Below, piece by piece: positions 1 to 64,000 of a stretch of 64,000 nt of DNA. This DNA is from Mytilus californianus (lineage: Eukaryota), in assembly GCF_021869535.1 (NCBI RefSeq), contig NW_026262668.1, positions 12,276,001-12,340,000 on the forward strand, read 5' to 3'. A model generated the notes under the pieces. That model did no database searches, had not been told where the DNA came from, and saw only the letters and a list, made by a program, of their open reading frames with translations. A program made the translations under genes and the position numbers. Numbering within the stretch: the first letter of the stretch is position 1; every line of letters starts with the position of its first letter.

Positions 1-55
1 ATAATATGTAAACATATTGATCTTTTTGTCAAATTTGAAGGATCAAACTATGACT

Positions 56-628
56 TTAAGGTTCATGAGGACCCTTTGACTAAAATGGCTGCGTTTTCAT
101 CTCAAAATTTACACTAGAGTACAGACAAATGTGTGCATCTGGAAAAGTTTTAAGGCATATCATGCCCTAGATAAATAAAATTCAAAGGCATTGCATGTTT
201 TAGAAAATTTAAAACTTAACTGGATTTTGCAGTGCACTTTTTTTCGTCCCTGCAGAAGATGATAAAAGTAACAAACAGTTGAGTTTCGCTTGATATGGTC
301 CACTCAGGTACAGAGTTTAAATAGGTATCTATTGTCCATCTATTGTCCATGTCAATACAGTTCACTTCAATTATTACCTGTCGGGAAGTTCTCAAACCTC
401 TTTCACAACTTAGTTTATTTTAGTACCTTCTGGAGGAATGAAAAAAAGTGCACTGTAAAATCCTGTTAAGTTTTTAATTTTCTTAAACATAAAATATATT
501 TGAATTTTATTTATTTAGGGCATGCTATGCCTTAAAACTTTTCCAGATACACAGGTATGTCTGTAGTCAGAGTAAATTTTGAGGTGAAAATGCAACCATT
601 TTAGCCAAAGGGTCCAGATAAATCTTAA
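56..628. mobile_element. Non-autonomous foldback DNA transposon (MITE) flanked by TTAA, Kolobok-like
   Basis: Arm ~69-258 is the imperfect reverse complement of ~427-615 (ggaccctttgactaaaatgg... / ...ccattttagccaaagggtcc). TTAA at 56-59 and 625-628; both termini begin with two purines (GG, GA). Confidence 0.7.
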
Positions 629-3600
629 GAAGATTATCAATTTAGTACAAATGAACTGAGGTTGACATGATTTGTTCATATTAAAAGTGATGTACGATTC
701 ATTAGTATTCGTATGTCTCTTTTGTAGTTATTGAATATTATGAAATGATTCGTACATTTATTTTACAGGATTTATCCTGATTTTGACAGAATCACTATAT
801 TTTTATTATCTTTATTTTAAGAAAACACGAATCTATCATGGAAAATGATATTCAGAACTTCATTCATCATTATACCTCTCTTGGTTATATAAAGTTTTTA
901 TAGATAAACAAAAATACCGAACTCAAAATTCAAAAAAGGGGAAGTCCATAAAAACTGACAAAATCAAACGTTTTCAATCAACGGAACCAGTGAAAAACAA
1001 CTGCCATATTCCTAATTTGTTACTTGTCTATCAAAGCTGAAATATCATGTGTAACACTGTGTAATGAATTATCCTATCTAGAAACTATTATCCTCATTTA
1101 GATAACACATTTAAATGATTTGTTTACTTTTCTTCTTATTTGTAACAATTCATTAGATATTGTACTGGTTAATGACATCTACACGACACAATTTCACACA
1201 AAAGTAAATATATTGTTTGAAAGGGACATCTGTAAATGTGGATTTATGGTAAAAACAACTATACGAAGGTCAAATGTTATACTACTATCGAAGAATGCAT
1301 TATTCTATAAGGATAAATCTTAAAGTATTGCCAAGAAGGGCATTATCTCCCCGTATAGTTTCATGGGCACTTGTTTCTGAAAAAATACCTATATACCTTA
1401 ATAAAACAGTAATGATTTTTTGAGACAAGTGCCTTTGCATGGTTTCTTTCATCGAATTTGATCCATTGGCAAATACGACATGAGGGGAACGCAAATAAAA
1501 GTGAAATATACAATAAAATAATGTGATTCGTCCGGCCCGCTTTTCTGTTTTACATTCATCAAGAACGCTAAAAAAGGGGAAAGAAATATAGGAATACTTG
1601 AGGATCTATATGACCGAATGGGACACACAATATAGCCAAATCCATCTATTATCAACTATGCATAATGGAGTTGGAACCTAAGTTTCTTGATAAGTTATCA
1701 ATTTATCAACGGATAATTCAAGAAAAAAGTATATCATTTAAATTATGTCAGTAGCGAGGCATAAATGACGGAGTCAAAGCTTTTCTGAATTAGCTTTTAA
1801 CATTTTTGCTAAAAAATAAAAATAAAAATTGGAGCAATGTATTTAGATTCAGAATTCAAAATGTCAACTACAACCGCCTGAATTCGAATTTGTCCGAGGA
1901 AGTTGCATCACTATTTGTTTGCGCATATCATACCACGTACACACTCTTCATTATTGGTGTAATAAGTTAACTTACTTCAGTAGATGAGTTATAAGTCAGA
2001 TCTTTTCGTGTGCATTTGGGTAGGCGAAAAATTTGTGGTATATCAGAGCAACAATAAAACCCCAAAATACTCGTCTACTTATTTATGCTATATTATTCTA
2101 CCTGTTGTCTGGCGTTGGCACTGCCTGTGTGTCACTGTTTATTCTTTTTTTGGATGTCTCAATGTCATTTTGTAAAATTCATTCTGTTTGTAGCTTTGCC
2201 TGTTTTCACATTGAATGCGTATTTTTTTTTTTTTAGCAAGTAAATAAAGCCCCACTACGAGTGCTTATATCAAAACACCAGAATCAAGTGACATTTACGA
2301 TTTATATAATTATTGTGCAATACACGAAAACTTATTGGATAGCAAGCACATCTAGTATTAACCTCTTTTCAAAAGATTATTTTTTTATTTTATGTAATAT
2401 AAAAGCAAATATAGTTTTCATTAAGTACGGACACACTCTTGAAAACAAGAATTTCTATTGATTTATCTTACCTGTATAGTTACAAATATCAATGAATAAA
2501 TAGATTCACTCAGGGGTAAATATGGAAACTTTTCTGATTATGCGTGCATTTATATAAACCGGGTCTGTCCTTGTTAGGTAAATTTTGATAAACAACACGC
2601 TGATAAAATTTTAACTATCTCGAGTTGATTAATATCATAATCAATAAGATTTTGTGGTAGAATTGACATGTAACAAATCTGAAAACCGTCACATATGGAA
2701 TGTTGAATGAAAGGGTTTCTAATACACAATCTTGAAATGATATTGAAAAGTAATTCCACTGCTAAATCTGAAATTCGTCAATAAAAGTTAGACACTTAGG
2801 AATATAATATTATGTCAATTCAAATCTTTAAAAATAAGAATGACCATAATGCCAAAAGAAAAACCCTTCCAGGATGTGTTCAAAATTGTTAATACATCAG
2901 ATACCATACATAAAGGTTCACCTACATCCGACATGATTTGATAATTGAACACAATATTTAAGATGCAGAAGAGAATTCATTTTTAAACGAATTTCAGTTT
3001 TATGCTCTTATGATATACTAGATAATGGAATGTGTGTCCGAGCGAGAACTTCTCTATGTTCATTACTTTAGATATACTTATCTAAAACTCATATGTCACT
3101 ATTCATTTTGTACACTATTTTGTAGTTTACGTATTTTGTCGGTTACTTTATGACGGATAGCGCTTAACGTCTTTAGCCGAACAGTTTTATCTTTTTACTT
3201 TATTCAATTCATTAGTGCTGGTTCATATTCTGGACGTCAGTCTTTGGTCCTTTCAATTACAAATACGGATAACAAAATGAAACTCAGAAATGAAAAAAAA
3301 AATACTTAATACCAAACTCATTCAAATGATACTAAACGTCTTAATCTTCAAAATCGCTTATCTAAAAATACTACAATCGCGAACATTTTAAATAATAAAA
3401 ATCGCGGGTATCCTTCTATCGATAAGTGTCATGCCAAAAAATGACGTACATGTCCCCGTCTTTCTACAAACAATACGGTAAGGTCCACGTTTAATGGTCG
3501 CACATTTTCCTAATTATTTTGAAACTGATATCAATTGAAAAAACTAACAGTATTATATATTTACTTACATCAAACAAACCGGGATGTGATATTCAGTAGG

Positions 3601-5808
3601 TAGGTGAACATGGTGAACCCGGACGCTATTTATCTAAACGCACACAAGAATATCTTTATCGTTTTAGACGACCCAATAAATTTAAAAGTATCATTTATCA
3701 ACACCTTAAGAAGCACAATCATCCTATTAAGTATTAACAGTTCAACCTTTAGAAGTAGTAATTAAGCAGCATGGGGAATCTCATTCAAAATGTGTACGAT
3801 CACGGAAAATAATTGAATTAAATTGGATTAAAAAATTACAGACAGTCTATCCTCTCGGTCTTAATGGAAATTGGTAATATAACAAGAACCGATTCTGTTA
3901 ACATTTTGGATATAGTTTCTAAAACTGTTCGCAAAAACCGTTCTCATAGGCATAGAATAAATCGCAATCAAAGAAAATTTTGTACCAACAATACAAAAAT
4001 TTCTGACCTAATTACTATTTCAAAAAACAACAGCTTACATTATCTGTTAACCTATCTCTGTTCTTTACCTGTTAATAAATTACATCTAATTTTAGAGGAT
4101 TGCAACACAATTCCATATTGCAGTCTAAAATATGAAATCGTCCAAACTATAATTGCATATTGTTATTCTGAACTGTTTCCCAAAATTGAGCGCCCTGAAG
4201 ATCATAAAAAAACATTTCATTAAAATCAAACATGTCAATAAAGGTTTTGATTTTGTAGATATTGCCGGTATTCTTAATGATCACCCCGTAAAAGAACAAA
4301 TTCCTGGTTATTTTGATAATACTGAGCTCCCTCTTTCTTGTTATGTTTACAAAAAATCTACCCGGAAATATGTGTTTAGTTATAGCGAAGTGTGTAAAGA
4401 TGTTAATATCAGTGACAATACATCTACGTCATGAAATTGCAGTAATTCCAAATACATTTATGGCCCCAGTTCCCATGTTATAACAGGAGACCTTAACATC
4501 GTCAGTAACCGAGAGTTGAAATCATTCCTCAGTAAACGACCTAAATATCTCCCACCTCCCGTCAATTATTAATTGGAATGAGTGTCGTAACATCATCCAT
4601 GACTAACTCCGTACTTACTACACGAAATGGATAAAACGAGAAAAAGCTGACAAAAAATCCTTCGATTCTTTTTTTAATTCAGTAATGAACATAGTTGATA
4701 TTCGTATTAAACATTTTAAAGAACATTTTACTTCTAAAAACAACCACAATAGCTCTATTCCTTGTATCAAACATAAGCTAAAAGAACTCGCCAAGGAATT
4801 TGTTTTTGTCCCGGCTGATAAGGCTGCCAATAATATCATTATTGTTTGACGTAAATTTTACATTGAGGTTCTGCAAAAGGAAATCACCAATTCACCTACA
4901 TTCCAACTGACTCCATTTTCGGAAAATGACATCTTATAACAAACATAAACTTTTAGCTACCTCTTTACAAGCAGCACCGAATAACATAAAATTCCAACTA
5001 TGTACTGGCTTCCGAAGCTGCACAAAACACCATACAAGTATACATTTATTTCGTCTTCAAGCCATTGTTCCACTACCAAACTGTCTATTCTACTTACTAG
5101 TACACTTGGTACAATAAAAAACCTGGTAATAAATTGTTCAAACAAGGCATTTGAAAATAGTGGAATTAATTACTTTTGGAGCGTAAAAAGTTCGTTGGAA
5201 GTACTTGATAAATTGCATGCTCATATTGGTGATTTCGAATCTGTTGAAAGTTTTGATTTTTCTACACTATATACCACTTTGCCTCATAATCTCATTTAGA
5301 AAAACTTCACACATCTAATTAAATGGGCATTTAAAAAGTCAGAATGCGAATATATATGTTTTTTAGTAACAACAAACAAAAGAACTATGTCAATTGGACC
5401 TGCTTTGAAACGATAACTGCACTTGAATTTTTACTAGATAACATTTTTGTTCGCTATGGAGATTCCGTATATCATCAATTTATCGGTATTCCAATGGGGA
5501 CTAACGGTGCACCATTTATTGCGGACCTGTTTCTGTATTTTTACGAGTTACAATTTATGCTTAAAATCAGGAAAGATCCATCGAAACAGCATCTTATACA
5601 AAAATTTAATAACACGTTTGTATATGTGGATGATATATTGGCTCTCAATAACGACAACTTCAATATGTACACTTAAGAGATTTATCCAGCTGAACTGACT
5701 TTAAATAAAGCTAATACTAACAATGAATACTGCCCTTTCCTGGATCTTGATATCTATATCTTTAACGGGAAGCTTAATAACAAAATTTACGATAAAAGAG
5801 ATGATTTT

Positions 5809-7376
5809 TCGCTCACCTTTCCGAAGGATATATGAGCTTTTGCCATCACTTGGCGTCCGTCGTCGTCTGTCGTCGTTCGTCCGGTGTAAACTATTTCAAA
5901 CATCGTCTCCTTTGAAACTACTGAACCAATTCCAACCAAACTTAAGCCGAATGATGCTTAGGGTATCTAAAATAAAGTTTGTGTTTTATTTACTGTTTCG
6001 TCAAATAACATGGCCGCCATGGCTAAAAATAGAACATAGGGGTAAAATGCAGTTTTTGGCTTATATCTCAAAAACCAAAGCATTTAGAGCAAATCTGACA
6101 TGGGGTAAAAGTGTTCATCAGGTGAAGTAAGTTCTATCAGCCCTGAAATTTTCAGTTGTATTTGATAACCCATTGTTGGGTTGCTGCCACTTAATTGGTA
6201 ATTTTAAGGAAATATTGCAGTTTTTGGTTATTATTTTGAATATTATTAATGATAAAGATAAACTGTGAACAGCAAAAATGTTCAGCAAGGTAAGATCTAC
6301 AAATAAGTTCACATGGTCAAAATTGTCAATTGATTCTTTAAGGATTTATTGCCCTTTAAGGACAATTTTACACAATTTATTTATCATGTTTTCTAACTTT
6401 AAAAAACCTTCTTGTCTGAAATGTCTGAACCAATTCCAACCAAACTTAAGCTGAATGATTCTAAGGATATCTAGAATAAAGTTTGTGTTTTATTTTCTGT
6501 TTCGTAAAAAAAAAAAACAAGGCCGCCATGGCTAAAAATAGAACGTAGGGGTAAAATGCAATTTTTGGCTTATATCTCAAAAAACCAAAGCATTTAGAGC
6601 TAATCTGATGAGAGGTAAAAATGTTTATTAGGCCAAGCTCTGTCAGCCCTGAAATTTTCAGATGAATCTAACAGCCCATTGTTGGATTGCTGCCATTTAA
6701 TTGGTAATTTTAAGGAAATTTTGCAGATTTTGGTTATTATCTTGAATATTATTAATGATAAAGATAAAGTGTAAACAGCAAAAATGTTCAGCAAAGTAAG
6801 ATCTACGAATAAGTTGTGTACGACCAAAATTGTCAATTGTCCCCTTAAGGAGTTATTGGCCTTAAAAATCAATTCTTCACAATTTGTTCATTTAGTTTGC
6901 CTACTTTAAAAAATCTTCTCCTTTGAAACTGCTGGATCAATTTCAACCAAACTTGAGCTGAATGAGTTTCAGAGTATCTAGTATAAATTTTGTATTTTAT
7001 TTTCTTGTACGTCAAGAAACATAGCCACTATGGCTAAAATGAAACATAGGGGTAAAATGCATTTCTTTGATTTTGAAGAAAATATGACAGATACAAAGAA
7101 CATTTCAATGGAAGTTTTAAGCCATTCATTAATATATATTGAAAAGCAAAAATAATCATTGATGAAAGATTAAAGCAAAAAATTACAGGTGAGCGATTCA
7201 GGCTCTGGAGAGCCTCTTGTTTTGCTTTTGAAGAAAATATGACAGATCCAAAGAACATTTAAATGGCATTTTTAAGCCATTTATTAATATATATTGAAAA
7301 GCAAAAATAATCATTGATAAAAGATTTAAGCAAAAAATTACAGGTGAGCGATTCATGCTCTCGAGAGCCTCTTGTT
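5809..7376 (+). mobile_element. Helentron-associated non-autonomous element (HINE/DINE-1-like) with ~505-bp internal repeats and a duplicated 3' end
   Basis: Left subTIR gctcacct 5811-5818; GTC/GTCC-rich microsatellite 5853-5883; internal unit starts at ~5926, 6430, 6937; right subTIR aggtgagc plus 3' hairpin present twice (7187/7201-7214 and 7342/7357-7368). Host RT reads KRDDF before and FPIVNY after the insert. Confidence 0.8.
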
Positions 7377-7885
7377 ATATTTCCTATTGTTAATTATCCT
7401 TTTTCAGATGGTGACGTTCCCTTGTCACCATCATATGGTGTTTATATATCTCAACTTGTTCGATTCGCTCGTGTATGCAATAACGTATTTGAATTTAACG
7501 AAAGAAATTGCTGTATTATAGAAAAATTGTTACACCAGGGTTTTCGATATCACAAACTTGTCAAAACATTTACTAAATTTTATCATCGGTACAAGGACAT
7601 TATTCGTAAAATAAATCAACGTATAGACATGATATACGTTCAGGTATTTCACATTCAATCTTTTATGGTAATATTCTATACAAAGCACAAAAATGTCGTC
7701 ATTCACCTCAAAAGCTAACCAAACCTATAAACAGACTTATTCAGAAGGGATATAATTACGATACTGTTGTCTGGTCATAAAAGTTGGCATTTTTTAGAAT
7801 TAATATTGATTCACTAATAGGGTCTTTGCATCGGAAATAAACATATTTATTCTAAAACCAGTTGTTGGCATGATACGGGCTATGT

Positions 7886-7963
7886 TCTTCTCATATATTT
7901 TATGATGGTATGATATTAAACCCCTAACGGGAGGGATTGTGCTTGATTTTCTTATGATGAAGA
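7886..7963 (+). promoter_or_regulatory. Candidate type II SECIS element in the Naiad 3' UTR
   Basis: ATGA 7902-7905; helix II ggtatgat/attgtgct; AAA 7918-7920; apical mini-stem cccct-aacg-ggaggg; TGAT 7944-7947; helix I tcttctcata/tatgatgaaga. Folded by eye. Confidence 0.65.
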
Positions 7964-9911
7964 CATAATATTTCAATCAGATTAATTGAGGTCTGGAGCT
8001 TGCATGTCAGTAACTGCCAGTAGTACTTTGTTAATTTATGTTATCACTGTCATTTTGCTTAGTTTCTTCTGTTACCTATTCTAACACCGGACTCGGACTT
8101 CCTTTAAACTGAGTTTTACTGTGTGTATTGCTTTGTGTTTGTTTATTCTACATTGGCTAGAGGTATAGGGGAGGGTTGAGATCTCACAAAGCATGTTTAA
8201 CCCCGCCCCATTTTTGCGCCTGTTCCAAGTCAGGAACCTCTGGCCTTTGTTAGTCTTGTATGTTTTTTTAATTTTTGTTTATCTATATGTTTCGGAGTTT
8301 AGGGTGACGTCCATTTTCTCTGAACTAGTAAACATTTTTGTTTAGGGGCTAGCTAAGCCTGCCTCCAGGTGCGGGATTGTCTCGCTGTGTTGAAGACCCA
8401 TTGGTGGCCTTGAGCTGTTTTTCTACACTTTGGTATGTACCACTTTGAACATACACATTATATTAAAGAGCTCAAAGATATAATTGCTGATGCGATATAA
8501 AGGAAATAACAATCAATCAATCAAAGATATAATACAATATTCAAATTAAAGTCATATAGTCATGTTATGTATTTGCAAATAATTTTGAATCCTCATATTT
8601 TCAATTGAAAAAAAAGTCTACAAGAAGGTAACGATAAATGTCTCTTCATCAGTATTTTGGGGAAAAAATCAATCTTCCGTTTCCCTCAGTTTTAGTTTGT
8701 AACCCGGATTTGTTTTTATCTCTATCGATTTATGAGTTTCGAACAGCGGTATACTACTGTTGCCTTTATTTAATGCCAATATATGTGATATCATTTTACT
8801 TTGTTACAGTAGATTTTATACCGAAAAAATACCGAAAACTACATTTAAGACGTATTAAGAACAATGAATTTACTTGGAGGAATCAGTCATATTGGTATTG
8901 ACTGTAGCATAACGCCGGACCAGCTCGCAGCATTCCAAACGATACTTATAAGTTTTCATGATTAGATGTCATTATTTGATGAATTTAGAAAAATATTTAC
9001 ATTGTTCTTGTTACAATTTCGCAGATTTAAAAGTTTTGTAAAAGTTTATTTGAGGGACGTCCTTTACCAGTATCTGAATTAATATTATATCATAGCTTCT
9101 TCCAATAACAGTTTGGGTTTGGACAAGAATGTTCCTTTTTGCTATTCTTCTTCATTTGTTTTATGTGTGACAATTTCAGACAAATGATCGAGAAATCAAA
9201 TTCTAAAAACCTTTATGTGTAATGGAAATTTGCTGGTAGAATCCTTCCTTCTTAAGTCAAACTTCTGACTTGGTGCTGATTTGGTGCTGACGGTTTTCTG
9301 ATATAGATAACAGTGTTTATAAGTCATGCACCGGACTTGGTGCAGACGACTCCTTGGGACAACCAATAATCTTGTTAAGTTGGTGCAGACGGTTCACCGA
9401 GACAACAGTTGGAAGTGACAAAGATGGAGTTTATCATTTGTCATAGAACCAAACCTTTTATGACAGTCAATATGTTTGTCAAGGCAAAATTATGCCTAAA
9501 ATTATGAGACACTATATATAGCTATCAAAAAGAATGAAAACTGACTTGTGATAAGAAATAAAACCATTATTACCATTGTATCCTCCGAGATGATTTCTGA
9601 ATAAAAGCTGGCGTCTCTTGTTGAGTAAATGACCAAAACACTCGTTTTGTTCTGAGATGAATACGATTATGTTTAGTTTGGAGTTTTGTCTAAATCAATG
9701 GAATATTCGCATAACTTAATATATAGACATTCCAACACCTCTTTCTCATTTTCAACAATAATCATTTAAAAAAAAGATTAAAAACTTGAAAGAAAGTGAG
9801 CACAGATTACAAATGCATATCCATTGTATCTCCAAATATTAAAACCTATCAGATAAAATCTGTATTTCTGGGTTGAAAATTTTAATGAAATCCTGTTTGT
9901 TGTTAAAGGAG

Positions 9912-10702
9912 AAAGAAAAGAAGTTAGTTAGTAGTATCCTTTAACTTTACTTTCCCCTATATAGATGATGTTCTCTCACTAAATAATTCAAAATTTGGTG
10001 ACTATGTTGAACGCATCTATCCCATCGAACTTGAGATTAAGGATACAACAGATACAGTTAATTCTGCCTCATATCTTGACTTACATCTAGAAATTGACAA
10101 TGAGGTTCGGTTGCAAACAAAACTTTACGACAAAAGAGATGATTTTGGCTTCCCAATTGTGAACTTTCCATTTCTTTGTAGCAACATTTCAGCCGCGCCT
10201 GCATACAGAATATATATCTCCCTGTTGATACGATGTTCCAGGGCTTGTATTTCCTATCATACTTTCCTTGATAGAGGGTTGCTGCTCACAAGGAAGCTGT
10301 TAAACTAAGAGTTTCAAGTGGTGAAGTTGAAATCGTTCCGTCGTAAATTTTAGGGATGCCATCACGAGTTGGTTCACCGTTATGGAATATCCGTTTTACA
10401 CATGACCGAATGTGACCTACCGAATTAGACTTATTACCGAGTTTGTACTAATATGAGCAACACGACGGTTGCCACATTTGGACCAGGATCTGCTCACCCT
10501 TCCGAAACACCTGAGATCACCCCCAGTTATTGGTTGGGTTCGTGTTGCTCAGTGTATTTTTCTATGTTGTGTTTTGTGTATTGTTGTGTGTCTGTTTGTC
10601 TGTTTGTCTGTTGGTATTTTTCATTTTTAGCCATGGCGTTTGTCAGTTTATTTTCAACTGATGAGTTTGAATGTCCCTTTGGTATCTTTCGCCTCTCTTT
10701 TA
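9912..10702 (+). mobile_element. 5'-truncated Naiad-like PLE, second family (RT C-terminus plus 3' tail)
   Basis: YIDDVLSLNN, SASYLDLHLEID, TKLYDKRDDFGFPIVNFPFL, ISLLIRCSRAC; tail matches 50430-50719. Confidence 0.85.
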
Positions 10703-11727
10703 CTGTTTCGCTAAGGTGAGTGTAAATTTATTAACCCCTTCCTTCCCATCCCACCCGTAGACAACTTTGCCCTAACAAATAAAATTATGATTATTATAGA
10801 AATTAGTACAAATATAATTGTGCACGCTTTATAAATTCAAAAATCAATCTTCTTATATGCATTTTTATAGGGATAAGTAAGATATTTGCTACGAAGTTGC
10901 GTCCTGTTTGACCGAGATAAGTTATTATCGTAAGTTCATATATATTATCAGACAGCTACAAATGTGTACATGTATTTATTACAGTCATATACGTAAACAA
11001 TATTTACCACATTTAAAGGTAAGCATTTTCCACTCTCTAAAATAGTGTTGGCCATTTTGCTTTCGCATCATTACTTTACAGTCATGTTTTCATCAGTTTT
11101 CAAAAAGTTCTAAAAAATTCAAACAACACTTTATCAATTTAATGCGTCCGGATCGCCTTTCTGGATTAGCTTCAATCAGGAACGCTCAAAGCCGAATATT
11201 TGAAAGCCAATGATATATTTCAGATCAGTAATGCGCGTTTTTATTTCCTAACGTCCTCAAATCGAAACTTGCATTTTATATGTCTTTAAAGTCTTCGTTC
11301 AAAGTACGCTTTTAATGTATAACATTATAGTATGAGTTATCTTAGCTCTTCGAGTGATAACAGACAGGATCAAATGAACTAAACGTATAACCAGCTACAT
11401 TTGGGCTCAGTTTTAACCCCTGTAGGATTGTCCGAATATCTATCGTAAAATTTCAATGTTCTTAAACAAGTTCTACCTATTGTGCATGCATCACTGATCA
11501 TGTCTTTCTGACGTTATACCGAAAGCATTGTCATGGCCAGGAACTTGAATAAACCTGTGCATATGTTAGTAGAAGGATACTTAAAAAGCGCAATCTATTT
11601 TAATGAGATTACCTATATATTTTCTTATTTTCAGTAAGCTTTTTATGTTTATTTCATACACTTACAAATTTCACAAAAGATTTTACTTTTTTTTTAAATT
11701 GTATTACAGGAGTATCTTATTACAGCA

Positions 11728-14700
11728 ATGACAGAAATTACAGAAAGCACTAAACTGAACTCAGGTTTGTGTCCTTAACCATAGTGGTAGTATTTGTGTA
11801 AAACTTATATCAAATTCAAATATGTTTTTTTTCAAATGTAATTAATAAATGATGCATTACAAAACACAAAACTTATCTCTGAAATCTATAGTATTAGGAA
11901 ATATCTCTTTTTATCTAGATTATGTCACAAGGTTTAGTGTTGTACATAAATGCAATAAACAGAATAAAATTATCAGGACGAAATCTCGAAAAACTGAAAT
12001 AACACATTGAAAGATAAACACACTGACTGGACATCTATATAGATGTTATTGAATGAATGAGGATGTACCTATATCCAAAGAGCTACTTATGACAACACTA
12101 TTGGTAATTAGAATATTAATGTAACTTTTAAACAAATCGATTGATTTTGACTGATTTATATATTTATGATTCATCGTCCCGAATTCGCCTGAATTATTAG
12201 CTACTGGACGATTAGCAAACAACAATCAATCAAATATATTTAAACGTTGCAATCTACGCGCCGATACTGCAATTTCAAAGCTAGAATAACGAGGCCTAAT
12301 TCAAATCTTGACCTCACGTAATTAAACACAGACTAGATATTAGAGTGAAAACAAAGACCTCTACAGGAGAAACGTCTCTGTTTATGCTCAGCAAGCGTCC
12401 ATCGTTTTTCGATTTCAGTCTTGTGTCTAGTGGTTAAGTGTATTTCACAGAATATGACAAAATTTTGCAAAGAAAATCAATGTTGGAATTTTTATATGAA
12501 GATATCATTCTAATTTCTAAGTGATCATGAAATCCTGGAACTCTCTTTTGTCATCACAAATGTTTGATTTTGCCGATAAATTTGATTTAAGAGACGCTGA
12601 TCATTACTTTGGCTCACATATTGCCATCGGGCCTGTATTTCGCATGACATCAAACGCTAGGTATTAAATTTTATTTTGCAGAATACCTATTTTATCGTGA
12701 TGACTTCCAAGTCACACCAAAGATTAAACAAAGTTTTGACAAACATGGTTACATTTTAGTAAGGTAAATGCTTTATTTACGAATATATATATTTGAACAG
12801 TGGATTATAAACATAAATAATAAGTAAACGAAAAACATAACTACAATTACAATATTCAATATTCAATTCCATTTATTGTTGCATTCCAATGAAATCATCA
12901 CCAAAACAACAGTCGTGAAATACAAAGCTAAATGAATCCTTACATAATGAAGAATAATGTAGGCAGCGATTAGAAAATTAAAGAAAAAAAAACACAAATA
13001 AATCGTTGTTACTATGATGTTATGAGGTAAAGCGGTTGACTATTATATCATTGTAATATATCTTTTCAAATTATTGCTTTGTAGGAGACTACTTGATAAC
13101 GAAGAGGTTGAAAAAGTAAAGAAAGTATTCGAAAATGCAACATCAGAACAGATTCTTGAAGACAATAAAATGAGGGTAATTATAATTTAAGAAATAAATA
13201 GAAGGAACAGTGGTGATATTTTTTGTTCTTTACGTAAGTAATCGATTTTACTTACTATTTTGTTCTTTGAAGTTTTGAATGTTTTGATTTGTTACTGTAC
13301 CACTTATTTCTACTTGATTTGAAAATCTTATCTTAAAAACAGATTTTTGTATGTATCAGGGATAATAATAAAAGATACAATAACATTCAGAATAGTCAAA
13401 GTTTTGCAAAAACTGAAAATTTCCAAAATATTTTTTTTGTTTTCGCCACGATTACTTCTGGGGAAAAACCATAGCATATTGAGAAATATTATTGTTTATC
13501 AGAAATTCCCTTCTGTCTCATTTACCCTACACGTTTTTTCAATATTTGCGTATGCTTCAGAAATCATACCTTTAAGGTATAAGAAACTCAAACCACCAAA
13601 TTTTTTAATCAACTATATGAATTTCTGTGGGAAAATCATCTACGTTTTTGCAGACGTCCATTTTCATGTTATACATTGCAACTACTTTGACGTTAAACAA
13701 TCCTAGCGTTAAATATGTCATCAGCCGCAGTTGTTTGGTGTATTGACGTGTTCTTGATTTCTTAAATTTGAATTGGTCATTAAACTAAAAAGCCATGATC
13801 AATTCTCTATCCTTGAAGATATCCGATGGTCAAGGAAGAGAGGCTAAGTTGATTGTATGGTCACATCCCGGTAATGATGTCAGTGGAATGGTTAGTAGAT
13901 CACAAAAAGTAGCAGGAACATGTGAAAAGGTAAGTTTCAATTATATACTAGTAGTTATTACATCAAAATAATACACTAGCAAGCTGTAAAATATATCCTT
14001 ATAACCATTACCAAAATAACACAATGCTTATATTATTTGATTGTTGAAATTCTTATTTGAGGAACACAGAAAACATGTAATTGTGTCGTAGCAACTGTTT
14101 TAAACAATTACTCGAAGTTAAATCATTAATCTTTTTAATATGAATAAATCCATTTGGTAGATCGATTTTTATAAGAGCGCTGCTCTTGTTTCCTAATCCC
14201 ATTTATGAATTACTTGTACATTTCGTATTTACTTATTCTTGTAGTCATACATAGCGAAACTGAAAATTAACTATAGTTCCACTTTTCAGCTCATGGGAGA
14301 AGAGGTATATCATTATCATGGCAAATTAGTCAGTAAGGAGGCCTACACTGGTGGCTCATTTTTATGGCATCAGGATTACGGGTAATATTATCATGATGAT
14401 AAAACACACTTTAATACAATCGATGTAAGATATAATGCCAAAAATGTTAGGTTTTTTTTCACTAGAGGTGAACGACTTTATCTCGCTACTAAACATCCAA
14501 TCATGAGCTCATAAAAGTAAAACATTTGCAAGTTAGTCCAATCATTAATAGATCATACCAAGAAATCAAACACAATTAAGCCGTCACAGTGTTGAATCTG
14601 AAGACACCTATTTACTAGTATAATTTTATACGATATGCATGAACTGCAGTACACATTGTATTTTCTGAATGGCAAACAATCAGAATATAAACCATTCCCT

Positions 14701-17700
14701 TCTGCACACGCTAAAAGAACGTGTAATTTTTTCCAGATATTGGTATAAGAATGGCTGCTTGCTACCTAATATGATGACAGTTTTTATTGCTCTTGATAAA
14801 TGTACGAAAGAAAATGGTTGTCTTCAGGTAAACATACCCTGATGATTTTTGTTTCATATGCACCATACATTTAAAAGAAGCTTGAGGAATAGTAAAAGGA
14901 AGACAATAGTAATTCATTCACAGCTGTTTTTTTCTATAAAGAAGATATACTGTTTGTCTCCGATACGCTATTTATAACTTGTTTATGACCTCAAATCAAT
15001 AATACCATTACTCAATTTCAGTATACTTTATCGTTATATTCATTTATCATCGATATTAGCATCAATTTAAACAGGTTATAGAATTTTTCTATTTTTGGAA
15101 TTTCAGAAGGCACATTATGGTTATTATCATATGTCCTCGTTATCAAAATAAAAAAAGAAACTGCTGTTCAGTTAAGATAGTAATTTTCGACAAACTATTT
15201 ATCTCTCTTAATTATGAAAATGTTGAGCTAAAATGTACATAGGCGCTGGTTATAACGTATTCTAACTCTAAGCTAACTATTAGAAATAGCCAACTCCAAA
15301 TATAATGTTTTATATATGTCATTTAAAGCTAAGTAAAGCTACTTCGTTGGTCTTTTCTCGGAGTTCATCTCCAGACTAAAACGATTTATAAAAACCAACC
15401 AGTTTTATTTATACAGGTATGGTTTGTTGTTTTACTTATTTTGAAGATTTCGGAGTGCATATTTCCAATTCAACAATCTTCAATTCAGTTCTAGCTGATA
15501 TTGTGAATATCATATGTATACCTACATTTCATCTCCTAGAAATATTTCATACGCATACTCTTCATAATGTAAATAATTAAATGCTTCGTTGTTTTTGTCA
15601 CAGTGAACCTCTATGTTGTTTTGATTTTTATTCTTTAGTGTCTTTACAAATTGTGCAATCTTCTGAAAGTTAAGAAGCAGACGCCATCGTTTGTGAAATG
15701 TTCTCTTCCATCCAAATAAAAAGCTTTACATTGAATATCATTCCAAGAACAAAACAATATGAAAGTGAAAGTTGTAACGTTATTTTATTCTAATGATTTT
15801 TACATTTTGCTTAATTGGTAGATATTGGAAGGTTCGCACACATGTGGTAGACTCGATCATGAATTGATCCATGGACAACAAAGGATACCAGACACTGGAA
15901 GAGTTGATCAGATAAAAGAACGTTGTCAACTGATATGGTGTGAAATGAATCCAGGTTTGATTACTCAATATCAATGTCTATCTGTTATTTCAAAGTCTAA
16001 CGACAAATATGGTAGCCACATATAGAGGTTTTAACATATTGAAAGAAGACACTAAGGAGAAATTCAAAATTAAGGACCGACGACGCAATGACCGAAGCAA
16101 AAACTGATAGACCGGTACTCGATAAAACACATAAAACTAAAGATTGACAAACAGGCATCCCAAAAAATTCAAGGTTGAACTCTGGGTGCCTCGAAAACAT
16201 GTCATAGTTTTAAAACTTACACCCAACCCGTAGTCTTCTTCATAGCAAGTTGCTTAAACCAATTGTTACATTGGATTAGTAATCAGTCATACCAATAAAA
16301 GTCATAATGATGGCAAAGAGATGTTGGTTATTATTCAATGAACCAATTACCTATCAACACAAATAAAAAAAAATGGAGAATGTGTCCATGGTACACAGAT
16401 GATGTCCCCGCTTGCATATAACGTTATAAAGGGGCATAACTCCTGTACGGTAAAAGTGATGCCACTCAAATTCGAACTTGATCTGAGTTTTGTGATAATA
16501 AGCATTGCGTATAAGTTTCATTTACATTTGGTTGAGGCAAACTAAAGTTAGAGAACGGAAACCAATTTCGGAACGTACGTACGGACAGACAAGGGTAAAC
16601 CTTAATGCCCTCTCCGTCACGGCGGGGTATACAAATATACCCATGTGTTACAATTAAATAATTAAGAAACGCCAATATTTCAGTTTATTTAAAAAATTCA
16701 ATGTATAAGATTTACTACATAGACTGTTTTTTTAAATAGGTGATGCTTTATTCTTTCACTCAAATATGATGCATACAAGTGGTCAGAACAGTAGTCCAAA
16801 CAGAAGATGGGCTTTCTTGACGGCTTTCAACACAAAATCAAACAATCCAACCAAGGAGCATCATCATCCATGCTATACACCACTGACCAAGGTAGTGCAA
16901 GTCGGTCTACATTTAAGCGCAAAGTGAAAACATGAATAGAAGGCAATTTGGGATAATTGTGCTATAGATCAATGAGACAACACACAATGAAACTAAAGAA
17001 GACAACCAAGGTTGAAAAGAAGGTCTTTAGATTGATTGATTGATTCATTTATGTTTAACGCCACTTTCAGCAATATTGTGCTATTTCGTGGCGGTCAGTC
17101 TTTATTGGTGGAGGAAGCCGGAGTGCCAGGAGAGAACCACCGACCTTCGGTAGTAAAACTGACAATCCTAGTAAATTAAGATTGGAGTCGAGCGCACCTT
17201 CCTGCGGGATTAAAACTTACAACCACAGCGTTGACATGCTAGTGATACAGTAGTTCGACTACTTAGACCACTCGGACACCGAGGATCTGAAGGTTTTTAG
17301 CAATAGAAAGGTATCTACTAGTCTATCATATGTCTGATAGAGAATACCTACAATTGACATCAACCATACAAAAAGGACAAAACAGTAGTACTAGACAGGA
17401 ATGTATAAACAAACTCGTTTATATGAGACCATGTAATCAATTTTGTTTAGTACTCAACCCCTCTTTTTCATTTTTCACCAGTTTAAGGCTAAAAATTACA
17501 ACCAAAAAATAATAACAATATCAACTGCTGTACTTCAAATTGTTTCTGTGTACAGTCCAATTTGAAGTATATTATTTGACACGAACAAAATAGAGAAAGA
17601 CACGATCTTATGCAATGCCCAAAGTACATGCACATAAACCAATAGCGAAAAGACAATTAATTGTTATGACAGTTGTTTTCTATTCGAGTGGTGTTTTTGA

Positions 17701-20135
17701 GCTTTTGATTTTACCATTTGATAAAGGATTTTCCGTTTTGATTTTTCCTTGGAGTTCGTTTTTTTTTGTTTTTTTACTTATTTGATCATTCCAATGGTGT
17801 TTCAAAATAAAAAAAAATCGAAAATAAGCTTCAAAATTCTGTTATCAATTGATTTTACAACATTAGTAAAAACGTAGATTTTAAAGGGGCATTAGCTCCG
17901 AGATATGAAAAAAATTAAAATATGATTTGTTTTGGTTCAATCGTTAACGAAAGTGAAATAGTGAAATAATAATTCGCTTTTAGCAGCCAGTTTAGTTCAA
18001 TTATGTCAAAATAGGCTAAGAAACATCACTGATGAATTATTCACTTGCAATTGAATAATTCGACCTCACTAAATCCGTATTCATGTAACCTTCAATTTAA
18101 TCCCTTAGCTAGAGATGGGTTGCACATAAACTAGGCGTGTCAGCTATTAAAAGGAAAAAAATGTTAACATTGAAAGTGAAACAAGGTAAACCATTTGGTT
18201 GACTCATTCGATCCACAAAAACTCATTCTTATACAGGTAAAAACGATGATTAACATACTTTCAAAACCTATAATATGAAATCAAACAGACCTAGAAAAAT
18301 CCAATTGCACGTGTTCGCTATCTATTAATATCTATATTTATGTTTATATCGGGTTATTTGACCTTCGGCAGTCTTCGGATGTCACCTCGGTGGTTAATTA
18401 GATGGCGTATAGGCTAAAATACACACGAAATGCTGACACATGTTATCGAGTCTATGAATCGTAAATTGTTTATTTTAAACTTTTTATAATTTGAATATAC
18501 GTTTTAGTATGTTATAAATCAAATATGAGAATTTGCTTCAAGTTGGTGAACATGAATTCGACAGCTAATGCCCCTTTAAGGTTAATTCTAATACTTGTTT
18601 GCATTTCAAACAATAATATCCTCATGAGATATTAGATAAAACCACCCTATTTATTATATTCCTCTAAGTAGAGTCATACTTGACTCTCACAATAAATGCT
18701 AATAATTTTGGTAAAAATAAGTTTTTTTCATACCAATTATGATGTCTGGATTCCTGCATGATGTAAAAAAGGGGCAAAAATGCTACACCAAATGGACATC
18801 CAAAAACATATGTCGAAGAAAAACAAAGTCCTATGCAGAAAACTAAAGAACGCATAATTATTCCACTAAAACTGGCATTGAACTCGGAAATTGTTTGATG
18901 TTGTGGGGATTGCTCAACCTTTAGATTTCGTGGTTTTTCTTTTTTCTTTTTTGTGGAAGGGGTTGTTATCCATTTTTTGATGTGTTTGAGCTTTTGATTT
19001 TGCCATTTGATTAGGGACTTTCCTTTTTGAATTTTCCTCGGAGTTCAGTAATTTTGTGACTTTACTTTTTTCTAATGAATTATTGGATATCAAATTTCCT
19101 AACAAAAGTTTTTTTTGTTTCATGTGTAACGAAGTGAAGAATTTAAATTGTCTCTGTTACAAAATAGTAAAAAAAATAAAAAAATAAAAAAGCCCATTAC
19201 AATCTGAATGTTGATTCTTTTTCACAGAGATATAATTTATTGGAAAATTTCTTTTTGCCGTTTTGAAAGGAAACTTTATATCATATTTTTCTTACTGTCA
19301 CGAGAAAATGAAACAAGAGTAGAATGGAATAAAATGGACCATGCTTACCTTTGCGCAAACATTAAGGAATAATATTTTCCTAATTACTATGCAACTATTA
19401 TATTTTCGTGGGATACCGACCTTCGTAGATTTTGCAGTGTGCGCCAACTAGAAAATTACGTAAAGGTTTGATGTTTATATTGCGGAAAGTAAAAGCTACT
19501 GAATTGGCAATAATAGAATCTTTCACAAACTTCAAAAATTGATACCAAAAGAAAATTATCGTCTTATTCAACAAAAGGTATATGTATATGTCATATATAT
19601 GGTTTCAATTTACAGGTTGCAAACATTCCTGAAAAATCGTATATTTCTTACAAATCAAATGGACATACACACATTTATGTGGATAGGAAAAAGTACATAT
19701 TACAATTTTGCAATAAGAGACTACAATAATATTTCTTTATTTCAAATATTAAATATAAGTATTGGGTCATCAATCTTTTTTTGGGCGCATATCAAAGTTA
19801 GGACATTTCCCGTTCAACCAAAAATTAAATTAAATGATTTGGGTTATCACCTTCATAATGAATGTATCTTTGTGTACGTTATCCGAAACACGTATTTCCA
19901 ATCGAATTTCTTATATCAATGACTTGATTTACATCAATAAAATTTCTTTATCACATCGTACTTGCATAAATGAAAATCTACACAAATCTACCTACAGGTT
20001 CCAGACGCTGCTATCAAACAATGTGAGAACTACACTCTTGATCTTTCTCAGATGGGTTTTTTACATCCAAGTAAATCACAAACTATTCGTCCGAATCTAT
20101 CCAAAGAGCAACAAGAAGCAGCCACCAGAAGTTAA
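11728..20135 (+). CDS. PhyH-family Fe(II)/2OG dioxygenase, copy A (L-proline trans-4-hydroxylase/EctD-like), 308 aa, 9 coding exons
   Basis: Exons 11728-11764, 12682-12763, 13085-13175, 13819-13929, 14290-14381, 14737-14827, 15822-15954, 16740-16891, 19998-20135. All introns GT-AG with compatible phases; total 927 nt. Motifs [26 protein letters not shown] (HxD), [24 protein letters not shown] (distal His), RRWA (2OG-binding Arg). A probable 5'UTR intron lies at 11634-11709. Confidence 0.93.
16362..16635. mobile_element. Short HINE/pearl-like non-autonomous element in intron 7 of copy A
   Basis: agaatgtgtcc...gatgtcccc at one end; cggaacgtacgtacggacagac microsatellite remnant and terminal atgccc...ggggtat hairpin at the other. 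Confidence 0.55.
17031..17288 (-). mobile_element. tRNA-derived SINE (V-domain-like core)
   Basis: Reverse complement of the 36598-36858 family; (ATTG)n tail at 17031-17045; near-perfect TSD gaaggtctttag (17019-17030) / gaaggtttttag (17289-17300). Confidence 0.8.
17885..18575. mobile_element. Non-autonomous Kolobok-like DNA transposon in intron 8 of copy A
   Basis: Perfect 13-bp TIR AGGGGCATTAGCT / AGCTAATGCCCCT with TTAA at 17881-17884 and 18576-18579. Confidence 0.85.
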
Positions 20136-20289
20136 CATTTTCAGACTAAACTTTTATATCAAGTCAGTTTTAAAAGAAGTATTTAAAAAAAAATAATACT
20201 TTAAATTACAAATATATGATATTGATATACTGTGTTATTCTATCAACATTTATTTGAGTGCTTGAATCTCATTATCTATTTGAATATGA

Positions 20290-20450
20290 AATCAAGTATA
20301 TCATCGAACAAATAAGGTGTTATTCATATCTTGATCTTTTCCGTGATATTGACATAGATGGACGATTTCAAACTAGAATCTATAACAAACGTGATGATTT
20401 CAACCTTCTAATTTTCAAAATCCCATTTCTCATTAGACATTTTCGAAAAC
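20290..20450 (+). mobile_element. Highly decayed Naiad-like RT fragment
   Basis: SYLDL..DIDIDGRFQTRIYNKRDDFN in ORF 20258-20482. Confidence 0.6.
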
Positions 20451-22024
20451 TTATCGACACTGACGCTTACACCTATGCCTAGGACTACAGGTAACCTTTT
20501 TAGGTGGGGGTCATCTCAAGGTGTATAATGAGCACAGGCATTTATAAAAAAATATATATATAATTTACACTTTAAATACTGTATAAAAAAATATTTTCAA
20601 TGATTTGTTGATTTATTGGGTCTGCTTAGAAGCTGAGAACTGACCGATCTTCATATTATATTTTTAAAAAAAGGGGGAAGGCTTTGTGTAAATTAGTAGA
20701 ATTTTCCACAGAAAGTCAGGATTCTTTTCGTCAAAATCATCTCTCAATAACGCCGATTAATTTTTTCAATCGTGAAAATGGAAGCCATTGTAGGGATGAC
20801 CCGCGCTGTCAACTTAGCTCTTGAAAACCGATAAATTAATCCACGTGGCATAATTACGATCCTTACATGACAGTTCTGTTTTAAAAAACAAATGGATCTA
20901 CTAGCTATAAAGCATCTCATGTACTTTTAGGCCTTTTGTCAACTAAAATCTATTGTCTGGTTGGTTGTCAGGGGGAAATTTTGAAAGTTAATAAAAAAAC
21001 ATTAAAAAAAATTTATTTAAGTATTATGTGGAAGGGCAGACTAAACATTTGCAGAGGTTGAAGAATAATTAACCAAGATTACACACACAAAAATGTTTTT
21101 TTTTCTCAGTTATGCATTTTTAAGATCCACTTATAAAGTCATGGACTTTTTGTATAAATCCAAGAAGGAGTTAGTGAACAACATTTGTCCCACTTTTTTT
21201 TATACATTTCATAAATAAAATAATTAATATGCCTAAATTTTTCACAAAAAAATGAGTGAACGAAAGTAAAACAAAATACAACTAAGAAATACACTTCCAG
21301 TTTAAACATTTGACAGGTATCTCACTTGACCCATATATTTCCTGTTTTGGTACTGTGAATGTGTGACGTTATTATATCAAAATGTAGCCTAAATATATAA
21401 ACAAATAATGGATCTGAAGCGAGACTGATGTATCAATATTTTTGCTTTATACGTATTCAGGACAAAACAGTAAACTCAAACACGCTTGATCGTATTAAGG
21501 TGTATCCGATTTTCTCTTTTGATAAGATGAATACCGATTTTGGTTATTTTACCCCAAAAACTACATGAAATGTAATTTACTGCTTGAAAAAGATCAATCA
21601 GTATAATTCGACAATTAGAAGAAAACAGTTGGAATATCACAAATCATCATTAAAAGAATTCCAAAACTGATGAGAGCACTTTGTGTTTCTAGCTCAGATT
21701 TTGAATTAAAAATTATAGAAAACCAACTAACGAATAATTATAGAAAACCAACTAACGAATAATGAATTATATCTTTTTCTACCTCTGCTGAGTCAAACAA
21801 AGTTTTACGAGAGGGAGTTTTTTTCTATCCATCCTATTTGCAGGGTCGCTATATCAAAAATATATGCGTTTATTTTTAATTATAATTTACCTCCTTAATA
21901 TAGTTATAAATGTTAAATTAAATTCATTTAGTGTATTTTGACATTTTGATACGGTCATTCTATTTTTTTAGTCAGTGTAGGTATCGGTGTCGGTATAAGT
22001 GTCCGTGTAGATGACTTTTCGAAA

Positions 22025-22265
22025 ATGTCTATTAGTAACATGCCATCTGCTCCATCGTATAGCGCATACATATATCAATTGATACGTTACACTTGCACAT
22101 TTTCACACTGTACGGACTTCATTTACAGGGTTTTGCTCGCAAAAAAGTCGTCCAACAGTGTAATGCGACTGAATTCGACAATACAAAAGTTTTATGGTCA
22201 CTATCACAAATTTGTAGACCGATACGATATGTTTGTGTATCATATCAACTCGCTAGCGACATGAT
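22025..22265 (+). mobile_element. Decayed Naiad-like RT thumb fragment
   Basis: SNMPSAPSYSAYIYQLIRY...QKFYGHYHKFVDRY resembles the thumb region at 50160-50370. Confidence 0.65.
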
Positions 22266-22408
22266 TTTGTAATCTTAGATGTACCAGAATACTTGTCCAA
22301 TCCGATTTCGACAATTTAGATGAATGTGGTGGATTCGCATGGCGGGTGATGGATGTATATGGGTCCTCGATGCTCTTCAACTTCGCACTTTTAACTTTTT
22401 TGATTCGA

Positions 22409-22452
22409 GCGTCACTGATAAGACTTTTGAAGACGAAACGCGCGTCTGTCGT
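22409..22452 (+). ncRNA. Degenerate type I hammerhead ribozyme (family 2)
   Basis: gcgtca CTGATAA gac ttttgaa gac GAAA cgcgcg TC tgtcgt; core G8 is changed to A and stem II is mismatched. Confidence 0.6.
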
Positions 22453-22964
22453 ACAAAATTATCAGCCAGGTACTTTGATGTTTTTTTTAATTCACAACGG
22501 GAGACGCTTACCCTTTCGACGTACCCCGTCTCACTAGTAAAACCTGGTGTGTTACTTCTGTTAAAATAGGCATCGCACAATAGTGGACTGGTAAATGACT
22601 CTGTTCTAACCTTAAGACATAATCAAATTCATAAGCCATGTAGATTATCTAACCCTGAAACTTGCATTCATAGTCCTAATGATGGCCGTTCATATGTTTG
22701 TGAAATGGCTGTTCTGACTCACCAACATACTGTCTGCCGTATTTACACTGTAGAAGATACACAGCATTTGTAGTGTTGCAATTAACATCACATTTGATGT
22801 GGCGGCATGGTTAGTAACATTATCATCCTTTACGACTAACAAAATAGCTGATCTGAAAGGTACACTATTTACTTGCCACTATACATTATGTACTGTGTTA
22901 TAACCCTAAATTAATTCGACGAGAAGAGGCATTACTCGACCAGCGAAAGCTACATTTTTATATA

Positions 22965-23135
22965 GCCTAGGTGGTCGAGTGGTCTAGGGCGCTGGACACG
23001 GTGCAGGCGCTGTTGCCACGATGGCATAGACGCAAGGGTTCGAATCCCTCTGAGAGAAGAACAAAAATTTGCTAACGCAAATTTGAAGATCTAACATTGG
23101 AGGACTAAATTTGAAACGAAATATATATATATAAT
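22965..23135 (+). mobile_element. tRNA-derived SINE, second family
   Basis: Box A TGGTCGAGTGG 22972-22982, box B GGTTCGAATCC 23037-23047, ends in (TA)n. Confidence 0.65.
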
Positions 23136-23671
23136 GGTGAAAGCCCTGTATAACCCCGTGTAATCCGATGGAGAATGTCTGTTATATATCTTTGCAGCTT
23201 TGTTTGCGGTAAACCATCTTTGCCGCAAGTTTATTGTTTTCTGTTTGGTATTAAATTTATAGTTAAGATCCATTTATTACACTTTGTGATCCGTTTATTT
23301 GGCAATCGCCAATGGCAGTCAGCAGGATTTAAGAACATTTATTGTTCGACCTGTTAGTCAAATGCGTTTTGTTAAAATATACTTTTTTACTTTTTTAGTC
23401 TTTTGGAAAATGTTGTTTGTGCTGTATTTAGACCCCTCTAACAAGAAATCTGTTTGCATGCACACGTATAAAAATTGCGGTTTTTATCCAACGCAATCAT
23501 AGGTTTGAACGTTTTTTTCAATTTATACTTGTTTGTATTTTTTCTTTTGGGCTTGTATTATATTTGCCTTCGGGTTTATATGATCCGTTCATCATATTTT
23601 GACTCCTCAAGATTCAAGATTCCTAAATTGAGGTAAATGATGTGGCCTTCCAATAACCGTTTCGATTCCTA

Positions 23672-23715
23672 ACATCAATGAAGAGACATTAATTGTCGAA
23701 ATCCGGATATGGTGT
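23672..23715 (+). ncRNA. Type I hammerhead, family 1, core variant (C3 to A)
   Basis: acatca ATGAAGA gac attaatt gtc GAAA tccgga TA tggtgt. Confidence 0.75.
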
Positions 23716-24212
23716 ACAAAAAATCTTTGCACCTTTGTTTGCGGTATACCATCTTTGCCGCAAGTTTATTGTTTTCTGTTTGGTTTTAAATTTATAGTTA
23801 AGGTCCATTTATTACACCTTGTGATCCGTTTATTTGGCAATCGCCAATGGCAGTCAGCAGGATTTAAAAACATTTGTTGTTCGACCTGTAAGTCAAATGC
23901 GTTTTGTTAAAATATACCTTTTCACTTTTTTGGTCTTTTGGAAAATGTTGTTTGTGCTATATTTTGACCCCTCTAACAAGAAATTTGTTTCGCATGCACA
24001 TGTATAAAAATTGCGGTTTTTATCCAACGCAATCATAGGTTTGAACGTTGTTTTCAATTTAGACTTTTTTTATATTTTTTCGTTTGGGCTTGTATTATAT
24101 TTGCCTTCAGGTTTATATGATCCGTTGATCCTATTTTGACTCCTCAAGATTCAAGAGTCTATCCTAAATTGAGGTAAATGATGTGACCTTCCAATAACCG
24201 TTTCGATTCCTA

Positions 24213-24256
24213 ACATCACTGAAGAGACATTAATTGTCGAAATCCGGATATGGTGT
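24213..24256 (+). ncRNA. Type I hammerhead ribozyme, family 1, intact
   Basis: Helix I acatca/tggtgt; CTGAAGA; stem II gac-attaatt-gtc; GAAA; stem III t-ccgg-a; AUA cleavage triplet. Confidence 0.88.
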
Positions 24257-24750
24257 ACAAAAAATCTTTGCACTTTTGTTTGCGGTATATCATCTTTGCC
24301 GCAAAATTATTGTTTTCTGTTTGGTATTAAATTAATAGTTAAGATCCATTTATTACACCTTGTGATCCGTTTATTTGGCAATCGCCAATGGCAGTCAGCA
24401 GGATTTAAGAACATTTGTTGTTCGACCTGTTAGTCAAATGCGTTTTGTTAAAGTATACTTTTTCACTTTTTTGGTCGTTTGGAAAATGTTGTTTGTGCTG
24501 TATTTAGACCCCTTTTACAAGAAATTTGTTTCGCATGTACACATACAAATTGCGGTTTTTATCCAACGCAATCATAGGTTTGAACGTTGTTTTCAATTTA
24601 GACTTGTTTATATTGTTTTGTTTGGGCTTGTATTGTATTTGCCTTCAGGTTTATATGATCCGTTCATCCTATTTTGACTCCTCAAAATTCAAGAGTATAT
24701 TCTTAATTGAGGTAAATGATGTGGCCTTCCAATAACCGTTTCGATTCCTA

Positions 24751-24794
24751 ACATCACTGAAGAGACATTAATTGTCGATATCCGGATATGGTGT
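24751..24794 (+). ncRNA. Type I hammerhead, family 1, GAAA changed to GATA
   Basis: acatca CTGAAGA gac attaatt gtc GATA tccgga TA tggtgt. Confidence 0.75.
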
Positions 24795-25288
24795 ACAAAA
24801 AATCTTTGCACCTTTGTTTGCGGTATACCATCTTTGCCGCAAGTTTATTGTTTTCTGTTTGGTATTAAATTTATAGTTAAGATCCATTTATTACAACTTG
24901 TGATCCGTTTATTTGGCAATCGCCAATGGCAGTCAGCAGGATTTAAGAACATTTGTTGTTCGACCTGTTAGTCAAATGCGTTTTGTTAAAATATACTTTT
25001 TTACTTTTTTAGTCTTTTGGAAAATGTTGTTTGTGCTGTATTTAGACCCCTTTTACAAGAAATTTGTTTCGCATGTACACATACAAATTGCGGTTTTTAT
25101 CCAACGCAATCATAGGTTTGAACGTTGTTTTCAATTTAGACTTGTTTATATTTTTTTGTTTGGGCTTGTATTATATTTGCCTTCAGGTTTATATGATCCG
25201 TTCATCCTATTTTGACTCCTCAAAATTCAAGAGTATATTCTTAATTGAGGTAAATGATGTGGCCTTCCAATAACCGTTTCGATTCCTA

Positions 25289-25332
25289 ACATCACTGAAG
25301 AGACATTAATTGTCGATATCCGGATATGGTGT
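25289..25332 (+). ncRNA. Type I hammerhead, family 1, GAAA changed to GATA
   Basis: Identical to the 24751 copy. Confidence 0.75.
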
Positions 25333-25548
25333 ACAAAAAATCTTTGCACCTTTGTTTGCGGTATATCATCTTTGCCGCAAGTTTATTGTTTTCTGTTTGG
25401 TATTAAATTTATAGTTAAGATCCATTTATTACAACTTGTGATCCGTTTATTTGGCAATCGCCAGTGGCAGTCAGCAGGATTTAAGAACATTTGTTGTTCG
25501 ACCTGTTAGTCAAATGCGTTTTGTTAAAATATATATATATATATATAT

Positions 25549-26917
25549 GTATAAAACTATACTCGCATCCATGGACGTGTCTTCTTTATGTATAAATATC
25601 CACAAGACGAAGGAATAGCAGCGTGTGAAGAGGTATAGAACAATCGGAATGACAAAAATCCTCCAAATGAGTGCCTTGTTACATTTCTAAAACTAATGCT
25701 GGACATCAACAACTTGGCTTTCAATGACAAACACTTTCTACAGATAGCCCCGTCATATGCCAACATATTTATGGGCCAACTTGAAAAACGCCTCTTGGCT
25801 TGTGTTTCATACCAGCCATTATCATGATTTCGATTTATTAGTGATATTGATTTTAAATTGACAGATTCACAAGACCATCTGAATGCATTTCTTGAACACT
25901 GTAACTCTTTCCACCATTCAATTAAATTTACACACGAAACATCAATGGAGAAACTTAACTTTCTTGATGCTACGAGTTACATGAACGGAACCATGTTAAC
26001 CGATCTCCATACAAAGAAAACAGACAAACATCAATTTCCCTCTCCAAAATGTTGCCATCCGAAACACTGCTCCCGTGGTATCCATTTCAGCCAGGCATTG
26101 CGAATCAAGAAAATATGCTCAACTGAAAATAAGCAGCATGCTAGACCTGGACAACTACGTAAACATCTAGTTGTTCGAGGATACAATAATAACAGTATTG
26201 ATACAGCTTTCGAAAAAGCAAACACAATTAACCGCAAAGAACTTCTGGAGTACAAGGATAAGAACAAAGGCGCCAACAGAACACCTCTTGTACTCATTTA
26301 TCATCCTGATTTTAAAAATGTGTCATCCATTGTTCGAAAGCATTGGAACATTATAGAAAATGACTCCAATTTGAAAAAAAATATTTTCTTCACCACCAGT
26401 CATGGCCTTCAGAAGACCTAAACATATCCGTGACAAATTAGTGACAGCTGTATTAACAAAGCAACCTCCTCCACCTCCTGGTTGCTGCAAACAATGTAGG
26501 AGAAGAAATTGTTTATGCTGTAAAGTTGCCAATACTAGCAGTTCTTTCACCAGCTCCTTCGAAAAACAAAGTTAGACCATCTACGTAAATTACAACTGAA
26601 AAACGGAGAACTCAATTTATGAAATAACATGTAACACCTGTGGCATTCAGTACGTGGGAGAAACAATGCACAAGTTTAATATTCGGCCAAATAACCATTG
26701 ATCACGGTACAAAACCAACAAAAACTGTCCTCTCACCAGACATCTTCGCTCAAAGAAACATCCTTTTGATAATGTTACTTTTCAAATCATATAAGTGAAC
26801 ACTGAGTGGGATACCACGGCGAGAAGGAGAAGAGAAAACTTTTGGATCCACCAGCTCCATTCTTTAGAACCTGATGGTCTAAATGAAAAAGACGAGAAAA
26901 GATACAGGAAAGAATAA
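25549..26917 (+). mobile_element. 5'-truncated, decayed Penelope-like element with C-terminal GIY-YIG (Neptune-like)
   Basis: ASMDVSSL, F(R)FI(D)DI, SIKFTHE, LNFLD, FSQALRIKKICS; Cys-rich linker PGCCKQCRRRNCLCC; IYEITCNTCGIQYVGET; RENFWIHQLHSLEPDGLNEKD; several stops and frameshifts. The clade call rests on domain order and the Cys-rich linker. Confidence 0.82.
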
Positions 26918-27136
26918 TTTATTATGTAGCATCGTCCTTAACATCTCTGTAATATTGGCCTATGAACGTTGCAAACTTACCTTACTTAAACCATAAATAA
27001 TCTTGAACTTCATTTAAATTTTTAATTTATTTATAAGCAGTAAAAATTCACTGTACAATGAATTGCAAAAGTTTCTTATCTGCATCCGATTTCACCTGGA
27101 TAGATGCACGCTTGTTGAAGATAGATTGTCCTGCCA

Positions 27137-27999
27137 TCATATAAACCCGAAGGCAAATATAATAGAAGCCCAAAGGAATAGAATATAAACAAGTCTAAAT
27201 TGAAAACAACGTTCAAACCTATGATTGCGTTGGATAAAAACCGCAATTTTTATACGTGTGCATGCAACACAAGTTTCTTGGTAGAGGGGTCTAAATACAG
27301 CACAAACAACATTTTCCAAACGACCAAAAAAGTGAAAAAGTATATTTTAACAAAACGCATTTGACTAGCAGGTCGAACAACGGATGTTCTTAAACCCTGC
27401 TGACTGCCATTGGCGATTGCAAAATAAACGGATCACCAGATGTAACTAATTGACTCTTAACTATTAAATTAATACCAAACATAAAACAATAAACTTTTGA
27501 AAAAGAAGGTATACCGCAAACAAAAGGTGCAAAAATTAGTACACCATATCCGGATTTCGACAATTAATGTCTCTTCAGTGATGTTAGGAATCGAAACGGT
27601 ATTTGGAAGGCCATATAATTTTCTCAATTACCTCCGGATATGGTGAACTAATTTTTGCACCTTTTGTGTGCGGTATACTATCTTTTCCGCAAGTTTATTG
27701 TTTTCTGTATTAAATTAATAGTTAAGATCCCTATTGTTACATCTGGTGATCCGTTTATTTGGCAATTGCCAATGGCAGTCAGCAGGGTTTAAGAACATCC
27801 GTTTTTCGACCTGCTAGTCAAATGCGTTTTGTTAAAATATACTTTTTCACATTTTTTGGTCTTTTGGAAAATGTTGTTTGTGCTGTATTTAGACCCCTCT
27901 ACCAAGAAATTTTTGTTTTGCATGCACACGTATAAAAATTTCGGTTTTTATCCAACGCAACCATAGGTTTGAACGTTGTTTTCAATTTAGGCTTGTTTA
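27137..27999. repeat. Inverted pair of family-1 retrozyme units (~370-bp arms)
   Basis: Arm ~27186-27554 is the reverse complement of ~27633-27999; the 78-nt spacer holds the rest of the hammerhead. Confidence 0.88.
27541..27584 (-). ncRNA. Type I hammerhead ribozyme, family 1, intact
   Basis: Reverse complement reads acatca CTGAAGA gac attaatt gtc GAAA tccgga TA tggtgt. Confidence 0.88.
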
Positions 28000-29895
28000 C
28001 ATGTATATATAATATATATTGTTTACGTCTGTTTCTATTGTTATTAGATATTTGCGGAAACAAGGTCTATACCTAGGATTACTCTTAGACTTATGATTAC
28101 AGTTGACGAAAAACAAGGGGTCCTCTCAAAATAAAAAATAAACCTAACTGAGATACATAGTAAATTGAAATGATATTTTTTTTTATCATGGATTTGTGAT
28201 TGAAAATTATTGTCACTGTGAAATAAGAAATTAGGTCAATAAAATTTAGACACTTACGAATATTTTATTCTGTCGAGTTTCAGACCTTTCAATTAAAAAT
28301 AGTTTAATGCAATAAATTCCACAGTAGTCTTCAAAAATGTCTAACACTTCAAAAAAGGTTGACGTAATACGACATATATAGGTATACCAAAATGAATTTA
28401 TAAGTTATACCATGTGATTTATTACTGATAAAAAAATTTGTACTTTATGTCTTGATTTTGGATGTGGGAGAGCATTCATTTTAAAAAGATTTTTTTATTA
28501 TATATTACAGTGCAATCGATAAAGAAAATAACGTGGGAGTTGTACTGATGGTAAATCTGCGTAAAGTGTCCTGAAAACGTACTTAAATAGTTTCGATGGA
28601 AAGTGTTTGTTTCCTGGTGTATCTCGAGTGTAAATAAAAATATTCAAACAGTTCATTATTGGTGATGTCAAAAAACCATAAAATTACAATTTGGACTGCC
28701 ACTAAAGGATAGGGACAGAAATTGTGCATTGGAACTTGCCACCTACGGACCTCTCAGAGAGTTTTAAAGTACAGGGCATGGGATCGGATTTTACATCCCC
28801 ATTCTAACCGGACTTGGCTGAGAATTTATTCATCATGCACAACCGGACGCCCCTCTTTAAAAAAGGATTTTACTGTCGGAAGGGAAGATGAATCGCAATT
28901 TTTGGATTGAAAGTTTTATTGAAATCATGTCTGTAGTTAAATGAGACGTAGTGTTTTGCTAAGGTGATTACAAATTTATGAACCCCCTCATCCCCCACCC
29001 CTTGAGACAACTTTGTCCTAACAAATATAATTATGAAAGGTATGATATCTTCTTATTATAGAAATTAGTTCAAATATAATAGCGCATGCATTATAAATTC
29101 AAATACAATCTTGTTACATAAATTTTTATAGGGATAAGTAAGATAAATGCTACGTAGTTGCGTCCTCTTTTGACCGAGATAAGTTATTATCATAAGTTAA
29201 TATATTATCAAACAGATACGAATGTGTACGTGAATTTAGTACAGTAATCAAAGTAAACAATATTTACAACATTCAAAGGTAAGGATTCTTCAATCTATAA
29301 AATAGTGTTGGCCCTTCTTCTTACACATCATTAATTTACAGCCATATTTTCATCAATTTTCAAAAAGTTAATATGTTTCAAATCAGTATTGCGCTTGTTT
29401 ACCTCATAACGTCCACTAATGGAAAAATGTATTTTAATGACTTCAACGTCTTCGTTGACATAACGCTACAAAGGTATAACAATATACATACAGTATCATT
29501 TTAAATTTTATAGGTCTAAGAGCGATACCAGACAGGATTAAATGAACTCCAAGATATAACCAACATGTAACTAGTTACATGTAAGATCAGCACTCTCTAG
29601 TACTGTCAGAATATCTGTCATAAAACCACTCTAAAAAGGTTCTACCCTATTGTTCATGCATCACCTATCATGTCTTTCTAACGTTATACTCAAAAGCATT
29701 GTCATGGGCAGGAACTTTGAAAAACCTGTGCATATGTCAGTAAGAGAATTTTAAAAAGCGGAATTTATTTTATGAGATTACCGCAGTATATTTTCTTATT
29801 TTCAGTACGGTTTTTATGTTAACTTCATATACTTTATAAATTTCACAAAAGATTTTACTTTTTTAATTGTATTACAGGAGAGGCTTATTACAGCA

Positions 29896-32800
29896 ATGGC
29901 TACAGAAAGCACTAAACTGAACTCAGGTGTGTGTCCTTAACCATAGTAGTAGTAGTACTTGTGTAGAGGTTATGCCAAAATCAAATTGATTACAATACGC
30001 AAAACGTATCTCTGAAATCTATTATTTGGGAAATATCTCTAACCGTCTAGTTTATGTTAGGAAGATTAATTTTGTAAATAAATGCAATAAACAGAAAAAA
30101 AAATACCAGAATGAAATATAAACTCCACAACTGAGATAACACATTGAAAAATAAACCTAGGACATCTATATACATGTAGTTGAATGAATGGAGATGTGGA
30201 TTACATAGATATAAAAAGATGTGGTATAAGTGCCAATGAGACAATTTTCCATCCAAGTCACAATTTGTAAAAGTAAACCATTATAGGTGAAAGTACGGTC
30301 TTCAACACGGAGCCTTGGCTCACACCGAACAGCAAGCTATAAAGGGCCCCAAAAATGACTAGTGTATTCAAAGAGCTACTTATGACAACACTATTGGTAA
30401 TTAGAATATTGATGTAACTATCAAACAAATCGATTACTTGTGACTTGTTTATATGTTATGATTCATTGTCCAAAATAAGCTTGAAATATTAGCTACTGGA
30501 CGTTAGGCAAATATCAAGTCAATCATGTATAATTTAACTTTACAATCTACGCGCTGATACTGCAATTATTAAGGTAGAATTACGAGACCTAAATCTTACA
30601 CCTTGTGTAATTAAACACGGTCTAGATATGAGAGTGGAAACAGTAACATCTTCAAGATAAGCATCTTCTGCTATCCATGATGCATCATCCGTCATTCGGG
30701 GTTGGAATTATGTCCAGTAGTAAGTGCCATGTCAAAGAAAATGGCAAAATGTTGCAAAGAAAATCAATGTTGAAATTGTATATGAAGACATTATTCCCTT
30801 AACTAAATGATCTTAAAATCCCCAAAATAAAATAAAATGTTTAGTTTTGCAGATATATTATTGTAAGAGACGCTCATTCATTACTAACTTGACTTTTGTG
30901 ATCCTGCTTACATTTCTCATCAAATACTTTAAATTTATTTTGCAGAATACCTGTTTTATCGTGATGACTTCCAAGTCACACATAAGATGAAACAAAACTT
31001 TGACAAATATGGTTACATATTAGTAAGGTAAATGCTTTATGCACCAATAAATATATCTGAACAGTGAGTTAAAGCATTAATAAATGATAACATAAAAAAA
31101 AACATAAAACTACAATTATAAAAAGAAAAAAATGTATTTAATGTTGGTGTTGCATTCCAAAAGCGTTTTGATCAACGCAAAATGAAGTGTTTTGAAAGGT
31201 AAATCATATAAATCATTTCATAATGATAAATAATGTAGACAAATCGTTTATAGCCAGCATTTTCGGATGGAATTATTACACAGAACAGAATGAATCTGAG
31301 AAAAGAAAACAAAAACTTCAGTATAAATTATGTTAAAGTTGCAAAATAAGGTATGTTATTAAATTATGCAATATTTTTTAAAGAAGACCTTTAAAAGTGA
31401 TTATGATAGTATAAGGTGAAATTATTGGCTAGAATCATTTGAATATATTTTTAAATGTTTGCTTTGTAGGAGACTACTTGATAACGAAGAGGTTGAAAAA
31501 GTAAAGAAAGTATTCGAGAATGCAACATCAGAACAGATTCTTGAAGACAATCAAATGAGGGTAATTAATCAATATTAGAAAGAAATAGAACGGATAGCAA
31601 TATTGTCTGTGGTGTAGGCCTTTTCTTGTCTATAGTGTTCATAATCGATCTTACTTTATATTTTGTGTTTTAAAGTCTTGAATATTTGGAATATGTAACT
31701 TAAATTGCTGAATTTAAATATTGTATTGATATTTTTTTCTTTAAAATCGTTTCACAGACAGATTGTTGGGTGTATCTTTTAATTTTTATAAAAGTGTGAT
31801 GAGATGCAAAATATGCAATGTCATTAGGAATAATAAATGTTTTACAAATCTTGAAAATTTCAAAAAACTCGCTTAGCAGCTCTTTCTCTCGTTACTAGGA
31901 CTTCTGGGAAAACCTAATACACTGACAAAATATTCTCTTATTTGACTGAAATGATCAACTTGTATTAGGTCTTTCCACTTTTCCGTGGAAAGACCTATTG
32001 ATTTAGTTCTGATTATTTTTTTTTCCGCCAAATTTTTTTTCTTGCGCTGTTTGGTTGTTTCGCAAGATGTCGCTAAGATATTTGATATATGATATAGAAC
32101 AAAATAAACGCTTTTAAAACTGACACTGTTTAAACGAACACTTTTCTGTGTAAGAGTTATCTCACCAAACACTGTTTTTCTTGTTTGCGCATCTCCTTCG
32201 CAACCGTAAAAGAAATCGACAAATTTATTTTTCAAATTGCCTCGTTGAATCCTCAAGATGCTTTGGTTAATATTAACCGAAGCGATACTGAGACTCCATA
32301 TGTGTAAATGTAACACATGAACCGTAAGTGATAAAGACCTAGGGTATCTTGGTTTGAGGTCCTTGGTCTACCAAAAAGAAAATGGTGTCAAAGTCAAAGG
32401 TCAAGGTCATTTTCTAAATTTTGCCCTTTGCTTGTGTGTGCATCCTTACTTATACTATAAAAGCTAAATATAAAAGAACTGATGTTTTGGTTGTTGAGAA
32501 GAAGAAATGGTACATTCAAGCCGAAGCGATCTGATGATATCTTTTAGGAGTTATTGCCCCTAAAATGCTAAAATTTAAGGTAAATCGAATATAACTTCAA
32601 TCTGATACATAATAAAGCCAAAGTGTCTTTTGATAAGGGTTCGGTGACACATGACCTTGAAAAGTATCAACCGGAAGTGACTTTGTGCAAACTGGAAGTA
32701 GCTATTTTCGCAGGTGTTTGATGTTTTCTCGTGTTCATATTTTCTTAGAATTAAAAACAACTGCAATAGTTTTCTAACCTTGAAGGTTTCTGATGGTCAA

Positions 32801-35800
32801 GGACAAGAGGCCAAGTTAATTGTATGGTCACATCCCGGTAATGATGTCAGTGGAATGGTTAGTAGGTCACTAAAAGTAGCAGGAACATGCGAAAAGGTAA
32901 GTTTTCAATTATATAGCTCTTAAAACAGCTAAATAATACAATGGCAACCTATAAAATCTTTGGCCATTACCAACAATATACAAATGCTTACACCATGTTA
33001 TTGCGAAAAGTCTTACCGTGAATTGGGAAATTTGACGTCGGGATATTTTGGCAGTTTTCTCTCGAAAGGCATGTGTTTTATTTTAGTGTGTGTGATTTTA
33101 GTGCTTCGTCCAATTGATATGTTTAATTTTGGAATAACAGTAGGGAGCAAGCTCATTCATATTTGCCTTTATTTACCCGTTAATTGACAAAATATCATTG
33201 AATTTCTCAAACTTAATCCACGACAAAGTTTACTTAATGAAAAAATCGGATACGGATGCAATTGCAAATAATTCCGTATATCGTGGTTCAAAGCTGAAAG
33301 AAAATTGAAACAAAATCTTAAACATTAAAATCACTTTTTTAAAAGATTATTAATTTTTTACAAATATCATATGAAATAAATTTTAATCATCTCTATTGCA
33401 GTACATGTTAATCTATTTACGATTAAGGATTTAAATTTTAATCCTTATGCCTCTGGCAGTACATGTTAATTAATTGAAGATAAAGGATTAAAAGGAGTTT
33501 TGATATTCTTATTACCACAGCGTCTAATCAGCAATAGCCTGGCATATTTATGACATTTATGACATGTGTGAATACAAATTCTTGTTGTGTTTTCTTAACA
33601 ATTTCCCAAAATTAACAATTTAGTAAAAATTATATAGTGTTATCAAATTATACCAGGTATTTATTTGCAAATTTGGCTACGCGTGTTAGCATTTCAATTT
33701 TTACTGTTTGCTTTATTTTCGTGTGTTTAATATTGGCACTTTCATTGGAGGCACCAAATAAACCGAAATAAAACTACAACCAAAATAACCCATTTTACGG
33801 TATTCTATGAACGCACAGAGCATGTAATTCTATTTAAACAAATAACTAAAAGATTTTCTCATTAATAGTACAACAATTTACTTAACAATAAATATAGTTC
33901 TTCTTTTCAGCTCATGGGAGAAGAGGTATACCATTATCATGGAAAATTAGTCAGTAAAGAGGCTTTCACTGGTGGCTCTCATTTATGGCATCAGGATTAC
34001 GGGTAATATTAACATAATATAAACGTTAAACCACATGCCATTACAACAGATGTAAAATGTAGGCGACAGATACCAAGAGGACATTAAAACATTAGTCGAC
34101 ATAAACTGATAACACCACGGCAAAAAACGAAAGACGACGAAAAGACAAACAAGTCCACAAAACACTACATAGAAATTTAAAAACACGAACTTCATTAAAA
34201 CCTAGGGGTGATCATATGTACTCTGCAAGAGTAAGCAGATACTGCTCAACTAGTAGTATGTAAGATTTATTACCATCTCTTTAAGTTTTTTTTACACTAG
34301 AGCCGAACGACATTATCTGACCTTTGAATATCCAATAACGAGCCAATTAATGCATTATGTATTTGGATGAGTCCAATGATAATATATCATAACACAGGCT
34401 GGACAAGTTTGTCATTCCGCTGCGTGCAAAAGTTGGCATCTTAATTTTTGAAGAGAAAGAAAAATAAGTTATGGACTAACATGGTATTGATTCTTTGATA
34501 TTTGTCTTTAAATGTTTTGGATTTTGCACCATTGTTGGAAGAGTTCTGCCCATTTTATTAAATTTCTTTTGATGAAAACTTATTTCCACAAAGGAAATCT
34601 TATTTCCCTTGAGAAAAATCACTTTTCCTTAGGGGGAAAATTATCAAATCCCCCTGGGAAAAACTTTACCTAAGGAAACTTCTCACATAATTTTTCCTCA
34701 AAGGAAATCAATTGCTTCAAAATTTCCTTTAATGAAATCGGGTACATTAAAATTTTCCTTGAGGAAATTTCAAACAAATTATTTCCTCAAAGGAAAAATC
34801 GAACAAACTATTTCCTCAAAGGAAATCAATTTTACATCACTTTTCCTCTAAGGGAATTTTACAGTATCAAGTTTCCCCTAATGAAATTTAAAAAAATAAA
34901 ATTTGCTTTGAGGAATTAACAGAAATTAATTTTCCTTTAAGAAAATTTACAGAGCTAAAAGAATTCACTTTCCTGTAATTGAGCTTTGAACAGATCTTCT
35001 ACGAATCTCAACTTTTTTTTCTGTATCTACAAAACTGCCACTTTTGCACGCAGCGGAATGGCCAACTTGCTCCGAAAAGTGTTTTATACTAAGAATTACA
35101 ACGTTTTGAACTTAATCCCAATTGGTAACAAACTTAAGTCGTCATAGTGTAAATATCATCCAACTATCTACAGAGACTTATTAACTAGAAGAGTTTTGTA
35201 TGATACAAATAGAAGTACCCAATGTATATTGAGATGTCATGCAACCAAAATGTAAACCCTTCCCTTCTCCACACGCTAACGATCATGTCATTTCGCACAT
35301 TTAAGATATTGGTATAAGAATGGCTGCCTGCTACCTAACATGATGACAGTTTTTATTGCCCTTGATAAATGCACAAAAGAAAATGGCTGTTTGCAGGTAA
35401 AATAAGTGTTTCATATGCATCCACTCAAATCAAGTAATGAAACTTTGTAATTTTATTCATTTATCAACAAAAAAGACATGAATTTGAACGAATAAAAGAA
35501 ATTTTCTGTTTCCAAATTTCAGGAGCAACATAATAGTAATTATTAAACGTCCTCCGTAATTGAAATATTCATAATTGTGGGTGCAGTTTAAATAGTACTA
35601 GTAATTTTCGACAACCAACTTATCTCTCTCAATTATGAAAATGTTGATCTTAATAGTATAGGTGCTTCGTTATAATTGTGTTTACTTAAATCAAACTTTA
35701 AAACAAAAATGTTAAATATGTTTTGATAAAGAGCTAAGTGAAGTTTAAAAAAAATACGTGGTGTTCAGATCTTTTTATAGACCATTCATTTTAAATATAT

Positions 35801-38800
35801 ACAAAAAGGGACAAATGTATGATGTGTGTTGTTTTAATCATTTATATAATGTATTTTAATTTTCATAAATCTTGCAGGGCATAGTTCTATTTAAACAATC
35901 TTTTTGCTTATAGTTCTAACTGAACGAAATTTCATATCATATCATATGAAAAATGATTTGTGTTATTTCCTCCTAATATTTCATATTCATCCACTTCCAG
36001 ATGTAAGTCATTGATAGTTCACTCATGACACTTCGATTGTAAAAATTATTTTTTCTCATTGCGAAACTTGATATATCGTTCTAATTTTTATTCTTGGTTG
36101 TATATGCAAATTTTCAAGTTCATTCTATTGATAATTACATTTTCCTAAATTGAAGATATTGGAATGTTCGCACACATGTGGCAGACTCGATCATGAATTG
36201 ATGCATGGACAACAAGCCATACCAGACACTGGAAGAGTTGATCAGATTAAAGAACGTTGTCCATTGATATGGTGTGAAATGAATCCAGGTTAGATTTCTT
36301 AGTACTCAGTTAATCTGATATTTCATTTTCTAACGAAAACTATAGATAGGTTGTAAATGACGTAATTGGAGTTTGAGTAATTTCCTTTGGTCGCCATTTT
36401 TGAGGAATAAACGGTTGATTTTCTTTTTTGACCAACCAAATTGAAATATGCGATACACACACGTCTGATAAGAGATCTTTCCAAGATCGTATTGAAGAAT
36501 CAAGCAAGGTAAAAAGGAATTAAAAATGTTCAGAAAAAAAACCCTTTCTAAAGTCTAACAGTCAGTAAACTAGTTAAACTTGGCTGATTTATGAAGAGGA
36601 GCCTCAGTGGCCGAGTGGTCTAAGTAGTTACTACTGTAATCACTAGCCAGTCAACACTGAGGTTGTGAGTTCGAACCCCGCTCGTGCGGGTGCACTCGAC
36701 TCCAATCTTAATTGACTAGGATTGTCAGTTTTCCTATCGAAGGTCGGTGGTTTTCTCCGGACACTCCGGCTTCCTCCACCAATAAAAACTGGCCGCCACG
36801 AAATAGCCCAAAAACGGTGCTTAAAAGTGGCGTTAAAACACCAAAAATCAAAATCAATCTGATTTATGAAGAAAGTTGCGTACTTAGCCCTCCAATATAA
36901 CGACAAAAGGGAAGTAACTTTTGCTCAAATTGTGTCAAACGAAACCTATCTATTGCAGTCACAGTTGGGAAACTAAAAATGCGATATTAAGGAGGCATTC
37001 AAAACTAATAGTCGATGAACGCGAACGCGATTGCAAATAAAGATACAGACAGAAAGATAATGCTCTACATAATACATAAAAATAAAGATTGATTAACACG
37101 ATCTGATCAAAAATCTGGTTGAACTCGGATGCTTTGAATAGGTAAGCAGTCATGGTTGATTATATCATCTATTTAACGTTACTATTATATTGTTCATAAC
37201 AAGATCCTAAAGTCAAGTATTACGTTGACTATTTTCCGTTAGATTTGTTAACAGCAATAACAATGACAAAACATAATGAATGTAAGTAGATTTAAGTTAT
37301 ACGCCAATGAAAAATTTACTCGTTAACACAAATAACCGTTAAAGATATATCTATGTTTCAAAATTTGTTCACGCACTGATCATGGTTTTTAAATCGTACA
37401 TTAGTACAAGCATTTTATATCATTTGTTACAAATAATGCAGTTCTTTGATAGGTGATGCTTTATTTTTTCACTCCAACATGATGCATACAAGTAGTCAAA
37501 ACAGAAGTCCAAACAGAAGATGGGCTCTCCTGACTGCTTTCAATACGAAGTCAAACAATCCAACCAAAGAGCATCATCATCCATGCTATACACCACTAAC
37601 CAAGGTATTGCGAGTAGCTCCAGTTTTAACGCCTAGTGTAAATATTAGCAACTAAACAAAAGGTTATACGTCGATGAAACAGTATTCAAATAAATCAATG
37701 AAACTAAAAGATACGGTTTTATGCAATGCAGAAGTATTTTATCATATATCTAACTCTGATTGAAAATACCTCCAACAGAGACAACTTTAGATCCTCCATC
37801 CAACACAAACAGAACTACTAGAAACAAAGACATCTGCCGAGTTTGTTTTACTCGAGTCATATGTATTTATATATAGCGGGGTTAAATAATAGAATATTCA
37901 TCTGATTCACTTGACAGGGAACGCATGCATATCAGGAGACGGTTATGTAGACGAAACGCGCGTCTGGCGTATTAAATTATAATCCTGGTATCTTTGATAA
38001 CTCTTTACAACACTGGGTCATGCCGCTGCTGGTGGACGTTTCGTCCCCGAGGGTATCACCAGCCCAGTAGTCAGCACTTCGGTGTTGACATGAATATCAA
38101 TTATATGGTCATTTTTATAAATTTCCTGTTACAAAACTTTGAATTTTTCGGAAAACTAAGGATTTTCTTATCCCAGGAATAGATTACCTTAGCCGTATTT
38201 GGCACAACTTTTTGGAATTTTGGCTCCTCAATGCTCTTCAACTGTGAACTTGTTTGGCTTTAAAACTATTTTGATCTGAGCGTCACTGATGAGTCTTATG
38301 TAGAAGAAACGCGCATCTGGCGTATTAAATTATAATCCTGGTACCTTTGATAACTATTTACTCTGTCAATGCACCCGGTCTCGCTACTTTTGCAGTTCAT
38401 ATGATTCCCTAAGTTTGTGTTTGTTACTTTGATTTGTCTACTTAATTAATTAATTTATGTAATTTGAACATTAGTAAACTATTGTCGCCTTAATTAAACA
38501 TGTTTTCTGAGTAGTGATCGTTGAAGACAAAAGGGTATAAACAAAAACGTATAAAATGACTGTTGCACTTCATAGTGGATTTTACACGATAACGTCATGA
38601 ACAATATGGACGACCACTATATTATGCAGTGCCAAGTAAATTTGTGTATGTAAACATATTTAGAAAACAAGTCTAAATTGAAAACAACGTTCAAATCTAT
38701 GATTGCGTTGGATAAAAACCGCAATTTTTATACGTGTTTTCTTTGTAGAGGGGTCTAAATACAGCACAAACAACATTTTCCAAAAGACCAAAAAAAGTGA

Positions 38801-39916
38801 AAAAGTATATTTTAACAAAACACATTTGACTAGCAGGTCGAACAACGCATGTTCTTAAACCCTGCTGACTACCATGGCGATTGCCAAATAAACGGATCAC
38901 TAGATTTAACCAAATGATCTTAATTTTTGATTTAATACCAAACAGAAAACAATAAATTTGCGGAAAAGATGGTATACCGCAAACACGAGGTGCAAAAATG
39001 TGTACACCATATCCGTATTTCGACAATTAATGTCTCTTCAGTTATGTTAGGAATCGAAACGGTATTTGGAAGGCCATATAATTTACCTCAATTTAGGATT
39101 GACTCTTGAATTTTGAAGAGTCGAAATAGGATGAACGGATTATATAAACCCGCAGGCAAATATATTACAAACCCAAACGAAAAAATATAAACAAGTCTTA
39201 ATTGATAACAACGTTCAACCTATTTAGGAAAGACACAGCAAAATTTTTTTACAAAAATTGACATATCAATGATATTCCATGTCGGCACAACAGTGATACC
39301 CTCAAATCGTCAATCAGTTGGCCATCTGTGTAATGAATAGTGATCTCAATTAATTTTCAATTTTGTGTACAGTAAATGCACATAAAACAGGTCATGCATA
39401 CCTATAAGCAAACAGAAATAAAATCGTTAAATCTTGTAAAATGCTGCCGTTCATTAAAAATGTATATGGATAGACATGAACTTATATTATTTGACAGACA
39501 CCTGTATGCCAACTTTATATTTGACAAAAAAATGCTTGTTCAACTTTGCAAATGTTTATGGGCCATCTGAGACATAGACAAATACGAAAATGATAATTAC
39601 GTTGTCTGTAACAATAACATAAACAGTACTTATTTTACTGAACCAGATGCGCATTCATAATTTCAGTGGTGCTGTATAACTATTGAATAAATGATATACA
39701 TATGACTTCATTAACATTAATTGATTATAAGCGATATCGTGTTCCTTTTAATAAAAATCTACACCAATCTACCTACAGGTTCCAGATGCTGCTATCAAAG
39801 AATGTGAGAATTACACTCTTGATCTTTCCCAGATGGGTTTTGTACATCCTAGTAAATCACAAACAAGTCGTCCGAATCTATCCAAAGAGCAACAAGAAGC
39901 AGCCGCCAGAAGTTAA
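29896..39916 (+). CDS. PhyH-family Fe(II)/2OG dioxygenase, copy B, 306 aa, 9 coding exons
   Basis: Exons 29896-29926, 30946-31027, 31470-31560, 32786-32896, 33911-34002, 35306-35396, 36156-36288, 37453-37604, 39779-39916. Exons 2-9 have the same lengths and phases as in copy A; total 921 nt; HQD, distal His and RRW are retained. Confidence 0.93.
30205..30366 (+). repeat. Dispersed repeat fragment inserted in intron 1 of copy B only
   Basis: Reverse-complement match to ~40520-40685; the flanks join directly in copy A (~12060-12080). Confidence 0.7.
34404..35069. mobile_element. TIR element with an internal ~30-nt-period palindromic array, intron 5 of copy B
   Basis: Perfect 20-bp inverted repeat CATTCCGCTGCGTGCAAAAG (34413-34432) / 35041-35060; about 13 TTTCCT-N-AGGAAA-like palindromes at ~34600-34945; not present in the copy A intron. 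No TSD recognised. Confidence 0.75.
36598..36858 (+). mobile_element. tRNA-derived SINE (V-domain-like core) with a 14-bp TSD
   Basis: Box A TGGCCGAGTGG, box B GAGTTCGAACCC, core ggttttctccggacactccggcttcctccacc; TSD ctgatttatgaaga at 36584-36597 and 36859-36872. The family assignment is tentative. Confidence 0.88.
37943..38359 (+). mobile_element. Retrozyme monomer, family 2 (353-nt unit, ~65-nt terminal redundancy), intron 8 of copy B
   Basis: 3' half-hammerhead at 37943-37970 and full motif at 38280-38323 (gcgtca CTGATGA gtc ttatgta gaa GAAA cgcgca TC tggcgt); cleavage positions 37964 and 38317. Confidence 0.85.
38661..39219 (-). mobile_element. Circularly permuted family-1 retrozyme monomer, intron 8 of copy B
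   Basis: Same unit as the 23187-25526 array. Begins and ends with ~aacaagtctaaattgaaaacaacgttcaa; hammerhead at 39004-39047 (core intact, stem III tacgga). Confidence 0.85.
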
Positions 39917-42589
39917 CGTTGTCACATTTAACTTGTATTTCAAATTGCGTTATATAATGAGATTATGATAACTTGAATTGTAAAAATGGTAAATTCCTTT
40001 TTAAACAATATGTATTGAAATATTGAAAATTGATTATTTCAAATATATATAAGCACCTTAGATCAACGCAGTTTTTGATTGTTTTTGTCTTTTGTTTTCT
40101 TTGTAGTGTTTTGTGAATTTTTTTTTCACGCAGTTGTCATTGATCTCGACTTTGGAGTTTTGAATACCCCTTGGTATTTTCCGCCTCATTTTGAAATTTA
40201 TTACATCCAAGAATTTACCTGCGAATAAAGTATGTATTGCGAATAAAGAGGAATGGTGAAAAGACATCGACCAAATCGTAACAAATTTTGTGTTAATAAA
40301 AATCAAACATCTTGATATTGTCAGTTACTGAGAGTTTTTTCATATGAATCAAATATGCTTTTTTAACAAACTATTTAAGCCCGCTGCGTTTGTTTGCGCC
40401 TGTCCTAGTTCGGGAGCCTGATATTCAGTTGTTGTCGTTTGTTGATGTGGTTCATTGGTGTTGCTCGTTTCTCGTTTTTTTTATATAGATTAGACCTTTG
40501 GTTTTCCTGTTTGAATGATTTTACAGTAGTCATTTTTGGGCCCTTTATAGCTTGCTGTTCGGTGTGAGCCAAGGCTCTGTGTTGAAGGCCGTACTTTGGG
40601 CTATAATGGTTTACTTTTACAAATTGTGACTTGGATGGAGAGTTGTCTCATTGGCACTCATACCACATCTTCTTATATCTATAAATGGCACTTAAGGAAT
40701 AAAAAGTTTATATTCATCCGCGGTCTTCTTTTACAAAATTCCCTGCCAATACACCTCTTCTCCCTTTTAAGTCCTATTTAAAGGAAATATGCTAGGTTCA
40801 ACGTAAGGTCCCAAACTTAAATGATTTCATAAGTGTTCTCATACTAAAGTGAAACTTGTGATTGACATTTTTTAATTGTTGGATAGTTTATTCCTATGCA
40901 AAGGTAAAGAAAAGAAGTAAGATTCTATTTAAGATAGTGTCAAAAAAAGTATGAAGGAGAACCTATTTGTTTTATTATGGACTGCATGCTAATGAGCTGG
41001 AATTTTATTTTATGGTATATGTGGTATTGTTTTTAATCCAAAATGCATTAAACCAAGAACTGGCCTTTTATGACATTTTGTGACATTATTTTAACAAGAA
41101 GTTTTAAAAATCAAGTCGCTGAAGCATTGTATATTTTCAAAAGGTACGCACGGAGAAAAAAATGAGACGAAATGCAAGCAGATTTGATACGAAGGCTCTT
41201 TCTAGTCACACCATGTCCTTTAACACTATGGTTCATATTTTTATCGACCTATACGATATGTAATATTTTCGCTCTGTTACTTTAACGAAAAGTCAGTTAT
41301 CGATTTTAGGAAATTCGTCCGATCTGCATATCAAATTTTAATGTGATCTTTTTTAAGAGTGATAAGTTTTCTTACTTTCCTTTCTAAGGCAATGCATTAC
41401 TTTTCTTTTTAAGACAATGAATTAATAAAAGGTAAACAAGCTTGTAATAATTTGGATATAAATAAATGTTTTGGCAAGATATAAAGCCCTGCAAGGTTCA
41501 TATTATTCACTCTTATTAAGAAATCAATGCATTGAAACGTATATTAATGCATTAAAGCAGAGATTAAAGAGAGGTAGAGTGTTATTTGCTATTATTTTGA
41601 TGTAAATGGTTTACGTCGAAATAAAAAACTAACAGTTGTTTATATGATGGGTGCTGTAGATTTATTTTTCCCCAAAGAGGTATTGTTCACATGAATAAAG
41701 GCAGCAGTATTTTAACGATAAAACCATCCAGAAGATACAAACAAGGTTAAAAGCAAAAACCGAGGAAGTTGCATAAACTCCAAAAGGACCGAGACCAGAT
41801 GCGAAAGGGTAAGGTTCTCCTGTTATACATGCATTTAACCCCTCCCCCATGTGAATCAATACCCCCCCCCCCCAAAAAAAAAATGTAACAATTATGAATA
41901 GGACGCAACCAGTACATTTAAAGATTGGACAACCATCCAAGTATCTTAAGATCTAAGAAATCTGAAAGCATACCGTAAGCTACTTTAGACACATCGCATC
42001 GGTCAACCAGTTCATAACGGTGAACGTCAAACTTGAATTGTCGATTTCAATCGTTTGTCATCAAAACTCTATTGGATCAGTTTTTTGTCAGGAACACGTC
42101 CGTGTTAATGAATCTTGTTTTAACATAAAATATTAATTACAGTTTTATGACTCTTTTTTAAAGTCTAAAACAATATTCTGATTGTTCTTACCGGAGTTTT
42201 CGCTTTCAGCATTGAGTATCAATTTTAATCGGAAATTTCAAAAAGTTATAGTTAATCTTTTAAAAAATTATCTATCAATAAATGCTTGAAGTTCATATCT
42301 TTTAACTCTTGTCAATATACCAGGAAATTTTACAAACATAAAAAATTCAAAACCGGAAGGGGAAACAGTCATATAATATTAGAAAATTTCCGATCAATAT
42401 TTTATTTAACCGGAACATTTTAACTTGTAAAAATTTATATGGTGTTGTACAGAGGTATGTATATTTTTCAACTATTATAACTTAATTAATAAGATAATCA
42501 TGATACGATGCATGGTTAATCCATTCATAGTACAGAAAAGACTTTATCACAGTGTCTCTAAACATAACATTGATATTCATCTGACGAGT

Positions 42590-42633
42590 ACATCACTGAA
42601 GAGATATTTTTTGTCGAAATGCGCATCTGGTGC
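42590..42633 (+). ncRNA. Type I hammerhead ribozyme, family 3, apparently intact
   Basis: acatca CTGAAGA gat atttttt gtc GAAA tgcgca TC tggtgc. Confidence 0.78.
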
Positions 42634-43508
42634 AGAAAAATTGGTACCGTTTAATGTTATTTCAGTACATTATACAGTGAATCTCATACTTGTCATAACA
42701 CTAACACACTCCATTTTTTTTTATCATACCTGGGATCAAAAGATTCATGTATCAGCCAAAGATCGATCAAATACAGTATTTTTACCACATCATCAATGAT
42801 ATTTTTAACATGTTATCAAAATAGTATTAAGGAAAATACCTTTTCTATAAATAGATTTTATCTATTTCACCTTCGAAAAGGACCTTTGGTAACCCTTTTA
42901 TCACTTCCTTTGTACGGTCAACCACACCGTTGTTAATCGATAATGTATGAAAAGTCCATATTTTGTCCCATTGAATTAAAAATCATAAAGTGTTATAATA
43001 AATCTGCCAAATAATACCGTTTAGATACTAGTCTTAATCTATATCATTATGTGTGTTTTTAGTTTGCCTTTCATGTTGCTTCAAGCCTTCAAGCTATTCA
43101 CATTTAAAAAAGACTGCAAAAAACTACCAAATTCTGTTCTAAAGCAACCCTATTTTATAATGTTATTGATGTATCAATAATGTAAACACTCCTTTAAGAG
43201 TTGGTGGAGTATTCGCCCATTAATGCACTTTTCAAAAGCCGACTAAAGGATGTTTTACTATATCCCCGTCTTTTATAACCTGTTACTACATTTTCGTACC
43301 AAATTTAAAGCGATATTTTCTTAAGCTAGCACTGGATCGGTACCACAACTGGTGGATTGTAGATCCCCGAGAGTATCATTATCGTGGTCGCTTCGAATTC
43401 GGTACTGATACAAATGATTAAAGTACCTTTCTTAAATTCTTCGTCGACAAATTCAGAAATGATAACAAGACTGTATTTACAACTCCCGAAGGCAAAGTTG
43501 ACGTCACA

Positions 43509-44513
43509 TGGAGGATTTGTCTATTTTTTTTAGATTCCCTTTGGTCATATATCTCATCAAAAATCGACACACAATAGCCTAGAAAAACATAAAATAGTAA
43601 TCATAAAATGAAACAACAGGGACCCCCCATGAACTTAGGTGCTCCATAAATGACAAGCAGTTCCTGTTTCATAAGGGGCATCTATTGATTTTGTATGATA
43701 AGTAATAAATTTGTAGTGTCATTAACTAGAAAAGGAATTCATCATAATCAGCATTGAGGTAAACCGATTTACGATTGCTTTCATAAAAAAATCCTATATA
43801 TGACTTTAACATTTAAAAGGGGACATAATAAAAACGAAAAACGTGGAGGATTTGTCTATTTTTTTTAGAATCCCTTTGGTCATATATCTCATAAAAAATC
43901 GACACACAATAGCCTAGAAAAATATAAAATAGTAATCATAAAATGAAACAACAGGGACCCCCCATGAACTTAGGTGCTCCATAAATGACAAGCAGTTCCT
44001 GTTTCATAAGGGGCATCTATTGATTTTGTATGATAAGTAATAAATTTGTAGTGTCATTAACTAGAAAAGGAATTCATCATAATCAGCATTGAGGTAAACC
44101 GATTTACGATTGCTTTCATAAAAAATTCCTATATATGACTTTAACATTTAAAAGGGGACATAATAAAAACGAAAAACGTGGAGGATTTGTCTATTTTTTT
44201 TAGAATCCCTTTGGTCATATATCTCATAAAAAATCGACACACAATAGCCTAGAAAAACATAAAATAGTAATCATAAAATGAAACAACAGGGACCCCCCAT
44301 GAACTTAGGTGCTCCATAAATGACAAGCAGTTCCTGTTTCATAAGGGGCATCTATTGATTTTGTATGATAAGTAATAAATTTGTAGTGTCATTAACTAGA
44401 AAAGGAATTCATCATAATCAGCATTGAGGTAAACCGATTTACGATTGCTTTCATAAAAAATTCCTATATATGACTTTAACATTTAAAAGGGGACATAATA
44501 AAAACGAAAAACG
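43509..44513. repeat. Three near-identical 335-bp tandem units
   Basis: Units start at 43509, 43844 and 44179; only a few substitutions between them. Confidence 0.95.
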
Positions 44514-44688
44514 ACGAACAGACAAAAATCCAGTCCACTCAACACTTCATTGAAAACTCTAGCTGCAGTTTAATTCATGATTGGAATAAACTCAGAACAA
44601 CCTCATTGACAACCTTGTAAATAAGTATTTGGAAATAAAAAAATACTGGTGTAGCCTCGTGCTTAAAAAATATTTTTATTTTATGCAG

Positions 44689-47600
44689 ATGGCAGATAAA
44701 CCAGCAGTTTTAACTAAATCACCGAAAAGTCCTTACAAACAACTAGAGGAACTTGTTTCGAAAAATCGTTTAAAGGTAAATGAAACTATGCAAATTACAG
44801 TATTCAAATACGAATTAATTATTTTTATCGAGAACGTTATTTGCGAGTCGACGTAAATAATGCTTCATTTCGTCGTATAATAACAAGGGATTTTCACAAG
44901 ATCTCATATCAAAGCAAGTGTTAAAGCCTTTAAAGTATTAGTTTTGATAAAAGAAATAACATGGCAGATTTGGACATAAAGTTTTGGCTGTTCGGATTAG
45001 GTCCTATTGACTTTAAAGGTCCCGAAGCTGGTGAACAGGCACATTTCCGCTTGAATACACGTTTATGTTTCCTTTCTGTAGCATATTATAATATTTCCTT
45101 CCTTTTTCAGGAATTACAATTACATAATATCAACAAATATACATCCAAACAACCATAAAACGATGCAAAAATCTACTATAAACAGCTTACTACTAAATTA
45201 TTTACATTTTAAGATTCTGTCTTTCATAAGCTGTCTGAAGTACAAAAAAGGAAAGAATGCAAACAAAAGTCCGACAAAGTGTATAGTTTTAAATATAGTT
45301 CCATTTGATAAAAAATCATATGATTAACCATGTACACTTTGTTCGATTAGACTCCGTTCCTTAAATTCAATTTTTGTCAGTTGTATTTGACTTGAATATT
45401 ATCATTGCTTCTCACTCGCTCTGTTGCTTGATAACATTTGATTTTGTCAGTTTTTGTAGACTTCCCCTTTTTGAATATACCTTGAAGTTTGGTTTTTTTT
45501 TTGTTATACTTTTATATTGACCAATCAAACAAAATAATAATTATAGATACCAGTGATAATGTACGTTATATTCCCAGTACTCAGTATTTATAGAGCTCCA
45601 ACTAAATCTTTAGAGAAAAAGAGAAGGCACAAAGAACATGAAGAATACAGTTCAAAACCAAAAGTTGACAGAAGACGTCAAACATGACCAAAAGAAAAAG
45701 GACGGGCAGAAAACAAGTCCGCGAATCATTACACAGAAAAATAAGGATTAAGCAACCCGAAATCTTTCTATTTTTCCATTTCTAAAAAGGGATTCAGATT
45801 AGCTTCACACTGGAAAGTTTAGCTGTTGCTGCTCTCCTGGTTAGTTGCACCCTTTAATATGCTTATGGCAAGACCTAGTAAATTTTAAAGTGTTATTGTC
45901 ATTTATAGCACTGGGTATCACCTACAATACAATCAGTACTATGGTAATGACATTATTTATAACATACTTATCTTAAGGATGTATTCTTCTGACGGTTTAG
46001 TCTTGTTGAAAACATGTGATACAAGTGAAAAGTATCAATGAATTTAAAAAAATATTTTATAATCAAACTTATCCCTGTGATTTACAATTGTTTTTGAGTA
46101 ATACAATTTTCAAATTTTATAACCAATTAAGTCAGTCTCATTAGTCAAAATGTTGAGAAAATGGGTGAGGGGTACAAGTAATGATTTTACTAGATACATG
46201 TACATCCCGTATCAATTTTTTCTTTTCTAATTTCTTAGATATGTATTTTTTCAATAATTTATAAGAAAGAAGTTGAAATAATATGCTTTTTGTTCTAAAA
46301 GAAAGAGAAAAATCCCAAATTTACAAAATTGACAACATGGTAAATTTGACACGAAAAAGCAACAAAATTTTATAAAACTTTCTTATATTAACACATACCC
46401 ATAGTTTTTTTAAGCTTACTTTATTCAGATTGGTCCACTTCATCTTCAGTGAAACTATGAAAAAAAGTTTAATTGATAATAGCCCAAAAATGGGTAAAAA
46501 TTGATGAAAAATGGGAAAATCATCAAAATTGGGTACTTTCAAATGGCTGTAGCAAAAGAAGAAGTGCACCACCATATGATTTTTTCTTCACCAATTTAAA
46601 AAGTAAGCTTCCAACTTCATCAGGTAAGGTAGACCTTGGATGAATGAGGTTGACAAATTATACTTTAAATGTGGGGACTGTGTCAAAACATTGATTATCG
46701 ATTTCAATAGGTAAAATTCAATTTGCGTGATGTTAACCAGGTATCTACACACTACTTGTTTCTTTTAAAATTAAATTAATTTAGAATAATCATTTTCTGA
46801 TATCAATGCTTATGATTATAGAACCGGAAAGGTGTACGTGTGTGCGCAGGGAGGGGGTTGGTTTTTCAATTATGCACTTCTAGATTTAAAAAAAAATCAC
46901 ATGATAAGCCACTTTGATTTTTTTATATTAATTACTGTTTTTCGAACATATCAATTTGTCACTCCACTACTGAACCTCGTCATGAAAACCTGAAAATGCA
47001 TGAAATATTTGTCACTGGACGAATAACATAAAACAATCAAGCAATCTCTACTAAACCCGCACAAAGCTCTACAGTCTGGTTGATTTTTTTTCCGGATGTC
47101 TCTATACACGCTTCCATTTACTTTGAGAGTTTTAAGCGCCTTATAGCGTGTTCCGCATATACCCGACACCCGAAAGATAATCAAAAGTTATTTTTTTACA
47201 TTATATTCTTTCTGCTCTTGGTCTTCATGTAGCTCTAAGTTTATGACGGCGATAGAGGGTAACGAATGGAGAACGACATGCGATACATTTTTTTTACCTG
47301 AAATGACAAAATCCTGGGGAAAATCTAATTCAATACCTGGCTTATTGAAGGCAGTAAATTAAAATATTGAGCATCATTCTGTTGTCCTAGGAAACTACTG
47401 CGGGTGAATTTTATATGATTCCTATTGTACACAAAAACCTGCGTAGGTATGGAATACCGGTTTGTGGAGTAAAATTGTGCCAGAGGCTCCATGTGTGATC
47501 TGTAAATGGCACGAACATTGCTGCCAATTGCCGCTAACGCTCTATTGTCGAATAAAAGGTATTTAGTGTATAGATTTCACAAAGAATCGGTATCTAAGAA

Positions 47601-50600
47601 TCTGTTTGTGCACTCGCAGCATGAACAGAAACTGCAAAGAGAAATATGCAGGAATATGTATTTAGGATATAAAACCGGAGAAAAAGGAGTCACATATTAC
47701 ATACATGCATTAGAGCGTATATGACAGGGAGTAATTTTTAGACTGTTTGAAAGGCTGGTCAAACGAGTCAGACAATTTCATACCTCAGAAATTGCAATGC
47801 GAAATGTTTTGAAACTTTTCATGAATATGTATAGGATGTCTTTCTTCAAAGATCCGTAGTTCGTTGGGTCGAACTAGTCACATTTTACATGAAAATGATA
47901 TAAGGGAAATTAAGCTATTCCAGAGTAGGTATTAACAGATCATTATGTATAAAATCATTTCCAGGGTCTAATAAGGCCTATCGAGGCCCTAGATGTGTCA
48001 TAGTGGTCATATGTGCAATTGTCAAAAAGTTTCAACCTCTGACAAAAAAACAGCAAACTATATCCAAAATGAATCCATAAGAAAAGTTGTACATTTTCAA
48101 TGTATATACATACATTGTGCAAAGTTTAAAAGCGCTTAGGTAAGGAGTTTATTACTCAAAACGGATACAACTCTTCTTCCGCTCGTCTGCACGTCCTTCC
48201 GCCTGCAACCTGGATTGCATCATATTATATGATAAGTCGATTCTGCATTGTGTGCAACCTGTCCAAAAGTTCTGACCTCGGGTAAACACACCTTTAAGTC
48301 AAATGGTCTGTCGCCATTGGTATCAAAATCGTAAAAAAATAGATTGGCAAATACATATTGCTTTAATTTTTAAGGGCTGGCGGGGGATTTGTTTCTCTCA
48401 TCCTTGACTACTTTTTCTCGGCTTTCTTCTGGATTTTATATCTTTTCTTCGGCACCCTTGCCTCCTATCAGTGTTCCAAAAGGAATAAATAGTTAGGGAT
48501 TTGTCATTTTTATTTATCGAGCATCACTGATAAGACATTTACTGTCGAATTGTGTATCTGGTTCAGAACAATTGTAACCGTCAATGTTATTCATTCCCCA
48601 CGAAATAATTATTATGGAATAATAATTTTGTTCCATAAGGAATATTCATATAATAAAATTGTAAATAATAAAGTTTTCAAAGGGACGTCTGTTATATGGA
48701 ACAAATATACGTGGACATCAGTACTTTGCGTTTTAAACACAAGATTCAATTGATTATTATACACAGGTAATTTAAATCTTTAAATTACTTTTGTGTTTTT
48801 ATACGATACCCGCATTTAAAGTCTAATTTGACAACCTCAGCGTAGAGTATATAACATTTCGTAACACGTCTACTTAGTCGCCTTTTGTTTAAATAGCTAC
48901 TCACATAATTAGATATTTAATATATTTATACATCCTGTGCTCCAAATGATTGGTTTTGAGCGTTGAGATTAATCCCAAAAACAAGTCGGAAGCACAGCAT
49001 TTTCAAAGTGTAATTTTCATTTCGACACGGAAAAGAGAACATGGTTGTCGCGAGTTTTGTCAAGGACATATTAGATCATATTAGCTTTCACATAATCATT
49101 GTTTTATAGTAGCAATAAAGCGTATCGAAGAAAATGTCTAATAAATTATTTAGAGATGCACAATCATAAATAATTTTATTTTTCGTGAACAGATTGGATT
49201 CAGGAAAGGATGTAAAAATAGCGTTAGACATTTTTTGAAAAGTTTTATTGATAAAGCTTTCAAATCAACCAAAAGAATATATGCATGTTTTATTGACTTT
49301 AAAAAAGCTTTTGACACTATAAATAGAGAGGCCCTGCTACACAAACTTGCTGAATATAACATAAAGGGACCTTTTTCAATATTTACAAAGAAATTCTATT
49401 TGTAGTTTAAGTCCCTGAAGGCATTACTGAGATATTCCCTTCCACAGTTTGAGTATAACAAGGCTGTATTTTTAGCCCTACCTTATTTTATTTTTATATA
49501 AATGACTTAACCTCCATTTTTGATAACTCATGTGATCCTGTAACATTACATAATATAAAATTGTCTAGTCTTTTATATGCTGATAACTTAGTATTAATAT
49601 CAGAATCTTGTGCCCCTCTTCTTGCCGACTTGTTTCTTTATTATTATGAGGCTGACTTTCCTGTTGACAAAACTTTGAATTTGTCGTAAAAATAAGGATT
49701 TTCGTATCCCAGGAATAGATTACCTTAGCTCTATTTGGCACAACTTTTTGGAATTTTGGGTCATCAATGCTCTTCAACTTTGTACTTGTTTGACTTTATA
49801 ACTTTTTTTATCTGAGCGTCACTGATGAGTCTTATGTAGACGAAACGCGCGTTTGGCGTATTAAATTATAATCCTGGTACCTTTGATAACTATTTATACA
49901 GGAACTTCTTAGGAAGAAAGATAAGAAGTTAGCAATATCCTTTTACTTTGCGTACCGCTATATAGATGATGTTCTCTCACTAAATAATACAAAATTTGGT
50001 GACTATGTTGAAGGAATCTATCCCATCGAACTAGAGATAAAGGATACTACAGATACAGTTAAGTCTGCCTCATATCTAGAAATTGACAATGAGGGTCGGT
50101 TGAAAACAAAACTTTACGACAAAAGAGATGATTTCAGCTTCCCAATTGTGAACTTTCCATTTCTATGTAGCAACATTCCAGCAGCGCCTGCATACGGAGT
50201 ATATATCTCCCAATTGATACGATATTCCCGGGCTTGTATTTCCTATCATGATTTCCTTGATAGAGGATTGCTGCTCACAAGGAAGCTATTAAACCAAGAG
50301 TTCCAAATGGTGAAGTTGAAATCATCCCTTCGTAAATTTTACGGACGCCATCACGAGTTGGTTAACCGTTATGGAATAATCGTTTCACAGATGATATCGG
50401 ATATGTTCCTTATGTCGTAACTACAATACCCTTCCCTTTTCACGAATGTGACCTACCGAATTAGACTATTTACCGGATTTGTAATAACATAAGCAACACG
50501 ACGGGTGCCACATGTAGAGCAGGATCTGCTTACCCTTCCGGTGCACCTGAGATCACCCCCAGTTTTTGGTGTGGTTCGTGTTGCTTAGTCTTTAGTTTTC

Positions 50601-53600
50601 TATGTTGTGTCATCTGTACTATTATCTGTCTATTTGTCTTTTTATTTTTGACCATGGCGTTGTCAGTTTGTTTTCGATCTATGAGTCTGACTGTCCCTCT
50701 GGTATCTTTCGTCCCTCTTTCAGATGGATTACAAAATTGTCTAAACAAGTTGAACACTTACTGTAAGAAATGGAACTTGACCGTCAATCTTGACAAGACA
50801 AAATGGATGATATTTAATAAAAGTGGTAAAAAGCTTACTAAAGACAATTCATTCTGAATAATGAAATAATTGAATGTTGCACAGAATACAAATATTTAGG
50901 TTTATCATTCAAGCCATCAGGAATTTTCACTAATGCTGTAAATCTCCTTTGTATAAAAGCTTTAAAGGCATTGTTTTGTATTAAAAGAATGCTTTATTCA
51001 GATAAGATCGATATTTTTTTCCCAAATGAAACTTTTTTCATTTATCTTGTGTTACTATATTGTAGTGAGATATGGTCACTAAATATTGTGAAGAACAACA
51101 AAACTCTTGAATCTCAATATTTATCAATTGAATCAGTAAAACTCCAAATCAAATTTGCAAAAAATCTACTTAACGTAAATTCAAAGGCAGTAAATATAGC
51201 TGTATTAGATGAATTGGGAATGTACCCTATTGGTATACAGGACCTAAAGTCTTCTGTAGGATTTTATATTGCATATCTTAAACTCAAATGAAAAAGAGTC
51301 TTTATTATATAATGTTTATAAAAATTATAAGCAGTAAAATAATGGATTTGCTTCCAAAATTAAAATGCTACTATCTAAATTGAATTTCCCTCATGTGTGG
51401 GAAAATCAATGTACCTTTTCTAAAAAACGATTACTTTCAGCCCTATCGAAGAAGCTCAATGAAAATAACAATATATATTGGAAAACTTGATGATAATTCA
51501 ATAAATGGAAATAAACTAAGAACCTACAGAAAATTTAAAGTAAAGTATGAACTTGAAAAGTACTTTTTATTGAATTTAGATAAAAATGTTACAAAAAAAT
51601 ATGCAAAAATAAGAATAAGTAATAGTATGCTAGCTATTGAATGGTCGATACAATAAAACCGCCTTAGAAAATAGAATATATCCCTTATGCCATAAAGAGG
51701 TGGAAGATGAATTCCATTTTATCATAACATGTACAGAACTTAATACATCTAGGATCAAAATGTTTAAAACTGAAATTTCTAATATTGTTCCCTGTTTTAA
51801 TTCAATGAGTATTTTCTTGCGAAGAATGTGATATATTAATTACCATTGTTAACAGTATAAGTGAAATGTATAATGAGAGAAACAACTATAATGTCAATAC
51901 ATTAACTGTGTATGATTCATGACTAATATTATAATATATATAATCAAGATATTTGAAATGATACCTTTATAGAGGAGGCATGTTGTCAAAAATAGTATTG
52001 TAATAAATATTAACATTTTATTTCAATGCTACATGTTTGTATTGTTTTCTGTCTATCGTTTTGTTATTTATATGTTTTTCTTTAGTAACAATCCTATTGT
52101 TTGGATTTTAAACTAATAAAATTCTTTTTCTTATTCTTATCCCTTTTTCCAAAAATGTGGTCTTTATTCTTCCAAAATTTAACTTTTGTATGACATTTGT
52201 ATGACAAATATACATTTGGTTAAATTTCATGCATTAATTTCTATACATGTGTAGTTGCAGTGTGATATCAATCTACAAGAAAATGAGTTTGTTGCCAAGC
52301 TTATCCTTGAAGATGAAGAATACTCTGGTTGTGGAGCTAATAAAAAAGCCGCAAAGGATGATGCCGCCAATGATGCCTTAATAAATACAAAGTATCATGA
52401 TGAAACAAAAATTGAAAAGACAACAATTACTAAGTTAAACGAACTTTGTCAAAAAAAACACGCAGGTAAGTATTTATAAAACAGGTCAGAATAGAATAAA
52501 GTTTTAATTTTGATGGTATAGCATCTGCAATATATCTTCATCAGTTTCCCTGAAAACTTTGTATCTTTATCGTATCGACAATGTACGAAAAACATCATAT
52601 AGTATCGTCATTCCCTCCGCCTATATCATCCTGCTCAGTCGCTTCGTAATTCCTGAATCACGGCTTTGAGACGTGAGCAAGCATTTTCAGCGCCGTCACA
52701 ATGCCTGAGGAGAAGTTATTAGCGACATCACAATGTGTGAGATGTTATCAAGCTTACTTTCGTCAAGGTAAAACTGTCTAAGGCAGCGGGGAAAGATAAA
52801 CAGATTATCGGGTTTTCTACGTATAATTATCGTAAAATATCAGCCGCTCGATACAATGCGAAGTTTTTTGCTAGTTTGCTGCGTTCACTCTCCAGAAAGG
52901 TTCACACAGTGGCTCAAAGCTGATATTTTACGATATCAATGTGTAGAAAACATAATCTATACGTATCTATTTAAAGGTTTTCTTGTTTAAAAGCAGTTGT
53001 GTATTGGCTTGTAGAAAAAAAGTATCAAGACATAATTTTCCTTCACAGTATTTCGTTTAAGAAATAAATACCTGGTCAAAGAGATATACTGTCAGAAGTT
53101 GAAGGCTAATGAGTTGGTTGACCAATATTTTTCCGCATGTTTTACGAATTTTACGAAACTAGACAACTTTGTAAAAAGGGAATAAAAAAATTAAATCCCG
53201 AGGATTATAAACGATCGCTAACGAGTCAAACCATTTTATTTCGAAAGTGAAATAAACTGTTTCCTTGATTTTGTTTTAAAGAATTTTGTCAGAAAATACT
53301 CGCACGTCAACCAATCTAAGTCTATAGTTAGAAGGCAACATAGAGTACCGAGGTTCAAAACAATGAAACCCCTTTTGTATATTCCGAAAAAAGAGTCAAA
53401 ACCATAGGGAATCACAAGAAACTCAACAGGCCAAATGAAGTACATATGGATTATGCCGGGTGTCAGTCTTTAGATTTCTATATAGTGTTCTGTGGACTGT
53501 TGTTTGTTTATTCGCCGTTTTTCGTGTTTTGCGTTGTCAGTTTCTCCCCGACTTATGAATTTTTTAAAGTACCCATGGTATCTTCTGCCTTTTTTATAAA

Positions 53601-56600
53601 CTGTAAAGTTACGAAAAATCATCATTTCAATGACAGTTCATGTCAGTAGAGAATTGTTGACTATTGTGCTGGTGATATTCTCGGGGACAAACAGCGTTCA
53701 CCAACAACTCCGAAGTTATCAAAACTAATCATAGATACCAGGATTCTAATTTATTAGCAGGATCTGCTTACCCTTCCGGAGCACCTGAGATCACCCCAAG
53801 TTTTTGGTGGGGTTCGTGTTGCTCAGTCTTTAGTTTTGTATAATGTGTTTTGTGTACTATTGTTTGTCTTTTTCTTTTTTAGCCATGGCGTTGTCAGTTT
53901 ATTTTCGACTTATGAGTTGAGTTTGAATGTCCCTTGGTATCTTTTGCCCCTCTTTTATTACACCGGGTTTGCGTTTCGTCGACATAAGACTGGCGCTAGA
54001 ATTAAATCAGTTAGAAGGCCAAATGCGAAAGCTAATCCAGACAAAGAAAAATGCCACTATAGCATACAACCGGTACACCTTTACATCAGCCAATCTGACA
54101 GCTGAAATATGCTGCAAAAGTATGATTATGATACATAGTAATAATTATTATACTAAAAGTAATAATGATGATAACGAAGAAAAACATGTTTTCCCATAGA
54201 AATGTGTGTCAGATAACCAAATTGCTTTCAGTTATCTAAGTAATGATAACCAATAATATATCCTTTCCAATTCAATTACTTCAACACGACACGATCTCCT
54301 GTTGGTTATAGTTTACAAGAAAATATTTCTGGCGTATAGTTACAAAAGAAAACGTAGTGTGTTGCGTGGTATTTTTCTACAAATGTACAAACGAGGAAAA
54401 TAACAAGCTAAATGAGACTTATGTGAATTAAGTTGATGTTGTTGTGGAAAATAACCCCTATCGATCAATCTCATATTATTTTATCTACTTGCTGCACATA
54501 ACGTATGTATACATAGGAATAGATTGTATACCGTATATGATTGTAGAAAGACATGAACAAGTCAAAGAAAAATACTACCATCAAATGATATGCAGCAGAG
54601 ATTACCAAAGAAAACGAATTTATTGATGTCTTTACCTTAGTTGCCAGAAGAGATATTTTTCAGTGTCCTCAAAAGAAGTAATTCAACTGATGGTATGATT
54701 CTTCAACTACAATTTTGGTTTCATAATATATATAGATAAACCTACATACAAGGAAATACTGCTTGCATTGATAATTGCATTAATCTTTGTATAAACTTGT
54801 TCATTTTGCAGATAAACCATACCTATGAGGAAACTTACAAGGAGGAAGATGAATTCGTCTGTAGATTGATAATTACTCATGAAAATAATGGTATTGTCAA
54901 AGACGAAGAGCATGTAGGAAGAGCAAAATCAAAGAAAGATGCAAAGCACGATGCTGCTTCCCGAGCTCTTAGGAAAAGTAACATTCTTCTTAATTCTTCT
55001 GCTAAAGGTAACTGATCTGTTATACATGTATGTCTTATGATGGGAAGATGACTTTAGTAATAATAGTTATTGAATGGGGAAAATAATTATATGTACCCTA
55101 TCCCTCTTCAGGTATTTTTTACTCCTACGACCTTCTTCTTTGTTTGTCAGGAAAATTTACCCTTTTATAACACACTCACCCAAAACAGCTACATGAACAA
55201 ACAGGACATTAAAAACTACCCAAATTCATTTTAGTCAACTTTGCCTGAGACAGTTGGAACGATAGTTTTTTAATAATTTCTTAATTTGTCTATTGAAAAA
55301 AGTATTAACAATAATACTGAACTGTAAGGTTAATTCAAAAAAGGGGAAGTCCATAGCACCTGACAAAAATCCAACGTTGGACTATAACAACTAACGAGAC
55401 GAATGGAAAACAACTATTATATTCCTGAGTTGATACCAATGGTTTCATTTGGTAAAGTTGAAATCATAACTTCGAAATTTTCAAAACAGACATACTGATT
55501 TGGTAAACCGTTAACGTATATCTGTGTCACAGATGAACATAGATATGTTACACTTGTCACAGCCACATTACCGTACGTTTTTATTCGATTGTAACGTATT
55601 TGAATGTGACTTATCGCCGATGTTTTGTTACCATGAGCAACACAAAATGTTCCATTATAAAGACAAGAACTGTTAACTCTCTCTGATCACGTCTTTTAAC
55701 CCCATTGTTTTGAGGGTTTCGTGTTGTTCAATCTTTACTTTTTTGTGCACTACTGTGTTTTGTGGACTCATTTGACTTTTCGTCATTTCACTAGTAAATG
55801 ATTTTAGTCTGCAAAGGTCATTTTGATCTTGACAACATCCGAAAAGTCTGAACAATACATTATTAAGTCACGTTCAGGCTTTCTGAAAATTAAGGATGTT
55901 GTTCATGTGTACAATTGAATATTAACTACTTGACAGTCTGAACATAGACTAAACAGATCTTAATTGACTATAAACGAATTGTTGGAACAGTACTGAATTT
56001 ACCGCAGTGGATAAATCTAAAATTGAAGACTAATTAAAAGACTGAAAATTACTTACTAATTTGTTGCATAGTCTTTAAAGAACTATTAAGATCAAAATCA
56101 CTGTCTTGGATAAAAAAATGTTTACTAGTGTATGTCTTTTTTGTCATAGCATTGTTTGCTTGTTTTACTTATGTTATTTAAATGGCCTTTTGGTATATTC
56201 TCCCTATTTTTTTTTGTCGATTGTTGAAACCGTGCGTTTCCCTGGAGATGTCTTGTTACGTTTATCTGGTGTCCTGTTATAGTCTGATTAACATTTACTC
56301 TCAAATCTTCTATTATTTCTATTCACAAATGTTGTTACTTTCTATGATATGTGATTTCCATAATGCACATGATGACAATTCTATCAGTTTTAGAATACTT
56401 TCAAATTTTTATATTACAGATTTAGCTTGTGCAGATGGATCATATGCTTGTATTGGAAACCAGACTGGTTATGTTCTTATTATTAACTTTAGAAAAGATA
56501 GAGACTGTAAGTTAAAGTAGTATGGGGGTTTACACAAAAAATACCGATTTTTCCATCATTTGCCAAGATTTAGTTTATATCAAGCTATTTTCAAAAATGT

Positions 56601-59600
56601 TGTTTATATCGAGCTATTTTCAAAAATGTAAATTATATCGTGCTATTTCCCAACATGTAGTTTATAAAGTGCTATTTTCAAAAATGTTGTTTATATCGTG
56701 CTTTTTACAAAATTTTTTTTGTTTGTTTATGCCCTTAGCTCCTCCGGGGAGCATAGGTCATTGACGAAAACTTGTTTAAATCGTGCTATTTTCCAAAACG
56801 TTGTTTATATCGTGCTTTCTTCAAGAATGTAGTTTATATCGTGGTATTTCCAATATTCCAGTAAAATGTATAGGTAATCGATTTTGAAACTACAGATAGC
56901 AACAATTTACACATTTTTCAAGGATTGTACAGTGAAAAAGTATAATGGTGTGAAAGAAAAAACCGAAATTTAATATGAAAGTTAGCTATAAGAAATTATT
57001 ATAGAAAATTAAAAAAAATTGACGTCATCGTCTTTTTTCTTGCTATAGTACAAAAATAGAACAATGTATTGTAGATTCCTTTGAAAGATTAAATTACCTG
57101 AGCTATTTCCCCTTCTGATGCTAATTAAAAAAAATGAACCAATCTTTTAATACTCTTTATTTATAAAAACAGCCCTAATTATAGGCTAAAATCACATACT
57201 TTTCCATTTAAACGAAAAGCATTTAATATGAATTGCATTGCTCCCTCAAAATTTGCTAATTTAATAAAAAATCTTGTTATAACTATTTTACTACCTTAGA
57301 TGGCAGAAGACTCTCATATTGCCTGTAATATGTGTATGTATTAATTTTCAATTATATAAAATGATAACTGGCTATGACAAACCTTTCATTTAAGAATTGA
57401 GTATTTTTTTCCTGTGTTATGTCCTTTGTCTGAGCGCCAACTGAGTCACACGTTGTCATGTGTATCTCTTAAATAAAAAGTGATAGAGATACCAAGAGTA
57501 CTATCAAAATTCGTAAGTCAAATAAAAACAGACAACATCATGTCCTAAAAGAAAACAACGAAAAAAAAACATAAAAAACCCAAAAATTACACAATAACCT
57601 TCTAATGCGAAAATATGTGGTAGTGTTCGGTCTTCTTTCTTTAGAACAATGCTTTATAAAAAAAATATTTTTAGTGATCGTAATGTGGTCTTAAACGTGG
57701 TCCACAACTATAATTAACTCACACTTTTGAATAGAAAAATTGTTCTGGTTAATCTATTCATTATAAATCATGGGATGTTTCGAAATAACCACCATGTTTT
57801 TCTAAGAGATTTGAAGCACACAATTTCTTAAAAACCTTAAAGATACCAAAAAGTCATTTTTTTTAATTTCAGGGGCAGACAAAGACGAAGAAAATATAAT
57901 TGAATTAATGAGCGGTATATTGAAATTTGAATATTCGGTTGTGGCAGACCCAACAAAGGCGGAGCTGGTCAATATTCTAGAAAATATTTCAAGCAATTTA
58001 AATGGGAATTATAAATCGTATTATTGTTTTATGGTATTTTTGATGGCTCATGGTAGTCAGGTATGTATTAATCTTTTTTCATTGACTTACATATACATTT
58101 ATATTTATATTTGTTAAAATGAGAAGACAATTGGTTTTAAGGTAGATGGGGATATTAATAAAAGAAGATATAATTTCTTTATACTTTACATAGGTGTTGA
58201 TTTTCTCATGCCGTTTTCAAAAATATAATAAAAGTATGGGTCATATAGCTTTGTATTAAGCCACATATTGTGTGAAATTGTTAGATTTAGAAAGGAATGT
58301 AAATGGAAAAGTCACTATTGTGTGAATAGAAAGAAAACAAAATGATAGAATTTTAAAATAAATAAATGAGAAAAAGCTCTTATAATGTGTTTTCATGATA
58401 TAAAAAGAAAAATCGAAATCAAAGTACTCGTTTACTTACTACATAACAAAATGTTTACATGCGAAAGTATGACCGTGCCACGTTTTGGACCCGTGAATTC
58501 TAAAATCAAAAAGTATCATCAATCTACCAAATATCAACCTTCATATGTCCATAAGAAATATGATTCTGTCAGATATCAGGATTTACATTTTGAATTTGGT
58601 CTTACATATTTGCATTAGGGCTTCAAACCTCTTGCATTTAAGTGCAAAACTGCAAAACATTTTGTCTTATTTTGAAATATTGCCATTGATATATTTAAAT
58701 ATATAAGCAAAGGATGTATCCAAAAAGATATTTCTTAAAATATGTATTGTAAAAATGGTTATGTGTGTAAAATATCCTTTTTGGTAAGGTCTTTGATCAT
58801 ATTCATGTTGACCAAAACTATACGTGAAATTACCATATCAGGTTAAATACGTCAATTTCAACATGTTTATGACTTCATACGGACATCATATGTGAGCTAT
58901 CTTCCACTATCAAGATTGTGTCTGTTAAATGAATAATAAAAGTTTCGTGACAATGTTTATCGCAAATATCCCATTTAACCTGAAATAAAGGAAACCACAG
59001 GTACAGTTAAGTCTGCTCAATGTCTTGATTTATACCTATAAATTCACAATGAATTTCCGAGTAATGAAATCCAAGCAGCGCATATATATATGGAGTATAT
59101 ATCTCCCAGTTGATACGATATTCCAGTGCTTGCGTTTTCTATCATTATTTTCCTTGATACATATTTGCTTCTTACAATGTTATCCCTTCGAAAAGTATAA
59201 GGACACCGTCATGATTTGTTTGACCGTTATGAAAGAACTGAAAAATAGATGACCACGGATATGTTCCACTTGTCGTAATCCGAATTTTAATGGTTGCCAA
59301 TAGTGGAGCAGGAACTACTTACTCTTTCCTTTTTGTCCATGGTGTTGTCTGTTTTATTTGATATTTGTTTTTTGCTTACCCTTTTGGTGTCTTCTCCATC
59401 TTTATTTATGAATGACCATCTTTTGTCTGAAATGTAGTACAAATTGTATCAGCTGTTACCGTCTCTTTTAACTTATACTGATATCAATTATTTACATTAG
59501 TTTGGAGTCATAACTGCTGATAAAGGTAAAAAGAAGATAACTATTTCTGTGGATGAAATAATGGAATTGTTTAAAAATGATAAAATACCAAATTTTGTAG

Positions 59601-62338
59601 GTAAGTATGAACAAAAATGTATCTCTTAATTTTTTAATAAGACCATGCCACTGCTGGTGAACTAGACGTCCCCGACGGTATTGCTAACTGAGTAGCCTAT
59701 ATTTTTTTTTATATTGGGTTAATTTCATTCACTGACATATTCTATAATACGGGTCCAATTCTGACACAGGAAGTTAAATTACGGTGAGATATATATATAT
59801 TGAAATCATAGTAGAGCAAACTGCAGTGAAACAGCAACACAGTGATACAAAAATCATAAGACATATTTAGGATCATTTGGTCACCAATAATAAACAAGAG
59901 TCTATATAAAATGTCAAGCTCTAAAATCCCCTCGAGTCTTAAAAATATATATTTCAAATTGCAGTAAACTAGCTTTTCTTCGTTTCTTAATCATTGATTT
60001 GTGTTTTATTCTAAGATCACTCACTGTATTGGTTCCGAAACTAATAATCGTTGTTCAAGGTTTCTAATTATGTGCACACATGTATAGATAATACAACTTT
60101 TAAATCGATGAATACAGACTACATGCTTGTATTTCTATAAAAAAATAGATTTGTTTAAATACAATTATCAATAAAACTGGATACAAATGTATGGAAGTGA
60201 TATGATAGTTTTGAAACTATAACTGACTGCAAGTACATTTATGCTACATAATTGAAGTCTATTTGTATTGTTCTTTGTTGTTCTGCTACAGCGAACATTT
60301 TCCACATTGAAATTTTAATATAGAATATTAACATTTTGAATCTGAAGGAAAAACTATAAACACAAAACTTCGGCAGAAAATTTGAGCATCCCGATCTCCA
60401 TTGAAACAAATGAGGTGAACAGTTTAACACTTAAGTCTGAGAGAACATGAATAATTTATTAGTTGTTTTTGTCTTAAAGTAGCGTTGGCGATCATACCAC
60501 ATCTTCTTTTTTATATTCAGTTACTGTTAGATCGGTAATGTGTGTCTTTTGTCTTTAACTCTGATAACTGTTTTATGTGCTTCGTGTCGATCTGATGAGT
60601 TAAGCCGCGAAACTGATTTTCACAGTTCGTTCTTATGCTTTATTTTGCTCTTGCACCATTATCCCAGGTTAGAGGGAGTGTTGAAATCTCACAAACACGT
60701 TTACCCCTGCCACATTTTACAGGTGCCTCTTTTCCAAGTCATGGGCCTGTAATTCAGTGGTTGTCGTTGGTTGATGTCTTTCGTATTTGTTCTACATTTA
60801 TTGTTTTATCATAAATCAGGCCTTTGGTATTTTCGTTTAAATTGTTTTACATTTTGTATAGCTCACTATAGGTATGGGTTTTGCTCAGTGTTGTATGCCG
60901 TATTATGACCTATAATTGCTTAACTCCGCTTCATTTTAACTCTGTTGGATTGTTATCTCTTTGACTTATGTCTTTATTTTTATATAGTGTTTACACAGGA
61001 TAATAAGTATTAACCGAGAAAAAATAAATCCATCAGACTAATCACTTTCAAACATTTATAGTTTTGCAAATCATAAAAGAATTATCATGTTTTAAAGGTA
61101 AACCTAAAATGTTCTTCATCCAAAGCTGTAGGGGAAAATCAATCCAGGATACTTTCGTTCAGCCAGATGATGACGACGATGACACGGTAGAGAGAATATC
61201 AGCACCAACTGATGCAGACATTCTTATTGCTTATGCAACTACTGAAGGTATAATGTGTATTGTATGATTATTCCACTTTGTAAATATATTTTGTCATTAT
61301 TCCTTTGCACAACAGTAAAAAGATCTACATTGAACAAAAAAAAAAAAAATACAAGTCGAAGAAAGGAAGACAATACTATGGCAATAAAAAAATCAGAAAA
61401 ATACAATCATTAGTCTACTAAAAGCAATACATTGAAATCTAAAGATAAGGCAACACACACAACCAAAAATTGAAGTTAACTCAAGTGCTCCGGAGTGTTG
61501 GCCAGTTCCTGTCCGATAATTGACATCCATAGTGGTACTCAAATTCCTAACATTTATGCATGGCCGATTTTGAAGTTTTCAAATGAAAAACATAGTTTTT
61601 CAGAGCAAATCATAGTTTTTCTGAGCAAATCATAGACAAGCATGTTAACAAAAGGAAACATCACATACATTAAAAAGAAAGTACAACATTGAAATCCAAA
61701 GCAAATACAATACCAACTCTACGATATATATAAATAGGGTTGAACTCAAGCATTAAGTTCCTATTCTAACGGGTAATGAAATCGAAAAATCAATAAAACT
61801 TCACCACTTTTAAATCGTCATAGGGATATCAGGATCGCTTTTTCTTATATAAGCATTTACTATGATAAAAGACAATAAAACGATGCATTTTGCGCAAAGA
61901 AATATTGTTTTATGGATTCACTTATTTCACATACAAATTGGTGTTTTGGTATATTCAAGCAAATTTAGAGTGCACATCAGCTACCTACTATTTTGAAAAT
62001 AGATTGAATTCGGATACAGCGCTGTTTAAGCTCATGACGCTATATTAATTTTATCTTTCTTAGAATTATAAATGTAAGAAAATAAATAAACTACTTCATA
62101 ATGTATATTTTCAGGTTATAAAGCTTTTCGACACAAGAATTTTGGTTCTATCTTTATCTATGAATGTATAAAGAAGTTCAAGGAACAATATAGTAAGACA
62201 CATCTAGAAGAAATGATGATTGATGTCAAAGCAGCACTTGCGCTAGGCTCTGTAGATAAGACAAAGAAGCATGTACAAATGCCTTGCACATGGAGCACCC
62301 TTACAAAAAGATTTTTCTTTGTACCCACTGAGTCATAA
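44689..62338 (+). CDS. Caspase with two N-terminal dsRNA-binding domains (dsRBD-dsRBD-caspase), ~413 aa, 8 coding exons
   Basis: Exons 44689-44775, 52255-52465, 54812-55007, 56420-56506, 57873-58060, 59501-59600, 61098-61247, 62115-62338. dsRBD1 KSPYKQLEEL...SGCGANKKAAKDDAANDAL; dsRBD2 TKLNELCQK...VGRAKSKKDAKHDAASRAL; caspase GYVLIINF, FLMAHG (His 58049-58051), GKPKMFFIQSCRG (Cys 61127-61129), DADILIAYATTEG, GSIFI, QMP..WSTLTKRFF. All junctions are phase-compatible except exon 2/3 (off by 1). The exon 2 acceptor could be 52261, and further upstream exons are not excluded. Confidence 0.85.
48521..48564 (+). ncRNA. Degenerate hammerhead, family 3
   Basis: gcatca CTGATAA gac atttact gtc GAAT tgtgta TC tggttc; two core changes. 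Confidence 0.5.
49608..50719 (+). mobile_element. 5'-truncated Naiad-like PLE (family 2) inserted in the LINE
   Basis: CAPLLADLFLYYYEADF / IQELLRKKDKKLA, YIDDVLSLNN, MKTKLYDKRDDFSFPIVNFPFL...ISDMFLMS, followed by the 3' tail. Confidence 0.88.
49661..49896 (+). mobile_element. Family-2 retrozyme fragment with hammerhead (49816-49859) inserted in the Naiad RT
   Basis: Matches ~38128-38359; gcgtca CTGATGA gtc ttatgta gac GAAA cgcgcg TT tggcgt (intact core, GUU triplet). Confidence 0.85.
53755..53955 (+). repeat. Solo 3' tail of the family-2 Naiad
   Basis: gcaggatctgcttacccttccggagcacctgagatcacc matches 50518-50719. Weaker relatives occur near 16000-16200, 17660-17770, 18940-19070, 34050-34250, 40060-40200, 45640-45850, 53450-53600 and 59000-59400. 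Confidence 0.8.
56574..56855. repeat. 29-bp minisatellite (~8 copies) interrupted at ~56718-56771
   Basis: Consensus tttatatcgtgctattttcaaaaatgttg. Confidence 0.8.
60480..60960 (+). repeat. Dispersed repeat related to the Naiad-1 tail
   Basis: aggttagagggagtgttgaaatctcacaaacacgtttacccctgcc resembles 8160-8240; the 3' part resembles 40380-40650. Confidence 0.6.
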
Positions 62339-62589
62339 CCTAGAAAAATGCTTGTAACTAATTTAATTGATTAAAATATTTGTCTTTTTACGTAAGGACA
62401 AGGTTCGCTTTTGCCAAAATGTAACCTTGAATTAAAGGTTTTTCGTAAAATATAGAAAAAAAAAAACACTCACACTTTGTTTCTTTATCCTTTGTTTGAT
62501 TAACTTCAAACTCTGTAAAATAATTGATCGTGATATGCAAACATTACCATGTGAAGTTTGTTTGATTCTGTTGATATTATCTAGAATAA

Positions 62590-63340
62590 TGTTCAATGCT
62601 CATTTCGCTTTAAAAATGTTTACCCTTTCGGAGCCGACCTCTTCGTCGCAACTCCTCCTACATGAATTTATCGTATCTACAAGAAACTTAGTGCTTTGTT
62701 AGATCTTAATATGCAGATGTGCATTTGGGTTGTATGTTCCCGTCCGTTGACTTTTTTTTTTTAGAGTTATGCCCCTTTCAACTTTGAAATTTTGACCCTG
62801 TCCAGAACATATCTTTTATTCGCAACCCCGCCTTCATGTTTTATCTTATCTAAACGAAACTGTATATTGTTAAACTAGTATCATAATATACAGACATGCG
62901 TAAGGGTCCATTGAGTTTTCCCAGAATCATGTCTCTTTGAGCTTTGAAAAGTTTAGTTTTGCCCGACACCTACCTTGTCATCGAAAATCCTACTTTATGG
63001 TTTATTATATGTACATGGCAGTTGGAACATTGTTAGGTATGCTTATGTGGTAGGATATTCTAGTCTAATGAGGTTATGCCAAATAGAAAATATTTACCCT
63101 GTCAAAAATCTACCTAGTCATCGCAACTCCTCAAAGACGTTATTTTTTTTTAAATCATATATATAGGATACTTTATACATTGTTAGATCCTGATATGGAA
63201 ATATGTATGTATGTAGGATGTACACATCAAAAGTAAGAACTAATAAGTCAAAATTTATGATATCAACTTTTTTTATTCCCCATTTTTCAGTCACTAGTAT
63301 ACTTAAACGCTGATCAATGATGCGGTGTATGTTAGTACGG
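62590..63340. mobile_element. Decayed HINE-like element
   Basis: Repeated cgcaactcctc units (62648, 62820, 63122) and agagttatgcccctt motifs typical of these elements; termini unclear. Confidence 0.4.
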
Positions 63341-64000
63341 CTTAGCATACAGTTATAGTGTGTACTGTGATATACCAAAAAGAAGCTGTTTCATATTATT
63401 CGTTATATCGCAACTATTTCTGCATTTGTAGTAATATGGACATATTGAAAAATCATAAGGCCAATTCTAACCCTGCGTGAATCTTCTCCTTAAATTGTAC
63501 GAATATTGAATAACGAATTAATGTAGTAAGCTTCCAAATATATGCTAAAATATAAACACTAATGTAATTGATCAGCATTTTTACTGATTCCATCTGCAGT
63601 AATTAAGATAAAAAGTGGTATTTCACATCTACCTTAATTTATACGGTAATGTTGTTCATAATGCAACTTTAAGAATTGTCTTTCAAATATTTCGCTAAAG
63701 TTTATAATTATACTGTTGTGTTCATCCCTGCTTCTGGTATTTGTTTGTTTTTTGTATGTGTCTTTTTTTAATAAACATCAATTCGTAAATACTTTAAAAT
63801 CATTTCCTTTGTTTATCTATAGTTTGTTTGGGCATTTCACATGTACAAGATCAAGTATTCATGTACTCTTCATAAAATTGTATGAAATATTTTATGTAGT
63901 ACATCAACTGATATTAAGTGTAGGACGACATGATTTCACATCAGCAGGTTAAGTACTTTGAGCTCGCTTCTATTAACTACGAGCGTTGCTTATTATTTGT

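Follow-up and report, generated by a model that had tools for sequence, protein, structure and literature searches.

The tandem array identified in the 64,000-nucleotide window of Mytilus californianus DNA analyzed here belongs to a new family of metazoan non-LTR retrozymes with a unit of ~540 nt, and therefore to a known class rather than to a new kind of element. The array is most probably (at a probability of roughly 0.7) an old, partly inactivated insertion of this non-autonomous, non-coding family, for which a life cycle driven by a Penelope-like element (PLE) is proposed below.

Both the repeat search and a BLAST search of unit 2 against the window delineate one head-to-tail block on the forward strand (Table 1), in keeping with the ~4.3 units counted by the first-pass annotation. 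The three full units, of 541, 538, and 538 nt, are bounded by a cut at CCGGATA/TGGTGT, and both internal hairpins described earlier (ttgcgg..ccgcaa and ttggc-aatc-gccaa) were found. TRF missed the array because its period limit is 500. The unit has a GC content of 0.34 and contains ORFs of 100 aa at most, and Pfam returned no match for the 100-aa ORF inside the units or for the three additional flanking ORFs that were examined. Neighboring full units share 93.9% and 97.8% identity, which is below the identity within young arrays elsewhere, and the 3′ break, at unit position ~200-207, is non-canonical. The window locus is an old, largely inactivated copy. The window contains 0 N bases; positions 22966-23052 appear tRNA-like by eye, and ARAGORN detected no tRNA in the interval 20000-30000.

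Table 1. Coordinates of the ~540-nt repeat, its hammerheads, and the adjoining PLE relic in the window.
Feature	Position	Strand	Evidence or remarks
Tandem array, ~540-nt unit, ~4.35 copies: unit positions 14-541 (5′-truncated), three full units, partial fifth unit (1 to ~207); full-unit cut points 23709/24250/24788/25326	23188..25533	+	repeat search, BLAST, direct reading
Hammerhead, unit 1	23672..23715	+	core mutated, AUGAAGA (C3>A); fails full-motif scan
Hammerhead, unit 2; predicted cleavage 24250/24251	24213..24256	+	intact core, full-motif scan, RF00163 22.4 bits
Hammerhead, unit 3	24751..24794	+	core mutated, GAUA (A14>U)
Hammerhead, unit 4	25289..25332	+	core mutated, GAUA (A14>U)
(TA)n run	25526..25549	.	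at 3′ break of array and 5′ junction of PLE relic
Decayed, 5′-truncated, endonuclease-bearing PLE	25553..27130	+	translations, genome copies, BLAST
Inverted unit copy, positions 458-541 then 1-412	27136..27629	-	BLAST; intact hammerhead 27541-27584 (-)
Unit copy, positions ~535-541 then 1-361	27632..27998	+	head-to-head with 27136..27629 copy
Separate 5′-truncated insertion, positions 326-541 then 1-366	38661..39223	-	BLAST

Each complete unit contains one copy of a 32-nt hammerhead motif, which has four matches in the array and six in the window as a whole, versus 0 expected from shuffles. Direct reading of the sequence bears out the earlier description of a type I ribozyme with a palindromic UCCGGA helix III: helix I (ACAUCA/UGGUGU, 6 bp including one G-U) is closed by the flanks, while helices II and III are hairpins. 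Helix II, GACA-UUAAU-UGUC, comprises 4 bp and a 5-nt loop, not the 3 bp originally assigned to it, and helix III, A-UCCGGA-U, precedes A17 and the cleavage site. The core strands, CUGAAGA and GAAA, are found in unit 2 and in the family consensus, in which all of the invariant features (CUGANGA...GAAA, G10.1-C11.1, A15.1-U16.1, H17) are present. Within the window array, however, only unit 2 possesses an intact catalytic core, which units 1, 3, and 4 lack. Helix III forms only 2 bp in the monomer versus 8 bp in the dimer, and co-folding of two 44-nt hammerheads yields a double hammerhead of -24.7 kcal/mol, compared with 2 x -8.1 kcal/mol for the monomers.

The Infernal comparison with RF00163 that had been proposed as a check agrees with this assignment in one respect and falls short in another: when 86 nt were searched alone, the alignment extended over the full length of the model (positions 1-45; E = 0.001), but its score of 22.4 bits lies below the gathering cut-off of 34. 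Rfam gave no match at gathering score over the whole window, and at E<=10 over 7 kb the array hammerheads were unmatched; the latter search did pick up a decayed copy of the published mussel hammerhead at 22409, while its weak U6, miRNA, and CRISPR-repeat matches are noise at chance level. Diversity is 0.8% in the hammerhead region versus 1.6% in the rest of the unit, a difference that was set aside as evidence because the anchor used to select the units sits inside the motif.

Whole-genome counts, which are of exact matches in 1.65 Gb and for which reversed-pattern controls gave 0, supply the copy census suggested at the outset, with 9,801 intact hammerhead 37-mers of the ~540-nt family and 3,543 junctions between the unit 3′ end and (TA)n. 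The consensus of 45 units is 540 nt long. In all 15 arrays read, the 3′ end falls at unit position 357-366 (...CAATTTAGACTTGT[TT]), with most running into (TA)n, while the 5′ starts are scattered from unit position 53 to 502, with none of 18 at the cleavage site. Some copies are flanked by target-site duplications of 7-10 bp (AAATTCTAGA in locus L014 and AAATATACA in L024), and head-to-head inverted pairs are present in the window (27136-27998) and at loci L032 and L021. A fixed 3′ end, variable 5′ starts, target-site duplications, and inverted pairs are the insertion signature of PLEs, and the claim that a Penelope-like reverse transcriptase mobilizes the repeat fits these scars. Together, the termini, the dispersed copies, and the exact counts support the earlier assignment of the array, as a tandem repeat with hammerheads, to the metazoan non-LTR retrozymes, and identify it as a member of a dispersed retroelement family and not a local satellite.

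The forward member of the head-to-head pair in the window ends at the canonical family 3′ end, which is followed by TA-rich sequence, and the separate insertion on the reverse strand has a canonical 3′ end and a flanking 7-bp target-site duplication, CTAAATA, together with a degraded hammerhead (helix III UACGGA). Furthermore, a related family in the window keeps the helix III palindrome by paired changes, from UCCGGA to UGCGCA.

An origin as ordinary satellite DNA, generated by unequal crossing-over and bearing a hammerhead-like motif as a chance fossil, is highly improbable. While the tandem organization would suit it, and the A14>U change common to units 3 and 4 suggests some local duplication, it is contradicted by the thousands of dispersed short arrays with their fixed 3′ ends, variable 5′ ends, and target-site duplications, and by a motif that satisfies every invariant core position. 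The arrays range from 2 to at least 17 units and consist of the unit only, with nothing else inside. Unit identity is 98-99.8% inside young arrays versus a median of 97.6% between loci, and in an 11-unit array the first and last units are 100% identical. Every sampled array spans at least one cleavage site, and a cleaved linear monomer is therefore not the usual template.

The closest published counterpart is Mg353 (Cervera & de la Pena 2020, PMC7229834), a Mytilus galloprovincialis retrozyme whose repeats measure 350-390 bp and whose hammerhead reads ...CACUGAUGAGUCUUUUGUAGACGAAACGCGCGUC. Like Mg353 and other metazoan non-LTR retrozymes, the ~540-nt family is tandem, AT-rich (34% GC), and non-coding, with one type I hammerhead per unit, and shares with the class the lack of any LTR, PBS, PPT, or ORF. 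Its 6-bp helix I, its 4-bp helix II, its weak helix III, whose palindromic loop favors a dimeric ribozyme, and its dispersal in thousands of copies, with target-site duplications that exceed 4 bp, are also as in Mg353. In contrast, the unit of 538-541 nt exceeds both Mg353 and the 170-400 nt given for circRNAs of metazoan retrozymes (repeats of 150-450 bp; PMC7229834), such that the family lies outside the size range of its class, and its hammerhead is unrelated in sequence to that of Mg353 beyond the invariant core. Mg353-type hammerheads are present in the window itself, one decayed (22409-22452) and one intact (49822), and a BLAST search of the unit against the rest of the window found no similarity to these regions; the published Mytilus hammerhead occurs as 2,938 exact 34-mers in the M. 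californianus genome. The hammerhead of the ~540-nt family is absent from the supplement text of PMC7229834, and none of the papers searched describes a ~540-nt mussel hammerhead repeat. The suggestion that the family is undescribed is thus upheld by its hammerhead and its unit, which differ from those of Mg353, and by its length.

Similarities also extend to more distant systems. Newt satellite 2 and Schistosoma Sm-alpha are, like the ~540-nt family, tandem or SINE-like repeats with type I hammerheads whose helix III is unstable and which work as double hammerheads (PMC4209133, PMC7229834); the ~540-nt family differs from both in sequence, host phylum, and unit length, and in having insertion termini that indicate a specific integration route. 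With PLEs and their pseudo-LTR hammerheads (Cervera & de la Pena 2014, PMC4209133; Craig et al. 2021, PMC8557442), the family has in common a (TA)n bias, partial tandems, a fixed 3′ end with 5′ truncation, inverted 5′-truncated partner copies, and a hammerhead suited to action as a dimer, but it lacks an ORF and the unit does not flank an RT gene. These likenesses raise the question as to whether an autonomous PLE has the unit as its terminal repeat (pseudo-LTR), in which case the arrays would be multimers of solo pseudo-LTRs. PLE pseudo-LTRs do bear hammerheads and occur in both tandem and inverted arrangements (PMC4209133, PMC8557442), and PLE relics adjoin many copies of the unit. Yet the arrays hold only the unit and no ORF, the adjacent PLE has no sequence in common with it, and the hammerhead, with helices I and II of 6 and 4 bp, has the canonical metazoan architecture and not that of the minimal PLE type, in which helix II is 7-8 bp long (PMC4209133). 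These points make such an origin very improbable.

The enzyme that mobilizes metazoan retrozymes is described as unknown, their repeats being without any conserved motif that points to it (2020 review, PMC7761336), and PLEs have been named only as "a strong candidate" (PMC7229834). The ~540-nt family, in contrast, combines a sharply defined 3′ terminus with a (TA)n target, and the window array is adjoined by a PLE relic whose reading frame is broken by stops and frameshifts and which encodes a C-terminal RT portion, a CxxC-type linker, and a GIY-YIG endonuclease. This relic is 84% identical to positions 448-2069 of a 2180-nt reference copy (L048:5569-7748). In an intact relative, an open frame of 615 aa contains RVT_1 and GIY-YIG domains, and at least 40 copies of the family are 100% identical at the 3′ end. 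Four of nine PLE loci have the unit within 1.5 kb, and the PLE lies beside four of ~21 arrays, both being raw counts that a shared (TA)n target could also explain. At L020, the PLE 3′ end is joined directly to unit position 436, in tandem and with CAA microhomology, while at L029 a 42-nt stretch from the PLE 3′ end, in inverted orientation, is joined to unit position 274. No hammerhead was detected in the copies of this PLE family examined. By eye, the unit and PLE 3′ ends show a TTAGRC...TATAT resemblance.

The adjacency to many copies, together with the direct fusions at two loci, makes this young PLE family a candidate mobilizer, and we infer that it is the likeliest one. The chance that it instead merely shares (TA)n targets with the unit, which would be copied by another PLE (e.g. 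Naiad) or by a LINE, falls somewhat short of even. A (TA)n insertion bias, along with tandem and inverted structures, is described for PLEs of mussels (PMC8557442), in line with a PLE as mobilizer. In favor of a different mobilizer, this bias is reported for mussel Naiads and for CxxC-linker PLEs generally (PMC8557442), (TA)n separates several of the unit/PLE juxtapositions, as it would after sequential insertions, and the unit and the PLE have no sequence in common by BLAST. Against a different mobilizer stand the two junctions of a PLE 3′ end with a 5′-truncated unit that contain no (TA)n, tandem in L020 and inverted in L029, and an enrichment that, in the raw counts, is strong in both directions.

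In the proposed life cycle, arrays would be transcribed, and neighboring hammerheads would pair via the self-complementary AUCCGGAU and presumably cut after CCGGAUA. The resulting monomers would be ligated into ~540-nt circles, or multimers would be left uncut. A Penelope-like RT/GIY-YIG endonuclease would nick a (TA)n target, and the nicked TA end may then pair with the internal UAUAU (unit ~362-368) and prime reverse transcription there. Copying that passes the ribozyme junction, extends beyond a single unit length, and stops at a random point would yield tandem arrays in which the 3′ end is fixed and the 5′ end varies. A narrower version, in which one active PLE family performs (TA)n-primed rolling-circle reverse transcription of a ribozyme-processed ~540-nt circle and the junctions at L020 and L029 are template-switch chimeras, is put forward tentatively and is, in our estimate, itself unlikely.

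Evidence on the RNA intermediate comes from three raw RNA-seq runs, two of which derive from oligo-dT libraries that would miss circles; none of the datasets listed as containing the sequence is recorded as RNA. Coverage of the unit is modest and about equal on both strands, and read ends do not accumulate at 24250/24251 in these three runs, whose libraries are unsuited to detecting cleavage. At unit position 366, roughly half of the reads continue into (TA)n flanks, the pattern that read-through transcripts of dispersed copies would be expected to give; reads that span the junction do not distinguish a circle from tandem DNA or RNA. Depth also drops at 24265-24340, an artefact of alignment that arises because the common variant has a different sequence in this interval. 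The predicted circular MFE of the unit is -99.4 kcal/mol, with 61% of bases paired, versus a shuffle mean of -103.1 kcal/mol (z = +0.56), such that the circle, unlike the "highly self-paired" published retrozymes, is predicted to be no more structured than shuffles. The first-pass annotation had anticipated that 538-541-nt monomers would be released and circularize. Release from the window locus is unlikely, because three of its four cores are mutated at invariant positions, and circularization found no counterpart in the three runs, which contain no cleavage or circle signal, or in the stability of the fold.

These results bear directly on a model without any circle, in which uncut multimeric read-through transcripts are the templates and the hammerhead is dispensable or a passenger. 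It is favored by reads that cross the cleavage site without ending there, by a unit without excess predicted structure, and by units within arrays that are usually 98-99.8% rather than 100% identical, as if copied from a slightly heterogeneous source array. Conversely, 9,801 exact intact hammerheads have been retained, the related window family preserves its palindrome by compensating pairs, the first unit equals the last in the 11-unit array, and circles would not be captured in two of the three libraries. We regard this circle-free model as rather unlikely.

Should rolling-circle copying by one PLE family be true, the autonomous partner of a metazoan retrozyme would be named, and there would be direct genomic evidence of retrozyme movement. 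The ~540-nt family extends the size range of the retrozyme class to ~540 nt, and its exact intact hammerheads (9,801, as 37-mers) outnumber the 2,938 (as 34-mers) of the published mussel family in the same assembly. With its 3′ terminus, (TA)n target, inverted pairs, and PLE fusions, it makes the question of which RT and which template retrozymes use testable in one organism.

A repeat search, BLAST of the window with one unit as query and the presence of one 32-nt motif per complete unit together confirm the tandem hammerhead array reported in the first-pass annotation. The units form a single head-to-tail array at 23188-25533 (+), which TRF did not report only because its period limit (500) is below the unit length. 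The motif matches six times in the window, as against none in 100 shuffles.

Features of the window and elements of the hammerhead (unit positions 1-541, cleavage site at the end)
Feature	Position	Strand	Detail
First array unit, 5'-truncated	unit positions 14-541	+	
Three full array units		+	541, 538, 538 nt; bounded by CCGGATA/TGGTGT
Fifth array unit, partial	unit positions 1 to ~207	+	continues into (TA)n tract
PLE relic, decayed, 5'-truncated	25553-27130		directly after the array's (TA)n
Inverted unit copy	27136-27629	-	head-to-head with 27632-27998 (+)
Separate unit copy	38661-39223	-	target-site duplication CTAAATA on both sides
Passing hammerhead	24219		array unit 2
Passing hammerhead	27578	-	inverted copy
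Passing hammerhead	42596		variant
Passing hammerhead	49822		published-type motif
Helix I			ACAUCA/UGGUGU, 6 bp; read from sequence
C3-A9			CUGAAGA; read from sequence
Helix II			GACA-UUAAU-UGUC, 4 bp; read from sequence
GAAA			3' of helix II; read from sequence
Helix III			A15.1-UCCGGA-U16.1, then A17, then cleavage site; read from sequence

The unit hammerhead matches the canonical metazoan type I architecture, in which helices I and II have 6 and 4 bp, respectively, and helix III, closed by a palindromic loop, has 1-2 bp (PMC4209133). It differs from the minimal hammerhead of Penelope-like elements (PLEs), whose helix II has 7-8 bp; a 3-bp stem II had initially been described, whereas the sequence gives four pairs (GACA/UGUC). 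In the predicted monomer fold, helix III has at most 2 bp, enclosing a CCGG loop, and an alternative fold at -8.1 kcal/mol is favoured over the hammerhead (-2.1 kcal/mol). Two copies are predicted to cofold as a classical double hammerhead in which the AUCCGGAU helix III has 8 bp (-24.7 kcal/mol). Rfam gave no match at gathering score across the whole window and left the array hammerhead unmatched at E<=10 over 7 kb; the proposed check with RF00163, aligned end to end on 86 nt alone, yielded 22.4 bits, below the cut-off of 34.

Only four hammerheads in the window pass a strict motif scan. The core of unit 1 carries C3>A and those of units 3 and 4 carry A14>U, both being invariant hammerhead core positions. 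Given these three dead cores, the 93.9% and 97.8% identity between neighbouring units, and a non-canonical 3' break at unit position ~200 into which a PLE relic is inserted, the window array is an old, decayed insertion, and its release of monomers is unlikely. The retrozyme interpretation is partly supported: it holds for class, mobility and novelty of size, while circle formation is only a prediction and this particular copy is largely inactivated. Shortly 5' of the array, a tRNA-like stretch at 22966-23052 (+) (ggtggtcgagtggtctaggg ... ggttcgaatccctc) precedes a short (TA)n; ARAGORN called no tRNA there, and the stretch may be the head of a tRNA-derived SINE.

The 540-nt repeat is a new family within a known class, the metazoan non-LTR retrozymes. 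This class is established, and its mussel representative has repeats of 350-390 bp, abundant circRNA and hammerheads of two closely similar families, A and B (PMC7229834). CircRNAs reported for the class measure 170-400 nt, and its repeats 150-450 bp. The hammerhead of Mg353, the published Mytilus galloprovincialis retrozyme, is unlike that of the 540-nt unit in helices I, II and III, BLAST found no similarity between the unit and the Mg353-type hammerhead parts of the window, and none of the papers searched describes the 540-nt family. The Mg353-type hammerheads lie at 22409-22452 (+) and 49816-49860 (+) (…CACUGAUGAGUCUU[U/A]UGUAGACGAAACGCGCGU…); the former is decayed (CUGAUAAG, G8>A, RF00163 16.5 bits), and the one at 49822 passes the full motif scan.

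Across the assembly holding the window (1.65 Gb, 175 contigs), the intact hammerhead 37-mer of the 540-nt family has 9,801 exact matches, with 0 for reversed-pattern controls. The Mg353 hammerhead, queried with the sequence from the supplement of PMC7229834, has 2,938 exact copies, spaced ~355-365 bp where tandem, and is thus outnumbered by this exact count. In the genome stretches read, 64 of 66 non-redundant anchor matches are hammerhead contexts, and the two commonest forms, both with an intact motif, account for 39 of the 64. The consensus unit has 540 nt and 34% GC, and array length varies between about one and at least 17 units.

Young arrays are internally 98-99.8% identical, as against a median of 97.6% between loci, and in an 11-unit array the first unit is identical (100%) to the last. 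This identity is consistent with rolling-circle copying; it is also compatible with the copying of a homogeneous source array. The 11-unit array (G000:C121:30661786-30667175, its ends read as L029 and L030) holds ten full units of equal score, 539 nt each, and part-units at both ends. A second, related hammerhead family occurs at 42590-42640 (+), with fragments at 48522-48591, 39613-39655, L043:2975-3044 and L032:942-1022. Its helix I and CUGAAGA are identical to those of the 540-nt family; in helix II a G-U wobble replaces a G-C pair, and in helix III UCCGGA becomes UGCGCA, with the palindrome kept and cleavage after UC. Only the ribozyme and ~30 nt downstream are common to it and the unit.

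No RNA record was among the listed database holders of the stretch. When one permuted unit (23980-24520, cleavage site central) was compared with three raw RNA-seq runs under two organism labels and one contig set, a sample of about 6% of each run gave 1,112, 2,499 and 1,410 matching reads, in about equal mate orientations. Reads cross the cleavage site, and no molecule starts or ends near 24250/24251 were listed in the three runs, two being oligo-dT. At unit position 366, reads exiting to (TA)n or unique flanks about equal those staying in the unit. Such a pattern would be expected from read-through transcription of many dispersed insertions, or from some DNA carry-over; a dominant circle would not produce it. 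A circle may still be present, since oligo-dT libraries would miss it. The predicted plus-strand circle of the unit (-99.4 kcal/mol) is no more stable than its shuffles (mean -103.1, z = +0.56), whereas a high degree of self-pairing is described for the circles of published retrozymes.

Units were mapped on 20 genome stretches, and all 15 arrays with ends read terminate at unit position 357-366 (...CAATTTAGACTTGT[TT]). Most 3' ends continue into (TA)n, which also forms many 5' flanks. Array starts are scattered (53, 65, 106, 115, 121, 169, 240, 249, 274, 297, 326, 411, 435, 436, 440, 451, 497, 502), and none of those read is the cleavage site. An exact 25-mer bridging the unit 3' end and (TA)n has 3,543 matches genome-wide, which gives roughly 2.8 intact hammerheads per scored insertion. 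Non-microsatellite targets show target-site duplications (AAATTCTAGA in stretch L014, AAATATACA in L024), as does the window's separate copy, and head-to-head inverted pairs occur in the window, L032 and L021. The arrays thereby share the insertion features of PLEs reported by Craig et al., namely a fixed 3' end, 5' truncation, partial tandems, inverted 5'-truncated partners and a (TA)n bias, the last noted in mussel Naiads and PLEs with a CX2-5CxxC linker (PMC8557442).

At least one cleavage junction lies inside each array sampled, and the 3' terminus of the DNA is 175 nt upstream of the cleavage site. The usual template therefore cannot be a hammerhead-cleaved linear monomer, which leaves a ligated circle or an uncut multimer. 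The unit terminus reads ...CUUGUUUAUAUUUUU, and a nicked (TA)n target would pair with its internal UAUAU and prime there; the alternative registers GT/ATAT and GTTT/ATAT fit such microhomology priming.

A candidate mobiliser is the PLE family whose relic adjoins the window array. Translation of the relic gives the RT C-terminus (APSYANIFMG...), a Cys-rich linker (CCKQCRRRNCLCC) and a GIY-YIG domain (IYEITCNTCGIQYVGET), interrupted by stops and frameshifts. The family is very young: it has at least 56 scored genome copies and shows inverted pairs, and its 199-nt 3' end (...CATTGTTAGGCAATCTATAT), which continues into (TA)n and is often present as inverted pairs, is 100% identical in at least 40 copies. 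In a relative, RVT_1 and GIY-YIG domains lie in an open frame of 615 aa. The reference copy, L048:5569-7748, is an endonuclease-bearing element at ~843.6-845.7 kb of G000:C143. No hammerhead motif was found in the PLE copies examined.

Unit and PLE are associated whichever of the two is used to choose the loci: a unit lies within 1.5 kb of four of nine PLE loci chosen by PLE alone, and a PLE adjoins 4 of ~21 arrays chosen by unit alone, each family making up at most a few tenths of a percent of the genome by a rough estimate from candidate counts. Shared target preference is a live alternative source of this association. Two PLE-unit junctions have no intervening microsatellite: in L020 a PLE 3' end joins unit position 436 directly, with CAA microhomology, and in L029 unit position 274, the array's 5' end, is fused to 42 nt of the PLE 3' end in inverted orientation. 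Both look like template switches or two-ended priming inside single integration events. At the non-canonical window junction 27130-27136, probably the product of a later deletion, the relic is missing its final ~110 nt and meets the inverted unit at position 412 instead of at the family 3' end. The main value of the family lies in its clean termini and its fusions with the candidate PLE mobiliser, which make the mechanism of mobilisation testable.

What the first reader, a model, noticed from the sequence alone, without database searches (positions are those of the whole stretch)
44689..62338. PKR-like architecture with a caspase effector: two dsRNA-binding domains fused to an intact caspase
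Seen: exons 1-3 encode two dsRBD-like modules, each with the helix-1 (L.EL.QK-like) and G.xxKKxAKxxAA..AL signatures, spliced to a full caspase with His-Gly and QSCRG catalytic residues. Known: tandem dsRBDs in PKR drive dimerisation on long dsRNA, and initiator caspases activate by induced proximity. Inference: this is a one-protein dsRNA sensor-executioner that couples viral or retroelement dsRNA to death or cytokine processing without an adaptor. I recall DSRM-bearing caspases being noted in bivalve caspase surveys, so the architecture may not be new, but the mechanism is little characterised. The ORF track misses the gene because it is split over 17.6 kb.
Basis: partly seen in the sequence, partly recalled or inferred. 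Interest (0 to 1): 0.85.

Follow-up and report, generated by a model that had tools for sequence, protein, structure and literature searches.

The report
Mussel caspase with two dsRNA-binding domains
This is a real, transcribed mussel gene in which two double-stranded-RNA-binding domains sit in front of an intact caspase, but the same design is already published for oysters and its proposed role as a dsRNA-triggered death switch is still untested.

Summary
On the + strand, 44689-62338, eight GT-AG coding exons plus a 5'UTR exon ending at 42454 encode a 413-aa protein. It has two dsRBDs and a caspase with the His-Gly, QSCRG and S1-pocket residues. Pfam matches every domain above its cut-off. 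The AlphaFold model gives two alpha-beta-beta-beta-alpha modules that match TRBP, R2D2, Loquacious, Staufen and PKR dsRBDs. RNA contigs and raw reads join dsRBD exon 3 to caspase exon 4, and a 1419-nt cDNA contig from a sister taxon lies across all exons, so this is one gene.

Corrections:
- The exon between HG and QSCRG is at 59501-59600.
- Exon 7 starts at 61098, not 61062.
- The assembly has A8 at 52451-52458 where all RNA contigs have A7. As assembled, the frame stops at codon 105.

The architecture is not new. Oyster Cg3C-like A/B (2021) and CgCas1-2D (2025) are orthologues, and Mytilus proteins are 86-87% identical. The family forms one clade in oysters and mussels.

The PKR-like dsRNA activation remains a hypothesis, already raised in 2021. 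For it: conserved KKxAK and helix-1 residues, and an invariant VQPD linker site. Against it: no GPxH loop, acidic to neutral domains, and a catalytic domain most like caspase-3/7. The oyster paper tested LPS, glucan and mannose, not dsRNA.

The parts
42414..42454 (+). 5'UTR exon (3' part). It ends at a GT donor after 42454; the transcription start is not determined.
   Evidence: cDNA contig L002 nt 2-42 aligns here at 90% identity, and the sequence reads ...TGTACAGAG|GTATGT.
44689..44775 (+). Coding exon 1. The ATG is the first base after the acceptor. It encodes helix alpha-1 of dsRBD1 (MADKPAVLTKSPKSPYKQLEELVSKNRLK).
   Evidence: L002 is 100% identical here.
52255..52465 (+). Coding exon 2. 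It encodes the beta-sheet and helix alpha-2 of dsRBD1 (NKKAAK), the linker, and helix alpha-1 of dsRBD2 (KLNELCQ). It contains the A-run at 52451-52458.
   Evidence: Pfam dsrm 34.8 bits. RNA contigs begin aligning at 52253, which puts the acceptor AG at 52253-54.
52451..52458 (+). A8 homopolymer in the assembly where the RNA has A7. It shifts the frame, giving a stop at codon 105 as assembled.
   Evidence: Contigs from X1 and X6 (same species label as the assembly) and X2 stop aligning at 52457 and carry CAC+GCAG (tables 5, 5c, 8). This is the only indel between the spliced genome sequence (1243 nt) and the L002 CDS (1242 nt).
54812..55007 (+). Coding exon 3. It encodes the beta-sheet and helix alpha-2 of dsRBD2 (SKKDAKHDAASRAL) and the linker.
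   Evidence: Pfam dsrm 25.8 bits. The joint to exon 4 is seen in X21 reads and in X1, X6 and X2 contigs.
56420..56506 (+). Coding exon 4. It encodes the linker and the first strand of the caspase domain (QTGYVLIINFRKDRD), including the S1 Arg.
   Evidence: Joints 55007/56420 and 56506/57873; alignment to caspase-3.
57873..58060 (+). Coding exon 5, caspase p20 up to the catalytic His-Gly (MAHGSQ).
   Evidence: Pfam Peptidase_C14 27.6 bits, profile positions 23-83; three X21 reads cross the acceptor.
59501..59600 (+).
   Evidence: tblastn with homologues; L002 is 99% identical; GT-AG borders.
61098..61247 (+). Coding exon 7. It encodes GKPKMFFIQSCRG (catalytic Cys), the intersubunit linker with VQPD followed by an Asp run, and the start of p10.
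   Evidence: Pfam Peptidase_C14 36.3 bits; junction fixed by L002 and homologues; Q311, P312 and D313 are conserved.
62115..62338 (+). Coding exon 8, caspase p10 (GYKAFRHKNFGSIFI ... QMPCTWSTLTKRFFF) and the TAA stop. The 3'UTR continues to at least 62466.
   Evidence: Pfam Peptidase_C14 34.6 bits, profile positions 172-233; L002 aligns to 62466.

Best explanation
Shown: this is the mussel orthologue of the oyster 2xDSRM-caspases (Cg3C-like A/B, CgCas1-2D). It is one transcribed gene of nine exons encoding a 413-aa zymogen. Two dsRBD folds take the place of a CARD or DED prodomain, ahead of a catalytically complete, Asp-specific caspase domain. Inferred mechanism: the prodomain binds double-stranded RNA, mainly through the conserved KKxAK lysines and helix alpha-1 of dsRBD2, with dsRBD1 helping. 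Several zymogens lined up on one duplex are brought together. They dimerise and cut themselves at the invariant VQPD site of the intersubunit linker, and probably between prodomain and p20. The freed protease then cleaves death or inflammation substrates such as GSDME or other caspases. The extra A in the assembled A-run is most likely a homopolymer error or a null allele of the sequenced animal, not the normal state of the gene.
For: Identity and architecture: Pfam finds dsrm twice plus Peptidase_C14 on the exons and on the 97%-identical P0045 (dsrm 66.7 bits in two stretches, Peptidase_C14 141.7 bits). One transcript: joints and contigs, and the full-length cDNA L002. Fold: both N-terminal modules are alpha-beta-beta-beta-alpha with pLDDT 75-88. 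Foldseek matches tandem dsRBDs of TRBP with siRNA, R2D2, Loqs-PB, NF90 and PKR at E 2e-8 to 8e-4. VIA-align gives Z 9.6-12.1. Catalysis: R192, H253, G254, Q298, C300, R301, G302 and R345 are invariant in 11 orthologues that are only about 50% identical overall, and they align to the caspase-3 catalytic and S1 residues. dN/dS against the sister-taxon cDNA is 0.14 for the caspase part. RNA-contact motifs: K59 and K63 (dsRBD1), and K84, E92, Q95, K140, K141 and K144 (dsRBD2), are invariant or nearly so across oysters and mussels. Processing site: Q311, P312, D313 and D315 are conserved, and p16 and p28 fragments were reported for CgCas1-2D (PMC12122919). Prodomain swap: the 2xdsRBD caspases form one clade (SH-aLRT 97) inside bivalve long-prodomain caspases, some with DED-like N-termini.
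Against: No dsRNA binding or dsRNA-dependent activation has been measured for any family member. Region 2 (the GPxH loop) is absent from both domains in mussels; the dsRBD2 loop is acidic (EEDEF). Both domains are acidic to neutral in all orthologues (pI 5.0-8.4, net charge -5 to +1), whereas well-studied RNA-binding dsRBDs are basic (my own knowledge). The top structural matches of dsRBD1 include the protein-binding type-B domains Staufen dsRBD5, TRBP dsRBD3 and Loqs dsRBD3. The catalytic domain is closest in sequence to effector caspase-3/7 (E 1.6e-24). Those enzymes are constitutive dimers activated by an upstream cut, not by proximity. dN/dS of the dsRBD part is higher (0.56, on only 13 changes). 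The oyster orthologue was reported to bind LPS, glucan, mannose and bacteria and to inhibit GSDME cleavage (PMC12122919). As assembled, this copy is frameshifted.
Confidence: 0.45

Rival explanations
1. The DSRM prodomain is a broad binder of bacterial surface patterns rather than an RNA sensor. On this reading the protein works as reported for oyster CgCas1-2D: after binding LPS or bacteria it associates with GSDME and restrains its cleavage, which dampens NF-kB and histone-mark driven cytokine expression.
For: This is the only experimental work on an orthologue (PMC12122919). By ELISA, the 2xDSRM fragment bound LPS, glucan and mannose better than the caspase fragment. The protein co-localised with Vibrio, its mRNA rose after Vibrio or LPS, and the best peptide substrate was YVAD. 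The near-neutral charge of the domains does not favour a pure polyanion binder.
Against: A dsRBD fold has no known carbohydrate- or lipid A-binding site (my own knowledge). In that study the caspase fragment also bound the same ligands, which suggests low specificity. The residues conserved over the oyster-mussel split are the canonical RNA-contact ones. dsRNA was not included as a competitor or ligand.
Confidence: 0.15
2. The dsRBDs act mainly as protein-protein modules (type-B-like). They could mediate homodimerisation of the zymogen, docking to Dicer or another dsRBD protein, or localisation. On this reading RNA is not the trigger. Activation would come from an upstream caspase cutting the linker, as for caspase-3/7.
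For: The best structural matches of dsRBD1 are Staufen dsRBD5 (Z 12.1), TRBP dsRBD3 bound to Dicer (Z 10.7), Loqs dsRBD3 (Z 10.7) and the STAU1 RBD5 dimer (Z 10.6), all. The beta1-beta2 loop is short and lacks GPxH, and the overall charge is acidic. The catalytic domain is closest to effector caspases. A sister clade keeps one dsRBD-like module whose KKxAK has decayed to RSLEEAK.
Against: Type-B dsRBDs normally lack KKxAK (my own knowledge). Here that motif is kept in both domains in the window's protein, and K140, K141 and K144 of dsRBD2 are nearly invariant. dsRBD2 matches RNA-bound domains best: Xlrbpa with dsRNA at Z 9.6 and rmsd 1.5, and the RNase III dsRBD. The Z differences among the top rows are within about 1-2 units, so they are effectively tied.
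Confidence: 0.2
3. In the sequenced animal this copy is a non-functional allele. The A8 run is real, and the transcript would encode only 104 residues (dsRBD1 plus one helix) and be subject to decay.
For: The assembled sequence has A8, and the spliced frame stops at codon 105. RNA from the same study as the assembly (X21) gave no reads over 52400-52599 and only about 1-1.6x depth on the exons. Mussel genomes are known for high heterozygosity and gene presence/absence variation (my own knowledge).
Against: All three RNA contig sets that cover the run have A7, including X1 and X6 with the same species label as the assembly. The rest of the gene shows no other defect, and it has dN/dS 0.26 against the sister taxon. 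One-base homopolymer miscounts are the commonest error of long-read assemblies (my own knowledge). This rival concerns the allele only, not what the gene is.
Confidence: 0.15

Closest known systems
Crassostrea (Magallana) gigas CgCas1-2D, also called Cg3C-like A/B: the 2xDSRM-CASc caspases (PMC12122919; PMC7836458)
   Same: It has the same order of two N-terminal dsrm domains and one caspase domain. Its length is similar (425 aa against 413), and it has the same QSCRG pentapeptide. Oyster family members P0041, P0044 and P0003 are about 50% identical along their whole length, and they form one clade with the window's protein.
   Different: It comes from a different order (mussel, not oyster). 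dsRBD1 keeps a full KKxAK (NKKAAK) where oysters have NKTxAK. Mussels have lost the His of the beta1-beta2 loop that oysters keep (H-x-E-G-F). This genome appears to have a single locus, whereas C. gigas has two neighbouring genes.
Mytilus trossulus 'caspase-14-like isoform X1' (P0046) and the M. edulis unnamed protein (P0047)
   Same: They are orthologues, 86-87% identical to the 97%-identical proxy P0045, with the same Pfam architecture.
   Different: They come from another species. NCBI's names for family members (caspase-14-like, -3-like, -2-like) are automatic and contradict one another.
PKR (EIF2AK2)
   Same: Two N-terminal dsRBDs precede a catalytic domain whose family is switched on by dimerisation. 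The tandem dsRBD model matches the PKR dsRBD structure 1qu6 (Foldseek E 7.9e-4).
   Different: The effector is a cysteine protease, not a kinase. There is no sequence kinship beyond the dsRBD fold. The closer dsRBD relatives are the Dicer partners R2D2, TRBP and Loqs. dsRNA-driven activation is not shown here.
Human caspase-3/7
   Same: They are the best sequence match of the catalytic domain (E 1.6e-24). The His/Cys dyad and the Arg-Gln-Arg S1 pocket are retained.
   Different: Caspase-3/7 have short prodomains and no nucleic-acid-binding module. Here the prodomain is about 165 residues long, and the nearest bivalve outgroups have DED-like N-termini.

Membership tests
Caspase (Peptidase C14A) | Match to the Peptidase_C14 profile above the curated cut-off, covering both p20 and p10 | tested here: met
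   Exons 5, 7 and 8 score 27.6-36.3 bits against a cut-off of 21.4. P0045 scores 141.7 bits over profile positions 2-233.
Caspase (Peptidase C14A) | Catalytic His-Gly and the QxCRG cysteine | tested here: met
   MAHGSQ and QSCRG are in the window. H253, G254, Q298, C300, R301 and G302 are invariant in 11 orthologues.
Caspase (Peptidase C14A) | Asp-specific S1 pocket (the Arg, Gln and Arg equivalent to caspase-3 R64, Q161 and R207) | tested here: met
   The alignment to caspase-3 places DRDW on SRSG, QSCRG on QACRG and AFR on SWR. R192, Q298 and R345 are invariant.
Caspase (Peptidase C14A) | Proteolytic activity and autoprocessing at linker Asp | not testable with these tools
   A conserved VQPD-D site is present. 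Activity is reported only for the oyster orthologue (PMC12122919).
dsRBD (PF00035), RNA-binding type A | Profile match above the cut-off for two separate domains | tested here: met
   Exon 2 scores 34.8 bits and exon 3 scores 25.8 bits against a cut-off of 23. P0045 has two stretches totalling 66.7 bits.
dsRBD (PF00035), RNA-binding type A | alpha-beta-beta-beta-alpha fold | tested here: met
   The secondary structure is H15-25, E30-37, E40-47, E50-56, H59-73 for the first domain and H86-96, E100-110, E113-124, E127-137, H140-154 for the second, with pLDDT 73-89. Z is 9.6-12.1 to solved dsRBDs.
dsRBD (PF00035), RNA-binding type A | Region 3: the KKxAK motif at the start of helix alpha-2 | tested here: met
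   The window has NKKAAK and SKKDAK. K59, K63, K140, K141 and K144 are at least 90% conserved.
dsRBD (PF00035), RNA-binding type A | Region 1: the conserved Glu (and Gln/Lys) of helix alpha-1 | tested here: met
   KQLEELVSK in the first domain and KLNELCQK in the second. E92 and Q95 are conserved across the family.
dsRBD (PF00035), RNA-binding type A | Region 2: the GPxH loop between beta1 and beta2 | tested here: not met
   The loops read DINLQENEF and TYEETYKEEDEF, with no Gly-Pro-x-His. Oysters keep only a His in dsRBD1.
dsRBD (PF00035), RNA-binding type A | Measured binding of A-form dsRNA | not testable with these tools
   No paper among the 33 that hold both 'DSRM' and 'caspase' reports it for this family.
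Bivalve 2xDSRM-caspase family (Cg3C-like / CgCas1-2D) | Two dsrm domains plus one CASc domain on one polypeptide, encoded by one transcript | tested here: met
   RNA joints link the dsRBD and caspase exons, and cDNA L002 encodes all of it.
Bivalve 2xDSRM-caspase family (Cg3C-like / CgCas1-2D) | Groups with the oyster members in a tree of catalytic domains | tested here: met
   All 13 two-dsRBD rows are one side of a branch (SH-aLRT 97, quick IQ-TREE).
PKR-like dsRNA-activated enzyme (functional analogy only) | dsRNA-dependent dimerisation that switches on the catalytic domain | not testable with these tools
   Only the architecture is analogous. The caspase domain is more like effector caspase-3/7 than initiators, which weakens the analogy.

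The most novel reading that the evidence does not exclude
The protein is a true adaptor-free antiviral death switch. Long dsRNA from a virus or retroelement lines up several zymogens through their dsRBDs. Proximity alone triggers VQPD autoprocessing, and the protease then executes apoptosis or GSDME pyroptosis. That would be a protease counterpart of PKR, invented once in the common ancestor of oysters and mussels by replacing a DED-type prodomain.
Probability: 0.3. Interest if true: 0.75.

Novelty: new member of a known kind. Interest (0 to 1): 0.35.

Why it matters
If the dsRBD prodomain really senses dsRNA, this family would be the first caspase known to read a nucleic-acid danger signal directly, without an inflammasome or death-domain adaptor. 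That would bear on antiviral defence in farmed oysters and mussels, for example against herpes-type viruses. As it stands, the window adds three things. It gives a well-supported gene model for a mussel orthologue. It shows that the RNA-contact residues and the VQPD site have been kept since oysters and mussels split. And it flags a one-base assembly problem that would make automatic annotation truncate or mis-splice the gene. The 322-aa Mytilus galloprovincialis model P0001, which skips the equivalents of exons 3 and 4, shows how easily such mis-splicing happens.

Tried and rejected
1. My first guess for the missing exon between HG and QSCRG was 58124-58193 (KTIGFKVDGD...). Homologue tblastn and the cDNA place the exon at 59501-59600 instead.

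2. The cDNA and all homologues join ...NFV-G-KPKM at 61098.

3. I looked for alternative donor/acceptor pairs that would keep exons 2 and 3 in frame with A8. None exists in the sequence. The RNA shows A7 instead.

4. I looked for paralogues. tblastn of all exons against the window found only the gene itself. Six-frame searches of the whole 1.65-Gb assembly with exon 2 and with P0001 found no second dsRBD-caspase locus; the other caspase loci found were only 42-45% identical.

5. A search for relatives of the dsRBD region alone (P0045 residues 1-165) returned only Mytilus orthologues. This says nothing about shorter or longer proteins.

6. The full-length AlphaFold model was poor in the caspase half (pLDDT mostly below 50 with an 11-sequence alignment). 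I did not use it for that half.

7. Rfam found nothing in 42000-64000.

8. The earlier scan notes near this place concern other features of the window, not this gene.

9. I did not run complex prediction. A caspase homodimer prediction would not discriminate between the readings.
Full report
**What is there**

The window is AT-rich animal DNA (GC about 0.31) from a 1.65-Gb assembly of 175 contigs. Between 44689 and 62338 on the + strand, short open pieces translate to dsRBD-like and caspase-like peptides.

Pfam scored each exon on its own:
- dsrm in exon 2: 34.8 bits, cut-off 23.
- dsrm in exon 3: 25.8 bits, cut-off 23.
- Peptidase_C14 in three further exons: 27.6, 36.3 and 34.6 bits, cut-off 21.4. 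Together these cover profile positions 23-83, 107-168 and 172-233.

**Gene model**

A homologue search with the last exon and then with full-length hits gave P0045. This is a 413-aa protein from a public transcript assembly. Its 1419-nt cDNA contig (L002) aligns to the window as nine blocks.

| Exon | Coordinates |
|---|---|
| 5'UTR exon | ends at 42454 |
| Coding exon 1 | 44689-44775 |
| Coding exon 2 | 52255-52465 |
| Coding exon 3 | 54812-55007 |
| Coding exon 4 | 56420-56506 |
| Coding exon 5 | 57873-58060 |
| Coding exon 6 | 59501-59600 |
| Coding exon 7 | 61098-61247 |
| Coding exon 8 | 62115-62338 |

- All introns are GT-AG.
- The spliced genome sequence differs from the cDNA CDS by 28 substitutions and one indel. 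That gives 13 amino-acid differences, or 97% identity.
- It also read 36 intronic bases upstream of exon 7 as coding.

**RNA evidence that it is one gene**

I laid one raw RNA-seq run from the assembly's own study (X21) and three sets of RNA contigs on 52200-58199.
- The joint between dsRBD exon 3 and caspase exon 4 (55007/56420) appears in X21 and in X1, X6 and X2.
- The joint 56506/57873 appears in three X21 reads and in X1 and X2.
- One 1211-nt contig of X2 runs through exons 2-5 and beyond on both sides.
- X21 first mates lie on the minus strand, as expected for a + strand mRNA in a standard stranded library.
- Expression in X21 is low, about 1-1.6x with 6% of the run read.

That test is answered: they do not.

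**A flaw in the assembled sequence**

The assembly has eight A at 52451-52458.
- With the only available donor (G|GTAAGT after 52465) and acceptor (CAG before 54812), exon 2 ends in phase 1 and exon 3 starts in phase 0.
- The frame therefore stops at codon 105.
- Every RNA contig over the site stops matching at 52457 and continues CAC-GCAG, which means seven A. These are X1 and X6, which carry the same species label as the assembly, and X2 (tables 5, 5c, 8). L002 shows the same.
- With A7 the frame is open for 413 codons.

I could not tell an assembly miscount from a real null allele.

**The protein**

*N-terminal half*
- With an alignment of 12 orthologues, the N-terminal 166 residues fold as two alpha-beta-beta-beta-alpha modules with pLDDT 73-89.
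- Foldseek matches tandem dsRBDs of TRBP with siRNA, R2D2, Loqs-PB, NF90, MLE, DGCR8 and PKR.
- The exhaustive aligner gives Z 9.6-12.1.
- By sequence, dsRBD2 is nearest to R2D2 dsRBD1 (E 1.8e-4).

*Caspase half*
- It aligns to human caspase-3 at E 1.6e-24, with the S1 Arg, His-Gly, QSCRG and the p10 Arg in place.
- The full-length model was poor in this half, so I did not use it there.

**Family and history**

- Proteins with the same Pfam architecture come from Ostrea, Saccostrea, Crassostrea, Magallana and Mytilus.
- Mussel orthologues are 86-87% identical to P0045, and oyster ones about 50%.
- In a tree of catalytic domains, the 13 two-dsRBD proteins form one clade (SH-aLRT 97).
- Next to them is a small clade with a single decayed dsRBD-like module.
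- Further out are bivalve caspases, several of which have DED-like N-termini.
- The fusion therefore looks like a single old event in which dsRBDs took the place of a death-fold prodomain.
- This genome seems to hold only one such locus.

**What is conserved**

- All catalytic and S1 residues are invariant across the 11 aligned orthologues.
- The linker motif V-Q-P-D-x-D is also conserved (Q311, P312, D313, D315).
- In the dsRBDs the hydrophobic core is kept, together with the canonical RNA-contact positions of regions 1 and 3: K59 and K63 in dsRBD1; K84, E92, Q95, K140, K141 and K144 in dsRBD2.
- The GPxH loop is absent. The dsRBD2 loop is acidic.
- Both domains have pI 5.0-8.4 in all species.
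- dN/dS against the sister-taxon cDNA is 0.14 for the caspase part and 0.56 for the dsRBD part. The latter rests on only 13 changes.

**Literature**

- Vogeler et al. [quoted passage not shown] They placed them in the executioner caspase-3C group and suggested a role as viral detectors.
- A 2024 survey of Mytilus coruscus lists DSRM among caspase domain combinations (PMC10967218).
- A 2025 paper characterised CgCas1-2D, a 425-aa protein with the 2xDSRM-CASc layout and QSCRG (PMC12122919). It reported binding of LPS, glucan, mannose and bacteria, p16 and p28 fragments, a slight preference for YVAD, and inhibition of GSDME cleavage. It did not test dsRNA.
- Among the 33 papers that hold both 'DSRM' and 'caspase', none reports a dsRNA experiment on this family.

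**Verdict**

- The architecture is real, intact at the RNA level and under purifying selection. It is also already known, so the window adds a mussel orthologue with a clean gene model.
- The PKR-like mechanism is a reasonable hypothesis that others raised before. The sequence evidence is mixed.
- I put about 0.45 on RNA binding by the prodomain being the functional trigger. I put about 0.3 on the full adaptor-free, proximity-driven model.
- The main rivals are a protein-interaction role for the dsRBDs, with activation by an upstream caspase, and the broad bacterial-pattern binding reported for the oyster protein.

Noticed in passing
window 49235-51831 (intron 1): This is a decayed non-LTR retrotransposon on the + strand. 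It has RVT_1 fragments at 49235-49405 (E 2e-5) and 50648-50857 (E 7e-4). It is split by another insert that carries an unannotated 106-aa ORF at 50100-50420 with no Pfam match.
   Followed up: partly
window 53600-54000 (intron 2); a smaller one at 55200-55600: This is a dispersed, heavily transcribed repeat. Summed RNA-contig word depth is about 5,000-20,000, and raw RNA reads reach 60-100x on both strands. About 99% of reads run on into unlike sequence, so they come from other copies. Rfam has no match in 42000-64000.
   Followed up: partly
window 61062-61097: This intronic stretch lies just before the real acceptor of coding exon 7. It is open in frame (LQIIKELSCFKG) and resembles the end of exon 6 (KIPNFVG). 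It looks like a partial duplicate or a decoy acceptor (TTTATAG at 61055-61061). It is absent from the cDNA.
   Followed up: yes
window 52253-52260: There are tandem acceptors six bases apart (TAG|TTGCAG|). The RNA contigs and P0045 use the upstream one, which adds Leu-Gln. Use of the downstream one would give an in-frame two-residue shorter isoform.
   Followed up: partly
proteins P0004, P0048, P0049, P0053 (transcript assemblies, 323-343 aa): This is a sister clade of caspases with only one dsRBD2-like module. Its KKxAK has decayed to RSLEEAK, and Pfam no longer detects it. It may be a natural 'RNA-blind' comparison set for the family.
   Followed up: partly
protein P0001 (Mytilus galloprovincialis, 322 aa): The annotated model jumps from the start of dsRBD2 straight into the caspase domain, so it lacks the equivalents of exons 3-4. 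It is only about 57% identical to the window's protein, so it is either a divergent paralogue or a mis-spliced prediction. No counterpart locus was found in this genome.
   Followed up: partly
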